A stretch of DNA of 62,746 nucleotides from contig CAYHHH010000009.1 in NCBI GenBank assembly GCA_964356125.1, positions 1-62,746 on the forward strand, written 5' to 3'. Positions 1-62,746 of the stretch are shown piece after piece. The stretch comes from an uncultured Bifidobacteriaceae bacterium. Lineage in GTDB: Bacteria; Acidobacteriota; Vicinamibacteria; Vicinamibacterales; JAMQPK01. Under the pieces are notes generated by a model that did no database searches, was not told the DNA's origin, and was given only the letters and a program-made list of their open reading frames with translations. Position 1 is the first letter of the stretch, and the number at the start of each line of letters is the position of its first letter. Both the position numbers and the translations under genes were made by a program.

Positions 1-303
1 CTGATGGCGCACCACGCGCTCGCCCATGTGCACGTGCACGGTGAGGACCCGCGCGCGCGCCGGCGATCCGAGGCGTGCCGTGTGGTCTTCATTGGGCGCG
101 AGCTGCCCCGGCACCTCGACGACCTCGGCGGCCGTCGACGCCACCGCTGGGCTCCATCGAATGCCGGCGTGCGCAATCTGTTCGCGCGTCATCGCGAGGT
201 CGCGCTGCGCCACATCCTGGAGCGGCGCGTCGGGCTCGACGGCTCCACTGCCGCACGCGGCCAACGCGAGCCCGCCGATCACGGCAATCACTCGGGGCGT
301 CAT
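1..303 (-). CDS. RND-type efflux periplasmic adaptor (membrane fusion protein, CzcB/HlyD-like), N-terminal fragment; the gene continues beyond the window start
   Basis: Hand translation of the minus strand from ATG 303-301 gives MTPRVIAVIGGLALAACGSGAVEPD... (lipoprotein-type signal). It continues ...MTREQIAHAGIRW...VVEVPGQL...ARVLTVHVHMGERV, the typical N-terminal/barrel-sandwich pattern of CzcB-type adaptors. ATGA overlap with the stop of the upstream TolC-like gene. Absent from the ORF track because there is no stop inside the window. Confidence 0.7.
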   Translation of the reverse strand, partial: MTPRVIAVIGGLALAACGSGAVEPDAPLQDVAQRDLAMTREQIAHAGIRWSPAVASTAAEVVEVPGQLAPNEDHTARLGSPARARVLTVHVHMGERVVRHQ

Positions 304-1619
304 GGCTGATCTCCTGCACGGTCTGCCATCGTCGGCGCCGTGCTCCACGTACGAAGCAACTCGAACGCGGCACCCGGCTCCGGCGCCGTCGCGAGCGCGA
401 GATCGAACAGGCTTTCGCGCTGGGCGAACAGCGTGCGCGCGTAGGCCAGCCGCGCGTCGGCGAGCATCCTCGTCGCGTCGAGCACCTGCAGCAGCGAGGC
501 TCCACCTTCCTGGTAGGCGGCGAGCGTGAGCTGATGCACGTGTCCGGCGCGGGCCAGAAACGTCTGCTGAAGCTCGGCGAGCTGCCTGGTCAGACGCGTC
601 GCCGCGCCATGCGCGCCCTCCACGCCGGCTCGGACGCTGCGCTCCACCCACACAAGCTCCTGCTCCGCGGCAACCCGCTCGCTCGCCGCGCGCGCGATGG
701 GCCCGCCGTTCAGGTTGAACAACGGAATCGTCACGCTCAGGCCGGCCACGATCGCGCTGCGCCCCTCGACGCGCTTGCTGCCAAACGTGGCGCCGAGCTG
801 CCGCATGGTGAGCGATCGTTCGTACTGCGCTGCCGCAGCCGCCGATGCCGCGCGTGCCCGGCTCGACACGATCTCCGGTCTTCCTTCGCGCGCGGCGGCC
901 AGGACGGCGTCGAGCGCCGGAATCGGCGACACCGCGAGGGCGGGTGGCACGGGAACAGAGGCGCGGATGGCCGCGAGCCCGCCGCGCGCGCGCGCGCCGA
1001 GATACGGCGACAGCCGCGCGCGGCTGCGGGTGAACTCCACCTCCGCGAGCACGACGTCGTTCACGGCGCGGGAGAGCTCCACCTCGAGCCGCAGCAGCTC
1101 GCCTTCGGCCGTCACCCCTTCGCCAACCCGCGCGCGATTGTAGGAAACGAGCTGCTCCAGCCGATCGCGGTTCTCTTCGGCCTCCTCGTGCAGCACCTGC
1201 GCGAGCGCCACACCGAAGAAGGCCCGCACGGTGTCGGCCACCACGAGCCGGCGCGCGAGCATCAGCGAGGCGTTGGCGGCGCGCACGTCCTCCTCGGCGC
1301 GGCGCACCCGTGGCGCGCGCTGCAACAGCGACTCGATCGGATAGCTGAAATACAGGGACGATTCCCGCGGCCGATCGTTCTCCATCCAGAACGTGCCGAT
1401 CGGGTTCGCCAGCGCGCGCATCCCATCCCGCTCGCTGCGAGCGGCATCGGCGCGCGCGTGTGCCGCTTCCACCAACGGGTGCTGGGCGAGGGCCGCCGCC
1501 ACCACATCCTCGAGCGTCCATACGTGTGACGGCTCCGGCGGTGCGGCCACTTGCGCGACGACACCCGACGCGGGCGCCACGAGCATCACGAGCGCCGCCA
1601 GCCACACGCCACGAGACAT
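300..1619 (-). CDS. TolC-family outer membrane efflux protein (CzcC-like)
   Basis: ORF 300..1745 trimmed to ATG 1619 (MSRGVWLAALVMLVAPASG signal peptide). Long Ala/Arg/Glu/Leu-rich helical repeats in two halves, typical of outer membrane factors. Followed by an adaptor gene in czcC-czcB order. Confidence 0.85.
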   Translation of the reverse strand: MSRGVWLAALVMLVAPASGVVAQVAAPPEPSHVWTLEDVVAAALAQHPLVEAAHARADAARSERDGMRALANPIGTFWMENDRPRESSLYFSYPIESLLQRAPRVRRAEEDVRAANASLMLARRLVVADTVRAFFGVALAQVLHEEAEENRDRLEQLVSYNRARVGEGVTAEGELLRLEVELSRAVNDVVLAEVEFTRSRARLSPYLGARARGGLAAIRASVPVPPALAVSPIPALDAVLAAAREGRPEIVSSRARAASAAAAAQYERSLTMRQLGATFGSKRVEGRSAIVAGLSVTIPLFNLNGGPIARAASERVAAEQELVWVERSVRAGVEGAHGAATRLTRQLAELQQTFLARAGHVHQLTLAAYQEGGASLLQVLDATRMLADARLAYARTLFAQRESLFDLALATAPEPGAAFELLRTWSTAPTMADRAGDQP

Positions 1620-1792
1620 GCATCCTCCACCAAGACCGGGTGACCCACCCACTTCCGAGCAAGCGAGGTACCACTGCACACGCGTCCACATTCGCGAGCA
1701 ATTACGCACGCGTCGGTGTTGGTCGCGATCACCCATGTATGGCATGACTGGGGAGTTTTCCAGCTTATTGGGGAAATTTGCGCACCAGGAAA

Positions 1793-2488
1793 TCAGGACG
1801 CCGCCAGCTCTTCGAGCGCGTTCTTGTCGATGAGCATAAACCCATCCTTCTCAGTGCGGACGATGTCGTCCTTGCCCCATCGGCTCATGATGCGGATGCA
1901 CGTCTCGATCGTCGTGCCGGTCAGGTCCGCAAGCTCCTGCCGCGACAAGACCATGGGAATCGCGATGCCCTCTGGCTCGGGGCGCCCGATGTTTTCGCCG
2001 AGCTTCAGGAACAGCCGCGCGATGCGTGCTTCCACACGGCCTCCGGTCAACTCCGTCAGGCGGTTGGTCAGCTCGACGAGCCGCTGCGTCAAACCGAAGA
2101 GCAAGCCTCGCACGAGTGACGGATGCTGTTCGAGCAGCGCGAAGAACGCCTGACGCGGCGTCAACAGGCACACGGTGTCTTCCAGCGCGATCGCCGATGC
2201 GGGAAACGGGCGGCCTTCGTACGCGGCCACGGCGCCGAATGGATCTCCGACGCCGAACAGCTCGAGAATGACGTCCTTGCCCGCCGGCGTCATCTTGACG
2301 ATCTTCACCCGCCCGCTGACGACGACCGAGAAAAACTCGGACGGCTCCCCCTCCCCGAAAATGGGCTCGCCTTTGGCGTACGTCTTCACATGCGAGACGC
2401 CGGCGAGCCGGCTGCGATCCTCCTGGTTGAGTCGCCTGAACATCGACGTTCGCCGGATCGCTTCCTCGATTTCAGCGGTTGTGGACAT
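1793..2488 (-). CDS. Crp/Fnr-family transcriptional regulator (DNR/NnrR-like, no FNR-type Cys cluster)
   Basis: ORF 1793..2518 (TTG) trimmed to ATG 2488. N-terminal cNMP-binding-type beta-roll (FRRLNQEDRSRLA...GEPIFGEGEPSEFFSVVVSGRVKI). C-terminal HTH LSRQELADLTGTTIETCIRIMSRW. Only two Cys in total, so no N-terminal Fe-S motif. Confidence 0.9.
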   Translation of the reverse strand: MSTTAEIEEAIRRTSMFRRLNQEDRSRLAGVSHVKTYAKGEPIFGEGEPSEFFSVVVSGRVKIVKMTPAGKDVILELFGVGDPFGAVAAYEGRPFPASAIALEDTVCLLTPRQAFFALLEQHPSLVRGLLFGLTQRLVELTNRLTELTGGRVEARIARLFLKLGENIGRPEPEGIAIPMVLSRQELADLTGTTIETCIRIMSRWGKDDIVRTEKDGFMLIDKNALEELAAS

Positions 2489-2532
2489 GCAGGGAATTCT
2501 AGCCCAAGGCCCTTCCAATCCGTCACTTACGG

Positions 2533-2552
2533 CCTATGACGCTCGTCATAGG
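2533..2552. promoter_or_regulatory. Palindromic operator candidate CCTATGACG-CT-CGTCATAGG (core TATGAC-N4-GTCATA) in the divergent regulator/ric intergenic region
   Basis: Read directly from the sequence. The centre lies 54.5 nt from the regulator ATG (2488) and 53.5 nt from the ric ATG (2596). The same core recurs at four other operon heads. Confidence 0.7.
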
Positions 2553-2595
2553 CGGTGCCCGGCCGCGCACGTAGTCTACGTGCAGCAGGAGGAGT

Positions 2596-3348
2596 ATGAC
2601 CCGATCGAAATTGGAAAGCTCAACGCTCGGCGACCTCGTCTCACGCGACTCCCGCGCCGGCGCGATTCTCGACCGCTACGGCCTCGACTACTGCTGCGGC
2701 GGTGCGCGCAGTCTCGCGGAGAGCTGTCTGGAGCGAGGCATCAATCTCGTCGCGGTGCTGTCGGAGCTGGAAGCGCTCGATCCCGAATCGCGCGAACGCG
2801 TCGCCGATGACCCCGCCGCGCTCGTCGACTACATCGTCTTACGCCATCACGCGTACGTCCGCGCATCGTTGCCGATCATTCAGGCGCACCTCACGAAGGT
2901 GGTGGCTGCACACGGCGCCAACCACGCGGAGCTGACCCTCGTCGATGCGGAGTTTTCCAAGGCGGCCAAGGAGCTGTCCCAGCACATGGTGAAGGAGGAG
3001 CAGGTGCTGTTTCCCCACATTCGCGCGCTGGCCGAGGCGGTTCGCAGCGGCGGGCCGCCGCCCCCGGACATGTTCGGGACCGTCCAGAACCCGATCCGCA
3101 TGATGGAAATCGAGCACGAGATGGTCGGCGATGTGCTGGCGGCAATTCGTGGGCTGACCGGCGGCTTCCAGCCGCCACCCGATGCGTGCCCGACGTATTG
3201 CCTGGTGCTCGAGGAGATCGCAGCCTTCGAGCGCGATTTCGACGCACACGTGCATCTCGAGAACCACGTGCTGTTCCCCAAAGCGGTCGAGCTGGAATCG
3301 ACCCTCGAGCATGCGACACGCGGGCTGAAATGCCGGCAATCGGAATAG
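2596..3348 (+). CDS. ric: Iron-sulfur cluster repair di-iron protein (RIC; ScdA/YtfE family)
   Basis: N-terminal ScdA_N signature (AILDRYGLDYCCGG). This is followed by hemerythrin-like His/Glu motifs (IVLRHHAYV, HMVKEEQVLFP, MEIEHEMVG, HVHLENHVLFP). GGAGGAG RBS before the ATG. Confidence 0.9.
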   Translation: MTRSKLESSTLGDLVSRDSRAGAILDRYGLDYCCGGARSLAESCLERGINLVAVLSELEALDPESRERVADDPAALVDYIVLRHHAYVRASLPIIQAHLTKVVAAHGANHAELTLVDAEFSKAAKELSQHMVKEEQVLFPHIRALAEAVRSGGPPPPDMFGTVQNPIRMMEIEHEMVGDVLAAIRGLTGGFQPPPDACPTYCLVLEEIAAFERDFDAHVHLENHVLFPKAVELESTLEHATRGLKCRQSE

Positions 3349-3361
3349 GGACAGGTGACAT

Positions 3362-4531
3362 ATGACGACTAGGAATTTCGTGAGAGCACTCGTACTGGCA
3401 GGGTCCACCCTCGCGCTTGCGATCGCCGTCAGCGCGTGCCAGCGGCAGAACGCGCCCGCGGGCAGCACAGGAGGGGTACCCGGATTTCTCGATATCAGCG
3501 TGCCGCCACACCCGGCTGTGACGGAGGCGGTTCTCGCGCGCGGCAAGGAGATCTACGACCTCAACTGCGCGCATTGCCACGGTGAGAAAGGCGATGGCGC
3601 GGGCTACGGGGCGCCGTTCCTCGTGCCGCCGCCCCGCGACTTCGTCGCCGCACAATTCAAATTCCGGACGACGGCGTCCGGTCAACTGCCGACCGATGAT
3701 GACATCTTCCGCATCATCTCGCGCGGCGCCACCGGCACCGGCATGCCGCCGTGGCAGTACCTGCTCGACGACAGCGATCGCTGGGCGCTCGTCGACTACG
3801 TCAAGACGTTCTCGCCGCGGCTGAAAGACAGCCCCGCGCGAACGGCGATGGTGATAGCGGCGCCGCCAAGCGACCACCGAGACATCGAAAACGGCCGCGA
3901 GGTGTACGTGAAGATGCAGTGCGCGAAGTGCCACGGCGACGACGGCCGCGGGGTCGGTCCGTCCTCCGCCACGTTGCTCGACGCCAAGGGCAAATACATC
4001 AACACGCGGGACTTCACGCTCGCCACGTCGTATCGCACGGGGTTTTCCGAGCGCGAAATCGTCCGGACGATGGAGACCGGCATGAACGGCACGCCGATGC
4101 CCTCCTACACGGGCGTCATCTCGCCGAAAGACCAGCACGACATGGTCGCCTACCTGATGACGATGGCGAGCCACGGATCGGGCAATCAACGCCGCCAGAG
4201 CGCGCGAAGCATGGAAGGCGTCGGGGAGCCGGCGCGCGTGATTACGGTGCGCGAACATGCGTGGAAGTTCGAACCCTCTGAAATCCGCATCAAGGCAGGC
4301 GAGGTCGTGAAGATCGAATTCTCGACGACCGACAACGGTCTCGGCGCCGGTCACGGCTTCGCGCTGGACGGGTTCGACCAGGAAGTGTTCATGAACGGCG
4401 CGATGGTCGGGTCGTCGCTGTCGACGACGTTCAAAGTCGACGAACCCGGCCGCTACAACTTCTATTGCTCGACGCAGTGCAGCACAACCGACCTGCATCC
4501 ACATATGCACGGCACACTGGTGGTCGAATGA
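3362..4531 (+). CDS. Lipoprotein-type dihaem cytochrome c fused to a C-terminal cupredoxin domain (NosC-like electron donor candidate)
   Basis: Signal LALAIAVSAC. Two CxxCH motifs (CAHCH, CAKCH). C-terminal beta-sandwich ending in GHGFALDG...YNFYCSTQCSTTDLHPHMHGTLVV, with Cys/His/Met copper-ligand candidates. Sits immediately upstream of nosZ. Confidence 0.8.
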   Translation: MTTRNFVRALVLAGSTLALAIAVSACQRQNAPAGSTGGVPGFLDISVPPHPAVTEAVLARGKEIYDLNCAHCHGEKGDGAGYGAPFLVPPPRDFVAAQFKFRTTASGQLPTDDDIFRIISRGATGTGMPPWQYLLDDSDRWALVDYVKTFSPRLKDSPARTAMVIAAPPSDHRDIENGREVYVKMQCAKCHGDDGRGVGPSSATLLDAKGKYINTRDFTLATSYRTGFSEREIVRTMETGMNGTPMPSYTGVISPKDQHDMVAYLMTMASHGSGNQRRQSARSMEGVGEPARVITVREHAWKFEPSEIRIKAGEVVKIEFSTTDNGLGAGHGFALDGFDQEVFMNGAMVGSSLSTTFKVDEPGRYNFYCSTQCSTTDLHPHMHGTLVVE

Positions 4532-4554
4532 CCACCGCGAACGGAGAAGGGCTC

Positions 4555-6390
4555 ATGACACGAATCTTTGCCGTCATTCTCGCCGCCATCGTTGCGACCG
4601 CGGCCCTCACACAGGCTTTCGGTTGCGCCGACACGGGCTCCGCCCGATCGCGCGCAGCCGAAGACGTCTACGTGGCGCCGGGTGAGCACGACAAGTACTA
4701 CGCGTTCCTGTCGGGAGGACAGAGCGGCTCTGTCTTTGTCGTCGGTATCCCTTCCGGACGGCTCATCCGAGAAATTCCTGTGTTCGAGCCGAGAGCGGCG
4801 TACGGATACGCCGTTCATCCAAACGACCCGCGCCGGCGCCAGCTCGAAGAGACCGGTGGCGCGTGGGGCGACACGCACCATCCGGCACCGTCGGAAACCG
4901 ACGGGGTGTACGACGGAAAGTATCTGTGGATTAACGATCTCGCCAACGGCCGGCTCGCGCGTGTCCGCCTCGACGTCTTCGAGACCGATCGCATCCTGAA
5001 GATTCCAAACATGCAAGGGGCGCACGGCATCGCCGTGATCTCGCCGAATACGAAGTACATCGGCGTGAACGGCGAGTTCGAGCAACCCACCGATGGCCTT
5101 GCGACAAACCCAGCGCCATACACGTCAGTCGTGTCGTTCATCGACCCCGATTCGATGGCGGTGAAGTTCCAGGTGCGCGTCAACGGCAACATCGACATCG
5201 CCGACAGCTCGAAAGACGGAAAATATTTCTTCGCGACCGTCTACAACCTCGAGCAGGGCAAGACGATGGGGGGCATGATTCAGTTCGATCGCGACGCGCT
5301 CGCCGCCGTCGACATCGCCGCCGCCGAAAAAGCGGTCGCCGACGGCAAGGCGGTCGTCCGCAACGGCGTGCCCATCATCGACCCCGAGAATGCGCCCGGC
5401 GTGCTAACGCTGATTCCGGTTCCGAAGAACCCGCACGGCGTCAACGTCACGCCGGACGGACGATACGTGGTCGCCAGCGGGAAGCTCTCTCCGACGGTCT
5501 CCATCATCGATGCCAGGACGCTGAAGATTGTGGCGGAGCCGGAAGTCGGCCTCGGACCGCTGCACACGACGTTCGACAATCGCGGCAACGCCTACACGTC
5601 GCTGTTCCTCGACAGCCAGGTCGTGAAGTGGAATATCGACAAAGCGGTCGCCGGCGCCGACGACTACATCGTCGACCGCATCAACGTGCACTACAACATC
5701 GGCCACCTGCAGGCATCGGGTGGCGAGACGATGAAGCCGACGGGCGATTTCCTCCTGGCGCTCAACAAGCTCTCGAAGGATCAGTACCTGCCGGTCGGGC
5801 CCGACATGCCCGAAGCGCAGGAGCTGATCGATATTTCCGGCGAGAAGATGCGGATGATCGGCGCCTTCCCGACGCCGCCGGAGCCCCACGATGCGGTCTT
5901 CATGCCGGCCACGTTACTCAAAGGCAAGGTCAAGCAGGTGTTCGACCTCGAAGAGCATTCCATCAAAGAGGGCCAGGAGAGCGTCACGCGCACCGGGCCC
6001 AACGCCGTGACCGTGAACATGACGATGATCCGCAGCGCGTATACGCCCGAGACCATCGAAGTGCGCGAAGGCGATCGCGTGACGTTCCGGATGACGAACG
6101 TTGAAACCATCCGCGACATGACGCACGGATTTGCGCTTCCGGATCATGGCCTCAACGTGTCGCTGCCGCCGGGCGCCACGAGGGAGATCACCATCGACAC
6201 GCCGAAGCCCGGCGTCTACTGGTTCTACTGCACGAACTTCTGCAGCGCGCTGCATCTGGAGATGCGCGGCCGTCTCGTCGTGCAGCCGAAGGACGGACCC
6301 GTCAAAATGAGCGACTGGCGCGCGGGCCAGAACGTCGTCGGCATGCAGGTGCCAGGGGTGCCGTCAACGGAGAAAGGCAATGCCCGCTAA
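4555..6390 (+). CDS. nosZ: Nitrous-oxide reductase, Sec/lipoprotein-type signal (clade II-like)
   Basis: ORF 4465..6390 trimmed to ATG 4555, which follows GGAGAAGGG. The N-terminus MTRIFAVILAAIVATAALTQAFGC has no twin-arginine motif. GDTHHP propeller His motif. C-terminal CuA motif FYCTNFCSALHLEM (C-x3-C-x3-H-x2-M). Confidence 0.95.
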   Translation: MTRIFAVILAAIVATAALTQAFGCADTGSARSRAAEDVYVAPGEHDKYYAFLSGGQSGSVFVVGIPSGRLIREIPVFEPRAAYGYAVHPNDPRRRQLEETGGAWGDTHHPAPSETDGVYDGKYLWINDLANGRLARVRLDVFETDRILKIPNMQGAHGIAVISPNTKYIGVNGEFEQPTDGLATNPAPYTSVVSFIDPDSMAVKFQVRVNGNIDIADSSKDGKYFFATVYNLEQGKTMGGMIQFDRDALAAVDIAAAEKAVADGKAVVRNGVPIIDPENAPGVLTLIPVPKNPHGVNVTPDGRYVVASGKLSPTVSIIDARTLKIVAEPEVGLGPLHTTFDNRGNAYTSLFLDSQVVKWNIDKAVAGADDYIVDRINVHYNIGHLQASGGETMKPTGDFLLALNKLSKDQYLPVGPDMPEAQELIDISGEKMRMIGAFPTPPEPHDAVFMPATLLKGKVKQVFDLEEHSIKEGQESVTRTGPNAVTVNMTMIRSAYTPETIEVREGDRVTFRMTNVETIRDMTHGFALPDHGLNVSLPPGATREITIDTPKPGVYWFYCTNFCSALHLEMRGRLVVQPKDGPVKMSDWRAGQNVVGMQVPGVPSTEKGNAR

Positions 6391-6940
6391 CCGCCGTCTC
6401 TTCTTCGCAGCGGCCGTCCTCGTGGTGGCCGCTGCGTGGCTTCCCTACTGGGGATTCGTGATGTCGGCGCCCCAGTACCCGGACGAGAGCCTCGTGCTCA
6501 ACATCTCGCGCCAGGGCATTACTGGTGATGTGCAGGAAGTCGAGACGCTGCAGCAGTACATCGGTGTGCAGTTTCCGAAACACCTTTCGGAGCTCGAATG
6601 GCTCGTGCCGGCTATGCTTGCACTAGCCGTCGTGCTCGCGATCGGCGGCGTCGCCGGCGCCGGACTCGCGGGGCAAATCATCCGCTGGACCGCCGTGGGA
6701 TTGTTTATCGCGCTGCTCGCTTTCTGTGCGGTGACGGTACAGCGAAACCTCTATGCGGTCGGCCACAACCGCAATCCCGACGCGCCGATCACCGCGATCA
6801 AGGACTTCACGCCGCGATTCATCGGGCCGACGAAAGTCGGCAACTTCACGGTGTGGTCGTTCCCGCACGTCGGCGGCCTCGCGCTGGTCGCCGCGCTCTC
6901 GCTCGCCGCGTTCGGATCGATGCGAGGCGTCCGGCCATGA
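6380..6940 (+). CDS. nosB: Small polytopic membrane protein of clade II nos clusters (NosB-like)
   Basis: About 4 hydrophobic segments. The position directly between nosZ and nosD matches the clade II arrangement. 11-nt overlap with nosZ and ATGA overlap with nosD. Assignment by context and topology only. Confidence 0.6.
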   Translation: MPANRRLFFAAAVLVVAAAWLPYWGFVMSAPQYPDESLVLNISRQGITGDVQEVETLQQYIGVQFPKHLSELEWLVPAMLALAVVLAIGGVAGAGLAGQIIRWTAVGLFIALLAFCAVTVQRNLYAVGHNRNPDAPITAIKDFTPRFIGPTKVGNFTVWSFPHVGGLALVAALSLAAFGSMRGVRP

Positions 6941-8277
6941 AGAAGGTGCTGCTTGCGGCGGCGTTCGCGGTCATGGCGATTCCGGGCGCCGGTGAAGCGC
7001 GCGTCTGGACCGTCGGCCGCGGCAGCACGGATTTTCCGCTCATCGCTCCCGCAATCGCGCACGCGGAAGACGGCGATGAGATTCGAATCGGACCAGGCGT
7101 CTATCGCGAGGATCTGGTGCTCGCGAAGCGCCTCTCGCTGGTTGGCGTGGGGCGGCCGGTCCTGTTCGGCACGGAGCGCGGCACGGTCATCGACGTGCGC
7201 GCCGATGGCTGCACGATCAGCGGTCTCATCATCGATGGCACCGGGGTGGGCGCCGGTAATCAGATGGACGCGGCCGTCCGCCTGACGTCCAACAACAACA
7301 TCGTCAGCGGCAACGAGATGCGGCGCGTCTTCTATGGGGTCGTCATCGCGGGGGGATCGGGCAACGTCGTCGCCGACAACTCGATCGAAGGGCTGCTCGA
7401 CCTGCCGTTCGGCCGGCGCGGCGATGGCATCTACGTCTATCAGGGCCCACGCAATCACATCCTGCGTAATCGGGTTGTCGGCCAGCGCGACGCCATCTTC
7501 CTGCAGTACGCCCACAACGTGCGCGTCGAGCACAACATCGTCGAGCGCTCGCGATACGGGCTCCACGACATGTTTTCCGACGACACGATCGTGCGTGACA
7601 ACGTGTTTCGCACGTCGCTCGTCGGCGCCAATATCATGAATTCGAAACGCCTGACGCTCGAGCGAAACGAGTTCGCGCACAACCGCGGCATCACCGCCGT
7701 GGGCCTGACCCTTAAGGATTGCGACGGATCGACCGTTTCCGACAACCGGTTTACAGGCAACGCCCGCGGACTGCAGCTCGACGGATCGTCCGGCAATCGA
7801 TTCGTGAAGAACCGGTTTGCGCAGAACGACGTCGCGGTGCGCCTCCTCGCCAGCGCCGAGCGCAACATGTTCTCGGCCAACGAATTCGTGCAGAACTGGA
7901 GCGACGTCGTCGAGAGCGGGCGCGACAGCACGAATGCCTGGAGCGTTGCGGGGGTCGGCAATCGCTGGAGCCGCTACAGCGGTTTCGACTTCGACGGCGA
8001 TGGCGTCGGCGAGTCCGCCCATTCACTGCTCCGCCCGTTCGAGCGCATTGAGGGGGCGAACGAGCTCGCGCGCCTCTATCTGCAGAGTCCCGCGGCTGGC
8101 GCGCTCGATCTGGCTGCTCGCAGCGTGCCTGCCTCAGGCGGTGCATCCATCGACGATCACCCACTGACCGGCGCGCCTCAACGCGGAACGGGCCGCGAAT
8201 GGCTCGTGGCCGCCGCACTCCTGCTCTTTCCACTTCTGCGAGCCGCGCGGCGCATGCGCGCGAAGGTGACGGCATGA
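6937..8277 (+). CDS. nosD: Periplasmic copper-binding beta-helix protein NosD
   Basis: ORF 6598..8277 trimmed to ATG 6937 (MKKVLLAAAFAVMAIPGAGEA signal). Repeated parallel beta-helix turns (NNNIVSGNEM, GNVVADNSIEG, HNIVERS, DNVFRTS, RNEFAHN, DNRFTGN, KNRFAQN). Confidence 0.9.
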   Translation: MKKVLLAAAFAVMAIPGAGEARVWTVGRGSTDFPLIAPAIAHAEDGDEIRIGPGVYREDLVLAKRLSLVGVGRPVLFGTERGTVIDVRADGCTISGLIIDGTGVGAGNQMDAAVRLTSNNNIVSGNEMRRVFYGVVIAGGSGNVVADNSIEGLLDLPFGRRGDGIYVYQGPRNHILRNRVVGQRDAIFLQYAHNVRVEHNIVERSRYGLHDMFSDDTIVRDNVFRTSLVGANIMNSKRLTLERNEFAHNRGITAVGLTLKDCDGSTVSDNRFTGNARGLQLDGSSGNRFVKNRFAQNDVAVRLLASAERNMFSANEFVQNWSDVVESGRDSTNAWSVAGVGNRWSRYSGFDFDGDGVGESAHSLLRPFERIEGANELARLYLQSPAAGALDLAARSVPASGGASIDDHPLTGAPQRGTGREWLVAAALLLFPLLRAARRMRAKVTA

Positions 8278-9260
8278 TCGAGCTGCTTGGACTCAACAAA
8301 ACGTACGGCACGCGCGCCATCCTCTCGAACGCCTCGCTCACCGTCAGAGGCGGCGAGAGCATCGCCCTCATCGGCGCGAACGGCAGCGGCAAGACGACCA
8401 CGCTGCGGTGCGCGATCGGGCTTGCGCGGCCTGCGAGCGGTCGCATTCTGATCGACGGCATCGATATGACGGCCCGCCCATGCGACGCACGCGCGAAGCT
8501 CAGTTACCTGGCGCAGCGCACAGAATTTCCGAGCACGCTGACCGTCCGTGAAATTCTGTCGGTCGTCGCACAGCTTCGCGGCGCGGATGCCGGCACCGTC
8601 GACCGTGAGATTTCTCTGTGCGGTTTAAGCCGGCTGGCGGGACGGACCGTCGGCCAGCTCTCGGGCGGCGAGCGTCAGCGGATTGCCATCGCGGCGCTCT
8701 TTATTCCCGATGTTCTCGCCTATGTGCTCGACGAGCCGACGACCAACCTCGACCCGATTGGGGTGCAGGTCCTCGTCGACCGTCTCGCCGCCGCGAGAGA
8801 CGCTGGGCACGCGGTGTTGTTCACCACACACGCCACCGCGGAGCTTGGCGACCTGGCGACAGCCGTCGCGACGCTGCGCGACGGACAGATTGCCCTGGCT
8901 GCACACGATATCCCGCCGGGCGAGCGCCACCTGTCAATGGCGGTCGACGGCCGAGTCGAATCGTGGGTCGGCGCCGCTCTTCGAGCCGGCGCCCGCCGCG
9001 CGTGGCCTGGCAGCGGCCGTCTCCACGTCGTTGTGTCAGACGGCTCCGTCAGCGCGTTGCTGGGACGGCTGGAATGCGAGGGGGCGCGCGTCACTGATTA
9101 CCGGAGCGAAAGCGCGCTCGCGGCCGCGCTCGAAGGGCTGTACACGGAGGAACATCATGATGAAGTCGCGCGTCCTCACAGCGTCGATCGCTGTGTGGCT
9201 GATGGCGAGTTGTGGCGCGGCGCGGCCTGGGCCCGAGCCGATTCCGCTGGACCGCGCTAA
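8274..9260 (+). CDS. nosF: ABC transporter ATP-binding protein NosF
   Basis: Start ATG 8274 (ATGA overlap with the nosD stop). Walker A GANGSGKTT, signature LSGGERQR, Walker B AYVLDEPT. The reading frame runs 104 nt into nosL. Confidence 0.9.
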   Translation: MIELLGLNKTYGTRAILSNASLTVRGGESIALIGANGSGKTTTLRCAIGLARPASGRILIDGIDMTARPCDARAKLSYLAQRTEFPSTLTVREILSVVAQLRGADAGTVDREISLCGLSRLAGRTVGQLSGGERQRIAIAALFIPDVLAYVLDEPTTNLDPIGVQVLVDRLAAARDAGHAVLFTTHATAELGDLATAVATLRDGQIALAAHDIPPGERHLSMAVDGRVESWVGAALRAGARRAWPGSGRLHVVVSDGSVSALLGRLECEGARVTDYRSESALAAALEGLYTEEHHDEVARPHSVDRCVADGELWRGAAWARADSAGPR

Positions 9261-9588
9261 CTGCGCGCGGTGCGGAATGCTGATCTCGAGCGACGCGAAC
9301 GCCGCGCAGTCGCAGACCGACGGTCAGCCGACGCGGTTCTTCGACGACATCGGATGCCTGGCGGCTGAGCCCGCCGCGCAGGCTGACACCACGCGTCGAT
9401 ACGTGCGCCTCGCATCGGGCGGCTGGGCCACGACCGACGCCGCGTGGTTCGCACGATCGCTCACCGCGAGAACGCCGATGGACTACGGCGTGCTCGCTTT
9501 CGCAACCGCAGATGAGGCGCGAGCCGCCGATCGCGATCGACAGGCGCACCAATGGCCGGCGATCGTCGCGCTCGCGAAATCCCGATGA
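9157..9588 (+). CDS. nosL: Copper chaperone lipoprotein NosL
   Basis: ATG 9157 follows a GGAGG RBS. Lipobox LMASCG. Conserved CARCGM motif and ...FDDIGC... as in NosL. Confidence 0.85.
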   Translation: MMKSRVLTASIAVWLMASCGAARPGPEPIPLDRANCARCGMLISSDANAAQSQTDGQPTRFFDDIGCLAAEPAAQADTTRRYVRLASGGWATTDAAWFARSLTARTPMDYGVLAFATADEARAADRDRQAHQWPAIVALAKSR

Positions 9589-10409
9589 CCAGCCCCTTGA
9601 TGACGATCGCACGCATGGAATTCACGGCCACAGGACGCGTCTGGTGGATTCGCCTGCTGACCGTCGCGTACGCGCTGCTGAGCGTCGCGATGGCATACGC
9701 ATCGGGCGTCATCGGCGAGACAGAACGCGGTGAAGCGTTCGCGCGGCTCACCGTCGCCGTGCTTCCGCTCGCGCTGACCCTCGTGCCGTTGGCTGCACTG
9801 CTGATCGGTGTGACCGGCGCCGCGGCCGACGATGCGACCGGCTTCCTGTTGTCGCAACCGGTGTCGCGTCTGCAACACCTGGCCGGCACGTGGCTCGGCC
9901 AGGCCGCCGCCCTGTCCTTCTCAGTGATTGCGGGTTTCGGAACGGGCGGGGTGATCGTGTCGCTGATTTCCCGCGCAAGCGACTTTGGCAGGTTTGGCGT
10001 CCTCGTTGCGGCGTGCCTCCTCGCGGCCCTCGCCTTTCTCTCGATTGCCACGCTAATCGTCGCGGCCGTGCGTCACCGAAGCGCCGCGTTGGGCCTCGCC
10101 GCGTTCATCTGGTTCGTCGCGGTCATCCTGTACGACGCAGCGATGCTGTCGATTGCGGTCTGGGCGACAGGGGTGAACGGCGCCCGCGTGTTGTTCGTGT
10201 CGGTGTTCGGCAACGTGGTGGATCTCGTGCGCGTGCCGACTCTGCTGCTGGCAGGGACGCCGCACGTGCTGGGCGCCGCGGGTGAGAGCTGGCTGCGCGC
10301 GCTTGGTGGTCCAGAGCCGGCCGCGCTGCTGTCAGTCTCTGTCCTGGCGGCGTGGATCCTGGCTCCTCTCGCACTGGCCCTGAAAATTCATTCGGTCCGG
10401 GACGTATAA
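9585..10409 (+). CDS. nosY: ABC-2 type permease NosY
   Basis: ATG 9585 (ATGA overlap with the nosL stop). Six hydrophobic segments. Context with nosD/F/L. Confidence 0.85.
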   Translation: MTSPLMTIARMEFTATGRVWWIRLLTVAYALLSVAMAYASGVIGETERGEAFARLTVAVLPLALTLVPLAALLIGVTGAAADDATGFLLSQPVSRLQHLAGTWLGQAAALSFSVIAGFGTGGVIVSLISRASDFGRFGVLVAACLLAALAFLSIATLIVAAVRHRSAALGLAAFIWFVAVILYDAAMLSIAVWATGVNGARVLFVSVFGNVVDLVRVPTLLLAGTPHVLGAAGESWLRALGGPEPAALLSVSVLAAWILAPLALALKIHSVRDV

Positions 10410-10430
10410 GAGGCGGCGATCGGCTGGCAT

Positions 10431-10748
10431 ATGATGAGCGGCGTGGCCACTACCGCCGCCGTCGCCGAAGCCGTGCGCACGGTGATCGATCCGGAGTTGG
10501 GCATCAATCTGGTCGATCTCGGCCTGGTGTATCAGATCGTCACCGCGCCCGATCGCGTCCGCATCGTGCTCACGATGACGAGCCCCGCCTGTCCCTTGAG
10601 CGAGTACATAAAGAAGCTGGTCAATCAGGCGGTGCATGCGACAGTGACCGATGCGGGCGAAGTGGAGGTCTCGATCGTGCTGGATCCACCGTGGTCGCCC
10701 GAGATGATGTCGGCCGAGGCGCGTCGTGAGCTCAACCTCGATCTCTAA
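10431..10748 (+). CDS. DUF59/MIP18-family metal-sulfur cluster assembly factor (SufT/PaaD-like)
   Basis: Signature VIDPELGINLVDLGLVY...LTMTSPACPL... Confidence 0.85.
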   Translation: MMSGVATTAAVAEAVRTVIDPELGINLVDLGLVYQIVTAPDRVRIVLTMTSPACPLSEYIKKLVNQAVHATVTDAGEVEVSIVLDPPWSPEMMSAEARRELNLDL

Positions 10749-11829
10749 CAACCCCAGGAACGTCCGCCCACGGCTTCCGATGCTGGCCGCCGGCATGCTG
10801 TCGATGGCCTATGGCACGTGGCTCGGACTCGTGCGCATCGGATGGAACCTGCCACTGCCCTCGCCTGACGATTTGATCGGCCACGGACCGCTGATGGTGT
10901 GCGGATTCCTGGGCACGCTGATCAGCCTGGAGCGCGCGGTCGCGCTCGGGTCGCCGTGGGGATACGCCGCGCCGGCCGCGGTTGCTGCAGGCACGCTGAG
11001 TCTGATTATCGGAGGGCCTCCCTCTATCGCGCCTGCGCTCGTCACCCTCGGCAGCGGCGTGCTCGTCGCCATCTACGTCGCAGTATGGTTACGGCAGCCC
11101 TCCCTCTTCATCGCCACAATGGGCATCGGCGCCACGATGTGGCTGGGCGGCAACCTTCGCTGGCTGACAGGCGCAGCGATCCTGCGCGTCGCCATGTGGT
11201 GGCTGGCATTCCTCGTGCTGACGATCGCCGGTGAACGCCTCGAGCTGAACCGCGTGCTGCGTCCAACGCCGCTGGTGCGCTCTGCATTCATCCTGTCGGT
11301 ATCGGGCATCATTGGCGGCGTTGCGGCAACCATACGATGGCCGGAGATGGGGGTGCGCCTTGTCGGCGCCGGGCTGATTGCACTGGCGATGTGGCTGTTC
11401 CTCAACGACGTCGCTCGACGCACCGTGCGGCAGAGCGGCCTTACGAGGTTCATCGCCGTCTGCCTGCTGGCCGGCTACGGGTGGATGATGGTTGGAGGGA
11501 TTATCGCGATCGTCAGCGGCACCTCGACCACGGGGCCGGTCTACGATGCGCTGCTCCACTCGATATTTCTGGGCTTCGTGATATCGATGGTCTTCGGCCA
11601 TGCGCCGATCATCTTCCCGGCGATCGTCGGCATACCTGTGCCGTATCGTCCGGCGTTCTTTCTCCATGTCGGGTTGCTGCACGCGTCGGTTCTGCTGAGG
11701 ATCGTGGGCGATCTTGTCGACGTGCTCGGTCGCTGGCGTGTCTGGGGCGGTCTGCTCAGTGCGATCGCGCTGTCGATATTCGTTGTCAACACCGTTCGCG
11801 CCGTCGCCTCGCACCCGCGGCGGATCTGA
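10726..11829 (+). CDS. Polytopic membrane protein (about 10-12 TM), possibly NnrS-like; function unknown
   Basis: Very hydrophobic throughout. Conserved-looking His/Glu positions (HGPLMVCGFLGTLISLERAV, IAGERLELNR, LLHSIFLGFVISMVFGHAPIIFP). Last gene of the ric-nos operon. The start could be 10726 or 10780. Confidence 0.5.
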   Translation: MSSTSISNNPRNVRPRLPMLAAGMLSMAYGTWLGLVRIGWNLPLPSPDDLIGHGPLMVCGFLGTLISLERAVALGSPWGYAAPAAVAAGTLSLIIGGPPSIAPALVTLGSGVLVAIYVAVWLRQPSLFIATMGIGATMWLGGNLRWLTGAAILRVAMWWLAFLVLTIAGERLELNRVLRPTPLVRSAFILSVSGIIGGVAATIRWPEMGVRLVGAGLIALAMWLFLNDVARRTVRQSGLTRFIAVCLLAGYGWMMVGGIIAIVSGTSTTGPVYDALLHSIFLGFVISMVFGHAPIIFPAIVGIPVPYRPAFFLHVGLLHASVLLRIVGDLVDVLGRWRVWGGLLSAIALSIFVVNTVRAVASHPRRI

Positions 11830-11848
11830 CGGCCGCCATACAGGACTG

Positions 11849-12565
11849 CTACGAACGACCGCGCAAGTTCCTGGCCGCAGCGGGTGCTGGTCCGTGCCAG
11901 CGCACAACCTGCGGCTTGCGCCACAGGTACGGATTCGGGATCACCAGAATGTGCACGAGCCGCGTGAACGGGAACACCGCGACGATGAGGAACGCGTTGA
12001 TGATGTGAAACTTGATCGGCCAGGGAAGAGCCGCGACGAGCGCCACGTCCGGATGCAGCCGCACGATCGACCAGAGGTACGGCGCGCCAAGGGCCGCATA
12101 CCACGACGATCCCCACGGATACAGCACCGCGATCAACACTCCGCCGCCGACTTGCGCCATCAGGAGTGCGAGTATGAGCCAGTCGCCGGCACTGGTAACC
12201 GTCCGTAACCTGCCGTTCGTGGCCCGCCGGCCGATCAACGCCGCAAGCCCGATCGCGGTCAGCATGCCGAACACCAGTGCCGTAACCTCCAGCACGTACA
12301 GTCGCAGCGGTCTGCTGTTCCAGGCGAGCACGGTGCGCGGAATCAGCAGCCCGACGACGTGGCCCGCGAGCACGACGAGGATTCCGTAATGAAACGGAAC
12401 CATCCCCCAGAAATGCTGCCGGTTCTCCAGGAACTGGGACGAGAGGCTCGAATAGGTGAACGAGCGCTCGATATAGCGCTGGATGGTCAGAATGAAAAAT
12501 ACGGCGAACGCGACGTACGGGAGCGTGCCGAACAAAAGAATATCGATGGCTGCTGCGCTAAGCAT
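11849..12565 (-). CDS. narI: Respiratory nitrate reductase gamma subunit (dihaem b)
   Basis: ORF trimmed to ATG 12565. Five TM segments, with His ligand contexts HFWGMVPFHYG and KFHIINAFLIVAVFPFTRLVH typical of NarI. Confidence 0.9.
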   Translation of the reverse strand: MLSAAAIDILLFGTLPYVAFAVFFILTIQRYIERSFTYSSLSSQFLENRQHFWGMVPFHYGILVVLAGHVVGLLIPRTVLAWNSRPLRLYVLEVTALVFGMLTAIGLAALIGRRATNGRLRTVTSAGDWLILALLMAQVGGGVLIAVLYPWGSSWYAALGAPYLWSIVRLHPDVALVAALPWPIKFHIINAFLIVAVFPFTRLVHILVIPNPYLWRKPQVVRWHGPAPAAARNLRGRS

Positions 12566-13064
12566 GAACGCTCTCCTGGATCGCACGCATCAGATGACGG
12601 AACGGGGTTCCGGCGGCATCGAGTGCTGCGGCCATCTTCGCGAGCGCTGCGTGCAGCTCCTCCCGTGCCAGCGGCATGGCGTCCGACGGCAGACCCGCCG
12701 CAAGCTGCAGCACGTAGCTCAGATGGTCGGGCAGCTCGGTCGCCTCCTCGATGCCGTGCCTCTCGAGCGCGTGCCTCATTCGCACCAGAAATGCTCCTCG
12801 CTCGTACTGCTCGCCGAAGAGGTGCCATCCAAGCTCCAGCGGGCACACAGGGTTGAGGTCGAACGCGCGGGTGTAGAGCTCCTGCAGCTGCCCGAGCGAC
12901 AGGTTTTCGACTGCTGTCGCAAATGCATCGATGGCCTGTGCGGCCTGCGGCGACACGCTGGCCAGCTCATCGGCCGCGGCGAGCAGCGTCGTCCGGTACT
13001 CGCGGCTCGGATAGGTGACCAAATCGGCCAGCAGCGTGCAGGCGTGATGCCGGGCTGTCGTCAA
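12558..13064 (-). CDS. narJ: Nitrate reductase molybdenum cofactor assembly chaperone
   Basis: TTG start at 13064 overlaps the narH TGA (TTGA) and follows GAGGAGGGG. Sequence ...LYTRAFDLNPVCPLELGWHLFGEQYERGAFLV...LPDHLSYVLQL matches the NarJ/TorD fold signature. Position between narH and narI. Confidence 0.85.
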   Translation of the reverse strand: MTTARHHACTLLADLVTYPSREYRTTLLAAADELASVSPQAAQAIDAFATAVENLSLGQLQELYTRAFDLNPVCPLELGWHLFGEQYERGAFLVRMRHALERHGIEEATELPDHLSYVLQLAAGLPSDAMPLAREELHAALAKMAAALDAAGTPFRHLMRAIQESVHA

Positions 13065-14551
13065 ATTCCCCTCCTCGGTCCCTGCAGAAACCCGAAGCCC
13101 GCCTGCTGTTTGTGTTCGAGCGGATCCTCCAGCATCTGAATCGCTTCTTCCCGGTGCGCGGGCGGCACCACGAAACGATCGTCGAACGTGCACAGCGACG
13201 TCAGGCGATAAATGGCTTCCGCCTCGACAGGCGAGCAGTCGGCTTCCTTCAGCATCCGCTCCGCGGCATCCATCGGCACGTCGCCGACGGTGACCGCGCG
13301 GCGGTACCACCGCACCGCTTTCTGTTTGCGCAGCGCGTAGCGCACGCCGTCTTCGTGGCCGGCGCCGAACAGGCTCGCGAGAAACGCCATCGGCACACGC
13401 GCCTGCTCGATGTCGTGAAACAGATCGTCTGAGACCCCGTCGACCCCGTGTACGGTGCTCTGCGCCATCACCGGTGACATCGGCGGCACGTAAAACAGCA
13501 TCGGCAGCGTGCGGTACTCGATGTGGGGCGGCAGCGCCACTTTCCAGACCTTCACGAACTGATAGACAGGCGACCTCTGCGCTGACAGGATGACGTCATC
13601 GTGGATGCCGTTGACGCGCGCAGCGGCGATCACCTCGGGATCGTTCGGGTCGAGCACGAGCGACCGGTGTCCCTCTACCAGCTCGGCGTCCGGCATTTTG
13701 GCCACCTCTTCGATGCGCGCCGCGTCGTACAGCAGCACACCGAGGTACCGGATTCGGCCGACACAGGAATGGAAGCACGCTGGCGCCTGCCCCGTTTCCA
13801 GGCGCGGGTAGCAGAGGATGCATTTCTCGGACTTGCCCGTCTGCCAGTTGTAGAACACTTTCTTGTACGGGCACGCCGCAATGCACGCGCGCCACGCGCG
13901 GCAGCGGTTCTGATCGACCAGCACGATGCCGTCTTCGCCGCGCTTGTACAGCGCGCCTGACGGACAGGCGGCGACGCACGACGGGTTCAGACAGTGGTTG
14001 CAGATGCGGGGGAAGTAGAACATCACGAGGCGCTCAACCGCGAACAACTGCTGGCGCTGCTCCTCGGTGAGGCCGTCGAGGTTCTTGTCGTTCTCCGCGT
14101 AAATCGGCGACCCCGCCAGGTCGTCGTCCCAATTCGGCCCCGATGTGATCTCGATCGGCTGCCCGGTCACCATCGAGATCGGCCGCGCGGTCGGCTGATC
14201 GTCGCCAGCCGGCGCGTTGAAGAGGTTCTGGTAATCGTAGGTCCACGGCTCGTAATAGTCCTCCATCGACGGAAGCCGCGGCGTATGGAAGATGTTGGCC
14301 ACGATCTGCGCCTTGCTGGTGGAGCGCATCTTCAGCTCTCCGTCTTCCACTTTCCACCCGCCGCGGTACTTGTCCTGGTCTTCCCACCGCTTTGGATAGC
14401 CGGTCCCCGGCTTGGTCTCCACGTTGTTCCACCACATGTATTCGGTGCCTTTGCGATCGGTCCAGATGTTCTTGCAGGCGACGCTGCAGGTATGGCACCC
14501 GATGCACTTGTCGAGATGAAACACCATTGAAATCTGCGATCGCACGTCCAT
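13061..14551 (-). CDS. narH: Respiratory nitrate reductase beta subunit (4 Fe-S clusters)
   Basis: MDVRSQISMVFHLDKCIGCHTCSVACKNIWT is nearly identical in pattern to the enterobacterial NarH N-terminus. The other Cys groups are CNHCLNPSCVAACP, CRAWRACIAACPY and CILCYPR...CFHSCVGRIRY. Confidence 0.95.
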   Translation of the reverse strand: MDVRSQISMVFHLDKCIGCHTCSVACKNIWTDRKGTEYMWWNNVETKPGTGYPKRWEDQDKYRGGWKVEDGELKMRSTSKAQIVANIFHTPRLPSMEDYYEPWTYDYQNLFNAPAGDDQPTARPISMVTGQPIEITSGPNWDDDLAGSPIYAENDKNLDGLTEEQRQQLFAVERLVMFYFPRICNHCLNPSCVAACPSGALYKRGEDGIVLVDQNRCRAWRACIAACPYKKVFYNWQTGKSEKCILCYPRLETGQAPACFHSCVGRIRYLGVLLYDAARIEEVAKMPDAELVEGHRSLVLDPNDPEVIAAARVNGIHDDVILSAQRSPVYQFVKVWKVALPPHIEYRTLPMLFYVPPMSPVMAQSTVHGVDGVSDDLFHDIEQARVPMAFLASLFGAGHEDGVRYALRKQKAVRWYRRAVTVGDVPMDAAERMLKEADCSPVEAEAIYRLTSLCTFDDRFVVPPAHREEAIQMLEDPLEHKQQAGFGFLQGPRRGI

Positions 14552-14562
14552 CCGGCCCCCCG

Positions 14563-17500
14563 TTACCATTTCAGCTCCGCCAGTTTCCGCACCAGAACGT
14601 GCGTGTCCCGGTTGCAGCCGACGGGGCCCCAGTAGTTGAAGTGATAGGTGAACTGGCCGTACCCGCCAATCATGAGGTTCGGCTTCAGCCTCGTTCGCGT
14701 GAGGCTGTTATGGCCGCCGGCCCGGCGGCCGCCGCGCAGCGGCGACTTCGGCACGCTGATCGTCCGCTCCGGCGCGTGATACTGAATGCCGATGCCACGC
14801 GGTATCCGCGCGCTGACGACGGCGCGGGTCACCACGACACCGTTATCGTTAAAAATCTCCACCCAGTCGTTGTCTTTCACGCCAATCTCGTCGGCGTCGC
14901 GCTCGTTCATCCAGAACGGCTCGACGCCTCTGGAGAGCGTCGACATCCGCGGGTTGTCGCTGTAGGTCGAGTGGATCTGCCACTTGCCGTGCGGTGTCAT
15001 GTAGTTCAACAGCAACCCCGGCGCATCGCGTTCGGTAAAATTCAGGTCCCACGATCGCGCAATCAACGGCTTGGGCTTGTAGGTGGGCAGATGCTCGCCG
15101 AACTCCAGATAGGCCGGATGGTCGAGATAGAAGTGCTGGCGTCCGGTCAGCGTGCGCCACGGCACGAGACACTCGAGGTTGTAGGTGAACGGAGAGTAGG
15201 CGCGGCCGTTTTCCGTGAGACCCGACCACATCGGGCTGTTCAGCAGACGCTGCGGTCGTGCCTGCAGCCCCTCGTAGCTCGCGCGCACACCGCGATTCTT
15301 CTCGGCCAGATGCGCGAGCGGCCTCCCAACCTTCTCTTCCATGTTCTTGTACGAGCGATAGGCCAGCTCGCCGTTGGTGACCGTCGCGAAACGGAGAATC
15401 ATCTCGCACGCCTCCTCGTCTCTTTCGATCGAGGGGTAGACGGCGCCGTTCCACGTCACGGTCGGATGGTTCCGCAGCGTTTCGTCGTACAAATCGTCGA
15501 CGGCATAACTGGTGCCGTGCGCGCCAAGGCCGTTGGCGCGGACCAGCGGCCCGAACGAAATGAATTGCCGGTGCACGTTCTTGTAGTCACGCGTGACCAC
15601 CCGAAGACCCGGCATCGTCTTCCCGGGTATCGCCGGCACCTCGCCGGTCCGCCAGTCCGCGATCGACGGTTGAGCGATCTCGGCGGCAGAATCGTGGGCG
15701 AGCGGCGCGGCGACGATGTCACGGACAGGGTCTGGCAGGTGCGTCGCGGCCAACGTCGAAAACCGCTCGGCTATCGCGCGGAAGATCTGCCAGTCGCTCT
15801 TCGACTCCCAGCACGGAGGTACGGCGGCCGACAGCGGATGGATGAAGCTGTGCATGTCGGTCGAGTTGAGATCCGCTTTCTCGTACCATGTGGCGGCGGG
15901 GAGGACGATGTCCGAGTACAGCGCAGAGGTGTCCATCCTGAAGTTCAGATCGACAACCAGGTCCATCTTCCCTTCCGGCGCATGCTCGTGCCACACGACC
16001 TCATGAGCCGTATCGCGGGCCAGGGGCTCGGCGACGGAGTTGTTGTGCGTCCCGAGGTAGTGCTTCAGGAAGAACTCGTGTCCCTTCGCGCTCGCCATGA
16101 GCGCGTTCCCCCGCCAGATGAACCACACGCGCGGCCAGTTCTCAGGCGCATCAGGATCGTCGATGGAGAACTTCAGCCGCCCGGCCTTGAGCTCACCGAC
16201 GGTGTAATCAACGATCGCTGCGGGCGTATCGGCGCCGGCCTGAACGGCCGCATCGGCCACGGCGAGCGGGCTGCGATCGAACTGCGGAAAGAATGGAAGC
16301 CATCCCGAGCGCACGGCCTGCGCCTGGACGGCCATGGTGTGCCCGCGGCGAATGCCCTCGCGCCCGTTCGCGGCGGGCATCGTGTTGTAGTCGGTGTAGG
16401 CGCCTTCGTATCGCCACTGGTCGGTGTGCACGTAGTGAAAGCTCGGCGAGTTCTGGAGCCGCGGCGCGGGATACCAGTCGCGCGCGAAGGCGATGGCACC
16501 CCACGGCTCGGCCGGGGCCAGCTTTTCCTGGCCGACATAGTGGCCCAGTCCGCCGCCGTTGACACCGACGCAGCCGGAGAACATCAGCGCGTGAATGGCG
16601 GCGCGATACATCAGGTTGCTGTGGTACCAGTGGTTCACGCCGGCGCCGATGATGATCAGGCACTTCCCGCCCGTCCGCTCGGCCGTCGAGCCCCATTCCC
16701 GCGCAAAACGCAACAACGTGTCGCTGCCGATGCCGGTGTACTTCTCCGCCCACGCGGGCGTGTAGGGCGCGTCGTCTGTGTAATCGCTGGGATACTCACC
16801 GCCAAGCCCGCGAGCCACGCCGTACTGCGCCATCAACAGGTCGTACGCGGTGGTCACCAGCACCGTCGTGCCATCCGCCATCTGGAGACGGCGAGCAGGC
16901 ACGGAGCGGGTTATCACGTCGCTCTGCGCAAAGTCGTCGAGCGTCACCGGAATCGCTTCGTCGTGACGTTCGAGGAAGCTCAGTACGGGGTCGATCGCCG
17001 CACCGGTGACGCCATCCTTCAACTCGAGATTCCATTTGCCTTTTTCCGCGCCCCACCGGAATCCCGAGCTGCCCATCGGCATCAACGGCTGTTCGGTCGT
17101 GGCGTCCCACATCAGGAATTTCCACTCGCCGTGCTCGGCGTCGCGGTACTTGGCGAGCCGGCCGGCGCGGAGCAGTTGGCCCGGCCGGTAGGCCGCGCCG
17201 TCCTGACACAGTTCGACCAGAAATGGTGCGTCGGTGTACCGCTTGCAGTAGTCGAGGAAGTACGGCACGCGCCGCTCGTGATGAAATTCCTTGAGCAGCA
17301 CATGATTGACGGCCATCCACCAGGCGCCGTCCTGGCCGGCGTTGACCGCCACCCACTCGTCGGCGAACTTGGCGACCTGGCTGAAATCGGGTGTGAACAC
17401 CCACATCTTCGAGCCGTTGTGGCGCGCCTCCGCCGCAAAATGGCAATCGGGCGTACGCGTCATGCCGAGGTTGGAGCCGGCCACCGCCAGCAGCTTCGCG

Positions 17501-18213
17501 TTGTACCAGTCGGCCGACTCGTGCACGTCGGTCTGCTCACCCCAGGTCTCGGGCGATGCCGGCGGCAGGTCGCAGTACCAGTCGTAAAACGACATCGAGA
17601 CGCCGCCGATCAGTTGAAGGTAGCGCGCGCCGGCGGCGTAGCTGATCATCGACATCGCCGGAATCGGCGAGAAGCCCGCGATTCGATCGGGACCCCATTT
17701 CTTGATCGTGTAGATGTTGGCTGCCGCGATCAGATCGAGCGCCGTGTCCCAGTCAGCGCGCCGGAATCCGCCCTTGCCGCGCGCCTGCTGCCAGCTCCGT
17801 CGTGCGTCGGGGTTCTCCACGAGCGACGCCCACGCCTGCACCGGGTCGCCCGTCGCCGCCACGGCATCGTTCCACAGATCCAGCAGCGCCCCGCGGATGT
17901 ACGGGTATTTCACGCGGAGCGGACTGTAGAGATACCAGGAAAAGGAAATTCCGCGCTGGCAACCGCGCGGCTCGTAAGGAGGCAGGCCCGCTTCGAGCGA
18001 GGGATAATCGAGCCCCTGCATCTCCCAGGTGACGATGCCGTTCTTGACGTAGATCTGCCAGCTGCAGCTGCCGGTGCAGTTCACACCGTGCGTACTGCGG
18101 ACGATTTTGTCGTGCTGCCAGCGGTTACGATAAAACTCTTCCCAACTGCGCGAGGCGGGATCCCGTTCGTCACGGATCCACGCAAGCACTTTCCCGTTGC
18201 CATTGTGTGTCAT
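14563..18213 (-). CDS. narG: Respiratory nitrate reductase alpha subunit (cytoplasm-facing; no Tat motif)
   Basis: ATG 18213 (ATGA overlap with the narC stop). FS0 motif [11 protein letters not shown]. Length 1216 aa. Collinear NarG-like sequence throughout. Confidence 0.95.
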
Positions 18214-19031
18214 GAGTGACCCCGCCGACTCAGGCGGCCCTTCCACGTCCGATCGAACGCAATCAGGCCAAGGATCGCGCCGAGAAATCCGGACATCAGA
18301 AACGCCGGAGACATCCGCCGCTGGCGATGCGAGTCCGTTGTGTTCGCATGTTCGAGAAACGCGACCAGCGCGCGCAGCTCAGCCGGCGCAAGCGGCTGCT
18401 CCCGGAAAATTTTCCGCATGACCGGCGTCGGCGGCGCCTTGAGCCAGGCCGTCGTGCCCGCCGGGCCTTTCATCTGTGCGAACACAAACGTCAAATCGGG
18501 ACCGAGCGTGCCGCCGCCGAGCAGCATGCCCGGGCCGGCCCGATGACACGCGTTGCACGCCACGCCGCCGCCCGACAGCCTCGACCGCCCTGTGAACAAC
18601 GCCTCACCGGCCGCAACGTCCTCCGGCGTGAACGGCGCGTCGTCAGCTTTGGATGGCGAACCTGCGTCGCCGCCCGATTGCCGATCGATGTAGAGAATCA
18701 GCTCGTCGAGCAGCTGCGGCGTGAGCCCTTCGGGCGTCGGCATCAATGCGTCTTCATACTTGTGGAGTATCTCGACGGCAATGGGATCGCCGGCATTCAC
18801 CATGGCTTCGGGATTGGCGATGAACCGGCGCAGCCAGTCGCGAGTGCGCAGCCGCGTCACCCCCTTCAGGTCGGGTCCGTTGACCTCCCCTTCTCCGATG
18901 GTGTGACAGGCCATGCAGTTCTCTTCGAAGTAACTGGCAACGTCCTGTGAGGCTGCGGACGCGGGAATCACGCAACAGACGATGGCGATCAGAGCGGATT
19001 GCCGCCTCGCGGATCGACCCGATTTCGTCAT
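18210..19031 (-). CDS. narC: Membrane-anchored periplasmic dihaem cytochrome c, first gene of the nar operon (Thermus NarC-like)
   Basis: Signal peptide. Two CxxCH motifs (CMACH, CNACH). C-terminal TM segment [19 protein letters not shown]. Translationally coupled to narG. Confidence 0.8.
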
Positions 19032-19063
19032 GGAGACAACTAGAACGCACTTCGACCGCGCGC

Positions 19064-19083
19064 GCTATGACGAGCGTCATAGC
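19064..19083. promoter_or_regulatory. Palindromic operator candidate GCTATGACG-AG-CGTCATAGC (core TATGAC-N4-GTCATA) upstream of narC
   Basis: Read directly from the sequence. The centre lies 42.5 nt upstream of the narC ATG (19031). No Shine-Dalgarno sequence is visible before that ATG. Confidence 0.7.
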
Positions 19084-19097
19084 ATGTCGCTCTTGGT

Positions 19098-19274
19098 ACC
19101 AGCTACCGGCTACGAGCCAAGCCCTACTCGGTCGCGCGAAATTCAGCCGCGAGTGTTTCTACAACCGCCGTCGGCGTCGGGCCATCGTGCACGACGACGC
19201 GGTAGCGGAGCGTCAGCGGCGTGCCGGTCTTGATTGTGTACGGCCCGACCGCAGCGATGTTCGGGTTCAGCATC
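19098..19274. repeat. Copy A of a roughly 170-bp duplicated segment (3' end of the DUF6807 gene plus about 25 bp downstream); copy B lies at 57031..57190
   Basis: Hand alignment gives about 85 percent nucleotide identity. The encoded C-terminus AVVETLAAEFRATE-stop is identical in both copies. Confidence 0.8.
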
Positions 19275-20134
19275 CACAGTCCTCGCGAGCCGTGCCAGGT
19301 GGTCGGAGGGTTGGACGGATGGTCGAGCACCGCGGCTCCGACAGTCTTCCCGTTCGTGAGGGTGATGACGTAGCCGTACCACGGCGCTCCAGGCCAATTC
19401 GTTTCCGGCGCTGAGTAGTGCGCATCGGGAAACGCCACGGTGCCGCCGGGCCACGTGTAATGCGAGTCCCCGTCCTTGCGCGCCTGAAAGTTGAATCCCG
19501 AGAAGCCCTGCTTGTTCAGCTGGTAATCGACGAGCACCGCCAGCCTGAACACGACATCGATGACATACACGCCGTCCCGCTCGGCGACCGTCGTCGTCGT
19601 CGTTTCCTCGGCGAACTTGCGTTTGTTGACGCCCCAGTCGTTCTGAACTTCGATGACGGCCCTGGCCGCATCGGCTGACTTCAGCGTGACGTCGCGGGTC
19701 TCGATCGTGCGGCCATCGCGCGGCGCGTACACGCCCCATCCCCAGAAGTCGGCCTTGGTGACATTCCAGCCGAACAACGGACTGGTCGGCCCCTTGCGCG
19801 TAATCGGCTGGCGGAACTCGGAGTCGTGCCACGCGATGTACATGCCGCGGTGGTGCGGATGATCGTCGGGCGCGAGCGCGCTGACCCGTTCTCCCGACGG
19901 CGTGTTGATCGGATGAAAGCACGCCGCGTTCGGTCCCGTCAGCGGTACGCCCGCCGGTTTGCTCGTCACGTACTCCAGCACGACACGGCCGTCAGGCGTT
20001 TTGAGCTGCACGCCGTTGGCGACAGGCGTCAGGGTGTAGGCGCCCGACGTGCGCGCCTGACCCCAAGCCGGCCGTTCGCACAACGCAAACGCGAATGCAC
20101 AGAGTGCGAGCGTGATCGCAAGTGTCGTTTTCAT
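19124..20134 (-). CDS. PmoA-family / DUF6807 domain protein (secreted)
   Basis: Signal peptide MKTTLAITLALCAFAFA. Motifs FHPINTPSGE...DHPHHRGMYIAWH and ...HPSNP..TWH... are typical of the DUF6807 (PmoA-like) family. ATGA overlap with the upstream propeller gene. Confidence 0.75.
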   Translation of the reverse strand: MKTTLAITLALCAFAFALCERPAWGQARTSGAYTLTPVANGVQLKTPDGRVVLEYVTSKPAGVPLTGPNAACFHPINTPSGERVSALAPDDHPHHRGMYIAWHDSEFRQPITRKGPTSPLFGWNVTKADFWGWGVYAPRDGRTIETRDVTLKSADAARAVIEVQNDWGVNKRKFAEETTTTTVAERDGVYVIDVVFRLAVLVDYQLNKQGFSGFNFQARKDGDSHYTWPGGTVAFPDAHYSAPETNWPGAPWYGYVITLTNGKTVGAAVLDHPSNPPTTWHGSRGLWMLNPNIAAVGPYTIKTGTPLTLRYRVVVHDGPTPTAVVETLAAEFRATE

Positions 20135-22077
20135 CGTTTCACGTTGTTCCAGAAGATGAACGTGCCGAATCGCGTCGCGGTGACGACGTCGAGCCGCCCG
20201 TCCTTGTTCAAATCGACCGGGTAGACGTCCGATCCCGTGCCTGAACGATTGTGAATGAGCTCAGGAACGAACTCCGCGCCGCCCGGGGCTTTTGGATTGC
20301 GCACCGTCTTGAACCAGTAGAGGACGGCCGGGCCGTACGGATCGGGATCGAGATAGGTGTCGCGGTGAGACCAGTAGCGCTTGCCCACGACGAAGTCGGT
20401 AATGCCATCGCCGTCCACATCGCCGAAGTTCGCGCCGTGGGGCTGCGAAAACACGACGCCGCCGGCATTTTTCGTCGAGGGATCGTCCATGATCATGTGC
20501 TGCACGAACGAAATCACGCCCTTCCCGTCGCGCTTCTGCTCGTACCACGCCATGCCCCAGCCATGCGCCGCGAGCGTGGTGACGACATCGTTCAGTTTGT
20601 CGCCGTTCACATCGTAAACGGCCATGACGCTGCCCCCGAAGCCGCGCTTGTAGCGGCCGAAGGCCTGCGGATGATACGTCCACGTTTGACTTTCGACTTT
20701 CGACTGTGGACTTTCGACTTTCGACGGTTCCGGCTGCTCCCACCAGCCATACGGGTTGACGATGTCCGCACGGCCGTCTCCGTTGATATCGCCACCACCC
20801 ACGCCGTGCGCGGTCACGTACCCTCGCTCCGACACGTTGTGGATTTTCCATGTCGCGGTCGGATTGGCCGGATCCGGTTTCGCCCACCGCATCTGGCCTT
20901 CGGCGCCGTACACCAATTCTGGTTTCCCGTCGCCGTCGATGTCGTAGATGACGCCGATTTCGGTCTGATACGCCGGCACGACGAGATGCTTGTCCCAGCG
21001 GCGCGACTCCCCTTTCGGATTCACATAGAGCGTGCAGCCGGCGCCGCCCGAGAAGCTGCAGTTCAGCGCGTCGCCCCAGCCATCGCCGGTGAAGTCGCTG
21101 ACGAACTGCATCCAGGCGTCGGTGGTGTACATGTCGGAGGGGTTGCTCGTGAGCTGTAGATAGATTTCGCCGCGCCTCGTGTAGTCCGGGCCGTAAAACA
21201 CGTGCGGCCCCGAGATGACATCGAGCACGTTGTCGTGATTGACATCTGTCGCGCCAGCACCCCAGGAGTAATAGAAATCGCTGAGCCGCTGCATCCTGAA
21301 GCTGTCCGACACTTTTTCGGCGGGCCTCACCTGAATCGCCAGGTCTTTGTACGCGACATCCTTGAACCGCACCTCACCGCTGCCACCGGCATACAGCGCA
21401 ATCGGCCCGAAATTTCCGGCCTCGAGATCGGCGACGCCGCCGCCGCGCTCGCCGCCGTTGTTCAGCAGCGGCCGAATGATGTTGGCATCGAGATAGAGCT
21501 CGATCGTGTTCCACTCTCCGGCTTTCAGACTCGTGTCGGGCGGCATGATCGGCAGCGTCACGGCCGGTCCGGTACCGCGCGCCCCCGCACCGCCCGCGCG
21601 CGCCGGCGGATTCGGGTCTGGTGGCGGAGCGATGCGCATCTGCCCGCCGCCGGCCCTCAACGGTTCTCGCGTGAGGATTCGACCCTGCGCGTCCAGGACC
21701 GCGCGGTAGGACGTGACGTCGCCATCGGTCAGCGCGACGTAAATGCCCTTCATGCCGGTCGAGGTCTTCTCGGCTCGAAGCAGGACGCCGGTGGAGCATC
21801 CTTGCGCGCACTTGAACGACGTGAAGAAGGCGACATCCTGCAGGGACCGGTCGAGGACAAGCCACCCGCCGGCCGCCTGCGCCGGGGTTCCGACCAGTTC
21901 GCCGTTGTCGATACGCCATGCCGCCGATCCCAACGTATGCCAGCCCGTCAGGGCCGAACCCTTCAAGGTCGCGTCGGGATGAAACGACGGACCGGCGGTG
22001 CGTACGGGGATGACGAAGACGCCGACGAGCAGGAAAATCGCGAGCACCGCCGCCGTCCGTATGTGTCTGTCAGGCAT
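20131..22077 (-). CDS. Secreted DUF1080 (3-keto-disaccharide hydrolase-like jelly roll) + FG-GAP/VCBS beta-propeller protein, paralog 1
   Basis: N-terminal domain: L.GW...G.A.W....GE.VG......GWL.....Y.D..F...F.C...C.TGVLLRAE...GEWN.IE......I...LN......GPIALY.GG.GEV.FKDVAYK.L. The C-terminal part has repeated D.NGDG..D/DGDG.PE FG-GAP calcium-loop motifs. Confidence 0.8.
   Translation of the reverse strand: MPDRHIRTAAVLAIFLLVGVFVIPVRTAGPSFHPDATLKGSALTGWHTLGSAAWRIDNGELVGTPAQAAGGWLVLDRSLQDVAFFTSFKCAQGCSTGVLLRAEKTSTGMKGIYVALTDGDVTSYRAVLDAQGRILTREPLRAGGGQMRIAPPPDPNPPARAGGAGARGTGPAVTLPIMPPDTSLKAGEWNTIELYLDANIIRPLLNNGGERGGGVADLEAGNFGPIALYAGGSGEVRFKDVAYKDLAIQVRPAEKVSDSFRMQRLSDFYYSWGAGATDVNHDNVLDVISGPHVFYGPDYTRRGEIYLQLTSNPSDMYTTDAWMQFVSDFTGDGWGDALNCSFSGGAGCTLYVNPKGESRRWDKHLVVPAYQTEIGVIYDIDGDGKPELVYGAEGQMRWAKPDPANPTATWKIHNVSERGYVTAHGVGGGDINGDGRADIVNPYGWWEQPEPSKVESPQSKVESQTWTYHPQAFGRYKRGFGGSVMAVYDVNGDKLNDVVTTLAAHGWGMAWYEQKRDGKGVISFVQHMIMDDPSTKNAGGVVFSQPHGANFGDVDGDGITDFVVGKRYWSHRDTYLDPDPYGPAVLYWFKTVRNPKAPGGAEFVPELIHNRSGTGSDVYPVDLNKDGRLDVVTATRFGTFIFWNNVKR
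20688..20725. repeat. Heptanucleotide tandem repeat inside paralog 1: (GACTTTC)2 GACTGTG (GACTTTC)2 GAC on the plus strand
   Basis: Counted directly from the sequence. Encodes PSKVESPQSKVES in a propeller loop. Confidence 0.9.
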
Positions 22078-22093
22078 GTCAGGACCTCATTCT

Positions 22094-22117
22094 GAATATC
22101 GATAATCGATTATATTC
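22094..22117. promoter_or_regulatory. AT-rich island GAATATCGATAATCGATTATATTC with a minus-strand TATAAT; possible internal promoter for paralog 1
   Basis: The only AT-rich stretch between 22078 and 22170. On the minus strand TATAAT lies about 30 nt before ATG 22077. Contains two ATCGAT palindromes. No convincing -35 element. Confidence 0.25.
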
Positions 22118-22170
22118 CGCCGCCACACCCGCCGCTCCGGACTTTTCGGTCGATCCGATCGTCACGCCAG

Positions 22171-22356
22171 CTACTGGATGCCGATCCTGCTCACCTTCCG
22201 CAGGAACGCGCCCCGGTAGACGATCAGCGCTGCGGCGGCCGCAAGTGACACAACCGCGAGCGCCCACTGCGCCATCTGGACCGCCCAGATCGCGACGCCA
22301 ACGGCCAGCACGACACACACGCTGATAAACACCACGTGAAACCATTTGAGCGACAT
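22171..22356 (-). CDS. Small two-TM membrane protein, function unknown
   Basis: 61 aa, MSLKWFHVVFISVCVVLAVGVAIWAV...LAVVSLAAAAALIVY. Lies directly downstream of the oxidase subunit IV-like gene. Coding status rests on hydrophobic periodicity and spacing only. Confidence 0.4.
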   Translation of the reverse strand: MSLKWFHVVFISVCVVLAVGVAIWAVQMAQWALAVVSLAAAAALIVYRGAFLRKVSRIGIQ

Positions 22357-22383
22357 ATCAGTGCTCCATCCGGGCTGGCGGGT

Positions 22384-22710
22384 TTACGGGGCGGATGACC
22401 AGGGCGTGTAAGGCGTCGGGATTGAATCCATCATTGTCAGTACGGGCAGGATCATCAACACGGCGAACAGCACGGCGGTGAGGCACACCACAGCAAGAAT
22501 CAGGGGCTTCTCGTGAACGAGATGCATGAAGAAGCTCGCCACCAGCGAGCCCTTCATGATCGCAACGGCGAGCGCAACCGCGATCGCCAAGGGAACGGCC
22601 AGGTGGACATACGAAACCGCCACGGTGATGATGGTCAGCACCATCAGCGCGGCAAACACAGTCAGATACGTCCTGACGTAATGTCTCGTCTCGGGGTTTG
22701 ACGCGCTCAT
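22384..22710 (-). CDS. Cytochrome c oxidase subunit IV-family small membrane protein (CtaF/CyoD-like)
   Basis: ORF trimmed to ATG 22710, which follows GGAGGTG. 108 aa, 3 TM. Pattern HYVRTYLTVFAALMVLTIITV...AIMKGSLVASFFMHL matches prokaryotic COX4-family proteins. Confidence 0.65.
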   Translation of the reverse strand: MSASNPETRHYVRTYLTVFAALMVLTIITVAVSYVHLAVPLAIAVALAVAIMKGSLVASFFMHLVHEKPLILAVVCLTAVLFAVLMILPVLTMMDSIPTPYTPWSSAP

Positions 22711-22904
22711 GGACACCTCCAAACGGGATGTGGATCGGCAGGCGGCATCACTGTCGCATGGCGAACCTCGCCAGCCGCGGACACGAGCAAGGCGCGTACC
22801 CGCGACCTGACCGCGCAAGACGGGGACCGGCGCGGGTCGGCGCCAATCCGCGTGGGAGATTTTTCCTGCCGATCCGAAAAAGTCCACACTCTGAACCCCC
22901 GCAT

Positions 22905-25199
22905 TCACAATCGAAACAGGCGGTTGATCTTGACGACGAAGGCGCGGTTCTTGAGGTCCGGATAACCGCGGGCGCGCGTGTCACGTTCGTCGGTGTACAC
23001 GGCGAACAACTCGCTGCCGGGCCGGTATTCCCATCGCAGCCGGAGGTTCGCGCTGAGCGAACGCGCGGCGGAACCGTACTGCAGGAGACCGCTGAAGAAC
23101 ATTCTGGGAGTGGCCGTGTACGTCGTGCGGTTCGACACCACCATCTGGGTAAACTCTCCCTCGCGGAGATTCACCCAATTCATCGAGGCGCCGGGCTCCA
23201 GCGACAGGCGCGGCGTCACCTGGAGGCGGCCGCTGCTGAAACCGAGCGAGGTCTTCTCACCGCTATAGTAGCCGCCACTCTGCAGCGTGACCGTTCCTGT
23301 GAACCGGCGCTGGGTTCCCAGGAACATGGACACCAGCGCGTCGCGGAAGCCGTAGCCGCCGGCCGGGATCGACACCCCTCCCACAGAGAACGGCCGCTCG
23401 AGAAATTCGTAGCTCGACTGATATTGCGCCGATAGTCTGTCGCTGTTGTGGAATTCCACGTCGAACACGCCTTCGACGCTGCGCGTTTCCAGCCTCCCGG
23501 TGCCGTCGGTCAGGTACTTGTATTCCCCGCTGTAGGTGAACTTGCGCACGCGTGTGCTGGAGCGCGGCCGAGGGCTGAATCGAAACCCTCCACCCGCTCC
23601 CTGGAAGTCGTCGCGCTCGACGTAACCCATGTCGGGGTTGAAGTGATCGCCGACGGTGAGCCGTTCGAACACAAGACCATAGCGGTCGCTCGCATAATCG
23701 AACCGAAATCGATAGCTCGTGTCATCGCCGGAGAGGCCTGGCGTGCGTGTCTTCGCCACGTACGTGTTCACGGTGACGTGGTCGTATAACCCGAGGGCCG
23801 CATCGAGGCCGAAGGTTTCGCCAGCACCGTGGCCGAGCGTGGAGATCGATCGTCTCGTATAGAGAGCCCCGACGCTGCTGCGCCTCAGGAAATCGCGCTT
23901 GACGCGCATCACCGTGAAATTCGTCGCCGCGATCGGTGCGTCTCGGGTCCCGCCGGCCGCGCTCTGCACGTTCATCAGCCCCAATGTGACCTTTCCGACC
24001 TTGCCCGTCAGCCGTCCGCCGCCGTCAATGGGCACGACGCGGCCCGCATCGAGGCCGATGCGGCGGCTGAAGAACAGCATCGGCGTGAGTCCGCCGGACG
24101 TCGCACCGCCGAAGTCGAACATGCCCTGTCCTTCGAGAAAGAACTCCCGTTTTTCCGGATAGAAGAGGCTGAAGCGGGTGAGGTTGACCTGCTGCGTGTC
24201 GACCTCGACCTGCGCGAAATCGGTGTTGTAGGTGAGGTCGGCCGTCAGGTTCTGCGTCACGCCGTACTTCACGTCGAGGCCCACGCTGCCTGCTGGCTCG
24301 TTCGGACGCGCCGCCGCATCCTTCTTGACGCTCGAAAGGGCGTACGGCTTGATGTCGAGATTCTTGCTGCCGGGCGGCACTTCGAGGCCCACGATGGTCG
24401 CACCGTTCGACACCTGGGAAAGGGCGGTGTCGCCGCGGGTGCCGAGCAGGCGCGGCCGCGCGAGGAACGTCTCCTCGTTCTTGTGGCGGATGGTCCGGCG
24501 TATCTGAAAGCCCCACACCTGAGACGTCCCAGGCCTGTAGCGCAGCGACTTGAACGGAATCGCCGTCTCTGCCGTCCAGCCGCCATCGAACCGCCCCTCT
24601 CGATATGACCAGACCGGATTCCAGGAGCTGCCGCTGAAACGCTCGTTGGTGATTTCTCCGTCCCAGATACCGCCGTCTGCGTTGATTTCAAAGACGGACG
24701 CATTGCGGCGGCTGTAGAACGTGTCGAAGAAGAACGCGATGTTTTCGCTCCTTGGAATGCTCGAGCTATCGCGAACGATGCCGTTGACGACCCACCGCTC
24801 TTCCGGCGCCGAGTCCCAGCATCGAACCGACACGTACACGAATTCGCGATCGAAGAAAATCCACACGTCGGTCTTTTCGGTCGCGGGCTCGCCGGCGTTC
24901 GGCTCTATCTGCTCGAAGCCGCCGATCGCCGGGATGAGCTGATAGATCGCTTCGTCGAGCCGGCCATCCACGCGCAATCCCTCGCTGAGCCGGATCGCGC
25001 GAATGGTGACGCGGCCCTCGGCGTCACGGATTGCCACCGCTGGCGGGACCGGCGCCGGTGGCGTAAACAGGGCGGCTTCGGTCGGTCGTGGTGCGGCAGC
25101 GGCAGCCGGGAGCGCCTGCGCCCTGGCATGTGCCAGCGGCGACAGAGAAATCGCAAGCAGCAGCGCGCAGCGATTCAGATGAGACGCCCAGCGCACCAC
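22905..25199 (-). CDS. DUF5916 / carbohydrate-binding-family-9-like outer membrane protein
   Basis: Likely GTG start at 25199 or 25196 (VVRWASHLNRCALLLAISLSPLAHARAQA signal). The N-terminal CBM9-like part reads IDGRLDEAIY..., FFDREFVYVSVRCWD, FEINADGGIWDG, WTAETAIPFKSLRY. A long beta-strand-rich C-terminal part ends in ...INRLFRL. Confidence 0.7.
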   Translation of the reverse strand: MVRWASHLNRCALLLAISLSPLAHARAQALPAAAAAPRPTEAALFTPPAPVPPAVAIRDAEGRVTIRAIRLSEGLRVDGRLDEAIYQLIPAIGGFEQIEPNAGEPATEKTDVWIFFDREFVYVSVRCWDSAPEERWVVNGIVRDSSSIPRSENIAFFFDTFYSRRNASVFEINADGGIWDGEITNERFSGSSWNPVWSYREGRFDGGWTAETAIPFKSLRYRPGTSQVWGFQIRRTIRHKNEETFLARPRLLGTRGDTALSQVSNGATIVGLEVPPGSKNLDIKPYALSSVKKDAAARPNEPAGSVGLDVKYGVTQNLTADLTYNTDFAQVEVDTQQVNLTRFSLFYPEKREFFLEGQGMFDFGGATSGGLTPMLFFSRRIGLDAGRVVPIDGGGRLTGKVGKVTLGLMNVQSAAGGTRDAPIAATNFTVMRVKRDFLRRSSVGALYTRRSISTLGHGAGETFGLDAALGLYDHVTVNTYVAKTRTPGLSGDDTSYRFRFDYASDRYGLVFERLTVGDHFNPDMGYVERDDFQGAGGGFRFSPRPRSSTRVRKFTYSGEYKYLTDGTGRLETRSVEGVFDVEFHNSDRLSAQYQSSYEFLERPFSVGGVSIPAGGYGFRDALVSMFLGTQRRFTGTVTLQSGGYYSGEKTSLGFSSGRLQVTPRLSLEPGASMNWVNLREGEFTQMVVSNRTTYTATPRMFFSGLLQYGSAARSLSANLRLRWEYRPGSELFAVYTDERDTRARGYPDLKNRAFVVKINRLFRL

Positions 25200-25984
25200 A
25201 GGATCGAATTCCGTACGAGCATGCGGAAAGACGGATGGCGATGCGTCTCGCGCGACGCGCCGGGCTGAATGCACACGACCCTCGCCGTCGGATGCACGCC
25301 GACCCACGCCACTGTCGCGTCGCTTCCCGCGTGCGCGGTCTGGAGGAGCGGCGTGATGTTCGGCGACTGCCACATCCCCTTGTAGGTTTCTTCGTTCGCG
25401 ATGCTGAAGGGGCCGATGCTTCTGAGAACAGGGTGTGTGCCAACGGGACGGACATCCAGCCTTGCCGCCGTCGATGGCACTGACTTCTTCATGCCGGGCA
25501 GATCGTTGAGAACGAAAAGCCCACCAGTGACTTCCTGATACCACCACGGCCAGTCCTGGTTGTCGCCGAGCGAGTGATGGAGCAGGACGAACCCTCTACC
25601 CGCCTCGACCGCCTGTCGCGCGAGCGCGCGCGTCGCGTCGGGCCAATTCATCTGATCGTTGAGCACCAGAACGTCATACCCGGGGTGAGGCCTGCCGCCG
25701 CTCGGCTCCCATGGATAATCGCGAGGCTCGATCCGCTCCGTGCCGCCGCCGACGGCGCCCCGTCCGGTCTGCGGCGCCGGTACCGTCTGGCGCGCGGGGA
25801 GTTGCGCAGACTGAGGCACAAGCGCCGCAAAGTTTGCCGGCTGGTCAATGGGCCAAATCTCCATGCCGAAAAACATCGGATCCAGGAACATGTCCTGAAG
25901 CGATGGCGGATATGGCTTGCCTCCGGTGGTGAGCTGAACCCAGACCTCGGTCTTCGGAAATCGTTGCACCGCGTCAGGCGCCAT
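25175..25984 (-). CDS. ThuA-like (trehalose utilisation / class I amidotransferase-fold) protein, no signal peptide
   Basis: YDVLVLNDQ...GRGFVLLHHSLG...WPWW...VTGG and HPVLRSIGPF...ETY...VCIQPG..R....P.FR.LV.N.ILW are paralogous to the next gene. 11-nt overlap with that gene. Confidence 0.75.
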   Translation of the reverse strand: MAPDAVQRFPKTEVWVQLTTGGKPYPPSLQDMFLDPMFFGMEIWPIDQPANFAALVPQSAQLPARQTVPAPQTGRGAVGGGTERIEPRDYPWEPSGGRPHPGYDVLVLNDQMNWPDATRALARQAVEAGRGFVLLHHSLGDNQDWPWWYQEVTGGLFVLNDLPGMKKSVPSTAARLDVRPVGTHPVLRSIGPFSIANEETYKGMWQSPNITPLLQTAHAGSDATVAWVGVHPTARVVCIQPGASRETHRHPSFRMLVRNSILWCAGRLI

Positions 25985-26756
25985 TGAGTCTCCGTCCCGC
26001 CCACAGGATCATCCTGTGAACGATGTTGCGGTAATTCGGGTCTTGACAGACCGACCGCGTATGCCCCGGCTGAAGGCACACGACGCGTGCGTCCTGGTAC
26101 GGTCCGACCCATCCCACCGCAGGGTTATTGAAGGACGGATCGTCCGACTCGAGCAGCACGGTGGCCTTCGGCGAAATCCACATGTTCGGGAACGTCTCAT
26201 CCCAGGGAAGCTGGAACGGCTCGATGCCCTGAACGATCGGATGCGTTCCGACCGGCTTCAGCGTCTGAATCGGGAATTGTTTCAGCCGCTCTTGTGTCTT
26301 CATGCCCGGAACGCCGGGGTTGTACAGATAGCAGCCGATGACTTCCTCGCTCCACCACGGCCACTCGTTGTTGTTGGTCCCAACGGCGTGATGCAGGACG
26401 ACGACCCCCTTGCCAGCCCGAAGGTGCTTGACCATGTTGTCGCGCTCACCCTGCGGCCACCCTCCGGTGATCCAGTCATTCGTGACGATGACGTCGGGAG
26501 CGTGTGGTCCGACCACACTGTCGAACGCGTTGGGGTGAGGAAGCACAACAGTGTCCATGTCGCCGAACATGGGACTTTCGAACATGGCGTACATCTGAAG
26601 CGGCGAGGTGTGGCCTCCTCCCGTGAACTGCACGCGCAGAGGCGGCCCACGTCGGGCGCGTTGAGCTGTCTGAGCGGCTGCATCCGCAAACACCTGCGGC
26701 ACGGCCGCAGCGGCGAGCACGGAAGCAAACAAATGTCGGCGCGAAAACGTGGGCAC
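25974..26756 (-). CDS. ThuA-like protein with Tat-type signal (SRRHLF)
   Basis: MPTFSRRHLFASVLAAAAVPQVFA. ThuA motifs: FTGGGH, DVIVTND, GKGVVVLHHAVG, HPIVQGIEPF, LQPGH. Confidence 0.8.
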   Translation of the reverse strand: MPTFSRRHLFASVLAAAAVPQVFADAAAQTAQRARRGPPLRVQFTGGGHTSPLQMYAMFESPMFGDMDTVVLPHPNAFDSVVGPHAPDVIVTNDWITGGWPQGERDNMVKHLRAGKGVVVLHHAVGTNNNEWPWWSEEVIGCYLYNPGVPGMKTQERLKQFPIQTLKPVGTHPIVQGIEPFQLPWDETFPNMWISPKATVLLESDDPSFNNPAVGWVGPYQDARVVCLQPGHTRSVCQDPNYRNIVHRMILWAGRRLNGA

Positions 26757-26795
26757 CTGGTTTCTCCTTTTCAGCCTCTGACGAAACGCCCCGAT

Positions 26796-28544
26796 TCATC
26801 CGTTCGCCGCGTGGAGCCCGGCGAGCCGTCCGAACAACGCCGATTTCGCCAATCCGTGCTGAGATATCCCGCTCGCACATTCGCCTGCCGCATACAGACC
26901 CGGAATGGGCTGGCCGTGCAGATCTATCACCTGAGCATTCGTGTTGATTCGCAAACCCGCCATCACGTCGTGCAGGGCAGGCGTGGCCCAGGCGGCATAA
27001 AACGGCGGCGTGTTGATCTTGTGGGTGGGCGTCGGCTTGTCGAAGTCGAGGTCGACCCCTGCATCCACAAAGGCGTTGTAGCGTTCGACCGTTGCTCGCA
27101 GCGCATCGCCTGGCATCGGCCGCCACTGGTACGGGCAACCGATGATCGTGCGGGCCAGTTCCTCGATGGTGTCGGCGACGAAGAAGAAACCGCCGGCCGG
27201 ATCGACGTGCGGCGGCTTGGTAATCCAGCCCTGGCGCGTGACCGCGGCCGCATCGAAGATGGCCCAGATCGGTCCGCCGCCGTTCAGCTTCTTCGGATCC
27301 CCGGTCCATTGCAGCGCCGCGTCGATGTGCGCACGGCGCCCGAGCGACCCCAACGGCTTGCCGCGAAGCGTCTCTTCATAGAAACGCCGCCCGGTTTCCT
27401 TCACCAGGATCGCGTTCTGCCAGTCGACGATTCCGAGTCCGGTGGTGCCCTGGCGGAAGAACGCGGGGCTATCCGGCGGCATCAGTGGACCGCCCAATGT
27501 CAGCTTCGTCCCCAGCGAAGAGCCGGCGCGATCGATCTGCCGATCGCCCAGGTTTACCTGATTGCACGTCGTCCAGAGCGACGCCCCGATCGCCATCGCC
27601 GCGATCTCGCCGTCGGCATCCTTGGTCGTGTACGCGTGGCCCAGCACCTGGTACTCTTCGGTCAGCCGAGGATCGTAGATGCGGCGGAAGTTGACGTTCG
27701 CCGAAGGACCACCGGCCGCGACGACCACGCCCTTACGCGCACGGATGTTCACGGTTCGGCCGGTCGGATTATTCCACCGATCGACTTCGGCGGCCGTAAT
27801 GCCGAGCACCCGTCCGGAGCGGGCGCTCTCGCGGTGAATCTGCGTCATCCTGTGGAGCAGCAGGATTTTGATCCCCTTCGCGCGCGCGGCTCTTTCGAGC
27901 GGCCGTATCAGCCCCGAGCCGGTCCCGTAACCGGGTCCGTTCGGGATGATCAGCTCTGCCGGATTGGCCCAGCCTTTCACGACCGTCTGCCGCGGCACGT
28001 TCGGATCGCCCGGCCCACGAATGCCGCCCAATCGCGCCCATTCGACGCCGTTGCTCTCCAGAAACTCGAACGTAGCGACGGCGTTGTCTGCGAACGCCCG
28101 CACAATTTCGCGGTCGGCGTGCTTTGCGAGCGGATGCCCCTCGGTTCCGAAGAGCGCCGCATCGACTGGTGCGTGCCCCTCTGAGCCCGTCCAATCACGA
28201 AAGAACTGGTCCGGCGAATCGTGGACTCCCGCCGCCTGCTGCAGCCGATTTCCGCAACCCAACTGGACGCTGCCGCCACTGAGAATCGCTCGGCCGCCGA
28301 CATCCCAGTTCTTCTCGACCACAATCACCGACGCGCCGCGATCGCGCGCCGCGATCGCGGCGGGCATGCCGGCAGCCCCCGAACCAATCACGACCACCTC
28401 GTAGTCGAGGTCCCATCTGGTTGGCGTCGGGGCCTGCCCCGCCTCTGCTTCGTGCGAGCCGAGACCCGCCAGAGCGGCGGCGCCTCCGATGCCGGCTGCG
28501 GTCTCCTTGAGGAAGGCCCGTCTGCCCGTTTTCGTTTTGCCCAT
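26796..28544 (-). CDS. Tat-exported FAD-dependent oxidoreductase (FAD_binding_2 / KstD-fumarate reductase flavoprotein-like), paralog A
   Basis: Tat signal GRRAFLKETAAGIGGAAALAG. Rossmann motif VVVIGSGAAGMPAAIAARDRGASVIVVEK. C-terminal GLYAAGECASG flavin motif. About 70 percent identical by eye to 38737..40533. Confidence 0.85.
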   Translation of the reverse strand: MGKTKTGRRAFLKETAAGIGGAAALAGLGSHEAEAGQAPTPTRWDLDYEVVVIGSGAAGMPAAIAARDRGASVIVVEKNWDVGGRAILSGGSVQLGCGNRLQQAAGVHDSPDQFFRDWTGSEGHAPVDAALFGTEGHPLAKHADREIVRAFADNAVATFEFLESNGVEWARLGGIRGPGDPNVPRQTVVKGWANPAELIIPNGPGYGTGSGLIRPLERAARAKGIKILLLHRMTQIHRESARSGRVLGITAAEVDRWNNPTGRTVNIRARKGVVVAAGGPSANVNFRRIYDPRLTEEYQVLGHAYTTKDADGEIAAMAIGASLWTTCNQVNLGDRQIDRAGSSLGTKLTLGGPLMPPDSPAFFRQGTTGLGIVDWQNAILVKETGRRFYEETLRGKPLGSLGRRAHIDAALQWTGDPKKLNGGGPIWAIFDAAAVTRQGWITKPPHVDPAGGFFFVADTIEELARTIIGCPYQWRPMPGDALRATVERYNAFVDAGVDLDFDKPTPTHKINTPPFYAAWATPALHDVMAGLRINTNAQVIDLHGQPIPGLYAAGECASGISQHGLAKSALFGRLAGLHAANG

Positions 28545-28554
28545 GGTGCTGGTC

Positions 28555-30498
28555 CTACTTCCGAGGTTGGCCCCAGAAGATGAAGGTGCCGTACCGGGTG
28601 GCGGTCAGAATGTCCATGCGGCCGTCCGTGTTCAGATCGATCGGATACACGTCCGATCCGGCGCCCGACCGGTTGTGGATCAGCTCGGGGACAAATTCTG
28701 CGCCTCCCGGCGCCTTTGGATTTCGCACGGTGCGGTACGAATACAGCACCGCCTGGCCGTACGGATCCGGATCGCTGTAGTTGTCGAGATGCGACCAATA
28801 GCGTTTGCCGACAATGAAATCGAGCACGCCGTCGCCGTCCACATCCTCCACATTCGTGCCATGCGGTTGCGAGAACGCGACGCCGCCCGCATTCTTCGTC
28901 GAGAAATCGTCCATGATCATGTGCCGCACGAACGAGATCGTTCCCTGCGCGTCTCGCTTCTGCTCGAACCACGCCATTCCCCACCCGTGCGGGTTCAGCA
29001 CCGTCACCACGTCGTTCAGCTTGTCGCCGTTCACGTCGTAGACGGCCATCACGCTGCCGCCCATGATGTTCCAGCCATAGCGGCCGAACACCTGCGGATG
29101 ATACGTCCACGTTTGACTGTCGACTGTCGACTGTCGACTGTCGACTGTCGACTGGTCCGGCTGCTCCCACCAGCCGTACGGATTGACGATGTCCACGCGG
29201 CCGTCTCCGTTGATGTCGCCCACGCCGACGCCGTGCGCTGTCGAGAGGCCACGTTCCGACACGTTGTGAACGATCCACGTTCCAGTTGGATTCGCGGGAT
29301 CCGGCTCCGCGTACCGCATCTGCCCTTCAGCGCCGTACACGAGCTCGGGTTGTCGGTCACCGTCGATGTCGCGAAGCACGCCGATTTCGGTCTGATACGC
29401 CGGCACGACAAGATGCGTGTCCCATCGGCGCGGTTCGCCTCTCGGATTGACGTACAAATGGCAGCCGGGATTGCCCGAGAAGCTGCAGTTCAGCGCGTCG
29501 GCCCAGCCGTCGCCGGTGAAATCGCCGACGAATTGCATCCAGTTGTCTCGCGTGAATTCGGTGGACGGGTTGGTCGTGAGTTGCAGGTAAATCTCGCTGC
29601 GCCTGGTGTAGTCCGGCCCGTAGAACACGTGCGGTCCCGAGATCACGTCGGGCACGTTGTCGTGGTTGACGTCGGCGGCGCCCGCTCCCCAGGCGTAATA
29701 GAAGTCGCTCAACCGCTGCATCCTGAAGTTGCTGGACACTTTTTCGACCGGCCGCACCTGGATGCTCAGGTTTTTGTACGCGACGTCTTTGAATCGCACG
29801 TCACCCGTGCCGCCGACGTACAACGCGAGCGGACCGAAATTGCCCGCGTCGGGATCCGCGACGCCTCCCGCCCGTGCGCCGCCATCATTCAGATGGGCCC
29901 GAACGATATTCGCGTCGATGTGAATCTCGATCCGGTTCCACGCTCCGGCTTTCAGGCTGGCGTCAGGCGGCACGACAGGTGGTGTCACTCCGGCACCTCC
30001 CTGGCTGCCGCCGGCCGCGGCGGGCGCCGGCGCATGAGGGTCGAGCGGCGGTGCGATGCGCATCGATCCGCCGCCAGGCCTCAACACCTCACGCGTGAGA
30101 ATCTGTCCCTGCGTGTCCAGTGTCACGCGATGCGAAGCCATTTCTCCATCGGTAAGCGCGATGTAAATCCCCTTCAGTCCTGTCGGCGTCTTTTCCGCGC
30201 GAAGCAGCACACCGGTCTTGCATCCCGGCGCGCACAGAAACGATGCGTAGAAGCCCACGTCCTGATACGACCGATCGAGCAGCAGCCAGCCGCCGCCCGG
30301 CTGCTGCGGAGTGCCCACGATCTCGCCGTTTTCAGCGCGCCATGTCGCGTTCCCAACCGTGCGCCATCCGGTCAATGTTGAGCCCTTGAACGTGACATCG
30401 GGGTGGAACGACGGACCGATTCCTCGCACAGACGGTTGCGCCGCGAGCCACACAGCCGCGGCGGTCAGGATCGCGAGATGCGTCTTTGACATCGCCAC
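28555..30498 (-). CDS. Secreted DUF1080 + FG-GAP/VCBS beta-propeller protein, paralog 2
   Basis: Collinear with 20131..22077 and highly similar to it, including long identical nucleotide runs around 29097-29114. Confidence 0.8.
   Translation of the reverse strand: MAMSKTHLAILTAAAVWLAAQPSVRGIGPSFHPDVTFKGSTLTGWRTVGNATWRAENGEIVGTPQQPGGGWLLLDRSYQDVGFYASFLCAPGCKTGVLLRAEKTPTGLKGIYIALTDGEMASHRVTLDTQGQILTREVLRPGGGSMRIAPPLDPHAPAPAAAGGSQGGAGVTPPVVPPDASLKAGAWNRIEIHIDANIVRAHLNDGGARAGGVADPDAGNFGPLALYVGGTGDVRFKDVAYKNLSIQVRPVEKVSSNFRMQRLSDFYYAWGAGAADVNHDNVPDVISGPHVFYGPDYTRRSEIYLQLTTNPSTEFTRDNWMQFVGDFTGDGWADALNCSFSGNPGCHLYVNPRGEPRRWDTHLVVPAYQTEIGVLRDIDGDRQPELVYGAEGQMRYAEPDPANPTGTWIVHNVSERGLSTAHGVGVGDINGDGRVDIVNPYGWWEQPDQSTVDSRQSTVDSQTWTYHPQVFGRYGWNIMGGSVMAVYDVNGDKLNDVVTVLNPHGWGMAWFEQKRDAQGTISFVRHMIMDDFSTKNAGGVAFSQPHGTNVEDVDGDGVLDFIVGKRYWSHLDNYSDPDPYGQAVLYSYRTVRNPKAPGGAEFVPELIHNRSGAGSDVYPIDLNTDGRMDILTATRYGTFIFWGQPRK
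29115..29156. repeat. Heptanucleotide tandem repeat inside paralog 2: (GACTGTC)5 GACTGGT on the plus strand
   Basis: Counted directly from the sequence. Encodes QSTVDSRQSTVDSQ. The unit contains a SalI-type GTCGAC palindrome at every junction. Confidence 0.9.
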
Positions 30499-30522
30499 AT
30501 CCTTCTGGCCAATAGTGTTTTT

Positions 30523-31434
30523 TCACATCATGAATCGCGCGCTGGGATCTTCCTCGGGGACCGCAACGCCCACGAGCCGAAGGGTCACGTCGTTGAAGAC
30601 GTCGACGGTCGTGGGAGGCGCCTCGTACCCCGCATGCCATACCCTGATCTCGTACGTGCCTTTCGGCATCGACAATTCAGCCACTCCGCACGCATCGGTC
30701 AACGAACGGAACGGACCGAGCCGGATGTGCGCGTGCTCGATCGGCTTCTCTGTCTCGTGCTCGATCAGGGTGATCGTGAGCCGATGATCGGGCGATCTGA
30801 CGGCGGCAAAGCTGAAACACGCAACCGCGTCATCGTGAGGCAGCTCGATGTCTGCCGGTGCGAATCTGGCGGACCACGATACGATGCCTTCGTTCGAAGG
30901 AGCGGGCAACTCGACCTCGGTCCAGTACAGGGCAGTGGTCCCTTCCCAGGGAACATCGCCGAGCTGCCCGCTGCCGACGAGCGTCCCCGCATCGTCCATG
31001 ACCTCGACCTTCGCGCCCTTCAACCCGCGGGATGCTGAGCTCTTCGCCCCGATCTTGATCGTGAACCGCCCGCCGATCACGACGGGCGACGGGACGCTCC
31101 AAATCGCCAGACTGCTCATGAGAGGCCTGGTCGTGAACGTGACTGGCAGTGAGACTTCTTCATGGAGGACGCCGCCAATCTCCTGGCGCGGGAACAGAAC
31201 GACCCACGACCAGGAGCCAGCTTTGTCGGGTGCGGCGATCGCAAATTCCGCGGTTTCAGATGCGGCCAACATCTCTTCGCCAGACATGAGTCTGATCGCT
31301 GCGCCGCTCAGGTCGCAGCCACACGCACACGATCGTCTCACCTTCAGCGTCATGTCGGACCGCACGGGCACATCGGACGCGACGGCCTCATCCATCTCCA
31401 ACGCTACCCGATGCGCGAAACCCTGGTCGGTCAT
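30523..31434 (-). CDS. Hypothetical protein with Ig-like/carboxypeptidase-regulatory-like C-terminal domain, no signal peptide
   Basis: 303 aa. The C-terminal 80 aa (RLTITLIEHETEKPIEHAHIRLGPFRSLTDACGVAELSMPKGTYEIRVWHAGY) fit the CarboxypepD_reg pattern. The N-terminus has a CACGC motif. No family recognised for the rest. Confidence 0.5.
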   Translation of the reverse strand: MTDQGFAHRVALEMDEAVASDVPVRSDMTLKVRRSCACGCDLSGAAIRLMSGEEMLAASETAEFAIAAPDKAGSWSWVVLFPRQEIGGVLHEEVSLPVTFTTRPLMSSLAIWSVPSPVVIGGRFTIKIGAKSSASRGLKGAKVEVMDDAGTLVGSGQLGDVPWEGTTALYWTEVELPAPSNEGIVSWSARFAPADIELPHDDAVACFSFAAVRSPDHRLTITLIEHETEKPIEHAHIRLGPFRSLTDACGVAELSMPKGTYEIRVWHAGYEAPPTTVDVFNDVTLRLVGVAVPEEDPSARFMM

Positions 31435-31458
31435 CGCTGTGGCCCTCTCAACTCATCC

Positions 31459-34400
31459 TCAGAACAAGAAACGCCCACCGAAGCGGATGACGCGCTCGGT
31501 CAGCGGGAGGATCTCCGTGACGCGGCCGAAGTTGCCGTCGCCGAACGTCCCGTTCGGGTTGGCATAGTGCGCGCGGTTCAGCAGATTGAAGAAGTCCGCC
31601 CTCACCTCGGCATGCCGCGACCCGAAGCGGACAATCTTGACGAGCGACGCATCAATGTTGACATACGCCGGTCCGGTCAGCAGCGATCGCCGTTGCACGT
31701 TACCCCACGTGCCCGCAGCAGGCGCCGAGAAGACCGACGTGTCGAACCACAGCGCGTTCGAGCCGATGCCGCCGAGCACTTCGGGCGTGCCGCTGACGTT
31801 GGGCGTCTGGGTATTGCCCGGGGCGCGCAGGCTTGCCCCACTCGCGGTGAAGTCGATGGGCCTTCCGGAGATCGCCGAGAACAGCCCCGTGACCTGCCAG
31901 TCGCCCAGCACCCTGCTGATGACGCCTTCTTTGAGCCACGAACCCTGCGGGCCCCAAGGAAGCAGATACACGAAACTACTCGTCACGCTGTGCGTGGAAT
32001 CGAAGATCGGCCGGTCCCAGCTCCGCTCGAAGTCGGCCGGCGTGGCAATGGAGGGTCCGCTGTCCCCGGTGGCGTAGCTGTAAGCCCGCCCCAGCGTGTA
32101 CGAGTTGGTCACCAGCAGACCTCGGGTCATCCGACGGTCGACCTTGACCTGCAGGGAATGGTAGGTGGACTTGACCGGCACGGTGCTCGACGTGCTGGCC
32201 GACCGGCCGAACTTGGCGAACAGCGGCCGGCCGGCGTTGTCCGCTCCCAGCGTGTAGCCCGCATTGAGGTCGAGGCCGGCGCGGATGTCCTGGCCTCTGT
32301 TGCCAACATAGGCAACCTCGCCCGTGAACGCCCCAGGCAGCGCCCGCTGATAGGCCACGTTCCACGAGTGCAGCCGCCCCTCGCGGTAGTCGGTCTCCAC
32401 CACGGAGAAGCCTTGCTGATTGAAGGCCGCCGCCGGCACGACGCCGCTGTCGGGAATCGCTGCGACGTTCGGGGGCGGCATCCCGGCGGCCATCGACCCG
32501 GCCGCTGCAAAACTGTTCGGCGGGTTGATCTGGTTGTTCTGTTTCACCGGGAAATTCAACCCGTAGGAGCTGGGCCACGGCAGCGAGCTGACGCCATAGC
32601 CGGCGCGGATGACGTTCGTCTCGCTGAGACGCCAGGACACGCCGGTGCGGGGGCTGAAGTTCCGCCAATGGCTCTTCACACCCAGATTCTGCGGGATGTC
32701 GCCGTAGCCGGCAACGCGGAGCGTGTTGTTGGTCGGGTCGTAGCTCGCCATGCCGCCGCGATCGTTGAGCCCGACGAGCGGCGTGTAGTACTCGTGGCGC
32801 AGACCGACATCGATCGTGAGGTCCGGGCGCACCTGCCACTTGTCGTGGACGAATGAGAAGACGCCCCAGTGGCGCCCGCCTGGGTCGGCGTCGGTGATCA
32901 GGTCTCTGCCAATACTCTGCGGCGCGTCGAGCAGGAAGGCCGCCAGCGCATTGGCGTAGCCGTTCTGCGCGCGCGTATCGCCGGGAATGGCCGTCGTCGT
33001 GCCGCGGAAGCGGAAGATGCCGCGCGGCCCGCCGTTGTCCTGCACCTGCAGCAGGAAGAACCGGTTGTGGCGCAGTTCGCCTCCGATCTTCAGGGTGTGG
33101 TTGCCAAGAAGTTTCGTGGCAGTGGTGGCCGTGGTCCACGTTTGCTCGGCGCGGTCCCACGGCAGCGAATTCGAGAAGCCGATGAGCGTCCCGCTGTACC
33201 CGCTCACGTCCATCGTGGCGATGCCGCTCGTAAACTCGTTCAGGTTCACGCCCCGAATGCCGACCTCCTCTGACGTCTTCAGCCCGTGGGCCTCCGATAT
33301 CGCTTCGTTGTGGTGCCAGGTCCTGCCGATGCGCACTTCCTGAATCAGCGTGGACGACCACACCCGGTTGTAGTTGGCGGCCGCGTTATAGGTCGGGTTG
33401 GTGCCGAATCCTGCAAACGGCTTGATGCCGCCCCAGATGCCGAATGTCGCCGGGTCGTACGTCTCGGCGTTCTGTTGGCTGTAGCGAACCGACAGGTGGT
33501 CGCTCGCTCCCGCCTGGTAGGTGAGCTTGATGTCGAACTGGTTCGTGCGCTTTTCGCGCACGTACTGTTTTTCGTAATTGGTCCCGCCCAACGGCGCGCC
33601 CGCGATGTTCGGCGTCGGGATATTGGACAGGAGCCGCTGCGTGATGGGGCTGAGGCGGCTCGCCGGGATCTGATTGTTCGGGAACGGCGTCCGCCCCGTG
33701 CCGTCGGGATTGCCGGTCGCCGGATCGTAAATGATCGTGGGGGCCGCACTGAAGTCGCCGGTCCGAAACGCGAGCTCCGGCAGGTGCGCCTGCGTGAGGC
33801 GCCCGCTGTCGTCAACGGTCCGCACGTAGTCACCGAAGAAGAACAGTTTATTCCGCTTGATCGGCCCGCCGAGGGTAAAGCCGGTCTGCATGTACTTGGT
33901 CTCGGCAGGCGGCAGCGCAGAGAAGGGATTCCGGGCGATCGTCGCCTCGGTGTTCCCGAAGCTGAACAGCGAGCCACTGAGGTCGTTCGTCCCTGACTTC
34001 AGCGTCACATTCATCACGGCGCCACCGGCCCGCCCGAACTCCGCGTCGTAGTTGCTGGTGCTGACGGCGACGGTTTCAATCGCTTCGGCCGACGGAATCA
34101 TCATCGTCAGCGCACCGCTGTTGTCGCTGTTCGCCGTGCCTTCGAGCTGCACGTTGTTGGCCTGCCGCGACTGCCCGTTGATGTTGCTCGACAGGCTGTC
34201 CTGCGAGTTGTAGAACTCCGAATGCGGGCGGAACGGGCGCGAGGCGCCCGGCACCGTGATCAGCATGCCCTGGAAGTTCCGATTGAACCCAAGCGGCATC
34301 TGAGTCAGTTGCGTGCTATCGATGATGCGCCCGGTATCGGCGCGATCGGTCTGCATCATGGGCGCCTCGCCCGTGACCAGCACCGACTCGCTGAGCTCGC

Positions 34401-34764
34401 CGATCGCCAGGGCGATCTCCACGCGAATCGTGGTGTTGACATTCACCGCCACGCCTTCGCGAACGAACTTACTGAATCCTACGAGCTCCCCCTCGACGCG
34501 GTACACGCCGGGCTCGAGGTTGGTAAACGTGTAGTTGCCGGCCTCGTTGGAGACCGTCGACCGCCTGATATTCGTGCGCACTTCGATCGCGGTGATCGTC
34601 GCACCGGGCACCGCAGCGCCGCTCTCGTCCCTGACATTCCCGACCAGCGCGCCAACCGCGCCCTGAGCGGCGGCGTGGGCAGCGATGAAAAGGATCCCAA
34701 GTACAGCGAGTGCGATGACGGTCCGCACATCACCATACGCACCAGGCCGATGTGGATGGGTCAT
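31459..34764 (-). CDS. TonB-dependent receptor with N-terminal carboxypeptidase-regulatory-like domain
   Basis: ATG 34764 follows GGGAGGA. Signal peptide. GNVRDESGAAVPGATITAIE...EAGNYTFTNLEPGVYRVEGEL, then plug and 22-strand-barrel-like sequence ending in ...RFGGRFLF. Confidence 0.85.
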   Translation of the reverse strand: MTHPHRPGAYGDVRTVIALAVLGILFIAAHAAAQGAVGALVGNVRDESGAAVPGATITAIEVRTNIRRSTVSNEAGNYTFTNLEPGVYRVEGELVGFSKFVREGVAVNVNTTIRVEIALAIGELSESVLVTGEAPMMQTDRADTGRIIDSTQLTQMPLGFNRNFQGMLITVPGASRPFRPHSEFYNSQDSLSSNINGQSRQANNVQLEGTANSDNSGALTMMIPSAEAIETVAVSTSNYDAEFGRAGGAVMNVTLKSGTNDLSGSLFSFGNTEATIARNPFSALPPAETKYMQTGFTLGGPIKRNKLFFFGDYVRTVDDSGRLTQAHLPELAFRTGDFSAAPTIIYDPATGNPDGTGRTPFPNNQIPASRLSPITQRLLSNIPTPNIAGAPLGGTNYEKQYVREKRTNQFDIKLTYQAGASDHLSVRYSQQNAETYDPATFGIWGGIKPFAGFGTNPTYNAAANYNRVWSSTLIQEVRIGRTWHHNEAISEAHGLKTSEEVGIRGVNLNEFTSGIATMDVSGYSGTLIGFSNSLPWDRAEQTWTTATTATKLLGNHTLKIGGELRHNRFFLLQVQDNGGPRGIFRFRGTTTAIPGDTRAQNGYANALAAFLLDAPQSIGRDLITDADPGGRHWGVFSFVHDKWQVRPDLTIDVGLRHEYYTPLVGLNDRGGMASYDPTNNTLRVAGYGDIPQNLGVKSHWRNFSPRTGVSWRLSETNVIRAGYGVSSLPWPSSYGLNFPVKQNNQINPPNSFAAAGSMAAGMPPPNVAAIPDSGVVPAAAFNQQGFSVVETDYREGRLHSWNVAYQRALPGAFTGEVAYVGNRGQDIRAGLDLNAGYTLGADNAGRPLFAKFGRSASTSSTVPVKSTYHSLQVKVDRRMTRGLLVTNSYTLGRAYSYATGDSGPSIATPADFERSWDRPIFDSTHSVTSSFVYLLPWGPQGSWLKEGVISRVLGDWQVTGLFSAISGRPIDFTASGASLRAPGNTQTPNVSGTPEVLGGIGSNALWFDTSVFSAPAAGTWGNVQRRSLLTGPAYVNIDASLVKIVRFGSRHAEVRADFFNLLNRAHYANPNGTFGDGNFGRVTEILPLTERVIRFGGRFLF

Positions 34765-34803
34765 CAAATCCTCCCTTATAGAGCCATTCAGTTAATCGGC
34801 CGT

Positions 34804-36816
34804 CTACGATTTCGCGGGAAGGGCGTAGGCAATGTACGCTCCGCGGGTGCAGAAGACGACATACTGGCGACCGTCAACTTCGTAGACGGCCGGCGCGCCT
34901 TCGGCCCCGTCTGGAAGCGCCGCGCTCCAGAGCACCTTGCCCGTGTCTTTGTCGAACGCGCGAGCTTTTCTCTCCACAGTGGCGGAGAACGCCAGCCCTC
35001 CGGCGGTGATCGCCAGACGCGCCTTGGGCCCGTGGACCTTGACGATGCCGAAGTTGTTTCCCGGGGGGTTCACGCCCACCGCTTCTCCATAGGGGATCTG
35101 CCACTTGATCGTCCCGTTGTTGAGGTCGTAGGCGGTGATGTTGGAGTAGGGCGGCGTCACGTGCAGCGGTGACGCCGAGTAGTTCGTGTACATCCGCGGC
35201 GGCACATCAGCGCCGTCGGGATACGGGGGCGGTTCGATGGCAGCAGCCGGAAGGGGCGCGGGCGGCTGCGACGTACCGGTGGGAGCTATCGGGGCCCGCC
35301 GACGGTCGGGGAGGATCTGCACACCGTCGACAGGGTTGCCATTCAGAACCGGAGGACTCCACAAGTTGCGGTTGACGTGCTGCGCAGCCTCGGCGGCCGT
35401 GCGGAAGTACCGCTGGATGGACGGTTGATCGTACCCGATCACATACATGGTGCCGGTGGCGAGATCGGACGAGGTGGTGAAATGAATCGCCCCACCAGAG
35501 TGACCGGGCATCATAACCGTCCAGTAATCGAGGCTAATGGGCGTGTAGAGGCCGTCGTTCCGGGCCTTCGACACCATCTCCGTCCATGTGGCTCGATCCG
35601 CATCGTTGAGAATGATCTTGTCGATGTCCTTCACCGTGTACGACTGCCGCACAAACGAGGGCGGCTTGGTTGGAAACGGCTGCGTTGGCGACAATTTCTC
35701 GCCGGGCACATCAGAGGGCGGAACCGGCCGTTCGGGAATGGGCCAGATCGGCTGGCCGGTCACGCGGTTGAGCACGTAGAGGAATCCGTTCTTGCTCGCT
35801 TGCGCGACGATGTCCACGGGCTTGCCGTTCTGGCGAACGGTTAGCAGTTGTGGTGCGGCAACAGGCTCATACTCCCACACGTCGTGATGGATCATCTGGT
35901 AGTGCCAGATCCGCTTCCCCGTGCGGGCGTCGAGCGCGAGCAGCGTGTTGGAGAACAGCGTATCGCCGTGGCGATCGCCGCCCCAGAACTCGTACTTGGG
36001 CGTGCCGACCGGGATGTACGCAATACCGCGCGCCTGGTCGATGCTCAGTTCCCCCCAGGCCGCCGCACCGCCCGAGTACGTCCAGGCATCCTTCGGCCAG
36101 GTTTCGTAGCCGTACTCGCCGGGATGCGGGATCGTGTGAAAGACCCAGGCCAAACTGCCGGTGACCACGTCGAAGGCACGAATATCCGCGGGGGGCGATC
36201 CGTAGGCCTCGCCGGTGGCCGATCCGAGGATGAGCAGATTCTCGAATACTTGGCCCGGGCTCTTCGAATTGTCCGGCTTGGTCCCGCGCGTCATGCCGGT
36301 CCGAAGATCCACGCGCCCGTTGCTCCCGAAGGTGGGCACAAGCTTGCCGGTCTTTGCGTCGATCGCCTCGAGATTGCCGTCTACACGAATAAAGAGTCGC
36401 TGGTCGGTGCGAGCTGCGTTTTCCCAATAGTTCAAGCCGCGGTAGACCCTGAGCCCGTTGCTCCCGGGGAACGGATGCACCCAGATCTCCTTGCCGTTTG
36501 TGGCATCGACCGCGACAAGGCTCCCGTTCTTCGCGAGGGCGTACATGACCCGACCCGCCACGAGCGGCTGGAACGTGTAGCCAACCTGGTCCTGGGTGTC
36601 ATAGGTCCAGGCGACCTGCAGGTTGGCCACGTTGGAACGATCAATCTGGGTCAGCGCCGAGTAGTTCGACGAATCCGGGGCGCCGTTCGCGTACTGCCAC
36701 GTCGTGTACGGCTCTGGACCCGCGTGGCCGCTCTGTGCGGCGAGCGCCAACCCGCCGCCCACCACGACCGTAAGCACCAGCCCTTGAATGGATCTGGAGG
36801 TCCTGAGCATTCCCAT
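34804..36816 (-). CDS. PQQ-dependent dehydrogenase (quinoprotein, 8-bladed propeller)
   Basis: Start ATG 36816 or 36810. Signature W.YANG..DSSNYSALTQIDRSNVANLQVAWTY. Repeated propeller W motifs. No CxxCH. Confidence 0.85.
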   Translation of the reverse strand: MGMLRTSRSIQGLVLTVVVGGGLALAAQSGHAGPEPYTTWQYANGAPDSSNYSALTQIDRSNVANLQVAWTYDTQDQVGYTFQPLVAGRVMYALAKNGSLVAVDATNGKEIWVHPFPGSNGLRVYRGLNYWENAARTDQRLFIRVDGNLEAIDAKTGKLVPTFGSNGRVDLRTGMTRGTKPDNSKSPGQVFENLLILGSATGEAYGSPPADIRAFDVVTGSLAWVFHTIPHPGEYGYETWPKDAWTYSGGAAAWGELSIDQARGIAYIPVGTPKYEFWGGDRHGDTLFSNTLLALDARTGKRIWHYQMIHHDVWEYEPVAAPQLLTVRQNGKPVDIVAQASKNGFLYVLNRVTGQPIWPIPERPVPPSDVPGEKLSPTQPFPTKPPSFVRQSYTVKDIDKIILNDADRATWTEMVSKARNDGLYTPISLDYWTVMMPGHSGGAIHFTTSSDLATGTMYVIGYDQPSIQRYFRTAAEAAQHVNRNLWSPPVLNGNPVDGVQILPDRRRAPIAPTGTSQPPAPLPAAAIEPPPYPDGADVPPRMYTNYSASPLHVTPPYSNITAYDLNNGTIKWQIPYGEAVGVNPPGNNFGIVKVHGPKARLAITAGGLAFSATVERKARAFDKDTGKVLWSAALPDGAEGAPAVYEVDGRQYVVFCTRGAYIAYALPAKS

Positions 36817-36850
36817 GGTCCACACCTCATTTCGGACGAGATTTGTTTTA

Positions 36851-36864
36851 AGAAACGAGTTTCT
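36851..36864. promoter_or_regulatory. Second palindrome AGAAAC-GA-GTTTCT between the TATGAC box and the PQQ dehydrogenase start
   Basis: Read directly from the sequence. The centre lies 41.5 nt upstream of ATG 36816, in a locally AT-richer stretch. Confidence 0.3.
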
Positions 36865-36899
36865 GGGGTACCAGCTTTTACGACGAACCGACACGAGCT

Positions 36900-36919
36900 C
36901 ATATGACCGCCGTCATATG
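36900..36919. promoter_or_regulatory. Palindromic operator candidate CATATGAC-CGCC-GTCATATG (core TATGAC-N4-GTCATA)
   Basis: Read directly from the sequence. Lies in the 134-nt gap between the NIPSNAP gene stop and the PQQ dehydrogenase start. Confidence 0.65.
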
Positions 36920-36950
36920 GCACTGGGACCGGGATGACGCATCTCCCAGC

Positions 36951-37775
36951 TTAGATCTGCGAGTACGCCGCGGGCCGCAAATACATGCTGCTGATGTTCG
37001 CGACGATTTCCGGATCGGTGAGGCCGGGCGTGGTGGAGAGCTTTCGCCACTCGGGATCGGCGCCAAACGCGCTCCACTGGGTGTCGCGCGCAGCCATGTT
37101 CTCGTACACCAGCATGTAGGTCAGATTCGGCATACTCGATCCGACGATCGTTTCGCCGAAGAAGACCGGCTGCATGCCGGCTTTCCGGAACAGCGCGATC
37201 TCGGCCGTGTTGAACATGTCGATCTTCTTCTTGCCGGCCTTCTCGCTGTGGCTTTCGTAGATACGGAGCTCGAAAATGCGGGCCCGCTTGCCATTTTCTC
37301 CTCCGCCAAAGGGCAGCTCCAGCTTCGGGATCCCCTCGAAGGCACGCATGAGGGAGCTGTTGAGCCGAACGAAGGCCGGCTCGGTTGCCGCAGCCTCCAG
37401 GTAAGGAGCCCCGGCTTTCTGGTATTCCGCGTCGGCCGCGAGCCGTGCCGGCAGAGACGCGAACGCGTCGAGACTCGGATGCACGAGCAGGACATACAAC
37501 GACGGGCTGTCGGCGCCAATCATCACGTTGAAAGCGCCTACCGGCCCGACCCCCGCGCGCTGAAGTGCCGGGATCGCCGCAAGACGCCAGTAATCGTCCA
37601 CAATCCGCGTGCGAAGCCCCCGCCGGAGATGGTACCGCCGCAATTCGTAGTACTCCGGCGACCGCGCGGGCTCACTCCCCCGCGAAGCGGTCTGCTCGGC
37701 GGCTGCCGCGGCGCCGCCCACCAGCAGTGTTCCTCCGGCCGCCAGCGTCGAGGTCACAAAATCGCGTCGATTCAT
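36951..37775 (-). CDS. Double NIPSNAP-domain protein with Tat-type signal
   Basis: ATG 37775: MNRRDFVTSTLAAGGTLLVGGAAAAA. Two NIPSNAP repeats (YYELRRYHL..., RIFELRIYES...MLVYENMAARD..W). Confidence 0.8.
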   Translation of the reverse strand: MNRRDFVTSTLAAGGTLLVGGAAAAAEQTASRGSEPARSPEYYELRRYHLRRGLRTRIVDDYWRLAAIPALQRAGVGPVGAFNVMIGADSPSLYVLLVHPSLDAFASLPARLAADAEYQKAGAPYLEAAATEPAFVRLNSSLMRAFEGIPKLELPFGGGENGKRARIFELRIYESHSEKAGKKKIDMFNTAEIALFRKAGMQPVFFGETIVGSSMPNLTYMLVYENMAARDTQWSAFGADPEWRKLSTTPGLTDPEIVANISSMYLRPAAYSQI

Positions 37776-37868
37776 TTCGCATCCCCCAGATTCAGGAAAA
37801 TGTAGGCGCCTTTGTTGTTGATGACGTGGGGCACGCACTCAACGCCGAGTCGGAAAGCGGGAACGGCG

Positions 37869-38714
37869 CTATGGCGCCATCGAGGCAGGCGCAGGCAGCG
37901 TCACCTTGCCTGTGGCCGCCCATTCGGCCCCCCGAGGAAAGAGCGTGGCAAACGCAGCGGTCTGTATCGTCGGGACATCGTGCCCCAGCACGGTGGTGAA
38001 GACGCGTCCTTTGCCGTAGTCCACCGTCCACATCACCGGCTGGTGCAGGCCGGGACCTGAAAGCGGCTGCGGCGCCTTCGCGTCGGTGCGCGAGGCCTGG
38101 TAGAGCGCATGATCGTCCCAGGCCGTGGCCAGCACGCGATACGAGCCCTCGGGCTGCCAGCGCAGGTTGGCATAGAGCTCGTCGTTCGCCTGCGGAAACG
38201 AGCTCTTCAGTCCCTTTGTGATGGGATGGTCCGGATCCTTGATGTCAACGACAAAGTCGTGGCGGGCTGAGTGGTGACCGTAGCCCTTGCTCGGTGCCCA
38301 CATGCCGGCGGCCAACTTCTCATACTCTGCCCAGCCATCGAAAGCCGCGACGGCAAAGTGGTAAATCACCAGGCCCTTGCCTGAGCGCACAAAATCCAGC
38401 AGAGCGAGATCGGCCCGATCCCCCCAACGCAGCTCGGGTCTGCCCCGTTCGTAGTAGTTCGAAATGACCAGGTCGTAGGGCGCCAGCGTCTCCGCGCTCG
38501 CACCGCGAAATTCTTCGGTCACACGAACGTCGAATCGACCGGTGTCCTCGAGCAGCTGGCGGAGGGCCGGCGTGGTGGCCCTCCAGTTATGCCCGTTCTG
38601 CCCGGTAATCATCAGAACGGAAATCTTCGCCGGCTCCGTGGCTGGCTGCTGGCCAACGACGAAGCCTCCAGCAGCCACAAGCGACAGGACGACGAGGGGC
38701 AGCCTGCGTTTCAC
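37869..38714 (-). CDS. ThuA-like protein with Sec signal
   Basis: GTG 38714 lies 6 nt after GGAGG. VKRRLPLVVLSLVAAGGFVVG. ThuA motifs: VLMITGQNGHNW, YDLVISNY, GKGLVIYHFA, HPITKGL, TVLGHD. Confidence 0.8.
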   Translation of the reverse strand: MKRRLPLVVLSLVAAGGFVVGQQPATEPAKISVLMITGQNGHNWRATTPALRQLLEDTGRFDVRVTEEFRGASAETLAPYDLVISNYYERGRPELRWGDRADLALLDFVRSGKGLVIYHFAVAAFDGWAEYEKLAAGMWAPSKGYGHHSARHDFVVDIKDPDHPITKGLKSSFPQANDELYANLRWQPEGSYRVLATAWDDHALYQASRTDAKAPQPLSGPGLHQPVMWTVDYGKGRVFTTVLGHDVPTIQTAAFATLFPRGAEWAATGKVTLPAPASMAP

Positions 38715-38736
38715 CGGGAACCTCCGTTCATTTCTT

Positions 38737-40533
38737 TCAATCGCCGCTCGAACGTTCTGACGTTCCCTGGCTCGCAGCATGGAGTCCTGCGAGGCGGCCG
38801 AACAGGATCGATTTAGCCAGGCCATGCTGGGCCACCCCGCTCGCGCATTCGCCGCCGGCATAGAGACCAGGGATGACCTGGCCGTTCATGTCCACGACCT
38901 GCGCGTTGGTGTTGATCCGGATGCCGGCATACACGTCGTGCAGCACCGGCGTCGCCCATGCGGCATAAAACGGCGGCGTCTGGATCTTGTCGGTGGGCGT
39001 CGGCTTGCCGAAGTCGGCATCGACTCCCGCGTCGACGAAGGAGTTGTACCGTTCCACCGTCATGCGCAGAGCGCTGCCCTGCATCGGCCACGTCTGATAC
39101 GGACACCTGGTGAGCTGACTCGCGAGCTCCTCGAGCGTGTCGGCGCTGAAGAAGAAGCCGCCTGCGCGATCGACGTACGGCGGTTCGGTATTCCACCGCT
39201 CGCGCTTCGCCGCAGCCGCATCGAAGATGGCCCAGATCGGGCCGCCACCGTTCAGCTTCTTCGGATTGCCGCTCCACGCCAGCGCCGCGTCGATGTGCTG
39301 GCGCCAGCCGAGCGAGCCCATAGGCTTGCCCCGGAGCGTCTCTTCAGAGAAGCGGCGGCCGTTCTCCTTCACCATGATGGCGTCCTGCCAGTCGATGATC
39401 CCGAGACCCATGGCGACCTGGCGGAAGAACACGGGGCAATCCGGCGGAATGGGGGGGCTGCCGTTCTGCCTGGTTCCGAGCCTGCCTCCCGCCCTGTCAA
39501 CCTGCCGGTCACCGAGGTTGACCTGGTTGGACGCCGTCCAGAGCGAGGCCCCGACGGACATGGCCGCCAGCTCGCCGTCGGCGTCCTTCGTCGTCCAGGC
39601 GCTGGCCCAGACCCCGTACTCCTCGGTCAACCGCGGATCGTAGATGCGGCGGAAGTTGACATTGGCCGAAGGCCCACCAGTCGCGATGATGACGCCCTTG
39701 CGCGCGCGGATGTTGACGGTGCTCCCTGTCGGCTTGTTGAACTTGTCGACTTCCTGAGCGGTGACGCCAATCACGCGTCCGGAGTTCGGGCGCTCGCGGT
39801 GAATCCGCAACATCTTGTGGAGCACCAGGAATCTGACACCCTTGGCCCGGGCATGTTTCTCCAACGGCCTGATCAGCCCCGTGCCTCGAGTGCCGTCGAC
39901 GATGTGCTCCGCCCGGTTCGGCCAGACCTTGACGTTGGCATTCCGGGGGACCTTCGGATCGCCCGGCCCACGCGTGCCGCCAAGGCCCGTGAACTCAACC
40001 CCGTGGTCCAGGAGAAAATCCATGGTCGCAACGGCGTTGTCGGCAAACGCGCGAATGAGATCCCGGTCGTTGTGCTTCGCGAGCGGGTTGCCGCCTGGGC
40101 CGTAGACGTCCGGATTGATTCCGGCGGGTGTCTGGCCTTCTGAGTCCGTGTAATCCAGGAAGAACTGATCCGGCGAGTCCTTGACCCCGTACTGCTGCTG
40201 CACCCGGTTGCCGCACCCCAGCTGAACCTGGCCGCCGCTGAGAATGCCTCGCCCGCCGACGTCCCAGCACTTCTCGACCACGAGCACAGTGGCACCGCGA
40301 TCGACCGCCGCAACCGCCGCCGGCATGCCCGCCGCGCCGGAACCAATGACGACGACGTCATAGGTCTGGTCCCACTTGACGTTTGTCTGTACCTGGGCCG
40401 CTTCCACGGGCGTCTGGTTTGCGCCAAGACCTGCGAGCGCCGCGGCACCTCCGATGCCGGCTGCCGCTCCCTTGAGGAACCCTCTCCTGTCGACGTTTCC
40501 TCCCCTGCTCTCAGGTCGCTGCTTCTTCGCCAT
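38737..40533 (-). CDS. Tat-exported FAD-dependent oxidoreductase, paralog B
   Basis: ORF 38737..41100 trimmed to ATG 40533 (one-base TGATG overlap with the upstream stop). The Tat signal reads DRRGFLKGAAAGIGGAAALAG. The Rossmann motif is VVVIGSGAAGMPAAVAAVDRGATVLVVEK. Confidence 0.85.
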   Translation of the reverse strand: MAKKQRPESRGGNVDRRGFLKGAAAGIGGAAALAGLGANQTPVEAAQVQTNVKWDQTYDVVVIGSGAAGMPAAVAAVDRGATVLVVEKCWDVGGRGILSGGQVQLGCGNRVQQQYGVKDSPDQFFLDYTDSEGQTPAGINPDVYGPGGNPLAKHNDRDLIRAFADNAVATMDFLLDHGVEFTGLGGTRGPGDPKVPRNANVKVWPNRAEHIVDGTRGTGLIRPLEKHARAKGVRFLVLHKMLRIHRERPNSGRVIGVTAQEVDKFNKPTGSTVNIRARKGVIIATGGPSANVNFRRIYDPRLTEEYGVWASAWTTKDADGELAAMSVGASLWTASNQVNLGDRQVDRAGGRLGTRQNGSPPIPPDCPVFFRQVAMGLGIIDWQDAIMVKENGRRFSEETLRGKPMGSLGWRQHIDAALAWSGNPKKLNGGGPIWAIFDAAAAKRERWNTEPPYVDRAGGFFFSADTLEELASQLTRCPYQTWPMQGSALRMTVERYNSFVDAGVDADFGKPTPTDKIQTPPFYAAWATPVLHDVYAGIRINTNAQVVDMNGQVIPGLYAGGECASGVAQHGLAKSILFGRLAGLHAASQGTSERSSGD

Positions 40534-42506
40534 CAGTCGACAGCTCCTTTCTTGCCGAAGAAGATCATCGTGCCGAAGCGCCCGTTGTTGACGATGTCTG
40601 CGACACCATCGGCGTTCATATCGACGACCAGCGGCTGCCGTCCTACACCGGAATTGTTGTGAATGCGATGTGGAACGAAGTCGACGTCGCCTCCGGGCCG
40701 GCGAACCAGCTTGAACCAGTAGAAGACGTTCTCCGCGTCCTCGTCGGCGGGCCAGCCGTACGAGTAGTGGAAGTTGCCGAGGTTGTGATCTCTGTGCTTG
40801 CCTGTGACGATGTCCTTCAGGCCGTCGCCATCGACGTCGCCGAGCGCGAGCCCGTGCATTTCGGTGAACACCACGCCATGGCTCCTGGCCGGATCGCGAT
40901 CCATGATCATGTGGCGGACAAAGGAGATCGCGCCCGCGCGGTCGCGTTTCTGCTCGAACCAGGCGAGCCCGTACGCATGTGCTTCGAGGCTCGCGATCAC
41001 ATCGTTGAGCCCGTCGCCGTTGACGTCGTACACCTGAATCTGCGCGCCACCTCCGGCGCCCTGGCCGGCACGGCCGAATTCTTCTGGGTGAAATTTCCAC
41101 GGCACTTTGGTTGGCGACTCAGGTTGCTCCCACCAGCCCCAGCCCCGGAGCACGTCGATCCGGCCGTCGCCGTTCACGTCGCCAATACCGATGCCGTGCG
41201 GACCCCAGCTCGCCTGTTCGGTCAACTGATGCACGATCCAGGGCTTCGTCGGATCGGACGGATCGGGCTCGGCGTAGTTCACTGCGGAGCCATTGCCTCC
41301 GATCACGAACTCAGGTTTCCCGTCCCGATCGATGTCGGCCATCTCGACGTTCTCGGACGGCCCCGCCAGGTTCAGAATCTCGAAACGCGCCCAGCGGCGC
41401 AGCTCGTTGTGAGGATTCACATACAGGTAAACGGGACTTCCGCCCGTAAACGCCTTGACCACCACGTCGGGCCAGCCGTCACCGGTGAAGTCGGCGGCCT
41501 CGCACGAAAGCGTGGAGCCGTAGTTGGTGACGTCGAGTGGATAGGTGTGGTCGATCGTTCGCCCCTTCCTGAAATCCGGTCCCATCCAGACCATGAGGCC
41601 GGCCACAATGTCCAGGTTGCCATCGCGGTCGACATCGGCCACGCACGAGCCGTCTCCGTGGAAATAGGGGGTGACCACCTGCACACGAAACCGGCTCGCA
41701 AACGTGTCGACTGTCGGAACGATCTCCGCGTAGTTGCGGATGGCGACGTCTCTGAATCGCACTTCCGCGCCAGGACTGCCGGCCACGCGCAACGCCAGCG
41801 GGCCGAAGGCGCCGAACTGCGGGCGGAGCGCAATGCGATCCCCCTGGCCGAAACCGGGACCCATCGCCGGAGCGGGGTACCCCGTGCTGACCGTCGTGCC
41901 GTTCAATACGACGTTCAGCGCCTGGCTGTCGGCGTTCACCGGCGTGAAGAGCCGCACTTCGACCTGATTCCATTCGCCGGGTCGAATGCTCGCGGGAGGA
42001 CGCGGCACCGACATCGGGTGACCGACAGGTGCGGGCGGAGGCACGCCGCCCTGCCGGCCACCACCGGCACCCGCACCGCCGCCGCGTGCAGCGGCGGGCG
42101 CGAGTTTGCGCCGTTCAAGTTCTTGTCCCATGGAACCGACGCTCAGCTCGTACGCGTTCAGATCGTCGTCAGTCAGGGAGATGTAGGTGCCCGTGGCACG
42201 CTCGCCCGCGCTCTCCATTCCCAGCAGAATGCCGGTCTGGCATTCGCCGGTGCAGCGAAATGAGAACTTCACGCCCAAATCCTGGTAGCCGCGATCGCTC
42301 AGGAGCCAGCCACCACCACCGGACGACACGGTGCCGATGATCTCGCTGCCTTCCACGCGCCAGGCAGCCGAGCCCTTCGCGTGCCACACGGCTGGATCTG
42401 TTCCATCGAGCCCGCCCACAAGACGTGCGGGCTGCTGGCCGAACGCCACGAGCGTGAATGCTGCCGCGAAGGCGGCGACCGCGGCCACACCTACTGTACG
42501 AGCCAT
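40533..42506 (-). CDS. Secreted DUF1080 + FG-GAP/VCBS beta-propeller protein, paralog 3 (lacks the heptanucleotide repeat)
   Basis: Same two-domain architecture as paralogs 1 and 2 but more divergent. The loop WWEQPESPTKVPWKFHP is 9 aa shorter than in paralogs 1 and 2. Confidence 0.8.
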   Translation of the reverse strand: MARTVGVAAVAAFAAAFTLVAFGQQPARLVGGLDGTDPAVWHAKGSAAWRVEGSEIIGTVSSGGGGWLLSDRGYQDLGVKFSFRCTGECQTGILLGMESAGERATGTYISLTDDDLNAYELSVGSMGQELERRKLAPAAARGGGAGAGGGRQGGVPPPAPVGHPMSVPRPPASIRPGEWNQVEVRLFTPVNADSQALNVVLNGTTVSTGYPAPAMGPGFGQGDRIALRPQFGAFGPLALRVAGSPGAEVRFRDVAIRNYAEIVPTVDTFASRFRVQVVTPYFHGDGSCVADVDRDGNLDIVAGLMVWMGPDFRKGRTIDHTYPLDVTNYGSTLSCEAADFTGDGWPDVVVKAFTGGSPVYLYVNPHNELRRWARFEILNLAGPSENVEMADIDRDGKPEFVIGGNGSAVNYAEPDPSDPTKPWIVHQLTEQASWGPHGIGIGDVNGDGRIDVLRGWGWWEQPESPTKVPWKFHPEEFGRAGQGAGGGAQIQVYDVNGDGLNDVIASLEAHAYGLAWFEQKRDRAGAISFVRHMIMDRDPARSHGVVFTEMHGLALGDVDGDGLKDIVTGKHRDHNLGNFHYSYGWPADEDAENVFYWFKLVRRPGGDVDFVPHRIHNNSGVGRQPLVVDMNADGVADIVNNGRFGTMIFFGKKGAVD

Positions 42507-42574
42507 TGACCCCCTCCAGTCACCGCTGTTCCGGGCTCAGTCTGCCACAGCATGACCGCATGCCGGCAAGCCTG

Positions 42575-42592
42575 GTATGACGGCCGTCATAC
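42575..42592. promoter_or_regulatory. Perfect 18-bp palindrome GTATGACGGCCGTCATAC (core TATGAC-N4-GTCATA)
   Basis: Read directly from the sequence. The centre lies 77.5 nt upstream of ATG 42506. Confidence 0.65.
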
Positions 42593-42664
42593 GGCGCCGC
42601 GATGACCGCCGCCAACCGCGGCGCCCACTCACATCCGGCCCAGCCCGAGCCCGTGAAAGACGCA

Positions 42665-43411
42665 TTAACGTGCGATCCGATAGGTACGGTCAAGTTCGAC
42701 AAGCCGCACGACCAGCTCCGAATGCGCGTGCACATGAAAGATGTAACGCGGCACGTCGCGGCCGGTGGTTCGAGCCATGAAGGGCTCGCCCCAGAAGCTG
42801 AGTTGCGCTTCGACGTGGCCGTCTGATTCCCGGTCGGCCAGCACAAACGACACGTTCTCGCTCATCGTGCACCATCGCGGTTCGGTCACCTTCTCGCGTC
42901 CTCGACATGCTTCCAGCTTCGGGGCGACGTGAGCGCGCCAGTTCTCGCGTTCGCCCTCATCGAGGACGAACTCGATTCGGGTCACACGAGGGTTCTCGAC
43001 AGCAGGCCTCAGGAGACAGTCGAACAGCTCCTGGGGCCGAAACATCAGCAGGCAGACGTTGAACCACACCATGTCGCCGCGCGCCTGTCGAGCGAACGTC
43101 TCGCTTGCCGAGCGCAGCTGGCGCGGCCCGACAAGGACGACGTCTGGCAATGCGAGCGCACTCTGCAGAGCCGTCATCGTCCGCTCGGTCCGCGCCGTGG
43201 CCTCCTCGACGCGCTCCTCGCGCTCCTCGTGGCGCAACTGCCGGAGCAGCAGGAGAGCCACGAGCACCAACGTGATCGTCAGGAGCACGTCCGTCTGGAC
43301 GACGTGGAGGAAATGAAGAATCAACGCCGCCACCGCCGCGACGATTCCGGCGGCCGCGTCCCAATCGTACCTGCGGAACCATGGCCCTGGTGCTGATGGC
43401 TGCATGCGCAT
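42665..43411 (-). CDS. Hypothetical membrane-anchored protein (2 TM + charged coiled-coil + unknown C-terminal domain)
   Basis: AAGIVAAVAALILHFLHVVQTDVLLTITLVLVALLLL, followed by RQLRHEEREERVEEATARTERT. No family recognised. Confidence 0.45.
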   Translation of the reverse strand: MRMQPSAPGPWFRRYDWDAAAGIVAAVAALILHFLHVVQTDVLLTITLVLVALLLLRQLRHEEREERVEEATARTERTMTALQSALALPDVVLVGPRQLRSASETFARQARGDMVWFNVCLLMFRPQELFDCLLRPAVENPRVTRIEFVLDEGERENWRAHVAPKLEACRGREKVTEPRWCTMSENVSFVLADRESDGHVEAQLSFWGEPFMARTTGRDVPRYIFHVHAHSELVVRLVELDRTYRIAR

Positions 43412-43510
43412 CAGTCTAGCCTCTTGGTGGCGGCAGCCGTATCATGCGTGGACCTGGCCGGCGCGCCATTCGCAGAGTAAGGGCATCAGCGTCGGAATGC
43501 GCCCTGACGT

Positions 43511-43891
43511 TCACGCATCATTCAGCGCCTCCTCGATGCTCTCTTCAATCCATCGCAACGCGTCGAGCGCGCGGGGAAGGCCGATCGTGGGCAGGGCAAT
43601 CAACGCGACCTGCCGCAACGCCTCGGGCGACACGCCTGCCCGCAGCGCCTTCTTCGCGTGGATGTGAACGGTGCGATCGATGGCTCCGCCGACCGATACC
43701 GCCAGCTTGGCCAGCGCAATGGTCTGTGTGTCCAGCGGTCCCGCACAGCGGCACGCCTCGCTCAGCCCGTCATAGGCGGCGGCCACGGCGGGATATCGCG
43801 CCTCGAATCGCTTCCAGTTGCGCGGCGTGTTCTGCGCGCGGGCGGCCGCGCCGTTACGACGAACAATTGTGGGAGACATGGTGCGCTTCAT
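43511..43891 (-). CDS. Carboxymuconolactone decarboxylase (AhpD-like) family protein
   Basis: All-helical pattern ...LDTQTIALAKLAVSVGGAIDRTVHIHAKKALRAGVSPEALRQVALIA... The start is uncertain (ATG 43891 or 43879), and either choice overlaps the upstream gene. Confidence 0.6.
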   Translation of the reverse strand: MKRTMSPTIVRRNGAAARAQNTPRNWKRFEARYPAVAAAYDGLSEACRCAGPLDTQTIALAKLAVSVGGAIDRTVHIHAKKALRAGVSPEALRQVALIALPTIGLPRALDALRWIEESIEEALNDA

Positions 43892-44783
43892 ACAGATCCA
43901 GACATTGCGGGCAGAGCCCGCGATCGATGCTCCACGACGGATAGTCGCGCTCAATCAGCGATCGCGCCGCGGCGCTCAGGCGTTCCGGATGCCGATCGAG
44001 TGACGCAACCGGAAACCGGCACAGCGGGCACCGGCCGGTCTCGCCGCGCTCGTCGCCGATCGACCCAGGAGGAGTGACAGCAAAGGCCGCCATCGCCTGG
44101 TGAGTCGGCGCGACTCGGTCGAACCACTCGTCGAAGGTGCGGCCCGCGCGATCGCCAAGCATGGAAAACGTCGAGCCGAATTCACGCCGGCGCGCGGCGC
44201 GGGCATCCGGATGAGCCAGACCTGTTCGGGCGAGGCGGCCGTCGATCGTCACATCCCAAAGGACGCGGTAGCGATCGCGAACGATATTGTCCGCTGACGG
44301 CCCGTCATCGGACGGCGGCAGGCGTCGCTCGTAGCCAAAGGCCGGGTCGAGCATATCGGCCACGTGCATGAGTTCGTGACGAAGCAGCGCGCGGAGCGGC
44401 TCGGGATCGAGCAACAGCGACGGCCTCAGCCTGAGCGCCAGGAGCGGCTGACGCCGGCCTGCGACGTCCGGGAGCGCGCGGTCGAATAGATCCGCGCCTT
44501 CCTCCTGGCGCCGCAGGGCGCGAAGCACGCGGACCTGAGCGACACGTTCGGCAACCTCCGCGCGTTCCTCGATCGCGTTCTCGACTGGTCGGTGGAGATC
44601 CAGGCGCACGAACCATTTCAGGTGTGCCGCGCGGAAGGCCGCATCGCGCCGCTCCGGATCGGCGATGTCGTACGCGGCATTTCGCTCCAGCCGAAATCCA
44701 CGAATCATGTCGCCCGGCATCGTTCGCTCGGCCAGCAACACGGCTTCCTCGACGAGATCGGGAGCGTACGTCGTATCGATCAC
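43854..44783 (-). CDS. Hypothetical HExxH (HELMH) protein with C-terminal CxxC...CxxC zinc-ribbon-like motif
   Basis: GTG 44783 overlaps the chaperone stop (GTGA). Motif LLRHELMHVADMLDP. C-terminus CPLCRFP...(about 30 aa)...CPQC. No family recognised. Confidence 0.5.
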   Translation of the reverse strand: MIDTTYAPDLVEEAVLLAERTMPGDMIRGFRLERNAAYDIADPERRDAAFRAAHLKWFVRLDLHRPVENAIEERAEVAERVAQVRVLRALRRQEEGADLFDRALPDVAGRRQPLLALRLRPSLLLDPEPLRALLRHELMHVADMLDPAFGYERRLPPSDDGPSADNIVRDRYRVLWDVTIDGRLARTGLAHPDARAARRREFGSTFSMLGDRAGRTFDEWFDRVAPTHQAMAAFAVTPPGSIGDERGETGRCPLCRFPVASLDRHPERLSAAARSLIERDYPSWSIDRGLCPQCLDLYEAHHVSHNCSS

Positions 44784-45559
44784 GGGTGTCGCTGAATTTG
44801 AATGAGATCCTCAGCCGAGCCGCACATCATCGGCGTGTCGTCGACCAGCTCCGGGCGCACCGTGAGACCAGCCGGACCGCCTTCAACCCCGGCGCGCGCG
44901 CATACCCCATCGAGGAACCGGAGGAAGACGGATCCGAGCGCCCCGTAAAACATGCCGACGCCGTCGGCGGCCAGCGCGGTGCCGAACGCGCGGCCAAAAT
45001 GCCCGAGGTGGTCGCGCAGGAAGGCACGTTCGGCCTGTGCGGTCACCTCAAGCGTCTCCGCGTCGCCTTCGCCTTCGAGCTCCATCGCCAGAAGCCGGGC
45101 CTGCTTCCGATTCAGGAACTCGAGGAACTCGCACTCACAGGCGACGTGATCCAGCCGCACCTCGGACGCCGAGGGCGGAGTGAGCCCGAAGGCAAGGTAA
45201 TACCCGGCGAGGTCGGCGAGCTGCTGCGGCTGCTGGAACTTGTTGTCGTCGCCGAACTCGGTTTCACAGGCACACACCAGCCCGCGCGTGGTGTGGCCGA
45301 AGACCCGCCAGTACTGGCCCGCCAGCGCGTCGAGGTCGCCGACCGCGACGGCCGTCAACTGCCGAACCGCTGTGTCCAGAGCGGCGGTCCCGTCCGGCAC
45401 GTCGACGCATCCCAACGCCTCGACGAACAGAGAAAAGCCGTCAGAGGCGCCCATGTCGCGGAGCCGGGCGCGCGTCGGCTCCTGAAACGCGATGGAAAAC
45501 GTCCGGTAGACAACAGCCATCGCGAGCGAGTCGTTCATGCGGCTGACGGGATCGAGCAT
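44780..45559 (-). CDS. TorD/NarJ-family maturation chaperone for the type II molybdoenzyme (NxrD/DdhD-like)
   Basis: ORF trimmed to ATG 45559 (GAGGA RBS, 8 nt after the beta-subunit stop). YWRVFGHT...CETEFGD...QQLADLAGYYLAFGL...DHVACECEFLEFL is the TorD-family signature. Confidence 0.8.
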   Translation of the reverse strand: MLDPVSRMNDSLAMAVVYRTFSIAFQEPTRARLRDMGASDGFSLFVEALGCVDVPDGTAALDTAVRQLTAVAVGDLDALAGQYWRVFGHTTRGLVCACETEFGDDNKFQQPQQLADLAGYYLAFGLTPPSASEVRLDHVACECEFLEFLNRKQARLLAMELEGEGDAETLEVTAQAERAFLRDHLGHFGRAFGTALAADGVGMFYGALGSVFLRFLDGVCARAGVEGGPAGLTVRPELVDDTPMMCGSAEDLIQIQRHP

Positions 45560-45567
45560 GTTGGTCC

Positions 45568-46836
45568 TCAGATCGAATTCGCGTGCTTGTTCGTGCGAAC
45601 GTGCAGCGGTTCCTCGACCGTCGTCCGGAAGAGCTCCTGGCCCCGCTTGCCGAACGCGATAACCGTGTCGTTGTAGAGCTCGACCTTCCTGCCGTGCAGC
45701 GTGCCTTCGTAGATCTTGGGACCTTCCTGGATCTCGTACTTGTAGATGATGCGGTTCGACCGCCTGAACAGCTGGAGCACCGCGAGCAGCTCGCGGCTCG
45801 GGTTCGCGTAGCGGTCGATCGCACCGTCGACACCCGGCCCGAACATCTGCGTCAGATACGGCCGCGCCACCCATCGTGGGGGAATGTAGTAGCCGTTGGG
45901 CTGCGTCCCGAACTGCGGATACAGAGGCAAGGCCACCTTGGCGACATGGACCATGTAATAGAGCGGGTTGTAACGATCCTCAGCCCACGTGCCGTCTTCC
46001 GCCATCTGCACCAGCCCCTGCATACGGATCTGTCCGATGCACGCGGCCATGCAGCGCGTCTCCATGGGCTCGCCGCCGCTCTCCGGATCCGTCCCCTCGA
46101 CCCTCGGATAGCAGGCGATGCACTTCTCGCTCGTACGGGTGTTGCCCCGGTACATCGTCTTCTTGTACGGGCAGGCTTCGACGCACTTGCGGTAGCCACG
46201 GCACTCGGACTGATCGAGGAGAACAATGCCGTCTTCGGGCCGCTTGTAGATCGCATTACGAGGACACGCCGCCAGGCAGGCCGGATACGAGCAGTGATTG
46301 CAGATGCGGGCCAGATAGAAGAACCAGGTGTTGTGCACCGGAAGTTGCTCACCGGTGGAGTGGAGCTTGTCGCGCACGCCGGGCTTGCCAAGCGGATTGT
46401 CCTCGTAGATGTTCGGGGAATTCCATTCCTCGTCGGTTGGGAGGTAGCCAAGCACGCGCGCGCTGTCGGGGCTGAGCGCGCGATCGGCCGCCTCGAAGAT
46501 CGTCTGTCCTTCGAACTTGCCGTGAGGGGCCGACCGGTTATCGGCCTCGGCGCCGCCCCATACCTGACCGTCGGGGTTTGCCTGTTCCAGCAGGCCCAGG
46601 ATCTTGGCATCCCACCACTGTGGGTAGCCGCCGTACGGCTTCGTCTCGACATTGGCCCACCACATGTGCTCCTGTCCCTTGCTGAAGGTCCATGTCGACT
46701 TGCACGCCATGGTACAGCTCTGGCACGCGATGCAGCGGTTGATGTTGAAGACGAACGCGAACTGCCGCGACGGGTAGCGCGCGTCGTGCGGATAACTCAT
46801 GTCGCGGCCGAGCTGCCAGTTTTTCACGGTCGCCAT
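45568..46836 (-). CDS. Type II DMSO-reductase-family beta subunit, NxrB-like (4 Fe-S clusters)
   Basis: The N-terminus MATVKNWQLGRDMSYPHDARYPSRQFAFVFNINRCIACQSCTMACKSTW resembles Nitrospira/anammox-type NxrB as I remember it. Other Cys groups are CNHCSYPACLAACP, CRGYRKCVEACPY and CIACYPR...CMAACIGQIR. At 422 aa it is longer than the Ebd/Pcr/Ser-type beta subunits. Confidence 0.85.
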   Translation of the reverse strand: MATVKNWQLGRDMSYPHDARYPSRQFAFVFNINRCIACQSCTMACKSTWTFSKGQEHMWWANVETKPYGGYPQWWDAKILGLLEQANPDGQVWGGAEADNRSAPHGKFEGQTIFEAADRALSPDSARVLGYLPTDEEWNSPNIYEDNPLGKPGVRDKLHSTGEQLPVHNTWFFYLARICNHCSYPACLAACPRNAIYKRPEDGIVLLDQSECRGYRKCVEACPYKKTMYRGNTRTSEKCIACYPRVEGTDPESGGEPMETRCMAACIGQIRMQGLVQMAEDGTWAEDRYNPLYYMVHVAKVALPLYPQFGTQPNGYYIPPRWVARPYLTQMFGPGVDGAIDRYANPSRELLAVLQLFRRSNRIIYKYEIQEGPKIYEGTLHGRKVELYNDTVIAFGKRGQELFRTTVEEPLHVRTNKHANSI

Positions 46837-46838
46837 CG

Positions 46839-47168
46839 TCAGCTCCTCGACCGGATCAGCCGAAGCGGCTTGATCGCGATCTCGTCGTCAGGTGCATCCG
46901 TCACCACGCAGCGTACGCGCCCCCAGACGCTCAGGCTATCGTCGACGATGCGCGCGATCGCGTCCTCGCCAAGGAGCTGCCAGGCCTGGTAGGCCCCGGC
47001 ATAAAACGGCGCGCGGAACAGCGCGAGAATCTGCGCGCGCGTGTGCCCGAGCTGGGCGAACTCGTCGGCGAACGCCTCGGCCATGCCCCGCGTCACCCCC
47101 TCATCACCGGGGAGCGCGACGCCGACGAGCTCCTGCGGGTCCTGCGGATCCGGATCGTCGTACGGCAT
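46839..47168 (-). CDS. Small acidic hypothetical protein between the alpha and beta subunit genes
   Basis: 109 aa, MPYDDPDPQDPQELVG.... Separated by 1 nt from the alpha stop and 2 nt from the beta start. The codon usage looks like that of its neighbours. No family recognised. Confidence 0.5.
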   Translation of the reverse strand: MPYDDPDPQDPQELVGVALPGDEGVTRGMAEAFADEFAQLGHTRAQILALFRAPFYAGAYQAWQLLGEDAIARIVDDSLSVWGRVRCVVTDAPDDEIAIKPLRLIRSRS

Positions 47169-47169
47169 G

Positions 47170-50100
47170 TCAGCCTCTCTTCTTTGTGAGGTCGCCGGCG
47201 AGATATCGCTTCATCGCCTCGCTCTCGTTGTCTGGCGAGTAGCCGGTCGTGGCCGGAGCCCAGATGCCTTTGCCGCCCATGCCGCCGTCCTCGGCTTTCG
47301 TCACCCGCACGAGCGTTTCCTTCGGCACCGTGTTGACGGCGTGGTTGTCGGCTTCACCGCCGAAGATGAACGACATGGCCGCCTTGGCCTTGTGGAAGAG
47401 CGTGTCGGTCTGGTGCATCGGCATGTGCCAGTTGCGCGTGATCGACTGTTGCGACCCGTAGCGGAGGTTCGCCTGATATCCCGTGTTGGCCGACAACGCG
47501 CGACCATCGGGTCTGGTCTCGTGCGCCTTTACGCTCTTCTCGGTCGCGATGAACGGCGCGTGTTTCATCATCACGATGTTGTAGGGGTACGCGCGGTTGT
47601 AGGTGACGCGCAGCATGCACCGCGCCACGCGGTAGAACGGATCGTCGGGCTTGGCCCCGATGTATGGGCGATCGGCGGGGTTCGCGTCGATGTAGACATA
47701 ATCGCCGTCGTTGATGCCCAGATCGCGCGCCGCCTGCGGGTTGATGTGCATCTGGTGCTCCCCGACGCACGGCGCACGCTTGTCGAGGCGGTACGGATCG
47801 CCGAAGTTCGAGTCGTAGAGCATGTGCCAATCGACGTTCGACCAGCCTGAATGAACCCGGTGCCGTGTCTTGGGCGTCAGGCAGTAGAACTGAAATCCCT
47901 TTTCCCACAGGAAGTTCTTGGTGACTCGCGCCTGCGCCCACGGCATCTTGATATTGCGGATCGTGCGATCGTCCCAGTGCTCGGCGGTCCGCGGGATGCC
48001 GTAGTCCTCGGGACGGATGTACGGATTCCCACTGACGATGACATTGGGCAGATACGGCGTCGCCTCGGGCCCTTCGCGATGCACGATGAAGTTCTCGCCG
48101 TACTCGATGGCCTCCGGCACGTCGGCGTAGGCATGCAGCCGGCCGGTGTCGGTGTGGAACGGCTCGCTATCGTGCACCTGCTCGTAGAACGGAATGCGCG
48201 GATACGTGCGGAAGTTCAGCAGGGCGCCTCCCGGAGGGCCGTACTTGCCGGCCATGAGGTCGGAGACCGTATAGCCGCTCGTCGTGGTGGACGTGTCGAG
48301 CAGCCGTTGCAGATAGATGTCGCGATTGCCCTCGTGCTCGAACTTGAACATCTCGACGAACCGCTGGTCACCGGTCACCTCCGCCATGGCCCTGCCGATG
48401 CCGGCAAGAATGGTGAGATCGTCCTTGCTGTCGAACACCGGCGGGATGCCGCCTTTCCAGACCTGCAGGAATGGATTGGAACAGCTGGCGGTGACTTCGA
48501 GACCCTCGAATTCCATCCACGAGTTCGCCGGCAGCGCGAGATCGGCGTACTCGATCGAGGCGGTCATCTGGATGTCCATCGAGACGATCATTTCGATATT
48601 CGGATTGACGTTCTTGATCATCTCGTAAGCGTGCTTGGCGTTGTTAATCAGGTTCACGTTATTGAAGATCAACGCCTTGGTGGGCGTCGGCATGTGCGTG
48701 GCGCCGGTAAAATTCTTTCGGCCGAACTTGGGCGTCTGCACGATGAGCGCCTTGTCGCCGTGATTCCAGTACGCAGGCTCCTCATCCTTTGTGTAGGCGT
48801 GGGCGTGGATGTCCTTGCCCGGAGCGTTGGGGTCGAGGGTCAGGTGGAAGGGATCTTCGGCCACCCATCCCTTGAAGCCGGGGCCCGACCAGGCCGACCC
48901 CTGAAACAGCGCCGCCTTGTAATTGCCCGCCCACGTGTGACAGCCGGCACCCGGCTTCCCGATGTTGCCGGTGAGCATCAACGGCAGATAGGCCGCGCGA
49001 TTCATCTCGGTGGCGTGGAACCAGTGGTTGATGCCCTCCCCCTGATGGATGGCGGCAGGCGCGATCGTGGCCAGATCCTCGGCGAGCTGCTCGATGAGAT
49101 CTTTCGGCGCCCGTGTGATCTCGGCGACGGTATCGAGGTCGTAATCCTTCAAGTGAACCTCGTACATCGTCCACAGCGTCGCGCACTCCACCGTTTTCCC
49201 ATCGGCGAGCTTGATCGGGAATCGCCCGGCGAGCGCGGGCTCGATGCCTCGCTTCGCCATGACGTCGCCGATGTCCTCGCGTGTGACGGCGACCGGCGCG
49301 TTCTTCTTCGTGTCCCAGACAACGAAGTCGCCGAGCTGGGCGTGCTGCTCGAGCGTGAGCCCCTGGATCTTCATCGACGGGCCGTCTGGCCCGATCGTCG
49401 TCGTGTAGCCGGGAAACACCTCGTGCGCCCGGAGCCGCTTCAGCGTGTCGGTGCGGACGAGCAGCGGGAAGTCGGTGAACTGCTTGACGAACTTCTCGTC
49501 GTACTGCTTCTTGTCGATCATCAGGCGCGTGATCCCGAGGAACAGCGCCGCGTCGGTCTGCGGCCGGATCGGAATCCAGTAGTCGGCCTTGGTGGACGGC
49601 GGCCCGTACTCCGGCGCGATGACGACGATCTTCCCGCCCCGCTCCATGCACTCGATGAACCAGTGCGAGTCGGTCAGCTTGTTCTCGACCAGGTTCTTCC
49701 CATCCATGACAATGAGCTTGGAGAACCGGAGGTCGTTGAAGTCGCAGTCGGACGCCTGCAGCCCGTGCACCCACGGGTGGCCTGGCGCCTGATCGCCGTG
49801 CCACGTGTAGTTGGAGAAATTGCGGCCGGCCATGGCCTTGTCTTCCCCCACGCCCCGGATCTTCGCGTCGAGCAGCGCCATCGAATTGTTCAGGCGGTAC
49901 ATCCCGTACTTGCCCAGTACGCCCAGCAGACCCATCCCCCCGCGCATCTTGAACGTGCGCGTGCCGGCCCCACCCGTCTCGCGCACCATCTCGGGCTGAT
50001 AGCCCTGCGCGAGCAGTCGCTTGGTGCCCTCTTCTCCGCTGTATCGCCGGGCGATCGCGTCCAGCGCTCGGGCGATGTTCGAGAAGGCATCCTCCCAGGA

Positions 50101-50640
50101 GATCTGGATGAACTCGTCGTCTCCGCGGCGGCTGAAGTAGTACTTGTCCTTGTTCTCCGGCGTCAGCTCGGGGAACCCCGCATCGGCCCAGGCCTTCCAT
50201 CCCCGGCGTACGATGGGATGGCGCAGGCGGTACGGCCCGTAGAGCACGCGGTGGAACGTGTAGCCCTTGGCGCACTGGCGCGGGTTCCAGTTGTTGGTCG
50301 CGTGATTGCCGTAGAGGTCGGCGTAGTCCTGGTAGTCGTAGGTGGCGCCGCTTCGCACGACAATGCCGTTGCGCACGTACGCCCGGATGCGGCAGGCGTG
50401 GGTGTCGTTGGGCGAACACACCCAGTCGAATGTCGAATCGTAGCGATACTGGTCGTGATAGATCTTCTCCCAGTCGCGACCGACGCGTCTCGCCAGGGGA
50501 TTCCCATCGTCCGCCGGTCGGAAGAGCCGGCAGCCACTCTCGAGGCCGGCCAGCGAGAGCGCAGTGCCCGCGCCGAGCCATTGCAGGAACCGGCGCCGTG
50601 CGAGATCGGCATGGTCGTTGTGATTGGGTGTGTCGCTCAC
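47170..50640 (-). CDS. Tat-exported type II DMSO-reductase-family molybdopterin alpha subunit, NxrA/periplasmic Nar-like
   Basis: GTG 50640 lies 6 nt after AAGGAG. Tat motif ARRRFLQWLGAG. N-terminal Fe-S motif VCSPNDTHACRIRAYVRNG (C-x3-D-x3-C instead of the NarG H-x3-C-x3-C). 1156 aa. Confidence 0.85.
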   Translation of the reverse strand: MSDTPNHNDHADLARRRFLQWLGAGTALSLAGLESGCRLFRPADDGNPLARRVGRDWEKIYHDQYRYDSTFDWVCSPNDTHACRIRAYVRNGIVVRSGATYDYQDYADLYGNHATNNWNPRQCAKGYTFHRVLYGPYRLRHPIVRRGWKAWADAGFPELTPENKDKYYFSRRGDDEFIQISWEDAFSNIARALDAIARRYSGEEGTKRLLAQGYQPEMVRETGGAGTRTFKMRGGMGLLGVLGKYGMYRLNNSMALLDAKIRGVGEDKAMAGRNFSNYTWHGDQAPGHPWVHGLQASDCDFNDLRFSKLIVMDGKNLVENKLTDSHWFIECMERGGKIVVIAPEYGPPSTKADYWIPIRPQTDAALFLGITRLMIDKKQYDEKFVKQFTDFPLLVRTDTLKRLRAHEVFPGYTTTIGPDGPSMKIQGLTLEQHAQLGDFVVWDTKKNAPVAVTREDIGDVMAKRGIEPALAGRFPIKLADGKTVECATLWTMYEVHLKDYDLDTVAEITRAPKDLIEQLAEDLATIAPAAIHQGEGINHWFHATEMNRAAYLPLMLTGNIGKPGAGCHTWAGNYKAALFQGSAWSGPGFKGWVAEDPFHLTLDPNAPGKDIHAHAYTKDEEPAYWNHGDKALIVQTPKFGRKNFTGATHMPTPTKALIFNNVNLINNAKHAYEMIKNVNPNIEMIVSMDIQMTASIEYADLALPANSWMEFEGLEVTASCSNPFLQVWKGGIPPVFDSKDDLTILAGIGRAMAEVTGDQRFVEMFKFEHEGNRDIYLQRLLDTSTTTSGYTVSDLMAGKYGPPGGALLNFRTYPRIPFYEQVHDSEPFHTDTGRLHAYADVPEAIEYGENFIVHREGPEATPYLPNVIVSGNPYIRPEDYGIPRTAEHWDDRTIRNIKMPWAQARVTKNFLWEKGFQFYCLTPKTRHRVHSGWSNVDWHMLYDSNFGDPYRLDKRAPCVGEHQMHINPQAARDLGINDGDYVYIDANPADRPYIGAKPDDPFYRVARCMLRVTYNRAYPYNIVMMKHAPFIATEKSVKAHETRPDGRALSANTGYQANLRYGSQQSITRNWHMPMHQTDTLFHKAKAAMSFIFGGEADNHAVNTVPKETLVRVTKAEDGGMGGKGIWAPATTGYSPDNESEAMKRYLAGDLTKKRG

Positions 50641-50659
50641 GGCGCGCTCCTTCTCTCTG

Positions 50660-52285
50660 TCACCGCTCGAGCACGAGCTCTTGCCAAATCGTCACCGACT
50701 TCTTCCCATCGCGGTCCCCGGCGCTGCCGTTCCACACGGCGAAGGCCACCGGCACACGTCCGCCGGGCGACAACTCGACTTCACCGGACGGCGCGGACAG
50801 CGCCCGCGTAAACTGCACCCGATATGAGCCGGTCATGTGCTCACCGTTGGCCACCACCGACTGCGAGGCGCGCGGATGGGCCTTGAGCGTGCCGAATCCC
50901 TGCGCCGTCAGATTTTCGGCGGCGCTGTGACGCGTCGGATCCGCAACGATGTTGCCGGCGCCCCAGGCGGTCACAAAGGCAGGATCGGACTGGAGCGTCA
51001 ACGCATTTCGCGTGGGTTGCTCGAGTGGCGACTTGGACGAGTTTGGGTAGGAATCAATACCAATGTTGGGGTAGATCTTGTCGATCTCCTGAAACGCCGG
51101 CGCCATATCGGCCTGCCGTTCCGCCTTCCACATCCAGATGTTCACGGGTGCGCCCGGCTGGCCCATGGCGAAGAACGGCGGATCGGGCGCGAGCGCGAAT
51201 TCGGCGGCAACACTATCGCGAAAATCCTGAGGCCGAATCGCGGTCGCGTCGTGCGTGTTGTCTTCCCACTTCAGGAGCATCGCGAGGGTCTTCCCGTCGT
51301 GCACCGCTCGCACCGTGATTTCTTCGGGACGATCGGTGCGCCACCACAGCGGCATCATGTGAAGGTTGACGGCCGGTGTGTTGCGCCATACGCCCGAATC
51401 GGCATGTGTCGGCAACTGCGGCACCCGCGTCGCCACGATCCTGAACTGCTTCATCTCCACTTTCGCGCGCTGCGCATCGCTCGAGAGCGATCGGACGAAA
51501 TGCACGAGATGCCATCCGTCGCTGCCCTGTAGATAGCCGCTCTGTGGCATCGGCGATCCGGGCAACCCCGCGACGATGCGGCGATAGACGCTCGCAGCGT
51601 CGGGGCTTCCCTTGAAGACGCCGAGTGTCAAATCGCGAGGCCGTGTCGGATAACCCTTTGAGTCGACTTGTTTCTGCGCGCCGTCGCCTCGACCTGTCGC
51701 GCCGTGGCACGGGGCGCAACCTTTCAGGTACAGCTCGGCGGCGCGAGCCTGTGCCGCCGCGTCATACGCAGGCTCTACGGGTACCGTGACGGGACCGCCG
51801 GCGCCGTTGCCCCATTTGTCAGGTTCGTGACTGGCTTTGATGACAAGCGGGCGCTTCGAGAACGCCTTCACGTAGTGCACGAGCCCCCAGCGCGTTTCTT
51901 CACTGAGGTGCGCCCACGAGGGCATGGCCGAACCCGGCATGCCGCGCGAGATCGTCCGAAACAGATCCACGTCGGTCGGCACACCGTCCCACGTCGAAAT
52001 CAACCGGTACTGCCCCAGCGTGAAGTCTCTGGGGCGCGGATAGAGCAGATACGCGGCGGCACCGAGCCCATCACCCGCGCTGCCGTGACAGGCCAGGCAC
52101 TCCTTTTGGAAGGTCGTACGTCCGAGGTCGATGAGATCGCCTGAAGCCGGCAGGACTTGTGCGGGCTCCAGGCTGTGCGGGACGGGTCCAGATTCAAGGC
52201 GTTCTGGCACCGATCGTGTACAGCCGGCCGCGATGACAAGAATCCAGAGGCAGAGGGACCAACGCCGCACAGCGTCCGAAGGCAT
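50660..52285 (-). CDS. Lipoprotein-type dihaem cytochrome c fused to an EB_dh (ethylbenzene dehydrogenase gamma / NxrC-like haem b) domain
   Basis: ATG 52285 lies 5 nt after GGAGG. Signal LWILVIAAGC. CLACH and CAPCH motifs, homologous to the dihaem part of 3362..4531. The C-terminal 260 aa (WRNTPAVNLHMMPLWW...VHDGKTLAMLLKWED...FAVWNGSAGDRDGKKSV) fit the DMSO-reductase type II haem b subunit pattern. Confidence 0.75.
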   Translation of the reverse strand: MPSDAVRRWSLCLWILVIAAGCTRSVPERLESGPVPHSLEPAQVLPASGDLIDLGRTTFQKECLACHGSAGDGLGAAAYLLYPRPRDFTLGQYRLISTWDGVPTDVDLFRTISRGMPGSAMPSWAHLSEETRWGLVHYVKAFSKRPLVIKASHEPDKWGNGAGGPVTVPVEPAYDAAAQARAAELYLKGCAPCHGATGRGDGAQKQVDSKGYPTRPRDLTLGVFKGSPDAASVYRRIVAGLPGSPMPQSGYLQGSDGWHLVHFVRSLSSDAQRAKVEMKQFRIVATRVPQLPTHADSGVWRNTPAVNLHMMPLWWRTDRPEEITVRAVHDGKTLAMLLKWEDNTHDATAIRPQDFRDSVAAEFALAPDPPFFAMGQPGAPVNIWMWKAERQADMAPAFQEIDKIYPNIGIDSYPNSSKSPLEQPTRNALTLQSDPAFVTAWGAGNIVADPTRHSAAENLTAQGFGTLKAHPRASQSVVANGEHMTGSYRVQFTRALSAPSGEVELSPGGRVPVAFAVWNGSAGDRDGKKSVTIWQELVLER

Positions 52286-52331
52286 GACGACCTCCAATGG
52301 CTACGTTTTACAGTGAGCCGCAACGGCCGCC

Positions 52332-52347
52332 TATGACGGCTGTCATA
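52332..52347. promoter_or_regulatory. Palindromic operator candidate TATGAC-GGCT-GTCATA upstream of the NXR-like operon
   Basis: Read directly from the sequence. The centre lies 54.5 nt upstream of ATG 52285. Confidence 0.7.
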
Positions 52348-52357
52348 CGAGGTTTCG

Positions 52358-52471
52358 ATGAAGACGCTGTGCGACAACGGTCAGGTACCCGGTCCGCTGC
52401 TGCGCGTGAAGGAAGGCCGGCCGCTCACCGTCGATGTGGCGGTACTCGAGTTGAGCGATCGGACTCATTAG
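52358..52471 (+). pseudogene. Relic of a multicopper oxidase / NirK-type cupredoxin N-terminus (37 codons, then stop)
   Basis: Hand translation gives MKTLCDNGQVPGPLLRVKEGRPLTVDVAVLELSDRTH-stop. NGQ.PGP.L.V.EG....V.V matches the first cupredoxin domain of multicopper oxidases. The frame ends where the first HxH copper motif would begin. Confidence 0.4.
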
Positions 52472-52502
52472 AGGCGGCGCGAGTCCGATCGCGGCCTCAC
52501 TT

Positions 52503-52925
52503 TTATTGCAGCGATTCGACGTACTTCGTGAGGCCTTCAATGCGCAGCCTCATCCCGGTGTCCCCGCCTGGCATTTCACGAAGCGCCTTTCCCCAGACAG
52601 GCATGTCGCGGCTGCCGTGTGCGGAAATTTCGTCGAGCCCCTCTATGTAACGACGCACTCTCGTATCCGGAAACTTGCCGCCGTTTCGCACGCTGAGTCT
52701 GGTGAGATCGGCAGGCACCGTCTTCAGCGCCGCGGCGGCTGGCCCGTCTCCTCTTCCACCCAAACCGTGGCAGGGGGCACAGTACTCTCGAAACATCCCC
52801 GGTGAATCGCCTCCTTCGACGAACGGTGGCGGTTTGTTGATGATCCTCGGCTTGTCCTGGGCGCCGGCTGTTCCGCCGAGCGCCAGCGTGAACATGGCAG
52901 CCATCACGATGGTGCGCTTCGCCAT
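52503..52925 (-). CDS. Periplasmic monohaem class I cytochrome c
   Basis: ATG 52925 lies 7 nt after AAGGAG. Signal peptide. CAPCH and the distal DMPVWG Met ligand context. Confidence 0.8.
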   Translation of the reverse strand: MAKRTIVMAAMFTLALGGTAGAQDKPRIINKPPPFVEGGDSPGMFREYCAPCHGLGGRGDGPAAAALKTVPADLTRLSVRNGGKFPDTRVRRYIEGLDEISAHGSRDMPVWGKALREMPGGDTGMRLRIEGLTKYVESLQ

Positions 52926-53190
52926 AGGCATACTCCTTTTCCTGCTTCTTGCGTGAGCCTCCGCGTGCGTGACCCCGGCCAGTGCAAAGCACGTTCCGCT
53001 CAATGTCGCATCAACGCGGCCGTTTCACTCGCATTCGTCGAGCTCCCCTCACGATCGCGGTCCTCAGGTGTGGATTTTTCCCGAGCGCTGCGAGAATCCC
53101 CCAATCGACTCGTCGCGCTTACAGAGAAATTACATTCGGCCGCTGCCCAACCCGGTAGGATCGTGGTTTCGGCTGGTCTGGAGGCCTGAC

Positions 53191-54825
53191 ATGTCTGTTT
53201 CACCGCGATCGCGCCCCTGCGTACTGCTGACGTCGGTCTTCGGTCCCTTTGCCCGCGACGACGAGTTCGGCAGCCGCGCCATCAACCCGCTCGAGCTCTA
53301 TCACAACCAGGTGACGCGCGCGCAGGGACCGTTCTCGCTGCGGATGCACCATCGCTCCTGGGGCATCATGCTGATTCAGGAGAACATCTCGGCGAGGTCG
53401 ACGCTGCTCGATTTTCCGACGCGCGAGCGCTTCATCCAGGAGCTGACGTCGAACGCGTACGACGTCGTCGGCATTTCCGGGATCATCGTGAACATCGGAA
53501 AGGTCCGGGAGATGTGCCGGCTCGTCCGCCTGCACTCGCCGAAATCGGTACTCGTCGTGGGTGGACACGTCGCTGCGATACCAGGCGTCGAGCGGATGCT
53601 CGACGCCGATCACATCGTCAAGGGCGAGGGCATCCGCTGGTTTCGCGAGTTCCTTGGCGATCCGGTCGATGCGCCGATCGCGCATCCGGCCATACCCTCT
53701 TCGTTCGGGTTCCGGCTCATGGGCCTGAAGGCGCCGCGCGGCGGCGGCGACCCGGCGGCCACCATCATTCCGTCGGTCGGTTGTCCGATGGGCTGCAACT
53801 TCTGCACGACCTCGTCGTTTTTCGGCGGCAAGGGGCATTTCGTGAACTTCTACCATACGGGAGCGGAGCTGTTCGACATCATGTGTGAGGTCGAGCGCAA
53901 GCTCGGCGTGCGCACCTTCTTCATGATGGACGAGAACTTCCTCCTGTATAAGAAGCGGGCCCTGGAGCTCCTCGACCACATGAAGCGGCACGGCAAGCCG
54001 TGGTCGATGTTCGTGTTCTCCTCGGCCAACGCGATTCGCCAGTACGAGATGCGGCAGCTCGTCGAGCTGGGCGTGAGCTGGGTCTGGATGGGGTTCGAGT
54101 CGCCGGCCTCGGGATACATCAAGCTGAAGGACACCGATACCATCGCGTTGACGCGCGAGCTGCAGTCGCACGGCATCCGCGTGCAGGGGTCGACGATCGT
54201 CGGTATGGAGCACCACACGCCGGAGAACATCCGCGGCGAGATCGAGCACGCCGTCGCGCACGACGCGGACTGCCACCAGTTCATGCTCTACACCCCGGTG
54301 CCGGGCACGCCGCTGCACGCGGACATGGAGACGCAGGGGCGGATGTTGAAGGACGTCGACCTGGCGGACATCCACGGGCAGTACAAGTTCAATTTCAGGC
54401 ACGAGCACATCGAGCGAGACGACTCGAAGACGTGGCTCGACTTGGCGTTTCAGCGCGACTTCGAGACCAACGGGCCGAGCCTGCTTCGCATGATGCGGAC
54501 GATCTTCGAGGGGTGGAAGCGCTACCACCAGGACAGCGATGCGCGCGTGCGTGCCCGCTTCTGTGCCGAGGCGTCGAAGCTTCGCGAGGGATACGGGGCG
54601 GCGCTGTGGGCGATGGAACGGTATCTTCGCCATTCGAATGCGCCGATCAGCGCGCGCGCGAGAGACTTGCGGCGCGAGATTGAGCGCGATCTCCGCGGAC
54701 TCTCCTGGGCGATCGACCGCCTTGTGGGGCCGGTGCTGCTCTGGGCGGCGCGCCGCGAGGCGGCGAGGTTTCCGGCCGGGCGCCCGCTCGAGCCGCAGAC
54801 GTTCGTCGAGCGGCGAAACTGGTAA
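53191..54825 (+). CDS. B12-binding-domain radical SAM protein (class B)
   Basis: ATG 53191 lies 6 nt after GGAGG. N-terminal flavodoxin-like B12 domain (YDVVGISGIIVN...VLVVGGHVAA). Radical SAM motif CPMGCNFC. No extra Cys clusters. Confidence 0.8.
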   Translation: MSVSPRSRPCVLLTSVFGPFARDDEFGSRAINPLELYHNQVTRAQGPFSLRMHHRSWGIMLIQENISARSTLLDFPTRERFIQELTSNAYDVVGISGIIVNIGKVREMCRLVRLHSPKSVLVVGGHVAAIPGVERMLDADHIVKGEGIRWFREFLGDPVDAPIAHPAIPSSFGFRLMGLKAPRGGGDPAATIIPSVGCPMGCNFCTTSSFFGGKGHFVNFYHTGAELFDIMCEVERKLGVRTFFMMDENFLLYKKRALELLDHMKRHGKPWSMFVFSSANAIRQYEMRQLVELGVSWVWMGFESPASGYIKLKDTDTIALTRELQSHGIRVQGSTIVGMEHHTPENIRGEIEHAVAHDADCHQFMLYTPVPGTPLHADMETQGRMLKDVDLADIHGQYKFNFRHEHIERDDSKTWLDLAFQRDFETNGPSLLRMMRTIFEGWKRYHQDSDARVRARFCAEASKLREGYGAALWAMERYLRHSNAPISARARDLRREIERDLRGLSWAIDRLVGPVLLWAARREAARFPAGRPLEPQTFVERRNW

Positions 54826-54880
54826 TCGGGCGCCCACGATCTTGTACACGGCGCGTCGATCTGATGTATGTTGACTCGAG

Positions 54881-55333
54881 ATGACAGATCTCAAGCCGGA
54901 CTCTCAACTCCAGGACAAAGCCGCTCTCCGCTGGAGCCGTCTCGAGGACGAGCGAGGCGCCTGCGTCGTTGTCTCGGATCGCATGGAGCTCGTGTACATC
55001 AACGCAGCAGCCCTGGAACTGGTGGCGGGCGCGTGGTTCGGCAAGCGCTGCTTCGAGGTGCTTCCCGTCGTCGACGAGGCGTGTGCCTTTCACTGCCCGA
55101 AAATACGGGCCGTCAACGAATCGGGGGACGTCGTCTACTGCGAGGAAACCGTGCTGGGAAGCAGCGGCCCGAAGGTCTTCGGCGTCGGATTGATTCCCCT
55201 GGGGCCGACGAGCGACGATCGCGCCCGCGCCGTGCTCCTGCTGCGCGCCAAGGAAGAATCCATCGAAGACAGCGCGTTCCGCGCGCAGCTGCTGACGGAC
55301 GCGAAGAGCCTCGCGCGAAGAATTATTCTATAG
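54881..55333 (+). CDS. Small stand-alone PAS-like, Cys-rich hypothetical protein
   Basis: 150 aa. GACVVVSDRMELVYINAAALELVG... resembles a PAS core. Five Cys at positions 28, 57, 68, 72 and 87, including C-x10-C-x3-C. Confidence 0.4.
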   Translation: MTDLKPDSQLQDKAALRWSRLEDERGACVVVSDRMELVYINAAALELVAGAWFGKRCFEVLPVVDEACAFHCPKIRAVNESGDVVYCEETVLGSSGPKVFGVGLIPLGPTSDDRARAVLLLRAKEESIEDSAFRAQLLTDAKSLARRIIL

Positions 55334-55349
55334 GTCGCCGCGCGTCAGG

Positions 55350-56603
55350 TCAGAAAGCGCGCGCCATTTCCAAGTCGCCATGCTCGAACGCTGACGCCAT
55401 GCGGTCGGCGTCCGATTGCGTCAGGCCGTGCCGTACAGCTACGTCGCGCCATTTCGAAACGGCTTTTCCCACCTGAGCCGCTATTTCGCGAGCTCTCCCG
55501 GCATCGAGCTCAAAGTACTCGGCAACACCGAGAGCCAGAGGGAGCGAGGCGCTGCTGTCATCTTCGTTGATCGCCATCGAGAGGACGCGAGGCTTGATGT
55601 CGACCGGGACCGGGTTCAGGTCATAGGCCGGCGAGAGTCGCCAGCCATCACGGCCTTCGTAGAGAAAGCCGTGATTGCGCAAGTGGTCGTCAGTATTCGA
55701 GATCAGAATGCTGAATACAATCCGGCGCCACAGCGCTTCCATGTCTTCCTGGGGCGCGGCTCCGTGCCGGCGCAGCGCATCGACGATCTCCATGTAGCTG
55801 CGGGTTTCGTTGTCCTTTGCTCCCAGCATGCTCATGGCTGACAGGAACGGAATACGTTGTGCGCCATATCTGTCGAAGCGCCGCAGGAGCAACACGGACT
55901 TGTTCGCCACAGTCTCGAGGCGTGTCTTGGGAACGGCAATCCCGGCTTTCTTTGCCAGCGTGATGGCTGTGGCCTCCCAGAGCACGGCGTTGAACTCGTC
56001 ATCGCGGCGCGGAAATTTCGCGATCGCAAGATGACCGTCGCTCTCTCTGACCGATGCCTTCGGCCGCGCACCGCCAAGCGACGAGCCTGGCGCGAAGAGC
56101 AGCCGCAAGTCTTCCTCAGTGTCCTTCTCATCCAACACGCGCTCCGCCGCAGACAGCAGCTTTGAAAGTTCGACGAGCGGCGGTATTCGCTTGACGCCTT
56201 CTTCCCGTAAGAACGGCCCACCCTCGCGTTCGGCAAAACGCAGCGCGCCCTGACGCGCCTCGTCGTCGACGAGCATGAGGAAGTCAATTTCGTGCAGGGT
56301 GCGCGGAGCCTTCCCTTCGCGTTCGGCGCGCCGTCGCTCCATTCGGCGCATGAGCACGCGTCCCCAGCGGTCCGGCGCCGAGTCCCCAATAGCACCAAAC
56401 ATCGGCGCATCGCCCGCCGTGTGAAACGGGCCGGGGCCAAGGGCGAGTGCCGGTTCGAGAGAGAATCGCGCCGGATGTACGAGCCAGGCAGGGGCGTATT
56501 CGAAGGTTGCACTTTCCTTGTCTTTGCGTACGCGCGCCCACAGCTTCCCCATCAGCTGAGGGGCGCCGTCCAGATCCACGTATACAAAGACTTCCCGGTC
56601 CAT
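55350..56603 (-). CDS. hipA: Type II toxin HipA-family serine/threonine kinase
   Basis: HipA N-terminal coupling domains (VYVDLDG..., FGAIGDSAPDRWGR). Catalytic part GSSLGGARPKA, ISNTDDHLRNHGF, LSPAYDLNP. Confidence 0.9.
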   Translation of the reverse strand: MDREVFVYVDLDGAPQLMGKLWARVRKDKESATFEYAPAWLVHPARFSLEPALALGPGPFHTAGDAPMFGAIGDSAPDRWGRVLMRRMERRRAEREGKAPRTLHEIDFLMLVDDEARQGALRFAEREGGPFLREEGVKRIPPLVELSKLLSAAERVLDEKDTEEDLRLLFAPGSSLGGARPKASVRESDGHLAIAKFPRRDDEFNAVLWEATAITLAKKAGIAVPKTRLETVANKSVLLLRRFDRYGAQRIPFLSAMSMLGAKDNETRSYMEIVDALRRHGAAPQEDMEALWRRIVFSILISNTDDHLRNHGFLYEGRDGWRLSPAYDLNPVPVDIKPRVLSMAINEDDSSASLPLALGVAEYFELDAGRAREIAAQVGKAVSKWRDVAVRHGLTQSDADRMASAFEHGDLEMARAF

Positions 56604-56947
56604 TACTTCCTCGTCGCGCGTTGCGGTGTTCGCGGTCCACGTATCCGTAGCGGCAAATGCTCCTCTTCGAGCTGAAGACCAACGGAATCGTTCCTGGCGT
56701 CGGCGATGTCCGCAAGGCGGTCGGACATGCCCATCACGAAAAGGACAGTGGCATAGATGCCCATTGCCACGCCGGGATCGCCCTTTTCAATCTTGACAAG
56801 CGTCGTTCGGCTGATGGAGGCGCGTTGGGCCGCGATGGCCACAGGGATGCGCCGCCGCCGCCGAGCATCTCGGATGTCCTTGCCCAACTTGCGCAGACCG
56901 CGTCTGACGGGAATCGGGAGAGCCACGGATGAACGACTCGTTCTCAT
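56603..56947 (-). CDS. hipB: XRE-family HTH antitoxin (HipB-like)
   Basis: HTH: LRKLGKDIRDARRRRRIPVAIAAQRASISRTTLVKIEKGDPGV. TAATG overlap with hipA. Confidence 0.85.
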   Translation of the reverse strand: MRTSRSSVALPIPVRRGLRKLGKDIRDARRRRRIPVAIAAQRASISRTTLVKIEKGDPGVAMGIYATVLFVMGMSDRLADIADARNDSVGLQLEEEHLPLRIRGPRTPQRATRK

Positions 56948-56973
56948 ATTTACCGTCCATTTATACGAACGTT

Positions 56974-56992
56974 AATATACTTAATGTATATT
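56974..56992. promoter_or_regulatory. Perfect palindrome AATATAC-TTAAT-GTATATT in the AT-rich hipB upstream region (operator candidate)
   Basis: Read directly from the sequence, 27-45 nt upstream of the hipB ATG. Flanked by the inverted pair CGTCCAT (56953-56959) / ATGGACG (56997-57003). 56948-57010 is the most AT-rich stretch I noticed in the window. Confidence 0.5.
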
Positions 56993-57049
56993 ATTATGGA
57001 CGTTAAATCAAGGGAGGGCTACTACCGGCCACCAGTTACCGGCTATTCG

Positions 57050-57190
57050 CTACTCGGTCGCGCGAAATTCTGCCGCGAGTGTTTCGACCACCGCCGTCGG
57101 CGTCGGCCCGTCGTGCACGACGACGCGGTACCGCAGCGTCAGCGGCGCACCGGTTTTGATGGTATACGGCCCGAGCACGGCGATGTTCGG
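57050..57190 (-). pseudogene. 3'-terminal fragment (last about 46 codons) of a DUF6807/PmoA-family gene, paralogous to 19124..20134
   Basis: The hand translation reads PNIAVLGPYTIKTGAPLTLRYRVVVHDGPTPTAVVETLAAEFRATE-stop. The intact gene has PNIAAVGPYTIKTGTPLTLRYRVVVHDGPTPTAVVETLAAEFRATE at the same place. No upstream part is present, and the fragment abuts the PQQ dehydrogenase stop (57216). Confidence 0.75.
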
Positions 57191-57215
57191 GACCACGGCG
57201 CTCCAGGCCAGCTCC

Positions 57216-59387
57216 TCACCTGGGCAGGGCGAACACGTAGTACCCCTGAGCCTCGGGCCTGCCCGGCACCCACGCCGTCGACTGCCGGCCGATGTTGTCG
57301 AAGATCGGCCCGGTCCTGGCGGCGAAGGCGATGTACTGTCGCCCGCCGACCTCGTACACCGATGGAATCCCTTCGGGACCCGATTCGATTTCCTTCTCCC
57401 ACAGGATGTTCCCGGTCTCCTTGTCGTAGATGTGAAGCGTGCGATCCGAAAACGTGCCGGCGATGAGCAGGCCGCCGGCCGTCACCACCAATCCGTTTCT
57501 CGTCGGATGGTAGCTGCCCGTGTTCCTGATCCCCCTGACCGCAAGCGACGGGACGACGCCGAACGGAATCCGCCACGTGATCGTTCCCTCGCCAAGGTTG
57601 TAGGCCACAATCTCCGACCACGGCGGACCGATCGCGGGAAGCCCGTTGCTGGCGTTCCACGTCGTGTACGGCGCGTAGTAGCGCGTTTGTCCCGGTGGAG
57701 GCGGCGGGACTGGCGGGCCGCTTCGGGGCCGCGGAGGCGCACCGGCCGCCGGATTCAGCAGATAGGCGATGAGCGAATCCAGTTGCTGCGGCGTGATCGT
57801 CGTATCCGAGTACCCTGGCATCTGACCGACGCCATCACGCACAGCGCTCGTGAAGCGCTCCGCTCCCATGTCAGTGGGAGAGGTCACGCCGGTTGGATCC
57901 GCGCCGTGACACGATTCGCAGTGCTGTGCGTAGACCGATCGGCCCACCTGTTCTCGTGTCCCTCCTTCGGGTATCGACACACCGGCTCGTAATGACAGGA
58001 TGGGCAGTGTGGGCGCGTCGATCGATCGCACGTAGAGCATCCCCGTCTCGGGATCGCCTGCCATGCCGCCCCAGTTATTGCCCCCGAGCTCACCCGGCAT
58101 TCTGACCGTGACGCGCGTGCTGGTCGGCGTGAAGAGGCCCTCGTTGCGCGCGTTCACGAGAATCTCGCCGAGCTTCGCCTTCTCCTCCGGCTGAACGTAT
58201 GGATTCAGATCCTCGAGGGTGAATTTCTGGCGAGCGAACGGCGGCGGCCATGTCGGGAACGGCTGCGTTGGATACAACTCCTCGCCAGGCACGTCGCTCC
58301 TGGGGACCGGCCGCTCTTCGATCGGCCACAGCGGCTGCCCCGTGACGCGATCGAACACGAAAAGAAAACCGTGCTTCGTGCCGACGGCCACCACGTCGAC
58401 CGGCTTGCCCTTGTGCTGCACCGTCATGAGCTTCGGGCTCGGCACGATGTCGTAGTCCCAGATGTTGTGGTGCACGATCTGGTAGTGCCACAACTTTTTG
58501 CCCGTGCGCGCATCGAGCGCGATCAGACAATCCGCAAACAGGTTGGCGCCGATCCGGTCGGCGCCGTAGAAATCGTAGGTCGCTGAGCCAGTTGGAAAGT
58601 ACGCGATGCCGCGCTTCTCGTCGATCGAGATCTCGCCCCAGGTATTGGCTCCGCCGGCATAGGTGTGCGCGTCTTTCGGCCAGGTCTCGTAGCCCTCATC
58701 ACCGGGAAGCGGGATCGTGCGGAAAATCCAGGCGAGCGTGCCGGTCACCACGTCGTACGCGCGAAGGTACCCGAGCGATGAGCCGTATCCCTCACCGGTC
58801 GTCGAGCCCATCAGGATGAGGTTCTCGAACACATGGCCGGGCGTGCCTGTCGGGTTGGCGCGCGGCACCGCCTCTCTGAAATCAACCAGGCCGCCCTTCC
58901 CAAACGACGTGATGGGCTGGCCAGTGCGCGCGTCGATCGCCCGAAGCTGGCCGCCGGCCGTAAACAGTAGCCGCCGATCCGAGCGGTCCTGGCTTTCCCA
59001 GTAGTTGATGCCCCGGTCGGTCGGACGCCCCTCGACCGCGTGAGACCACACTTCCTTTCCCGTCACGGCATTCAGAGCGACGATGGCGCCTTCCTGTCCC
59101 ATCACGTACATGAGACCGTCGACGATCACAGGGTTGAATCCGAACCTGTTGGCCGGGCCGGTGACCTGGTAGAACCAGGCCAGCTCGAGCCGGTTCACAT
59201 TCGCCCTGTTGATCTGCGCAAGAGCGGAGTACTGCATTCCGTCCGCTCCTCCCCCGTAGTCGCTCCACGTGGTGTACGGCTGTGTCGGTGGCGGAGGTGC
59301 GGTATGCAGGATCGCGCCGGCGAACAGCACCACCACCGCGGCGCCCACCGACAGACGGATCCGGGACCCTTGATGTCGCGTGCTCAT
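57216..59387 (-). CDS. PQQ-dependent quinohaemoprotein dehydrogenase (propeller with embedded cytochrome c domain)
   Basis: Signature W.DYGGGADGMQYSALAQINRANVNRLELAWFY. Paralogous to 34804..36816 but with an inserted CESCH haem c domain (VYAQHCESCHGADPTG...MPGY). Confidence 0.85.
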   Translation of the reverse strand: MSTRHQGSRIRLSVGAAVVVLFAGAILHTAPPPPTQPYTTWSDYGGGADGMQYSALAQINRANVNRLELAWFYQVTGPANRFGFNPVIVDGLMYVMGQEGAIVALNAVTGKEVWSHAVEGRPTDRGINYWESQDRSDRRLLFTAGGQLRAIDARTGQPITSFGKGGLVDFREAVPRANPTGTPGHVFENLILMGSTTGEGYGSSLGYLRAYDVVTGTLAWIFRTIPLPGDEGYETWPKDAHTYAGGANTWGEISIDEKRGIAYFPTGSATYDFYGADRIGANLFADCLIALDARTGKKLWHYQIVHHNIWDYDIVPSPKLMTVQHKGKPVDVVAVGTKHGFLFVFDRVTGQPLWPIEERPVPRSDVPGEELYPTQPFPTWPPPFARQKFTLEDLNPYVQPEEKAKLGEILVNARNEGLFTPTSTRVTVRMPGELGGNNWGGMAGDPETGMLYVRSIDAPTLPILSLRAGVSIPEGGTREQVGRSVYAQHCESCHGADPTGVTSPTDMGAERFTSAVRDGVGQMPGYSDTTITPQQLDSLIAYLLNPAAGAPPRPRSGPPVPPPPPGQTRYYAPYTTWNASNGLPAIGPPWSEIVAYNLGEGTITWRIPFGVVPSLAVRGIRNTGSYHPTRNGLVVTAGGLLIAGTFSDRTLHIYDKETGNILWEKEIESGPEGIPSVYEVGGRQYIAFAARTGPIFDNIGRQSTAWVPGRPEAQGYYVFALPR

Positions 59388-59412
59388 GCGTTGTTCCTTC
59401 CGACGGCACGAA

Positions 59413-61110
59413 TTACAGGTTGCCGCGCTTCAGCTCCTCAACAGCGTAATGGCACGCGCGTGCCGTCAGCGCCATATACGTCAGCGTGGGATTCTGATTG
59501 CCGCTCGATGTCATGCAGGCGCCGTCGGTCATGAAAAGGTTCGGCACGTCCCACGCCTGATTCCAGCCGTTCAAGACTGATGTCCGTCGATCGCGCCCCA
59601 TGCGCGCTCCACCCATCTCATGGTTGGCGTTTCCAGGCGTGCTCACGCGCGTGGACGGACGCACGCGTGTCGCGCCAGACGCGTCGAGCAGCTCGACTGC
59701 CGTCGTAGTCATGTCGCGATGCATCGCGCGCTCGTTCTCGCTCCAGGCACACTCGATGTGCAGCACGGGGATGCCCCACGCATCGACCATCGTCGGATGC
59801 AGCGTGCATCGATTCTCTTCCCGCGGCAGCGTCTCGCCGAACGCACTGAATCGCATCACCCAGGGGCCGAGATCCGCGAGGCGATGCTTGAAGGACGCCC
59901 CGATGCCAGGCTCGGTCGCCATGCGTCCCCATCCCGCGCGAGAGGCACCGCCCTGAAAGCCGTATCCGCGCAGGAATGCCGGATGGCGGGATCCGACGTT
60001 GCGAAACCGCGGAACGTAGATGCCGTTCGGCCGCGCCCCTATCACGCGCGTGTCGCCAAACCCGTCGATCTCTCCTTCTGCGCCGCCCCACTTGATGTGG
60101 TCCATGATGCTGCGGCCCACCTGCCCGCTCGAATTCGCGAGCCCCTCGGGCATGCGGTCGGTCCGCGAGTTCAACAGGATTCGGGCGCTCTCGAATGCCG
60201 ACGCGCACAAAAAGACGACGCGCGCCGAATACTCGTGAGATTGGCGCGTCTGGGCGTCGATGACATGCACCCGCGCGACGCGACCTGTGGCCGGATCGCG
60301 CACGAGGTGACGCACAACGCTGTGAGGCCGCAGCGTGAGCCGCCCCGTCGCCTCGGCGGCAGGAAGCGATGCCGACAGCGAGCTGAAGTACGACCGCGTC
60401 ACGCAGCCGCGCTGACACGGGCCGCAGTAGTGACAGGCAAGCCGACCGTTGAGCGGCGCCGTCAGGACGGCCACCCGGCCGATCGTCATGATCCGCTCAC
60501 CGCGGAAGGTCGTCCGAATGCGATCCCGTACGTGCTGCTCGACAGCGTTCATCGCCATCGGCGGCAGGAACGTGCCGTCGGGCAGATGTGCGAGTCCTTC
60601 GCGCTGTCCGCTGACCCCGATGAAACGCTCCACGCGATCGTACCAGCGCGCGACGTCGCGATACCGGATGGGCCAGTCGATGCCGATGCCGTCGCGAGCG
60701 TTCGCGTTGAAATCGAGATCGCTCCACCGGTACACCTGACGGCCCCACGAGATGGATTTCCCGCCCACGTGCCGCGCGCGAAACCAGTCGAATGGTTTTT
60801 CCGCGGGGGTGGTGTACGGATTGTCCCTGTCATCGGTCCAGAACGTGTGGCTCCACTCGTCGAAGCTCACGGACCGGCGCTGCACCGGCTGGCGCGCCGC
60901 GATCGTTCGCCGATCGCCGAGGCCGCGAAAGGGCGCCTCCCACGGCTGCCGGTGCTCGGTGTAGTCGCGGGCCGGATCGATGGGCCTTCCGGCATCGAGC
61001 ACCAGCGTGCGCAGCCCCAGCTCTGTGAGCTCCTTGGCTGCCAGGCCGCCGGTGATGCCCGATCCAATGACGATCGCGTCGTAATCCTGCGGGATCTGCT
61101 CGACTGCCAT
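59413..61110 (-). CDS. GMC-family FAD oxidoreductase (gluconate 2-dehydrogenase flavoprotein-like)
   Basis: Rossmann motif YDAIVIGSGITGGLAAKEL. C-terminal NHEMGGARMG...NLFMTDGA active-site region. Confidence 0.9.
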   Translation of the reverse strand: MAVEQIPQDYDAIVIGSGITGGLAAKELTELGLRTLVLDAGRPIDPARDYTEHRQPWEAPFRGLGDRRTIAARQPVQRRSVSFDEWSHTFWTDDRDNPYTTPAEKPFDWFRARHVGGKSISWGRQVYRWSDLDFNANARDGIGIDWPIRYRDVARWYDRVERFIGVSGQREGLAHLPDGTFLPPMAMNAVEQHVRDRIRTTFRGERIMTIGRVAVLTAPLNGRLACHYCGPCQRGCVTRSYFSSLSASLPAAEATGRLTLRPHSVVRHLVRDPATGRVARVHVIDAQTRQSHEYSARVVFLCASAFESARILLNSRTDRMPEGLANSSGQVGRSIMDHIKWGGAEGEIDGFGDTRVIGARPNGIYVPRFRNVGSRHPAFLRGYGFQGGASRAGWGRMATEPGIGASFKHRLADLGPWVMRFSAFGETLPREENRCTLHPTMVDAWGIPVLHIECAWSENERAMHRDMTTTAVELLDASGATRVRPSTRVSTPGNANHEMGGARMGRDRRTSVLNGWNQAWDVPNLFMTDGACMTSSGNQNPTLTYMALTARACHYAVEELKRGNL

Positions 61111-61115
61111 GGATG

Positions 61116-61691
61116 TCAGCTGCGTCCTTTGTACGGCGCAGAGCCGTCGTACTTCATCGGTTGCGGATACAGGTGAAGTCCGGTCTTCATGCCGGCTTCC
61201 GACGTGCAGTAACCCCAGACCGTGAGGTACTTCAACATGCCGAACCAGTGCATGTCCCGTCTATCCCCTTCAAGCGCCTGCACATCGCGATCGAAGGCCG
61301 TGAGCAGTGCCTCCTGCTCCGCGTCGGTGCATTGCACGAAGACCCGTCCGTTGGCCGCGCGGCTCTCCGTATCGAGGGTCTGAAGACCGGTAAGGAATCG
61401 ATCGCGCTCATCCGGCTCGTACCAACCTGTGAGCATGTGATCGATGAAGTGCGGCACGCCGGCATCGATCGCGCCGGGCGTCTCATCGGCAGGAATCAGG
61501 CGTTCGCACGCAGCGGTGACGGTTTCAGCCGCGTGTCCATCGAGCGCGCGGAACGTCCCGGGGCCGTCCGCCTGCGCCGCCGCGTGCACGTCTCTGAGCA
61601 GCGCGCGCAGTTCGGCCGGCATCAGCGAATCCGCAACAGGCCAGGCGGCTCCGGCGGCAAAAACTCGAAGAACGTCGCGGCGCTGCATCAT
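61116..61691 (-). CDS. Gluconate 2-dehydrogenase subunit 3-family protein (Tat signal)
   Basis: MMQRRDVLRVFAAGAAWP. Typical small Tat-bearing partner encoded directly upstream of a GMC oxidoreductase. Confidence 0.75.
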   Translation of the reverse strand: MMQRRDVLRVFAAGAAWPVADSLMPAELRALLRDVHAAAQADGPGTFRALDGHAAETVTAACERLIPADETPGAIDAGVPHFIDHMLTGWYEPDERDRFLTGLQTLDTESRAANGRVFVQCTDAEQEALLTAFDRDVQALEGDRRDMHWFGMLKYLTVWGYCTSEAGMKTGLHLYPQPMKYDGSAPYKGRS

Positions 61692-62746
61692 CTAACCTGC
61701 CCGGTACCGCAGATACTCCGGTTCCCACATGGAATTGGCGACCCGATCCTCGATGTCGCGCGGCGCGATGTGGGACGCGGCTCCGGCATCGACGAGCGCC
61801 CGTCCGACCGCCACGGCGACGGCGTATGACACATCGCGCAGCCGCGACAACGGCGGGAAGATCGGCGCGCCCGCAACGTTCGTACGCCCGGTGAACTCAT
61901 ACACGGCCCTGGCCGCGGCCGAGAACACGGCGTCGGGCAGCGAGTGCGCCTGCACGGCGATGGCGCCAAGACCGATGCCCGGAAACACAAGCACGTTGTT
62001 GCACTGTCCTATGTGATGGGTCACATCGTGCAGGCGCACCGGCGCAAACGGACTACCGGTGGCCACGATCGCCGCGCCCTCCGTCCATCTGATGATGTCT
62101 TCCGGCAACGCTTCGACCTTCGTCGTCGGATTCGATAGCACCAGCACGATCGGCCGCGCGCAGCCCTTGTGCATCATCTTCACGATCTCGCTGGTGAAGG
62201 CGTGCGGCTGCCCAGACGCACCGATCAGGACCGTCGGCTTGAACTGACGCACGACGTCGAGCACGTCAAAGCGCCCGTTGGCGGGATTCGTCCATCCGTC
62301 AACGATGGTTCGCTCGGCCGCGATGTCGCGCTTGTGGCCGTCGAGTCCGGGCCGATCGTTGAGAATGAGACCCTGGGAATCGAGACAGAGCACGCGCCGC
62401 GAGAGATCGGCCTCGGCAATCCCGGCCGCCCGCAACGCATGGCGCATCTGCAACGCGATTCCCGCTCCCGACGCGCCGGCCCCGAACACGACGATGCGCT
62501 CGTCTTCGAGACGGCGCTCGACGCGGTCCAACGCCGTACGGATGCCGGCCTCGACAATCGCGCCCGTCCCCTGAATGTCATCGTCGAAGCTCGCAAGCCT
62601 GGTGCGGTATCGGCGCAGCACCTGGAAGGCCCGCTCGTTGGCGAAGTCCTCCCATTGCACGAGCGCACGCGGAAACACCGCCGCAATCCCGTCGACGAGC
62701 TCGTCAAGCAGTGAGAAGTACTCGTCACCGCGCAACCGCGGATGCC
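61692..62746 (-). CDS. NAD(P)-dependent malic enzyme, C-terminal about 350 aa; the gene continues beyond the window end
   Basis: FDDDIQGTGAIV. NAD-binding VVFGAGASGAGIA. SNPT and FPGIGLG motifs. The frame stays open to the window edge. Confidence 0.9.
   Translation of the reverse strand, partial: HPRLRGDEYFSLLDELVDGIAAVFPRALVQWEDFANERAFQVLRRYRTRLASFDDDIQGTGAIVEAGIRTALDRVERRLEDERIVVFGAGASGAGIALQMRHALRAAGIAEADLSRRVLCLDSQGLILNDRPGLDGHKRDIAAERTIVDGWTNPANGRFDVLDVVRQFKPTVLIGASGQPHAFTSEIVKMMHKGCARPIVLVLSNPTTKVEALPEDIIRWTEGAAIVATGSPFAPVRLHDVTHHIGQCNNVLVFPGIGLGAIAVQAHSLPDAVFSAAARAVYEFTGRTNVAGAPIFPPLSRLRDVSYAVAVAVGRALVDAGAASHIAPRDIEDRVANSMWEPEYLRYRAG

Follow-up and report, generated by a model that had tools for sequence, protein, structure and literature searches.

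A nested heptanucleotide repeat in a loop of an exported DUF1080 and FG-GAP propeller protein: probable in-frame length variation in 21-nucleotide steps

The DNA described here, hereafter the window, is a stretch of 62,746 nucleotides that carries two paralogous genes (paralogs 1 and 2), each with a heptanucleotide array at the same place. We judge it probable that the array of paralog 2 is a nested coding repeat in a loop of an exported protein that joins a DUF1080 domain to an FG-GAP propeller, and that its length varies in frame, in steps of 21 nt. A tolerated, mutationally driven, length-variable loop is the most likely description of this array, which is probably not a dedicated genetic switch. 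The features discussed are collected in Table 1.

Table 1. Position, strand and description of the features of the window
Feature	Position	Strand	Description
DUF6807 gene	19124..20134	-	Overlaps the paralog 1 stop codon; conserved partner of paralog-1-type genes
Paralog 1 gene	20131..22077	-	Same architecture as paralog 2; 74% amino-acid identity to it
Homologous array, paralog 1	20688..20725	-	Two 21-nt blocks; encodes PSKVESPQSKVESQ
ThuA gene	25974..26756	-	Downstream of paralog 2; conserved partner of paralog-2-type genes
FAD_binding_2 oxidoreductase gene	26796..28544	-	Downstream of paralog 2; conserved partner of paralog-2-type genes
Paralog 2 gene	28555..30498	-	647 codons; signal-peptide-like helix, DUF1080 jelly roll, FG-GAP propeller
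Gene-conversion patch, minimal extent	29101..29160	-	Codons 447-466; array and immediate flanks (CCGGAC ... CAAACGTGGACGTAT), paralog-1-type
Heptanucleotide array, paralog 2	29115..29156	-	Codons about 448-461 of the open reading frame; encodes QSTVDSRQSTVDSQ
Gene for a 303-aa protein	30523..31434	-	Upstream of paralog 2, same strand
Gene for a 1102-aa outer-membrane beta-barrel protein	31459..34767	-	CarboxypepD_reg domain; upstream of paralog 2, same strand

The array consists of five perfect GACTGTC units (29115-29149) followed by one imperfect unit, GACTGGT, as an earlier note on this DNA had described it; Tandem Repeats Finder reports it at 29115-29154 with a period of 7, 5.7 copies, 100% matches and a score of 80. 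The same note was right to place a GTCGAC palindrome at every unit junction (29119, 29126, 29133, 29140 and 29147) and right about the frame and the peptide: the coding (minus) strand reads ACCAGTC and then five copies of GACAGTC, and its in-frame translation is QSTVDSRQSTVDSQ. The unit length is not divisible by three and the tract lies within the open reading frame. The two-unit pattern GAMAGTCGAMAGTC, with at most one mismatch allowed, has eight matches in the window, all of them within the tracts of the two paralogs, against an expectation of 0.11, and a count of eight was reached in none of 100 shuffles; a chance origin of the tract can therefore be dismissed. Within the 62.7-kb window the unit is found only in these two genes. 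The array of paralog 1 does occupy the homologous position with a different unit, as the note had said: on the coding strand AACCGTC is followed by two GAAAGTC units, CACAGTC and two further GAAAGTC units, which together give PSKVESPQSKVESQ. Its sequence was the same in four runs from two studies, and this array can be crossed by contigs assembled at k=31.

The product of paralog 2 (database protein P0001, which starts at the ATG at 30492) has an N-terminal signal-peptide-like helix, a DUF1080/3-keto-disaccharide-hydrolase jelly roll and a seven-blade FG-GAP/VCBS propeller. Its Pfam scores lie above the curated cut-offs (FG-GAP_3, 84.8 bits against 26.9; 3keto-disac_hyd, 59.4 against 26.8; FG-GAP, 53.5 against 22.1) and the fold of its AlphaFold model (pLDDT 85.7, pTM 0.84) matches in Foldseek that of CRTAC1, ITFG2, PVL lectin, integrin alpha, the 3-keto-glycoside hydratases and DUF1080 structures. 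Scores and fold together place it among the DUF1080 proteins with an FG-GAP/VCBS propeller. The model has the tract peptide between strands 440-443 and 463-466, with residues 454-458 at a pLDDT below 50, and makes it a low-confidence loop that joins two outer strands, the third and the fourth, of one blade. The peptide is predicted to be a hydrophilic, disordered spacer with a seven-residue period (QSTVDSR or SKVESPQ). The earlier note had raised the exposure of the loop on the propeller face: the tract does fall in a low-pLDDT loop between two strands, and the face itself was read from strand order and pLDDT only, not from coordinates. On that reading the loop would lie on the outer rim or the lower face of the propeller, and an insert would hence be tolerated there.

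Synteny tells two orthogroups apart, one of paralog-1-type and one of paralog-2-type genes. The genes upstream of paralog 2 suggest the context of a nutrient-uptake operon, and the paralog 2 protein appears to be a periplasmic component of a sugar pathway and not a surface antigen.

Among 120 homologues most have a short loop at this position (5-7 residues, PPAGSKQE type), and a subset carries seven-residue-periodic inserts of one, two or three periods. Counted in the DNA, there are 3 units in P0017, 6 in P0006 and in both window paralogs and 9 in P0010, with AAACGTGG next in all of them. Clusters of proteins at least 90% identical hold alleles of 9 units (P0010, P0244, P0247, P0251), 6 units (P0242, P0245, P0249), 3 units (P0252) and none (P0246, P0255, P0259), all in frame; copy number in close relatives thus differs by whole codon blocks, of 0, 7, 14 or 21 residues. 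A higher-order period that corresponds to the block gained or lost can be seen in P0096 (a 21-nt unit of three heptamers, 3.0 copies, 100%), in P0244 and P0247 (a VESPQ (SP) junction every seven residues) and in the block structure of the P0010 array. In paralog 2 itself this 21-nt period is invisible because the five units are identical. Since variant units recur every 21 nt and the counts of 0, 3, 6 and 9 are all in frame, the length changes that survive are evidently steps of 21 nt, or seven codons.

The arrays of relatives such as P0007, P0012 and P0013 are interrupted by point changes yet have kept their length, and those of orthologues mix GAAAGTC, AACAGTC and GACGGTC units. Beside such interrupted arrays the five identical units of paralog 2 are odd, and they suggest that single-unit slippage is still active there. 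Distant clades have other heptamer-based arrays at the same loop, built on CCATCGT in P0096 and on NNNAGTC in three genes, L149-L151, or seen as loops of the STIDDGRS type. Soil runs contributed short contigs and two divergent homologues, in frame (-18 nt). A scan of metagenome DNA with GTCGAMAGTCAAACGTGG, an overly strict pattern, gave two orthologous contigs, both cut at the loop, and a protein search with a 96-residue loop profile gave short fragments only.

These patterns can be accommodated in a simple scheme. Three heptamers would form one 21-nt block that supplies seven codons of spacer, and the array would change in length by replication slippage or by unequal pairing within it. Changes of one or two units would be purged by selection, since they would cut off or scramble the last three blades. 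The five identical units of paralog 2 would reflect recent homogenisation within the array, aided by the self-complementarity of GACAGTC.

How paralog 2 came by its array is a separate matter. The earlier note supposed that the tract had been maintained or re-expanded independently in the two paralogs, and our comparisons speak against this: they indicate that paralog 2 acquired its array recently, by a short conversion patch (no longer than about 100 nt) from a gene of the paralog 1 type. Paralog 2 has its nearest syntenic orthologues in P0002, P0003 and P0004, which are without the array. There are 140 sites that distinguish the paralog-1 clade from the orthologues of paralog 2; paralog 2 itself has the recipient state throughout, apart from four consecutive donor-type sites at codons 448, 457, 463 and 466 (permutation p = 0.004), and sliding identity agrees with a conversion patch. 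The donor-type block is flanked by recipient-type sites, those at codons 435 and 470 setting the outer limit of the patch at 29092-29193. Groundwater contigs from two runs (X2 and X3) are 99.7% identical in the flanks, with 1-2 substitutions outside 29101-29158; inside these limits their loop is 24 nt shorter and has no array. Taken together, the arrayless orthologues, the arrayless contigs with near-identical flanks and the confinement of the patch to codons 447-466 or thereabouts argue that the array was copied in and not independently expanded. Some homogenisation of units within the array would still be needed to arrive at five identical ones.

Paralog 1 belongs to the gene type that supplied the patch. 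As a candidate donor within the same genome, it is 8.4 kb from paralog 2 and has 25 nt of identical 3' flank, and its array differs from that of paralog 2 at 6 of 42 positions. The closest array, with differences at 2 of 42 positions, is that of P0006, which comes from another sample. In P0006 a paralog-1-type patch sits in a PPAGSNKE-clade background and a cluster mate, P0259, is without the array, likely the result of a second transfer of the patch. With the patch present in at least two gene backgrounds, the array could be favoured and not merely tolerated.

The unit itself is commonplace. The earlier note regarded perfect microsatellites of this kind as rare in GC-rich soil bacteria, a view not supported by the finding of (GAMAGTC)3 at 120 or more loci in species-representative genomes, spread over many phyla and including many Acidobacteriota, some MAGs having several such loci; by tblastn, none of the loci listed, at least 120 in number, was an orthologue of the paralogs. 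Scrambled heptamers are similarly frequent: viral contigs hold 39 loci for the unit, against 30 and 20 for scrambled heptamers of the same composition, and we rejected GACNGTC as a special or unusually expansion-prone unit on this ground. The literature agrees, since heptamers form the most abundant class of long simple repeats (PMC4679880, PMC4692102). Similar arrays occur on other contigs of the source metagenome.

The frame of the array bears directly on its function. A change of -7 or +14 nt is predicted to bring stops at codons 480 and 487, and one of +7 or -14 nt to give read-through with no stop; a shift of frame at the tract would remove or scramble the last blades. Not one of about 18 array-bearing alleles was out of frame (they have 3, 6 or 9 units or in-frame remnants), these being assembled consensus sequences, retrieved mostly on the basis of protein, among which frameshifted alleles would be under-sampled; in-frame alleles were thus found without natural OFF alleles beside them among the consensus alleles sampled. 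When the N-terminal part served as query, which lessens this bias but does not remove it, no alleles truncated at the array were found. The runs that hold the locus were sampled as Logan contigs (k=31), which cannot cross a pure array of 40 nt and lose rare variants. Two proteins of 176 aa with the same Met start, P0248 and P0254, were considered as C-terminal halves of frameshifted alleles and rejected, the contig of P0248 simply starting inside the loop. The loops of L149-L151 are of array type and have a length of 2 mod 3, in genes that are also broken by numerous further 1-nt indels, and the three contigs that carry them, about 95% identical, have names ('contig_N') that lead us to guess at long-read assemblies.

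A tolerated loop is one reading of these data; adaptive diversification of an exposed loop, with selection acting on the number and sequence of its seven-residue periods, whether for tuning of the protein or for variation of an epitope (through partner spacing or the evasion of proteases, phages or predators), is another, and one that we hold to be unlikely. It would explain the spread of the patch between backgrounds, of which there are at least two, and it fits the variation in length among proteins at least 90% identical, the presence or absence of the array in near-identical strains and the other heptamer-based arrays carried by distant clades (P0096, L149-L151 and the STIDDGRS-type loops). 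Repeat number in NeuO affects the enzyme. The NeuO repeats, too, are translated (PMC13001214). Neutral turnover in a tolerant loop, however, predicts the same pattern equally well; the peptide is of low complexity and predicted to be disordered, a loop of 5-7 residues suffices for most members of the family and the protein appears to be periplasmic, a pathway component and not a surface antigen. The earlier note had pointed instead to phase-variable surface proteins, a comparison that we find unsupported rather than refuted. In a contingency locus of the NeuO type, slippage by one or two heptamers would switch the gene off and on, multiples of three being ON, and the population would reversibly lose the exported protein. 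The means are at hand, for the unit is not a whole number of codons long, the tract is inside the coding sequence, its five pure units suggest recent slippage, the raw material of phase variation, and slippage has the predicted consequences given above; there is precedent in neuO, whose coding AAGACTC repeats are ON when their count is divisible by three (PMC13001214). We nevertheless consider such a switch quite improbable here. Against the absence of out-of-frame alleles among the 18 or so array-bearing ones stands neuO, out of frame and OFF in 65.6% of 64 genomes (PMC13001214). The tract is neither long nor early in the gene: it has 5-6 units, compared with 13-38 at hmw promoters and commonly about 20 in neuO (PMC2651432, PMC13001214), and it lies 70% of the way along the gene (around codon 450 of 647). 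The interrupted but length-keeping arrays of P0007, P0012 and P0013 are the opposite of the purity of a contingency locus, variant units recur every 21 nt, the paralog 1 array was unchanged in all four runs and the operon context is metabolic, apparently that of a periplasmic sugar pathway.

Structure in the nucleic acid offers a further reading, namely that the tract, as DNA or mRNA, adopts a hairpin or cruciform that controls replication, transcription or translation, or that the array serves as a cluster of GTCGAC recognition sites; we think it very improbable. The DNA of the paralog 2 tract folds at -14.6 and -13.3 kcal/mol on the two strands, better than shuffles on both (z -3.6 and -3.8), and holds five GTCGAC sites within 34 nt, yet no such fold is found in the GAAAGTC array of paralog 1 (z +0.1 to +0.2), and orthologues mix different units, so that self-complementarity is not conserved. 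The hairpin potential ascribed to the tract by the earlier note is therefore real for paralog 2 and is not a conserved feature. Outside the tract GTCGAC occurs at the expected frequency (the whole window has 50 sites, including the 5 of the tract, where 44 +/- 6.7 are expected), and both avoidance and enrichment of this restriction site were rejected. That the assembler made the array or its copy number is the least probable reading of all. Logan contigs do stop inside the array, three other contigs (L006, L019 and L241) have one end in the loop, and the exact copy number of paralog 2 is not re-derivable from the public runs, whose k=31 contigs break in the tract. Set against this, flank contigs from several DNA and RNA runs extend from either side by 25-30 nt into the pure array, an array of this kind stands at the same codon in assemblies made independently in other studies, and the full-length reading frame is unbroken, as it can be only when the number of units is a multiple of three.

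The tolerated, length-variable loop that we prefer has consequences beyond this locus. It illustrates how a repeat of frameshifting unit length may persist in a folded protein, by behaving as a block repeat of 21 nt within a loop that tolerates it, and how a very short conversion patch may move an array between diverged paralogs and strains and so leave polymorphism of presence, absence and length in near-identical genes. Two cautions for genome scans follow: a perfect non-triplet microsatellite in a coding sequence is not by itself evidence for phase variation, and similarity of paralogs at such a site may reflect conversion and not parallel evolution. If reads showed variants of plus or minus one unit, the locus would become a rare candidate contingency locus in an uncultured free-living bacterium. 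A more elaborate possibility, and an improbable one, is a dual-mode contingency element in a free-living acidobacterium of soil or freshwater: slippage of a single heptamer would either turn off an exported sugar-pathway protein or cause read-through that interferes with the FAD oxidoreductase and ThuA genes further downstream, length changes of 21 nt would fine-tune the loop, and the element would pass from one paralogous operon to another as a conversion cassette of some 60-100 nt. If true, NeuO-like hypermutable switching would no longer be confined to pathogens and phages but would also operate in environmental nutrient-acquisition operons.

Several known systems resemble this one in part. 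In-frame coding minisatellites (VNTRs) change by whole codon blocks, differ between close strains, keep the frame and encode hydrophilic, disordered spacers in exported or surface proteins. The array described here has all these properties, but its block of three heptamers contains a latent frameshifting sub-period and it occupies a short loop within a folded blade, not a stalk or linker. With neuO of the prophage CUS-3 in E. coli K1 it shares a coding heptanucleotide repeat that is translated in all three phases to a peptide of seven-residue period and gives a full-length product only at multiples of three (PMC13001214). The neuO tract, however, is at the 5' end of the gene and has 3-53 units, often about 20, and single cultures hold variants one unit longer or shorter (PMC13001214); here the array is at codon 450 or so of 647, with 3-9 units, no out-of-frame allele seen and variant units that recur every 21 nt. 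The hmw genes of Haemophilus influenzae likewise have heptamer repeats tied to one gene family with paralogous copies (hmw1A and hmw2A), one of them an intragenic (AATTTTG)14 in the middle of an open reading frame; their tracts, of 13-38 units, work through promoter spacing or have been found out of frame, and belong to adhesins of a host-adapted pathogen (PMC2651432), whereas ours are short in-frame arrays in a pathway protein of a free-living bacterium. The long repeats of 5-11 nt in large GC-rich genomes are similar in that one unit may turn up at numerous loci and across several phyla (PMC4679880, PMC4692102). Dispersed heptamer arrays of this sort, among them the cyanobacterial heptamers, TAACTGA of Beggiatoaceae and GGGAATC of Xanthomonas, are mostly intergenic and have been discussed as regulatory; the present array, by contrast, is coding, is inherited with a gene family and is exchanged by homologous patches.

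The heptamer array in paralog 2 is most likely a nested 7/21-nt coding repeat for a disordered spacer, set in a propeller loop that tolerates it. In such a scheme, array length would change by 21-nt steps, out-of-frame arrays would be purged, and the array would have been copied recently into paralog 2 through a short conversion patch. The earlier note described the repeat correctly in all details: five GACTGTC units with zero mismatches are followed by GACTGGT, Tandem Repeats Finder gives a period of 7 with 5.7 copies and 100% matches, GTCGAC stands at all five unit junctions, and the coding strand reads ACCAGTC plus five GACAGTC units, translated in frame as QSTVDSRQSTVDSQ. A two-unit pattern with at most one mismatch matched eight times in the window, all in this tract and its counterpart in paralog 1, against 0.11 expected, and no shuffle attained eight.

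The product of paralog 2 (P0001; 647 codons) contains a DUF1080/3-keto-disaccharide-hydrolase domain and FG-GAP/VCBS repeats, and its N-terminal hydrophobic helix appears, from the sequence and the AlphaFold model, to resemble a signal peptide. The model, built with 60 homologues, is confident (pLDDT 85.7, pTM 0.84) and has two joined parts, one similar to DUF1080 jelly rolls (3-keto-glycoside hydratases, CBM66), the other to seven-blade FG-GAP propellers (CRTAC1, ITFG2, PVL lectin, integrin alpha). In the blade concerned, a calcium-loop-like DINGDG joins strands 1 and 2, strand 3 is GWWE (440-443) and strand 4 is WTYH (463-466); the tract peptide, preceded by GDINGDGRVDIVNPYGWWEQP, lies among the 18 residues between strands 3 and 4, which are the least confident part of the propeller (mean pLDDT 51 for block 451-460, below 50 for 454-458). 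The earlier note had proposed placing the loop on a predicted structure; the model sets it between these two strands, and usual propeller topology would put it on the outer rim and on the face that also carries the 1-2 loops. The neighbourhoods of paralogs 1 and 2 (see table) are each conserved in other assemblies and define two orthogroups. The setting is that of an operon for sugar processing or uptake in the periplasm, not that of an obvious surface antigen. Contigs from metatranscriptome runs match the paralog 2 gene in parts, with identities of at least 99%. The window has a G+C content of 64.5%, and the named relatives are Acidobacteriota (Bryobacteraceae, Acidiferrales, Acidobacteriaceae, Vicinamibacteraceae). 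Two contigs from other studies, L003 and L143, share 86-97% identical segments with distant parts of the window in a differing order; their genomes probably belong to the same genus, rearranged around the paralog 1 operon.

Features of the window and of contigs from other assemblies (L-numbers)
Feature	Coordinates	Strand	Remarks
Paralog 2 gene	28555..30498	minus	
Paralog 2 array	29115-29156		antisense to the gene; perfect units at 29115-29149
Upstream of paralog 2		same as paralog 2	outer-membrane beta-barrel with CarboxypepD_reg domain; 303-residue protein
Downstream of paralog 2		same as paralog 2	FAD_binding_2 oxidoreductase; ThuA
Paralog 1 gene	20131..22077	minus	74% identical to paralog 2; then overlapping DUF6807 gene
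Paralog 1 array	20688-20725		
24-nt-period tandem repeat	34128-34180		2.1 copies, 79% matches; within outer-membrane barrel gene 31459..34767
Segments shared with L003, L143	6744-10306; 52439-58031		
P0096 array	L146:4351-4412		distant clade
NNNAGTC arrays	L149:2711-2860; L150:2780-2930; L151:2798-2950		distant clade
Paralog-1-like gene	L006:1-60		JGI soil contig
Four sense arrays	L126:3152-6140		one 8-kb stretch

Most of 120 homologues have a short loop at this position (e.g. PPAGSKQE), and a subset carries a 7-residue motif once, twice or three times. Counted in the DNA, the units number three in P0017 (AACAGTC GAAAGTC GAAAGTC), six in P0006 (AACAGTC, three GACAGTC, GACGGTC, GAAAGTC) and nine in P0010, with AAACGTGG after the units in all three. 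Within clusters of proteins that are at least 90% identical the loop varies strongly: there are nine units in P0010, P0244, P0247 and P0251, six in P0242, P0245 and P0249, three in P0252, another heptamer-like loop, PSTIDDGRSW, in P0243 and P0253, and no array in P0246, P0255 and P0259, the last of these from the cluster of P0006. All alleles in these clusters are in frame and variant units return every 21 nt (as in QSRVESP-QSKVESP-QSKVES of P0244 and P0247; paralog 1 has two such blocks), so the surviving changes are 21-nt gains and losses; what repeats is a 7-codon block, with the heptamer as its sub-period. P0096 carries (CCATCGT CCATCGT CGATCGT) three times at 100%, encoding PSSIVDR three times, and STIDDGRS- or DDGRSTMDD-type sequences occupy the homologous loop in other clades (P0080, P0243, P0253, P0036, P0072, P0089). 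Different heptamer-based repeats in other clades mark the loop as a recurrent site of 7/21-nt repeats with differing units. A second indel-variable loop lies near P0001 residue ~515 (P0243, P0245, P0249, P0253), where some members of a cluster with at least 90% identity, but not others, have 11-12 extra residues (e.g. LPGIAAPAAEAG) inserted from EQKRD.KG to ISFEQH. The paralog-1-like gene on L006 (79% identical) reads WWESPQSKVESQTW. Compared with paralog 1 it is 24 nt shorter, in frame, through loss of QPEPSKVE and the first units; with the junction only ~40 nt inside the contig, this may be an assembly effect.

Paralog 2 is most closely related to P0002 (86% amino-acid identity), P0003 and P0004. 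Its FAD_binding_2/ThuA neighbourhood recurs at P0002 and P0004, and its upstream 303-aa gene at P0003 and P0004. All three lack the array, their loops reading PAASMDKHLWAFH, PAG...ASSMWNFH and PAAKAASSMWNFH, respectively. At the nucleotide level paralog 2 matches P0002 with 95-99% identity across large parts of the gene but with 0.40-0.58 at the loop, where its identity to P0006 and P0010 is 0.91-0.94. At 140 sites these three orthologues can be told from five paralog-1-type genes, and at nearly all of them paralog 2 has the orthologue state; the exception is four consecutive donor-type sites (codons 448, 457, 463 and 466) that lie between orthologue-type sites at codons 435 and 470, a run of a length attained in 0.4% of permutations. 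Groundwater contigs from runs X2 and X3 give independent support for a conversion patch: they have just 1-2 substitutions relative to the window outside 29101-29158, and inside it they have eight and are 24 nt shorter, the length of a non-array loop. Array presence is polymorphic between near-identical populations. Together, the site run, the identities and these contigs mark the array as a recent insertion by a conversion patch of ~60-100 nt from a paralog-1-type gene. The present paralog 1 sequence, which differs at 6 of 42 array positions, is probably not the donor; the P0006 array differs at just two. P0006 itself has a paralog-1-type patch in the background of the PPAGSNKE clade, so patch transfer has probably happened more than once. 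The proposal that the array is upheld independently in two paralogs therefore finds no support, given orthologues and near-identical contigs without it and a donor-type patch; the differing units of the two paralogs show homogenisation within an array. Over its whole length paralog 2 is a mosaic relative to P0002 (contig L145), with 95-99% identity at codons 60-140, 280-320 and 467-647 and 65-85% at codons 150-250 and 340-440, a pattern that indicates further recombination besides the loop patch.

Such repeats elsewhere underlie phase-variable surface proteins, as the earlier note pointed out, and neuO is the known analogue: its heptanucleotide tract in the 5' coding region has 3-53 units, the gene is ON at multiples of three units and OFF in 65.6% of 64 genomes, and variants of plus or minus one unit are visible inside a culture (PMC13001214). 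A shift of -7 or +14 nt in paralog 2 would bring a stop at codon 480 or 487, and +7 or -14 nt would be read through without a stop. An N-terminal 464-residue query, which gives full-length and truncated proteins an equal chance, found six shortened proteins, of which one ends upstream of the loop and five reach it with non-array loops. Two 176-residue fragments were rejected as frameshift alleles because their contigs begin inside the loop. The paralog 1 array is the same in four runs. All runs were covered as k=31 contigs, which do not span a 40-nt pure array such as that of paralog 2. Across this search, the cluster members, the suspicious fragments and the runs, none of ~18 array-bearing alleles is out of frame, which would be extremely unlikely at a neuO-like OFF share of two thirds; a low OFF fraction is still compatible with this count. 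In L149-L151 (one study, ~95% identical), NNNAGTC arrays (AGTCCAG etc.) occupy the homologous loop and all three loop lengths are 2 mod 3; the gene is split into several ORFs with many other 1-nt indels and could be a decaying pseudogene or a noisy long-read consensus. With all ~18 array-bearing alleles in frame and a periplasmic-type operon, a phase-variable switch is unsupported, and a NeuO-like switch of paralog 2 is a minority possibility. The hairpin potential seen in the earlier note holds for paralog 2, whose tract folds better than shuffles on both strands (-14.6 and -13.3 kcal/mol, z -3.6 and -3.8), but that of paralog 1 shows no such advantage (z +0.1 to +0.2) and orthologue arrays contain mixed units without self-complementarity, so the fold is not a conserved property. 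It may help slippage in the paralog 2 copy. GTCGAC occurs in the window at its expected frequency.

Nor are such arrays rare in GC-rich soil bacteria, as had been supposed. Genomes representing one species each, scanned for GAMAGTC (GAAAGTC or GACAGTC) in three units, gave at least 120 loci, which among the matches listed fall in Bacteroidota, Acidobacteriota, Chloroflexota, Cyanobacteria, Planctomycetota, Verrucomicrobiota and others, in long ORFs as well as between genes, with up to 31 units; none of those listed is an orthologue of the paralog 2 gene. Some MAGs have several loci, among them Hydrococcus sp. Prado102 (at least 11), Bacteroidales RUG14423, Acidobacteriota GB_EKS_MAG_00015 and Chloroflexi NC_groundwater_1442, and the arrays on L126, in long ORFs, each encode VESRKSKVES. 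In soil metagenomes X23 and X24 k-mer depth is 370-800 on the GACTTTC array of paralog 1 (20692-20724) and 10-30 in its flanks, so soil communities must contain GACTTTC-unit arrays in great abundance; in the source metagenomes, several further contigs match one or other array over 34-41 nt. In viral contigs the GAMAGTC unit occurs at 39 loci and two scrambled units of the same composition at 30 and 20; this near-equality means that the unit is not special. According to PMC4679880 and PMC4692102, which cite Mrazek 2007, heptamers are the most abundant long simple repeats, and long repeats are commoner in large, GC-rich, non-pathogen genomes. The paralog 2 array is a further example of known elements, the coding minisatellite and the heptamer simple repeat.

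What the first reader, a model, noticed from the sequence alone, without database searches (positions are those of the whole stretch)
44780..52285. Periplasmic (Tat) NXR/Nar-like type II molybdoenzyme operon coexisting with a cytoplasmic NarGHJI in the same window
**Alpha subunit.** It is 1156 aa with an RRRF Tat motif. Its N-terminal cluster motif is CSPNDTHAC (Cys/Asp ligands) instead of the Nar[10 protein letters not shown].

**Beta subunit.** It is 422 aa, and its N-terminus resembles Nitrospira/anammox-type NxrB.

**Placement.** As far as I recall the sizes, both subunits match the periplasmic nitrite oxidoreductase clade rather than the Ebd/Pcr/Clr/Ser/Ddh enzymes, which have alpha of about 900 aa and beta of about 330 aa.

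**Why it matters.** I am not aware of such enzymes being described in Acidobacteriota- or Gemmatimonadota-like heterotrophs. Depending on direction, the enzyme could be a periplasmic nitrate reductase or a nitrite-oxidising module, with different energetics from NarG.

**Regulation.** The operon carries the same upstream box as nar and nos.
Basis: partly seen in the sequence, partly recalled or inferred. Interest (0 to 1): 0.75.

Follow-up and report, generated by a model that had tools for sequence, protein, structure and literature searches.

The report
Periplasmic NXR-type nitrate/nitrite oxidoreductase cassette
A soil-type Gemmatimonadota denitrifier carries, next to an ordinary nitrate reductase, a complete periplasmic enzyme of the same lineage as the nitrite oxidoreductase of Nitrospira and anammox bacteria; the same six-gene cassette occurs in hundreds of uncultured bacterial species and has been noted before, but nobody knows which way it runs in the cell.

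Summary
On the minus strand, 52285-43854, lies a six-gene operon:
- a gamma subunit (dihaem cytochrome c fused to a haem-b domain);
- a Tat-exported 1156-aa molybdoenzyme alpha;
- a 109-aa protein;
- a 422-aa Fe-S beta;
- a NarJ/TorD-type chaperone;
- a 309-aa Cys4 protein.

Alpha is 62.7% identical over 958 residues to Kuenenia NxrA (PDB 7B04). It is 23% identical to the window's own NarG. It keeps the 3Cys/1Asp FS0 ligands, the substrate Asn and the Mo-ligand Asp.

The novelty claim is not. The cassette is syntenic in 80 of 80 inspected loci out of 551 matches in species-representative genomes. These include Gemmatimonadota (90% nucleotide identity) and Acidobacteriota. Several papers already report NXR-like genes in heterotroph genomes, some beside Nar, with direction unknown.

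New here:
- the conserved cassette with two uncharacterised genes;
- a perfect 16-bp palindrome (TATGAC-N4-GTCATA) shared with nar, nos/ric and two carbon-oxidation genes, and recurring upstream of the cassette in other phyla.

Most likely it is a cytochrome-c-linked periplasmic nitrate reductase. Nitrite oxidation is not excluded.

The parts
52332..52347 (.). 16-bp palindrome TATGACAGCCGTCATA, a putative Crp/Fnr-family operator. Its centre is 54 bp upstream of the gamma start codon.
   Evidence: It is one of five perfect copies in the window. The same 14-bp core lies within 300 bp upstream of gamma in 8 of 63 related loci, about 45-fold enriched over the rest of those loci.
50660..52285 (-). 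Gamma subunit, 541 aa. It has a lipoprotein-type signal peptide (LVIAAG|C), a dihaem cytochrome c domain (two CxxCH motifs) and an EB_dh haem-b domain.
   Evidence: Pfam hits are Cytochrome_CBB3/Cytochrom_C plus EB_dh. Residues 51-269 match PDB 6h5l_B, a Kuenenia dihaem cytochrome c (E 1e-38). Residues 323-541 match Kuenenia NxrC, 7b04_C (E 3e-25), with the Met and Lys haem-b ligands aligned. Both CxxCH motifs and the Met/Lys are conserved in 64 homologues. Lipobox.
47170..50640 (-). Alpha (catalytic) subunit, 1156 aa. It has a Tat signal (RRRF, residues 15-18), FS0 ligands C75/D79/C83/C123, substrate Asn78 and Mo-ligand Asp283.
   Evidence: Residue roles come from Chicano et al. 2021 (PMC8387239). 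dN/dS is 0.075 against L001.
46839..47168 (-). p109, a conserved 109-aa protein of unknown function that always lies between alpha and beta.
   Evidence: No Pfam or NCBIfam hit. It is present in the same position in nearly all 80 loci. dN/dS is 0.12. The single-sequence AF2 model is unusable.
45568..46836 (-). Beta subunit, 422 aa, with Cys groups for three [4Fe-4S] clusters and one [3Fe-4S] cluster.
   Evidence: It scores 580 bits to Kuenenia NxrB, 7b04_A, over its full length. Pfam hit Fer4_11. Cys pattern.
44780..45559 (-). NarJ/TorD-type assembly chaperone, about 259 aa. The start is taken at the first ATG after the beta stop.
   Evidence: Pfam Nitrate_red_del and TIGR03482 (type II DMSO reductase chaperone). 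Start coordinate.
43854..44783 (-). p309, a conserved 309-aa protein with an invariant HExxHxxD motif and a C-terminal Cys4 (CxxC...CxxC) motif. It is the last gene of the cassette.
   Evidence: Syntenic in most loci. 678 homologues, all 'hypothetical' and without Pfam domains. Invariant residues. AF2 gives pLDDT 88 but no solved-structure match. dN/dS is 0.17.
52503..52934 (-). Small Sec-exported monohaem cytochrome c (about 143 aa) immediately upstream. It is a possible redox partner and is not a conserved part of the cassette.
   Evidence: Weak Cytochrome_CBB3 hit. It is separated from gamma by about 200 bp that hold a hairpin and the box. It is not syntenic in most loci.
1793..2518 (-). 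Crp/Fnr-family regulator without an FNR Cys cluster, and the candidate binder of the palindrome. It is divergent from ric (scdA)-nos, with a box copy between them (2536-2549).
   Evidence: A 64%-identical regulator with the same box and a divergent ric gene lies beside the cassette in the Acidobacteria locus L003.
19067..19080 (.). Copy of the same palindrome upstream of the cytochrome c-narGHJI operon.

Best explanation
**What it is**

The operon encodes a soluble or lipid-tethered periplasmic molybdoenzyme of the Nitrospira/anammox NXR lineage that interconverts nitrate and nitrite.

**Assembly (inferred from family knowledge)**
- Alpha is loaded with Mo-bisMGD and FS0 in the cytoplasm with the NarJ/TorD-type chaperone.
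- Alpha is exported with beta by Tat.
- Gamma is exported by Sec and lipid-anchored.

**Electron path (cofactor sites shown by sequence)**
- Mo, then FS0 (3Cys/1Asp), then four Fe-S clusters in beta.
- Then the Met/Lys-ligated haem b, then two haems c in the same polypeptide, then soluble c-type cytochromes.

**Direction in this host (inferred)**

The host is a Gemmatimonadota denitrifier. The operon shares an operator with nar, nos/ric and periplasmic dehydrogenase genes. I take its main physiological role to be nitrate reduction in the periplasm. Electrons would come from the quinol:cytochrome-c branch or from periplasmic dehydrogenases. This would act as a Nap-like second nitrate reductase that needs no nitrate import.

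The enzyme class is reversible in vitro, so nitrite oxidation when oxygen or another high-potential acceptor is present is possible.
For: **Identity**
- 62.7% identity over 958 aa to Kuenenia NxrA, against 22.7% to the window's own NarG.
- PDB scores.
- Catalytic and cofactor residues are kept.
- Tat motif.
- 100% bootstrap for the clade with Kuenenia NxrA, and separation from the TIGR03479-type enzymes and from NarG.

**Functionality**
- All six genes are under purifying selection, with dN/dS 0.05-0.17.
- The cassette is syntenic in 80 loci.

**Reversibility of the class**
- Kuenenia NXR does both reactions (PMC8387239).

**Direction**
- The same perfect palindrome lies upstream of the cytochrome c-narGHJI operon and of ric-nosZDFY.
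- The regulator-box-ric unit lies next to the cassette in an acidobacterial locus.
- An Rrf2-family (Fe-S sensor type) regulator lies directly upstream in 16 of 80 loci.
- Hosts are mostly heterotrophs or anaerobes from groundwater, soil and sediment, such as Omnitrophota, Hydrogenedentota, Syntrophobacteraceae and Binatia.
- Related haem-b/cytochrome-c-coupled type II enzymes (Ser, Clr, Pcr) work as reductases (established knowledge; Lucker 2013).
Against: - No sequence feature is known to set the direction.
- The nearest characterised relatives (Nitrospira, Nitrospina, anammox) use the enzyme mainly to oxidise nitrite.
- The high-potential Met/Lys haem b and the fused haems c are equally what a nitrite oxidiser needs.
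- The regulator's signal is unresolved. Its closest solved relatives are cAMP-CRP proteins, not DNR or FNR. The Rrf2 protein cannot be assigned to NsrR.
- The same box also precedes carbon-oxidation genes, so it may mark a global regulon rather than a denitrification one.
- The host already has NarGHJI, so a second nitrate reductase is not needed a priori.
- No nitrite reductase or terminal oxidase operon lies in the window to show where electrons go.
Confidence: 0.55

Rival explanations
1. It works in vivo mainly as a nitrite oxidase. Nitrite would be oxidised in the periplasm and the electrons passed through haem b and haems c to a cytochrome c oxidase. The purpose would be nitrite detoxification or supplementary energy (mixotrophy) in an otherwise heterotrophic bacterium.
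For: - Every experimentally characterised close relative is used for nitrite oxidation.
- FS0, Asn and Mo-Asp are identical to NXR.
- Haem-c-plus-haem-b 'alternative NxrC' proteins and a zinc-finger gene belong to the conserved NXR gene set of Nitrospira, Nitrospina and Kuenenia.
- A small cytochrome c is encoded next door.
- Authors of MAG studies have proposed this reading.
- The host has NarGHJI for nitrate reduction already.
Against: - Co-regulation with nar and nos argues for expression when oxygen is scarce.
- Many hosts of the cassette are anaerobes.
- No carbon-fixation or oxidase genes are linked in the window.
- The flanks of the 80 loci are variable. A COX3-type gene recurs in only 6 of them.
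Confidence: 0.3
2. It oxidises nitrite anaerobically and passes the electrons to N2O or NO reduction (NosZ, Nor). This would be a periplasmic 'nitrite loop' that removes toxic nitrite during denitrification.
For: - It is thermodynamically feasible: the nitrite/nitrate couple is about +0.43 V and N2O/N2 about +1.35 V (established values).
- The operon shares its operator with ric-nos.
- All partners would be periplasmic and cytochrome-c linked.
- Anammox bacteria use NXR electrons for nitrite reduction.
Against: - No precedent exists outside anammox.
- It would regenerate the nitrate that the co-expressed Nar has just reduced, a futile cycle.
- nos or nor genes are not linked to the cassette in the other loci examined.
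Confidence: 0.07
3. Its true substrate is another oxyanion or compound (chlorate, perchlorate, selenate, DMS, a hydrocarbon), as in other type II DMSO-reductase enzymes.
For: - Same overall architecture: Tat alpha, Fe-S beta, haem-b gamma and a chaperone.
- NXR and Nar enzymes reduce chlorate as a side reaction (general knowledge).
Against: - Only 192 bits to PcrA and 163 to EbdA, against 1777 to NxrA.
- TIGR03479 and the EbdA model score far below their cut-offs.
- The substrate Asn, which is Ile in EbdA, is kept.
- It is separated from the TIGR03479-type representative by 100% bootstrap nodes.
Confidence: 0.04
4. It is a recently transferred, non-functional or silent passenger cassette.
For: - Very short branches across more than 12 phyla point to frequent horizontal transfer.
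- The flanks are variable.
Against: - All reading frames are intact.
- GC3 matches that of the host genes.
- dN/dS is 0.05-0.17.
- It has a host-type operator upstream.
Confidence: 0.02

Closest known systems
Kuenenia stuttgartiensis NXR-ABC (PDB 7B04; Chicano et al. 2021, PMC8387239)
   Same: - Alpha is 62.7% identical and colinear over the whole length.
- Beta scores 580 bits.
- The gamma haem-b domain is homologous, with the same Met/Lys ligands.
- FS0 is 3Cys/1Asp, and the substrate Asn and Mo-Asp are kept.
- Alpha has a Tat signal.

   Different: - Gene order here is gamma-alpha-p109-beta-chaperone-p309.
- Here gamma carries an N-terminal dihaem cytochrome c domain and a lipobox. Kuenenia NxrC is a 322-aa haem-b protein.
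- No NXR-T (tubule) gene was seen in the operon.
- The host is a denitrifying heterotroph, not an anammox bacterium.
Periplasmic NXR of Nitrospira and Nitrospina, with their 'alternative NxrC' proteins (Lucker 2010 and 2013; PMC3578206)
   Same: - Same lineage: about 58% identity over the N-terminal 190 residues to Nitrospira fragments.
- Same subunit sizes, alpha about 1150 aa and beta about 425 aa.
- Haem-c-plus-haem-b gamma-like proteins, a TorD-like chaperone and a zinc-finger gene are described in their NXR gene sets.
   Different: - In the N-terminal tree the Nitrospira fragments group with Kuenenia rather than with the cassette clade, though support is weak at 60%.
- Those organisms are chemolithoautotrophic nitrite oxidisers.
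- Their nxrAB genes have no gene inserted between them (from memory, not tested here).
NXR-like genes in heterotroph or uncultured MAGs (PMC10732223, PMC9306079, bioRxiv 10.1101/2020.05.19.103440)
   Same: - Poorly annotated 'molybdopterin oxidoreductase' genes that score more than 1000 bits to Kuenenia NxrA.
- Tat signal and Sec-exported NxrC.
- Sometimes found in genomes that also carry Nar.
- Direction stated to be unknown.

   Different: - Those reports concern mainly Planctomycetota, KSB1, Verrucomicrobiota, Chloroflexi, Armatimonadetes and Proteobacteria.
- In the passages I read, they do not describe the six-gene cassette, p109, p309 or the shared operator.
Membrane-bound NarGHI (E. coli PDB 1Q16; also the window's own NarGHJI at 11849-18246)
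   Same: Same superfamily, same reaction chemistry, Asp ligand to Mo, Fe-S beta subunit and NarJ-type chaperone.
   Different: - 23% identity.
- NarG has a His/3Cys FS0 (HGVNCTGSC), faces the cytoplasm, has no Tat motif and uses the dihaem-b membrane anchor NarI, which oxidises quinol.
- The cassette enzyme has no NarI and is cytochrome-c coupled.
Soluble type II enzymes: PcrAB (4YDD), EBDH (2IVF), Ser, Clr, Ddh (TIGR03479 subfamily)
   Same: Periplasmic, Tat-exported, haem-b gamma of the EB_dh family with Met/Lys ligation, and electron exchange with c-type cytochromes.
   Different: - Alpha is about 250 aa longer and beta about 90 aa longer.
- Only 163-192 bits to the alphas.
- The family models score far below their cut-offs.

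Nitrotoga NXR, Hydrogenobacter and archaeal periplasmic Nar 'sister clade' (Kitzinger 2018, PMC6050957)
   Same: Periplasmic orientation. The clade mixes nitrate reducers and a nitrite oxidiser, which shows that direction is not readable from phylogeny.
   Different: About 40% identity to Kuenenia NxrA. The representatives of that depth in my tree (Halorussus, Thermincola) branch well outside the cassette clade.

Membership tests
Type II DMSO-reductase family (Mo-bisMGD alpha / Fe-S beta / haem gamma / chaperone) | Alpha with the Molybdopterin oxidoreductase domain, an N-terminal FS0 motif and an Asp ligand to Mo. | tested here: met
   PF00384 hit. C75-x3-D79-x3-C83...C123 and Asp283 align to the Kuenenia residues.
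Type II DMSO-reductase family (Mo-bisMGD alpha / Fe-S beta / haem gamma / chaperone) | Beta with four Fe-S cluster motifs, gamma of the EB_dh haem-b family, and a NarJ/TorD-type chaperone. | tested here: met
   Fer4_11 and the 15-Cys pattern. EB_dh and TIGR03477 hits. Nitrate_red_del and TIGR03482 hits.
Periplasmic NXR lineage (Nitrospira / Nitrospina / anammox) | Alpha clusters with validated periplasmic NxrA and is separate from Nar and from Ser/Clr/Pcr/Ddh/Ebd. | tested here: met
   - 1777 bits and 62.7% identity to Kuenenia NxrA.
- The NJ tree gives 100% bootstrap for the joint clade.
- Limits: the tree is NJ, not ML. Nitrospira is represented only by N-terminal fragments. No Nitrospina sequence was included.
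Periplasmic NXR lineage (Nitrospira / Nitrospina / anammox) | Twin-arginine signal on alpha, and 3Cys/1Asp FS0 with the substrate Asn (C-x2-N-D-x3-C). | tested here: met
   RRRFLQW at residues 15-21 and CSPNDTHAC at residues 75-83.
Periplasmic NXR lineage (Nitrospira / Nitrospina / anammox) | The enzyme oxidises nitrite to nitrate in vivo. | not testable with these tools
   Needs 15N tracer or enzyme assays. The host context (nar, nos, heterotrophic genes) gives no support for lithotrophic nitrite oxidation.
Periplasmic NXR lineage (Nitrospira / Nitrospina / anammox) | Mo-binding pattern Y-x4-D-x11-Q-N, as reported for N. defluvii. | tested here: inconclusive
   The window has Y278-x4-D283-x11-Q295-A296. 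Kuenenia has Q-T and Nitrotoga has Q-M. The last position therefore varies among validated NXRs.
Respiratory nitrate reductase NarGHI | H-x3-C-x3-C FS0, no export, NarI dihaem-b membrane anchor, and the narG equivalog model. | tested here: not met
   TIGR01580 scores 143 bits against a cut-off of 1084. FS0 has Cys/Asp instead of His/Cys. A Tat motif is present. There is no NarI in the operon.
Ser/Clr/Pcr/Ddh/Ebd subfamily (TIGR03479 and partners) | Scores above the subfamily cut-offs for alpha, beta, gamma and chaperone. | tested here: not met
   - Alpha 336 against 985.
- Beta 248 against 481.
- Gamma 117 against 170.
- Chaperone 51 against 152.
- EbdA 174 against 2000.

Periplasmic nitrate reductase NapAB | NapA-type monomeric catalytic subunit with a Cys ligand to Mo. 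| tested here: not met
   NapA models score 49-50 bits against cut-offs above 900. The Mo ligand is Asp.

The most novel reading that the evidence does not exclude
The six-gene cassette is a dedicated nitrate-forming module. Under this reading, heterotrophic denitrifiers across more than a dozen phyla would oxidise nitrite in the periplasm. They would pass the electrons through the enzyme's own dihaem-c domain to oxygen, NO or N2O reductases. A large share of nitrate production in soil and groundwater would then come from organisms outside the canonical nitrite oxidisers and anammox bacteria. p309, a confidently modelled protein with no solved-structure match, would be a new kind of maturation factor for this enzyme.
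Probability: 0.2. Interest if true: 0.8.

Novelty: new member of a known kind. Interest (0 to 1): 0.35.

Why it matters
Metagenomic surveys routinely count 'nxrA' genes as nitrite oxidation. The cassette found here is very common in uncultured soil, groundwater and sediment bacteria, with 551 loci among species-representative genomes.

Its direction of catalysis therefore decides whether those counts stand for nitrate production or nitrate consumption. This window gives one well-defined example in a long contig. It has a complete gene set, a candidate regulator and operator shared with nar and nos, and two conserved genes of unknown function. That makes the question experimentally approachable once a cultured carrier is found. 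By itself the finding is another member of a group that is already recognised but not characterised.

Tried and rejected
1. **Canonical FNR box.** TTGAT-N4-ATCAA with up to 2 mismatches gave 17 hits against 9.4 expected, none near the operon start. Rejected as the shared box.
2. **Sigma-70 promoter scan.** None found in 43.4-53.3 kb. Terminator-like hits were not above shuffles.
3. **Named reference NxrA sequences from a paper supplement.** The supplementary alignment of Chicano et al. is machine-read text full of errors. Abandoned.
4. **Querying the protein database with an approximate Nitrospira N-terminus.** This returned only N-terminal fragments of 260 aa or less, so Nitrospira enters only a 191-column tree with weak support.
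5. **Cluster look-ups of 50%-identity representatives.** These gave MAG names but no canonical Ser, Clr or Ddh references. Those families are represented only by the TIGR03479 model, one representative that passes it (P0219) and the PDB scores for PcrA and EbdA.
6. **p109.** Single-sequence AF2 gave pLDDT 45 and is unusable.
7. **p309.** No Pfam hit even at E 10. Foldseek against PDB found no match with E at or below 0.001. Weak metzincin-like hits at E 2-5 were not accepted.
8. **Assigning the regulators.**
   - The Crp/Fnr protein matches no NCBIfam equivalog. Its nearest solved relatives are cAMP-CRPs.
   - The Rrf2 protein upstream of the cassette in other loci cannot be called NsrR.
   - I therefore dropped the claim that the operon is specifically NO-regulated.
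9. **Tunnel-entrance residues of Kuenenia NxrA.** Asp611 is conserved. Tyr528 did not map onto a Tyr in my numbering. Glu1088 lies outside the part of the sequence I could recover. Inconclusive.
10. **Conserved neighbours that would show direction** (oxidase, nir, nor, carbon fixation). The flanks are too variable.

Full report
**1. What is there**

The window is 62.7 kb with 62-70% G+C. A frame analysis by third-position G+C, together with Pfam and NCBIfam scans, gives this map:
- an outer-membrane efflux gene;
- a Crp/Fnr-family regulator (1793-2518, minus strand);
- a divergent ric (scdA)-cytochrome c/cupredoxin-nosZDFY cluster (2596-10409);
- a cytochrome c-narG-narH-narJ-narI operon (19031-11849, minus strand);
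- about 24 kb of sugar and alcohol oxidation genes (PQQ dehydrogenases, ThuA, FG-GAP/3-keto-disaccharide-hydrolase proteins, a TonB-type barrel);
- then the operon in question.

The operon lies on the minus strand:

| Gene | Coordinates | Size | Notes |
|---|---|---|---|
| gamma | 52285-50660 | 541 aa | dihaem cytochrome c plus EB_dh |
| alpha | 50640-47170 | 1156 aa | catalytic subunit |
| p109 | 47168-46839 | 109 aa | no family |
| beta | 46836-45568 | 422 aa | Fe-S subunit |
| chaperone | 45559-44780 | about 259 aa | NarJ/TorD-type |
| p309 | 44783-43854 | 309 aa | no family |

**2. Which enzyme it is**

Sequence scores:
- phmmer against all PDB chains gives 1777 bits to Kuenenia stuttgartiensis NxrA (7B04 chain B). 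Residues 13-1153 align to its residues 3-1145.
- The next hits are PcrA at 192 bits, EbdA at 163 and E. coli NarG at 114.
- BLASTP gives 62.7% identity over 958 residues to Kuenenia NxrA, and 22.7% to the window's own NarG.
- Beta gives 580 bits to Kuenenia NxrB over its full length.
- None of the NCBIfam models for Ser/Clr/Pcr/Ddh/Ebd-type subunits, for NarG/NarH or for NapA comes near its cut-off.

Functional residues, using the roles assigned in the Kuenenia structure (Chicano et al. 2021, PMC8387239), all align to identical residues:
- FS0 ligands Cys67, Asp71, Cys75 and Cys115 correspond to C75, D79, C83 and C123.
- The proposed substrate-binding Asn70 corresponds to N78.
- The Mo ligand Asp275 corresponds to D283.
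- The tunnel-entrance residue Asp611 corresponds to D619.

Beta has 15 Cys arranged for three [4Fe-4S] clusters and one [3Fe-4S] cluster.

**3. Phylogeny**

The first tree is a neighbour-joining (NJ) tree with 1113 columns and 100 bootstraps. Its sequences were:
- the window alpha;
- 25 of the related loci;
- Kuenenia NxrA;
- full-length representatives of 50%-identity clusters;
- the window NarG.

Results:
- The window groups with a Gemmatimonadota MAG (100%) inside a tight clade of all 25 related loci (100%).
- This clade joins Kuenenia NxrA and a metagenomic relative (P0121) with 100% support.
- Further out come a SAR202 group, a Gaiellaceae group, a group with Halorussus and Thermincola, and representatives of the shorter type II enzymes. 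One of these (P0219) passes the TIGR03479 cut-off.
- NarG is the outgroup.

Full-length Nitrospira sequences could not be obtained. A second tree on 191 N-terminal columns used Nitrospira-named fragments. It puts Nitrospira with Kuenenia (60%) and the cassette sequences in a separate group (96% for its core).

So the enzyme belongs to the periplasmic NXR lineage. It sits in a subclade that, as far as I could establish, has no characterised member. These are NJ trees. The branching order among subclades should be treated as provisional.

**4. The gamma subunit**

- Residues 51-269 match a Kuenenia dihaem cytochrome c (PDB 6H5L chain B, E 1e-38).
- Residues 323-541 match Kuenenia NxrC (E 3e-25).
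- The Met and Lys that ligate haem b in NxrC and in EbdC are aligned.
- Both CxxCH motifs and the Met/Lys are conserved in 64 homologues.
- The window protein starts with a lipoprotein-type signal (LVIAAG|C).
- My strict pattern found a lipobox in 18 of the 64 homologues. Others appear to carry ordinary Sec signals.
- Proteins that combine haem-c sites with the haem-b domain were described as 'alternative NxrC' in Nitrospina, Nitrospira and Kuenenia (Lucker et al. 2013, PMC3578206).

**5. It is a conserved, widely spread cassette**

Distribution:
- A scan of one genome per species (GTDB r232) found 551 loci that encode a relative.
- The best 80 are 73-95% identical. Nearly all are labelled MAGs and none is a named cultured isolate.
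- They come from Gemmatimonadota, Acidobacteriota (including Vicinamibacteria and Thermoanaerobaculia), Binatia, Methylomirabilota/Rokubacteria, Syntrophobacteraceae, Myxococcota, Planctomycetota, Latescibacterota, Hydrogenedentota, Omnitrophota, Marinimicrobia, Eisenbacteria and others.
- The protein database holds more than 2000 relatives. Some are named 'nitrate oxidoreductase subunit alpha' by NCBI.

Synteny and selection:
- tblastn with the six window proteins shows the order gamma-alpha-p109-beta-chaperone-p309 in essentially every locus, wherever the contig is long enough.
- The flanks are variable. The most frequent neighbour is an Rrf2-family regulator directly upstream (16 of 80 loci). 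After it come hemerythrin (8), radical-SAM (8), MobB-FmdE (7) and CMD (6) genes.
- Locus L001 (Gemmatimonadota MAG) is 90% identical in nucleotides to the window over its whole 7.9 kb. The host is therefore a Gemmatimonadota bacterium.
- All six genes are under purifying selection, with dN/dS 0.05-0.17 against L001.

**6. The two unknown genes**

p309:
- It has no Pfam or NCBIfam match even at E 10.
- It has 678 database relatives, all 'hypothetical'.
- Invariant residues include H136, E137, H140 and D143, and C252, C255 and C294. C291 is conserved in at least 90% of sequences.
- An AlphaFold2 model from 49 sequences is confident (pLDDT 88, pTM 0.74).
- Foldseek finds nothing significant in the PDB (best E 0.016, TM 0.22).
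- It may correspond to the 'putative zinc finger' gene that Lucker et al. list in the conserved NXR gene set. I could not test that.

p109 has no family, and its single-sequence model is useless.

**7. Regulation**

In the window:
- It occurs five times:
  - between the Crp/Fnr regulator and ric-nos (2536);
  - upstream of the cytochrome c-narGHJI operon (19067);
  - upstream of a PQQ dehydrogenase (36903);
  - upstream of an FG-GAP/3-keto-disaccharide-hydrolase gene (42577);
  - 54 bp upstream of the gamma start (52333).
- From base composition alone I estimate fewer than 0.001 such 12-specified-base palindromes in 62.7 kb.

In related loci:
- The 14-bp core is the commonest perfect 5-4-5 palindrome within 400 bp upstream of gamma.
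- It occurs in 8 of 63 loci, from Acidobacteria, Rokubacteria and Methylomirabilota.
- It is about 45-fold enriched in the 300 bp upstream of gamma compared with the rest of those loci.
- In the acidobacterial locus L003, a 64%-identical regulator, a box and a divergent ric gene lie just downstream of the cassette.

Limits on what this shows:
- The link between regulator, box and cassette is well supported. The signal is not.
- The regulator lacks the FNR cysteine cluster.
- Its nearest solved relatives are actinobacterial cAMP-CRPs (E 4e-22), ahead of DNR (6e-14).
- No NCBIfam equivalog fits it.
- The box can also be read with CRP-like 5-6-5 spacing.
- The Rrf2 neighbour in other loci cannot be assigned to NsrR.

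**8. How it most likely works**

Shown by sequence:
- a Tat-exported Mo/Fe-S catalytic dimer;
- a Sec-exported, lipid-anchored gamma with one haem b and two haems c;
- no quinol-oxidising membrane subunit.

The enzyme must therefore exchange electrons with periplasmic c-type cytochromes, not directly with the quinone pool.

Inferred:
- The reaction is nitrate/nitrite interconversion, as in its 63%-identical relative, which catalyses both directions in vitro.

For the direction in vivo I favour nitrate reduction, at about 0.55. The reasons are:
- co-regulation with nar and nos/ric;
- the predominance of heterotrophic and anaerobic hosts;
- the analogy with cytochrome-c-fed Ser/Clr/Pcr reductases.

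Energetically it would resemble those enzymes. Charge separation would occur in the quinol:cytochrome-c step, and no nitrate import would be needed.

Nitrite oxidation has about 0.3 aerobic or micro-oxic, and about 0.07 coupled to N2O or NO reduction. It is not excluded, for three reasons:
- every characterised close relative oxidises nitrite;
- the haem complement suits it;
- the host already has Nar.

**9. Comparison with what is known, and novelty**

NXR-like genes of this lineage outside nitrite oxidisers have been reported repeatedly:
- in Planctomycetota and Verrucomicrobiota MAGs from a drinking-water plant (bioRxiv 10.1101/2020.05.19.103440);
- in 19 Planctomycetota MAGs, six of which also carry Nar (PMC10732223);
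- in Proteobacteria, Chloroflexi and Armatimonadetes MAGs of an anammox reactor, with the explicit statement that the direction is unknown (PMC9306079);
- in floodplain soil genome surveys that count NXR as common (PMC8141241).

The finding is therefore a new member of a known, uncharacterised kind.

What this analysis adds:
- the definition of the six-gene cassette with two conserved unknown genes;
- the fused lipoprotein gamma;
- the operator shared with nar and nos.

I found no description of these in the passages I read, but my literature search was limited to open-access full text.

**10. Verdict**

- Observation: confirmed.
- Interpretation: right on enzyme class, wrong on rarity, open on function.
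- Interest: moderate to low (0.35). A specialist would not be surprised by the gene. The unresolved direction of a very widespread enzyme is a real open question, and this locus helps to frame it.

Noticed in passing
window 36903-36916 and 42577-42590: The palindrome that precedes nar, nos/ric and the NXR-type operon also precedes a PQQ-dependent dehydrogenase (34804-36894) and an FG-GAP/3-keto-disaccharide-hydrolase gene (40533-42506). This suggests one regulon that links periplasmic carbon oxidation with N-oxide respiration.
   Followed up: partly
window 18210-19031 (minus): The nar operon starts with a 273-aa protein that has two CxxCH motifs and a hydrophobic C-terminal segment. The layout narC-narGHJI recalls the Thermus nar operon (recalled from memory, not tested). 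No narK-type transporter was seen next to it.
   Followed up: no
window 2596-10409 (plus): - The nos cluster is preceded by a RIC/ScdA gene. Its TIGR03652 score is 204.5 against a cut-off of 204.7.
- It is also preceded by a dihaem cytochrome c-cupredoxin protein.
- NosZ scores below the cut-off for both the Tat-type model (590 against 625) and the Sec-type model (537 against 625).
   Followed up: partly
window 20131-22077, 28555-30498, 40533-42506 (minus); 25974-26756, 37869-38861; 26796-28544, 38737-41100: There are three paralogous FG-GAP plus 3-keto-disaccharide-hydrolase proteins, two ThuA proteins and two FAD_binding_2 proteins. They form repeated modules, probably for periplasmic sugar oxidation.
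   Followed up: no
window 43854-44783 (minus): p309 gives a confident AlphaFold2 model (pLDDT 88) with no significant match among solved structures. It carries an invariant HExxHxxD motif plus a Cys4 motif.
   Followed up: partly
window 52969-54825 (plus): A B12-binding radical-SAM enzyme is encoded divergently from the small cytochrome c gene that precedes the operon. Radical-SAM genes recur in the flanks of 8 of the 80 related loci, and L002 has a 95%-identical fragment of this same protein.
   Followed up: no
window 55350-56603 (minus): A HipA-type toxin kinase gene (HipA_C, E 1e-50). No partner antitoxin was looked for.
   Followed up: no
window 52440-52500 (minus strand): A perfect 12-bp stem (GCGATCGGACTC...GAGTCCGATCGC) lies just after the small cytochrome c gene and before the box. 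It is a hairpin without a T-run and may separate the two transcription units.
   Followed up: no
L032:4505-6232 (minus) and L063:565-2673 (plus): In a Rokubacteria locus and in an unclassified locus, copies of the same palindrome precede multihaem cytochrome c genes next to the cassette.
   Followed up: no
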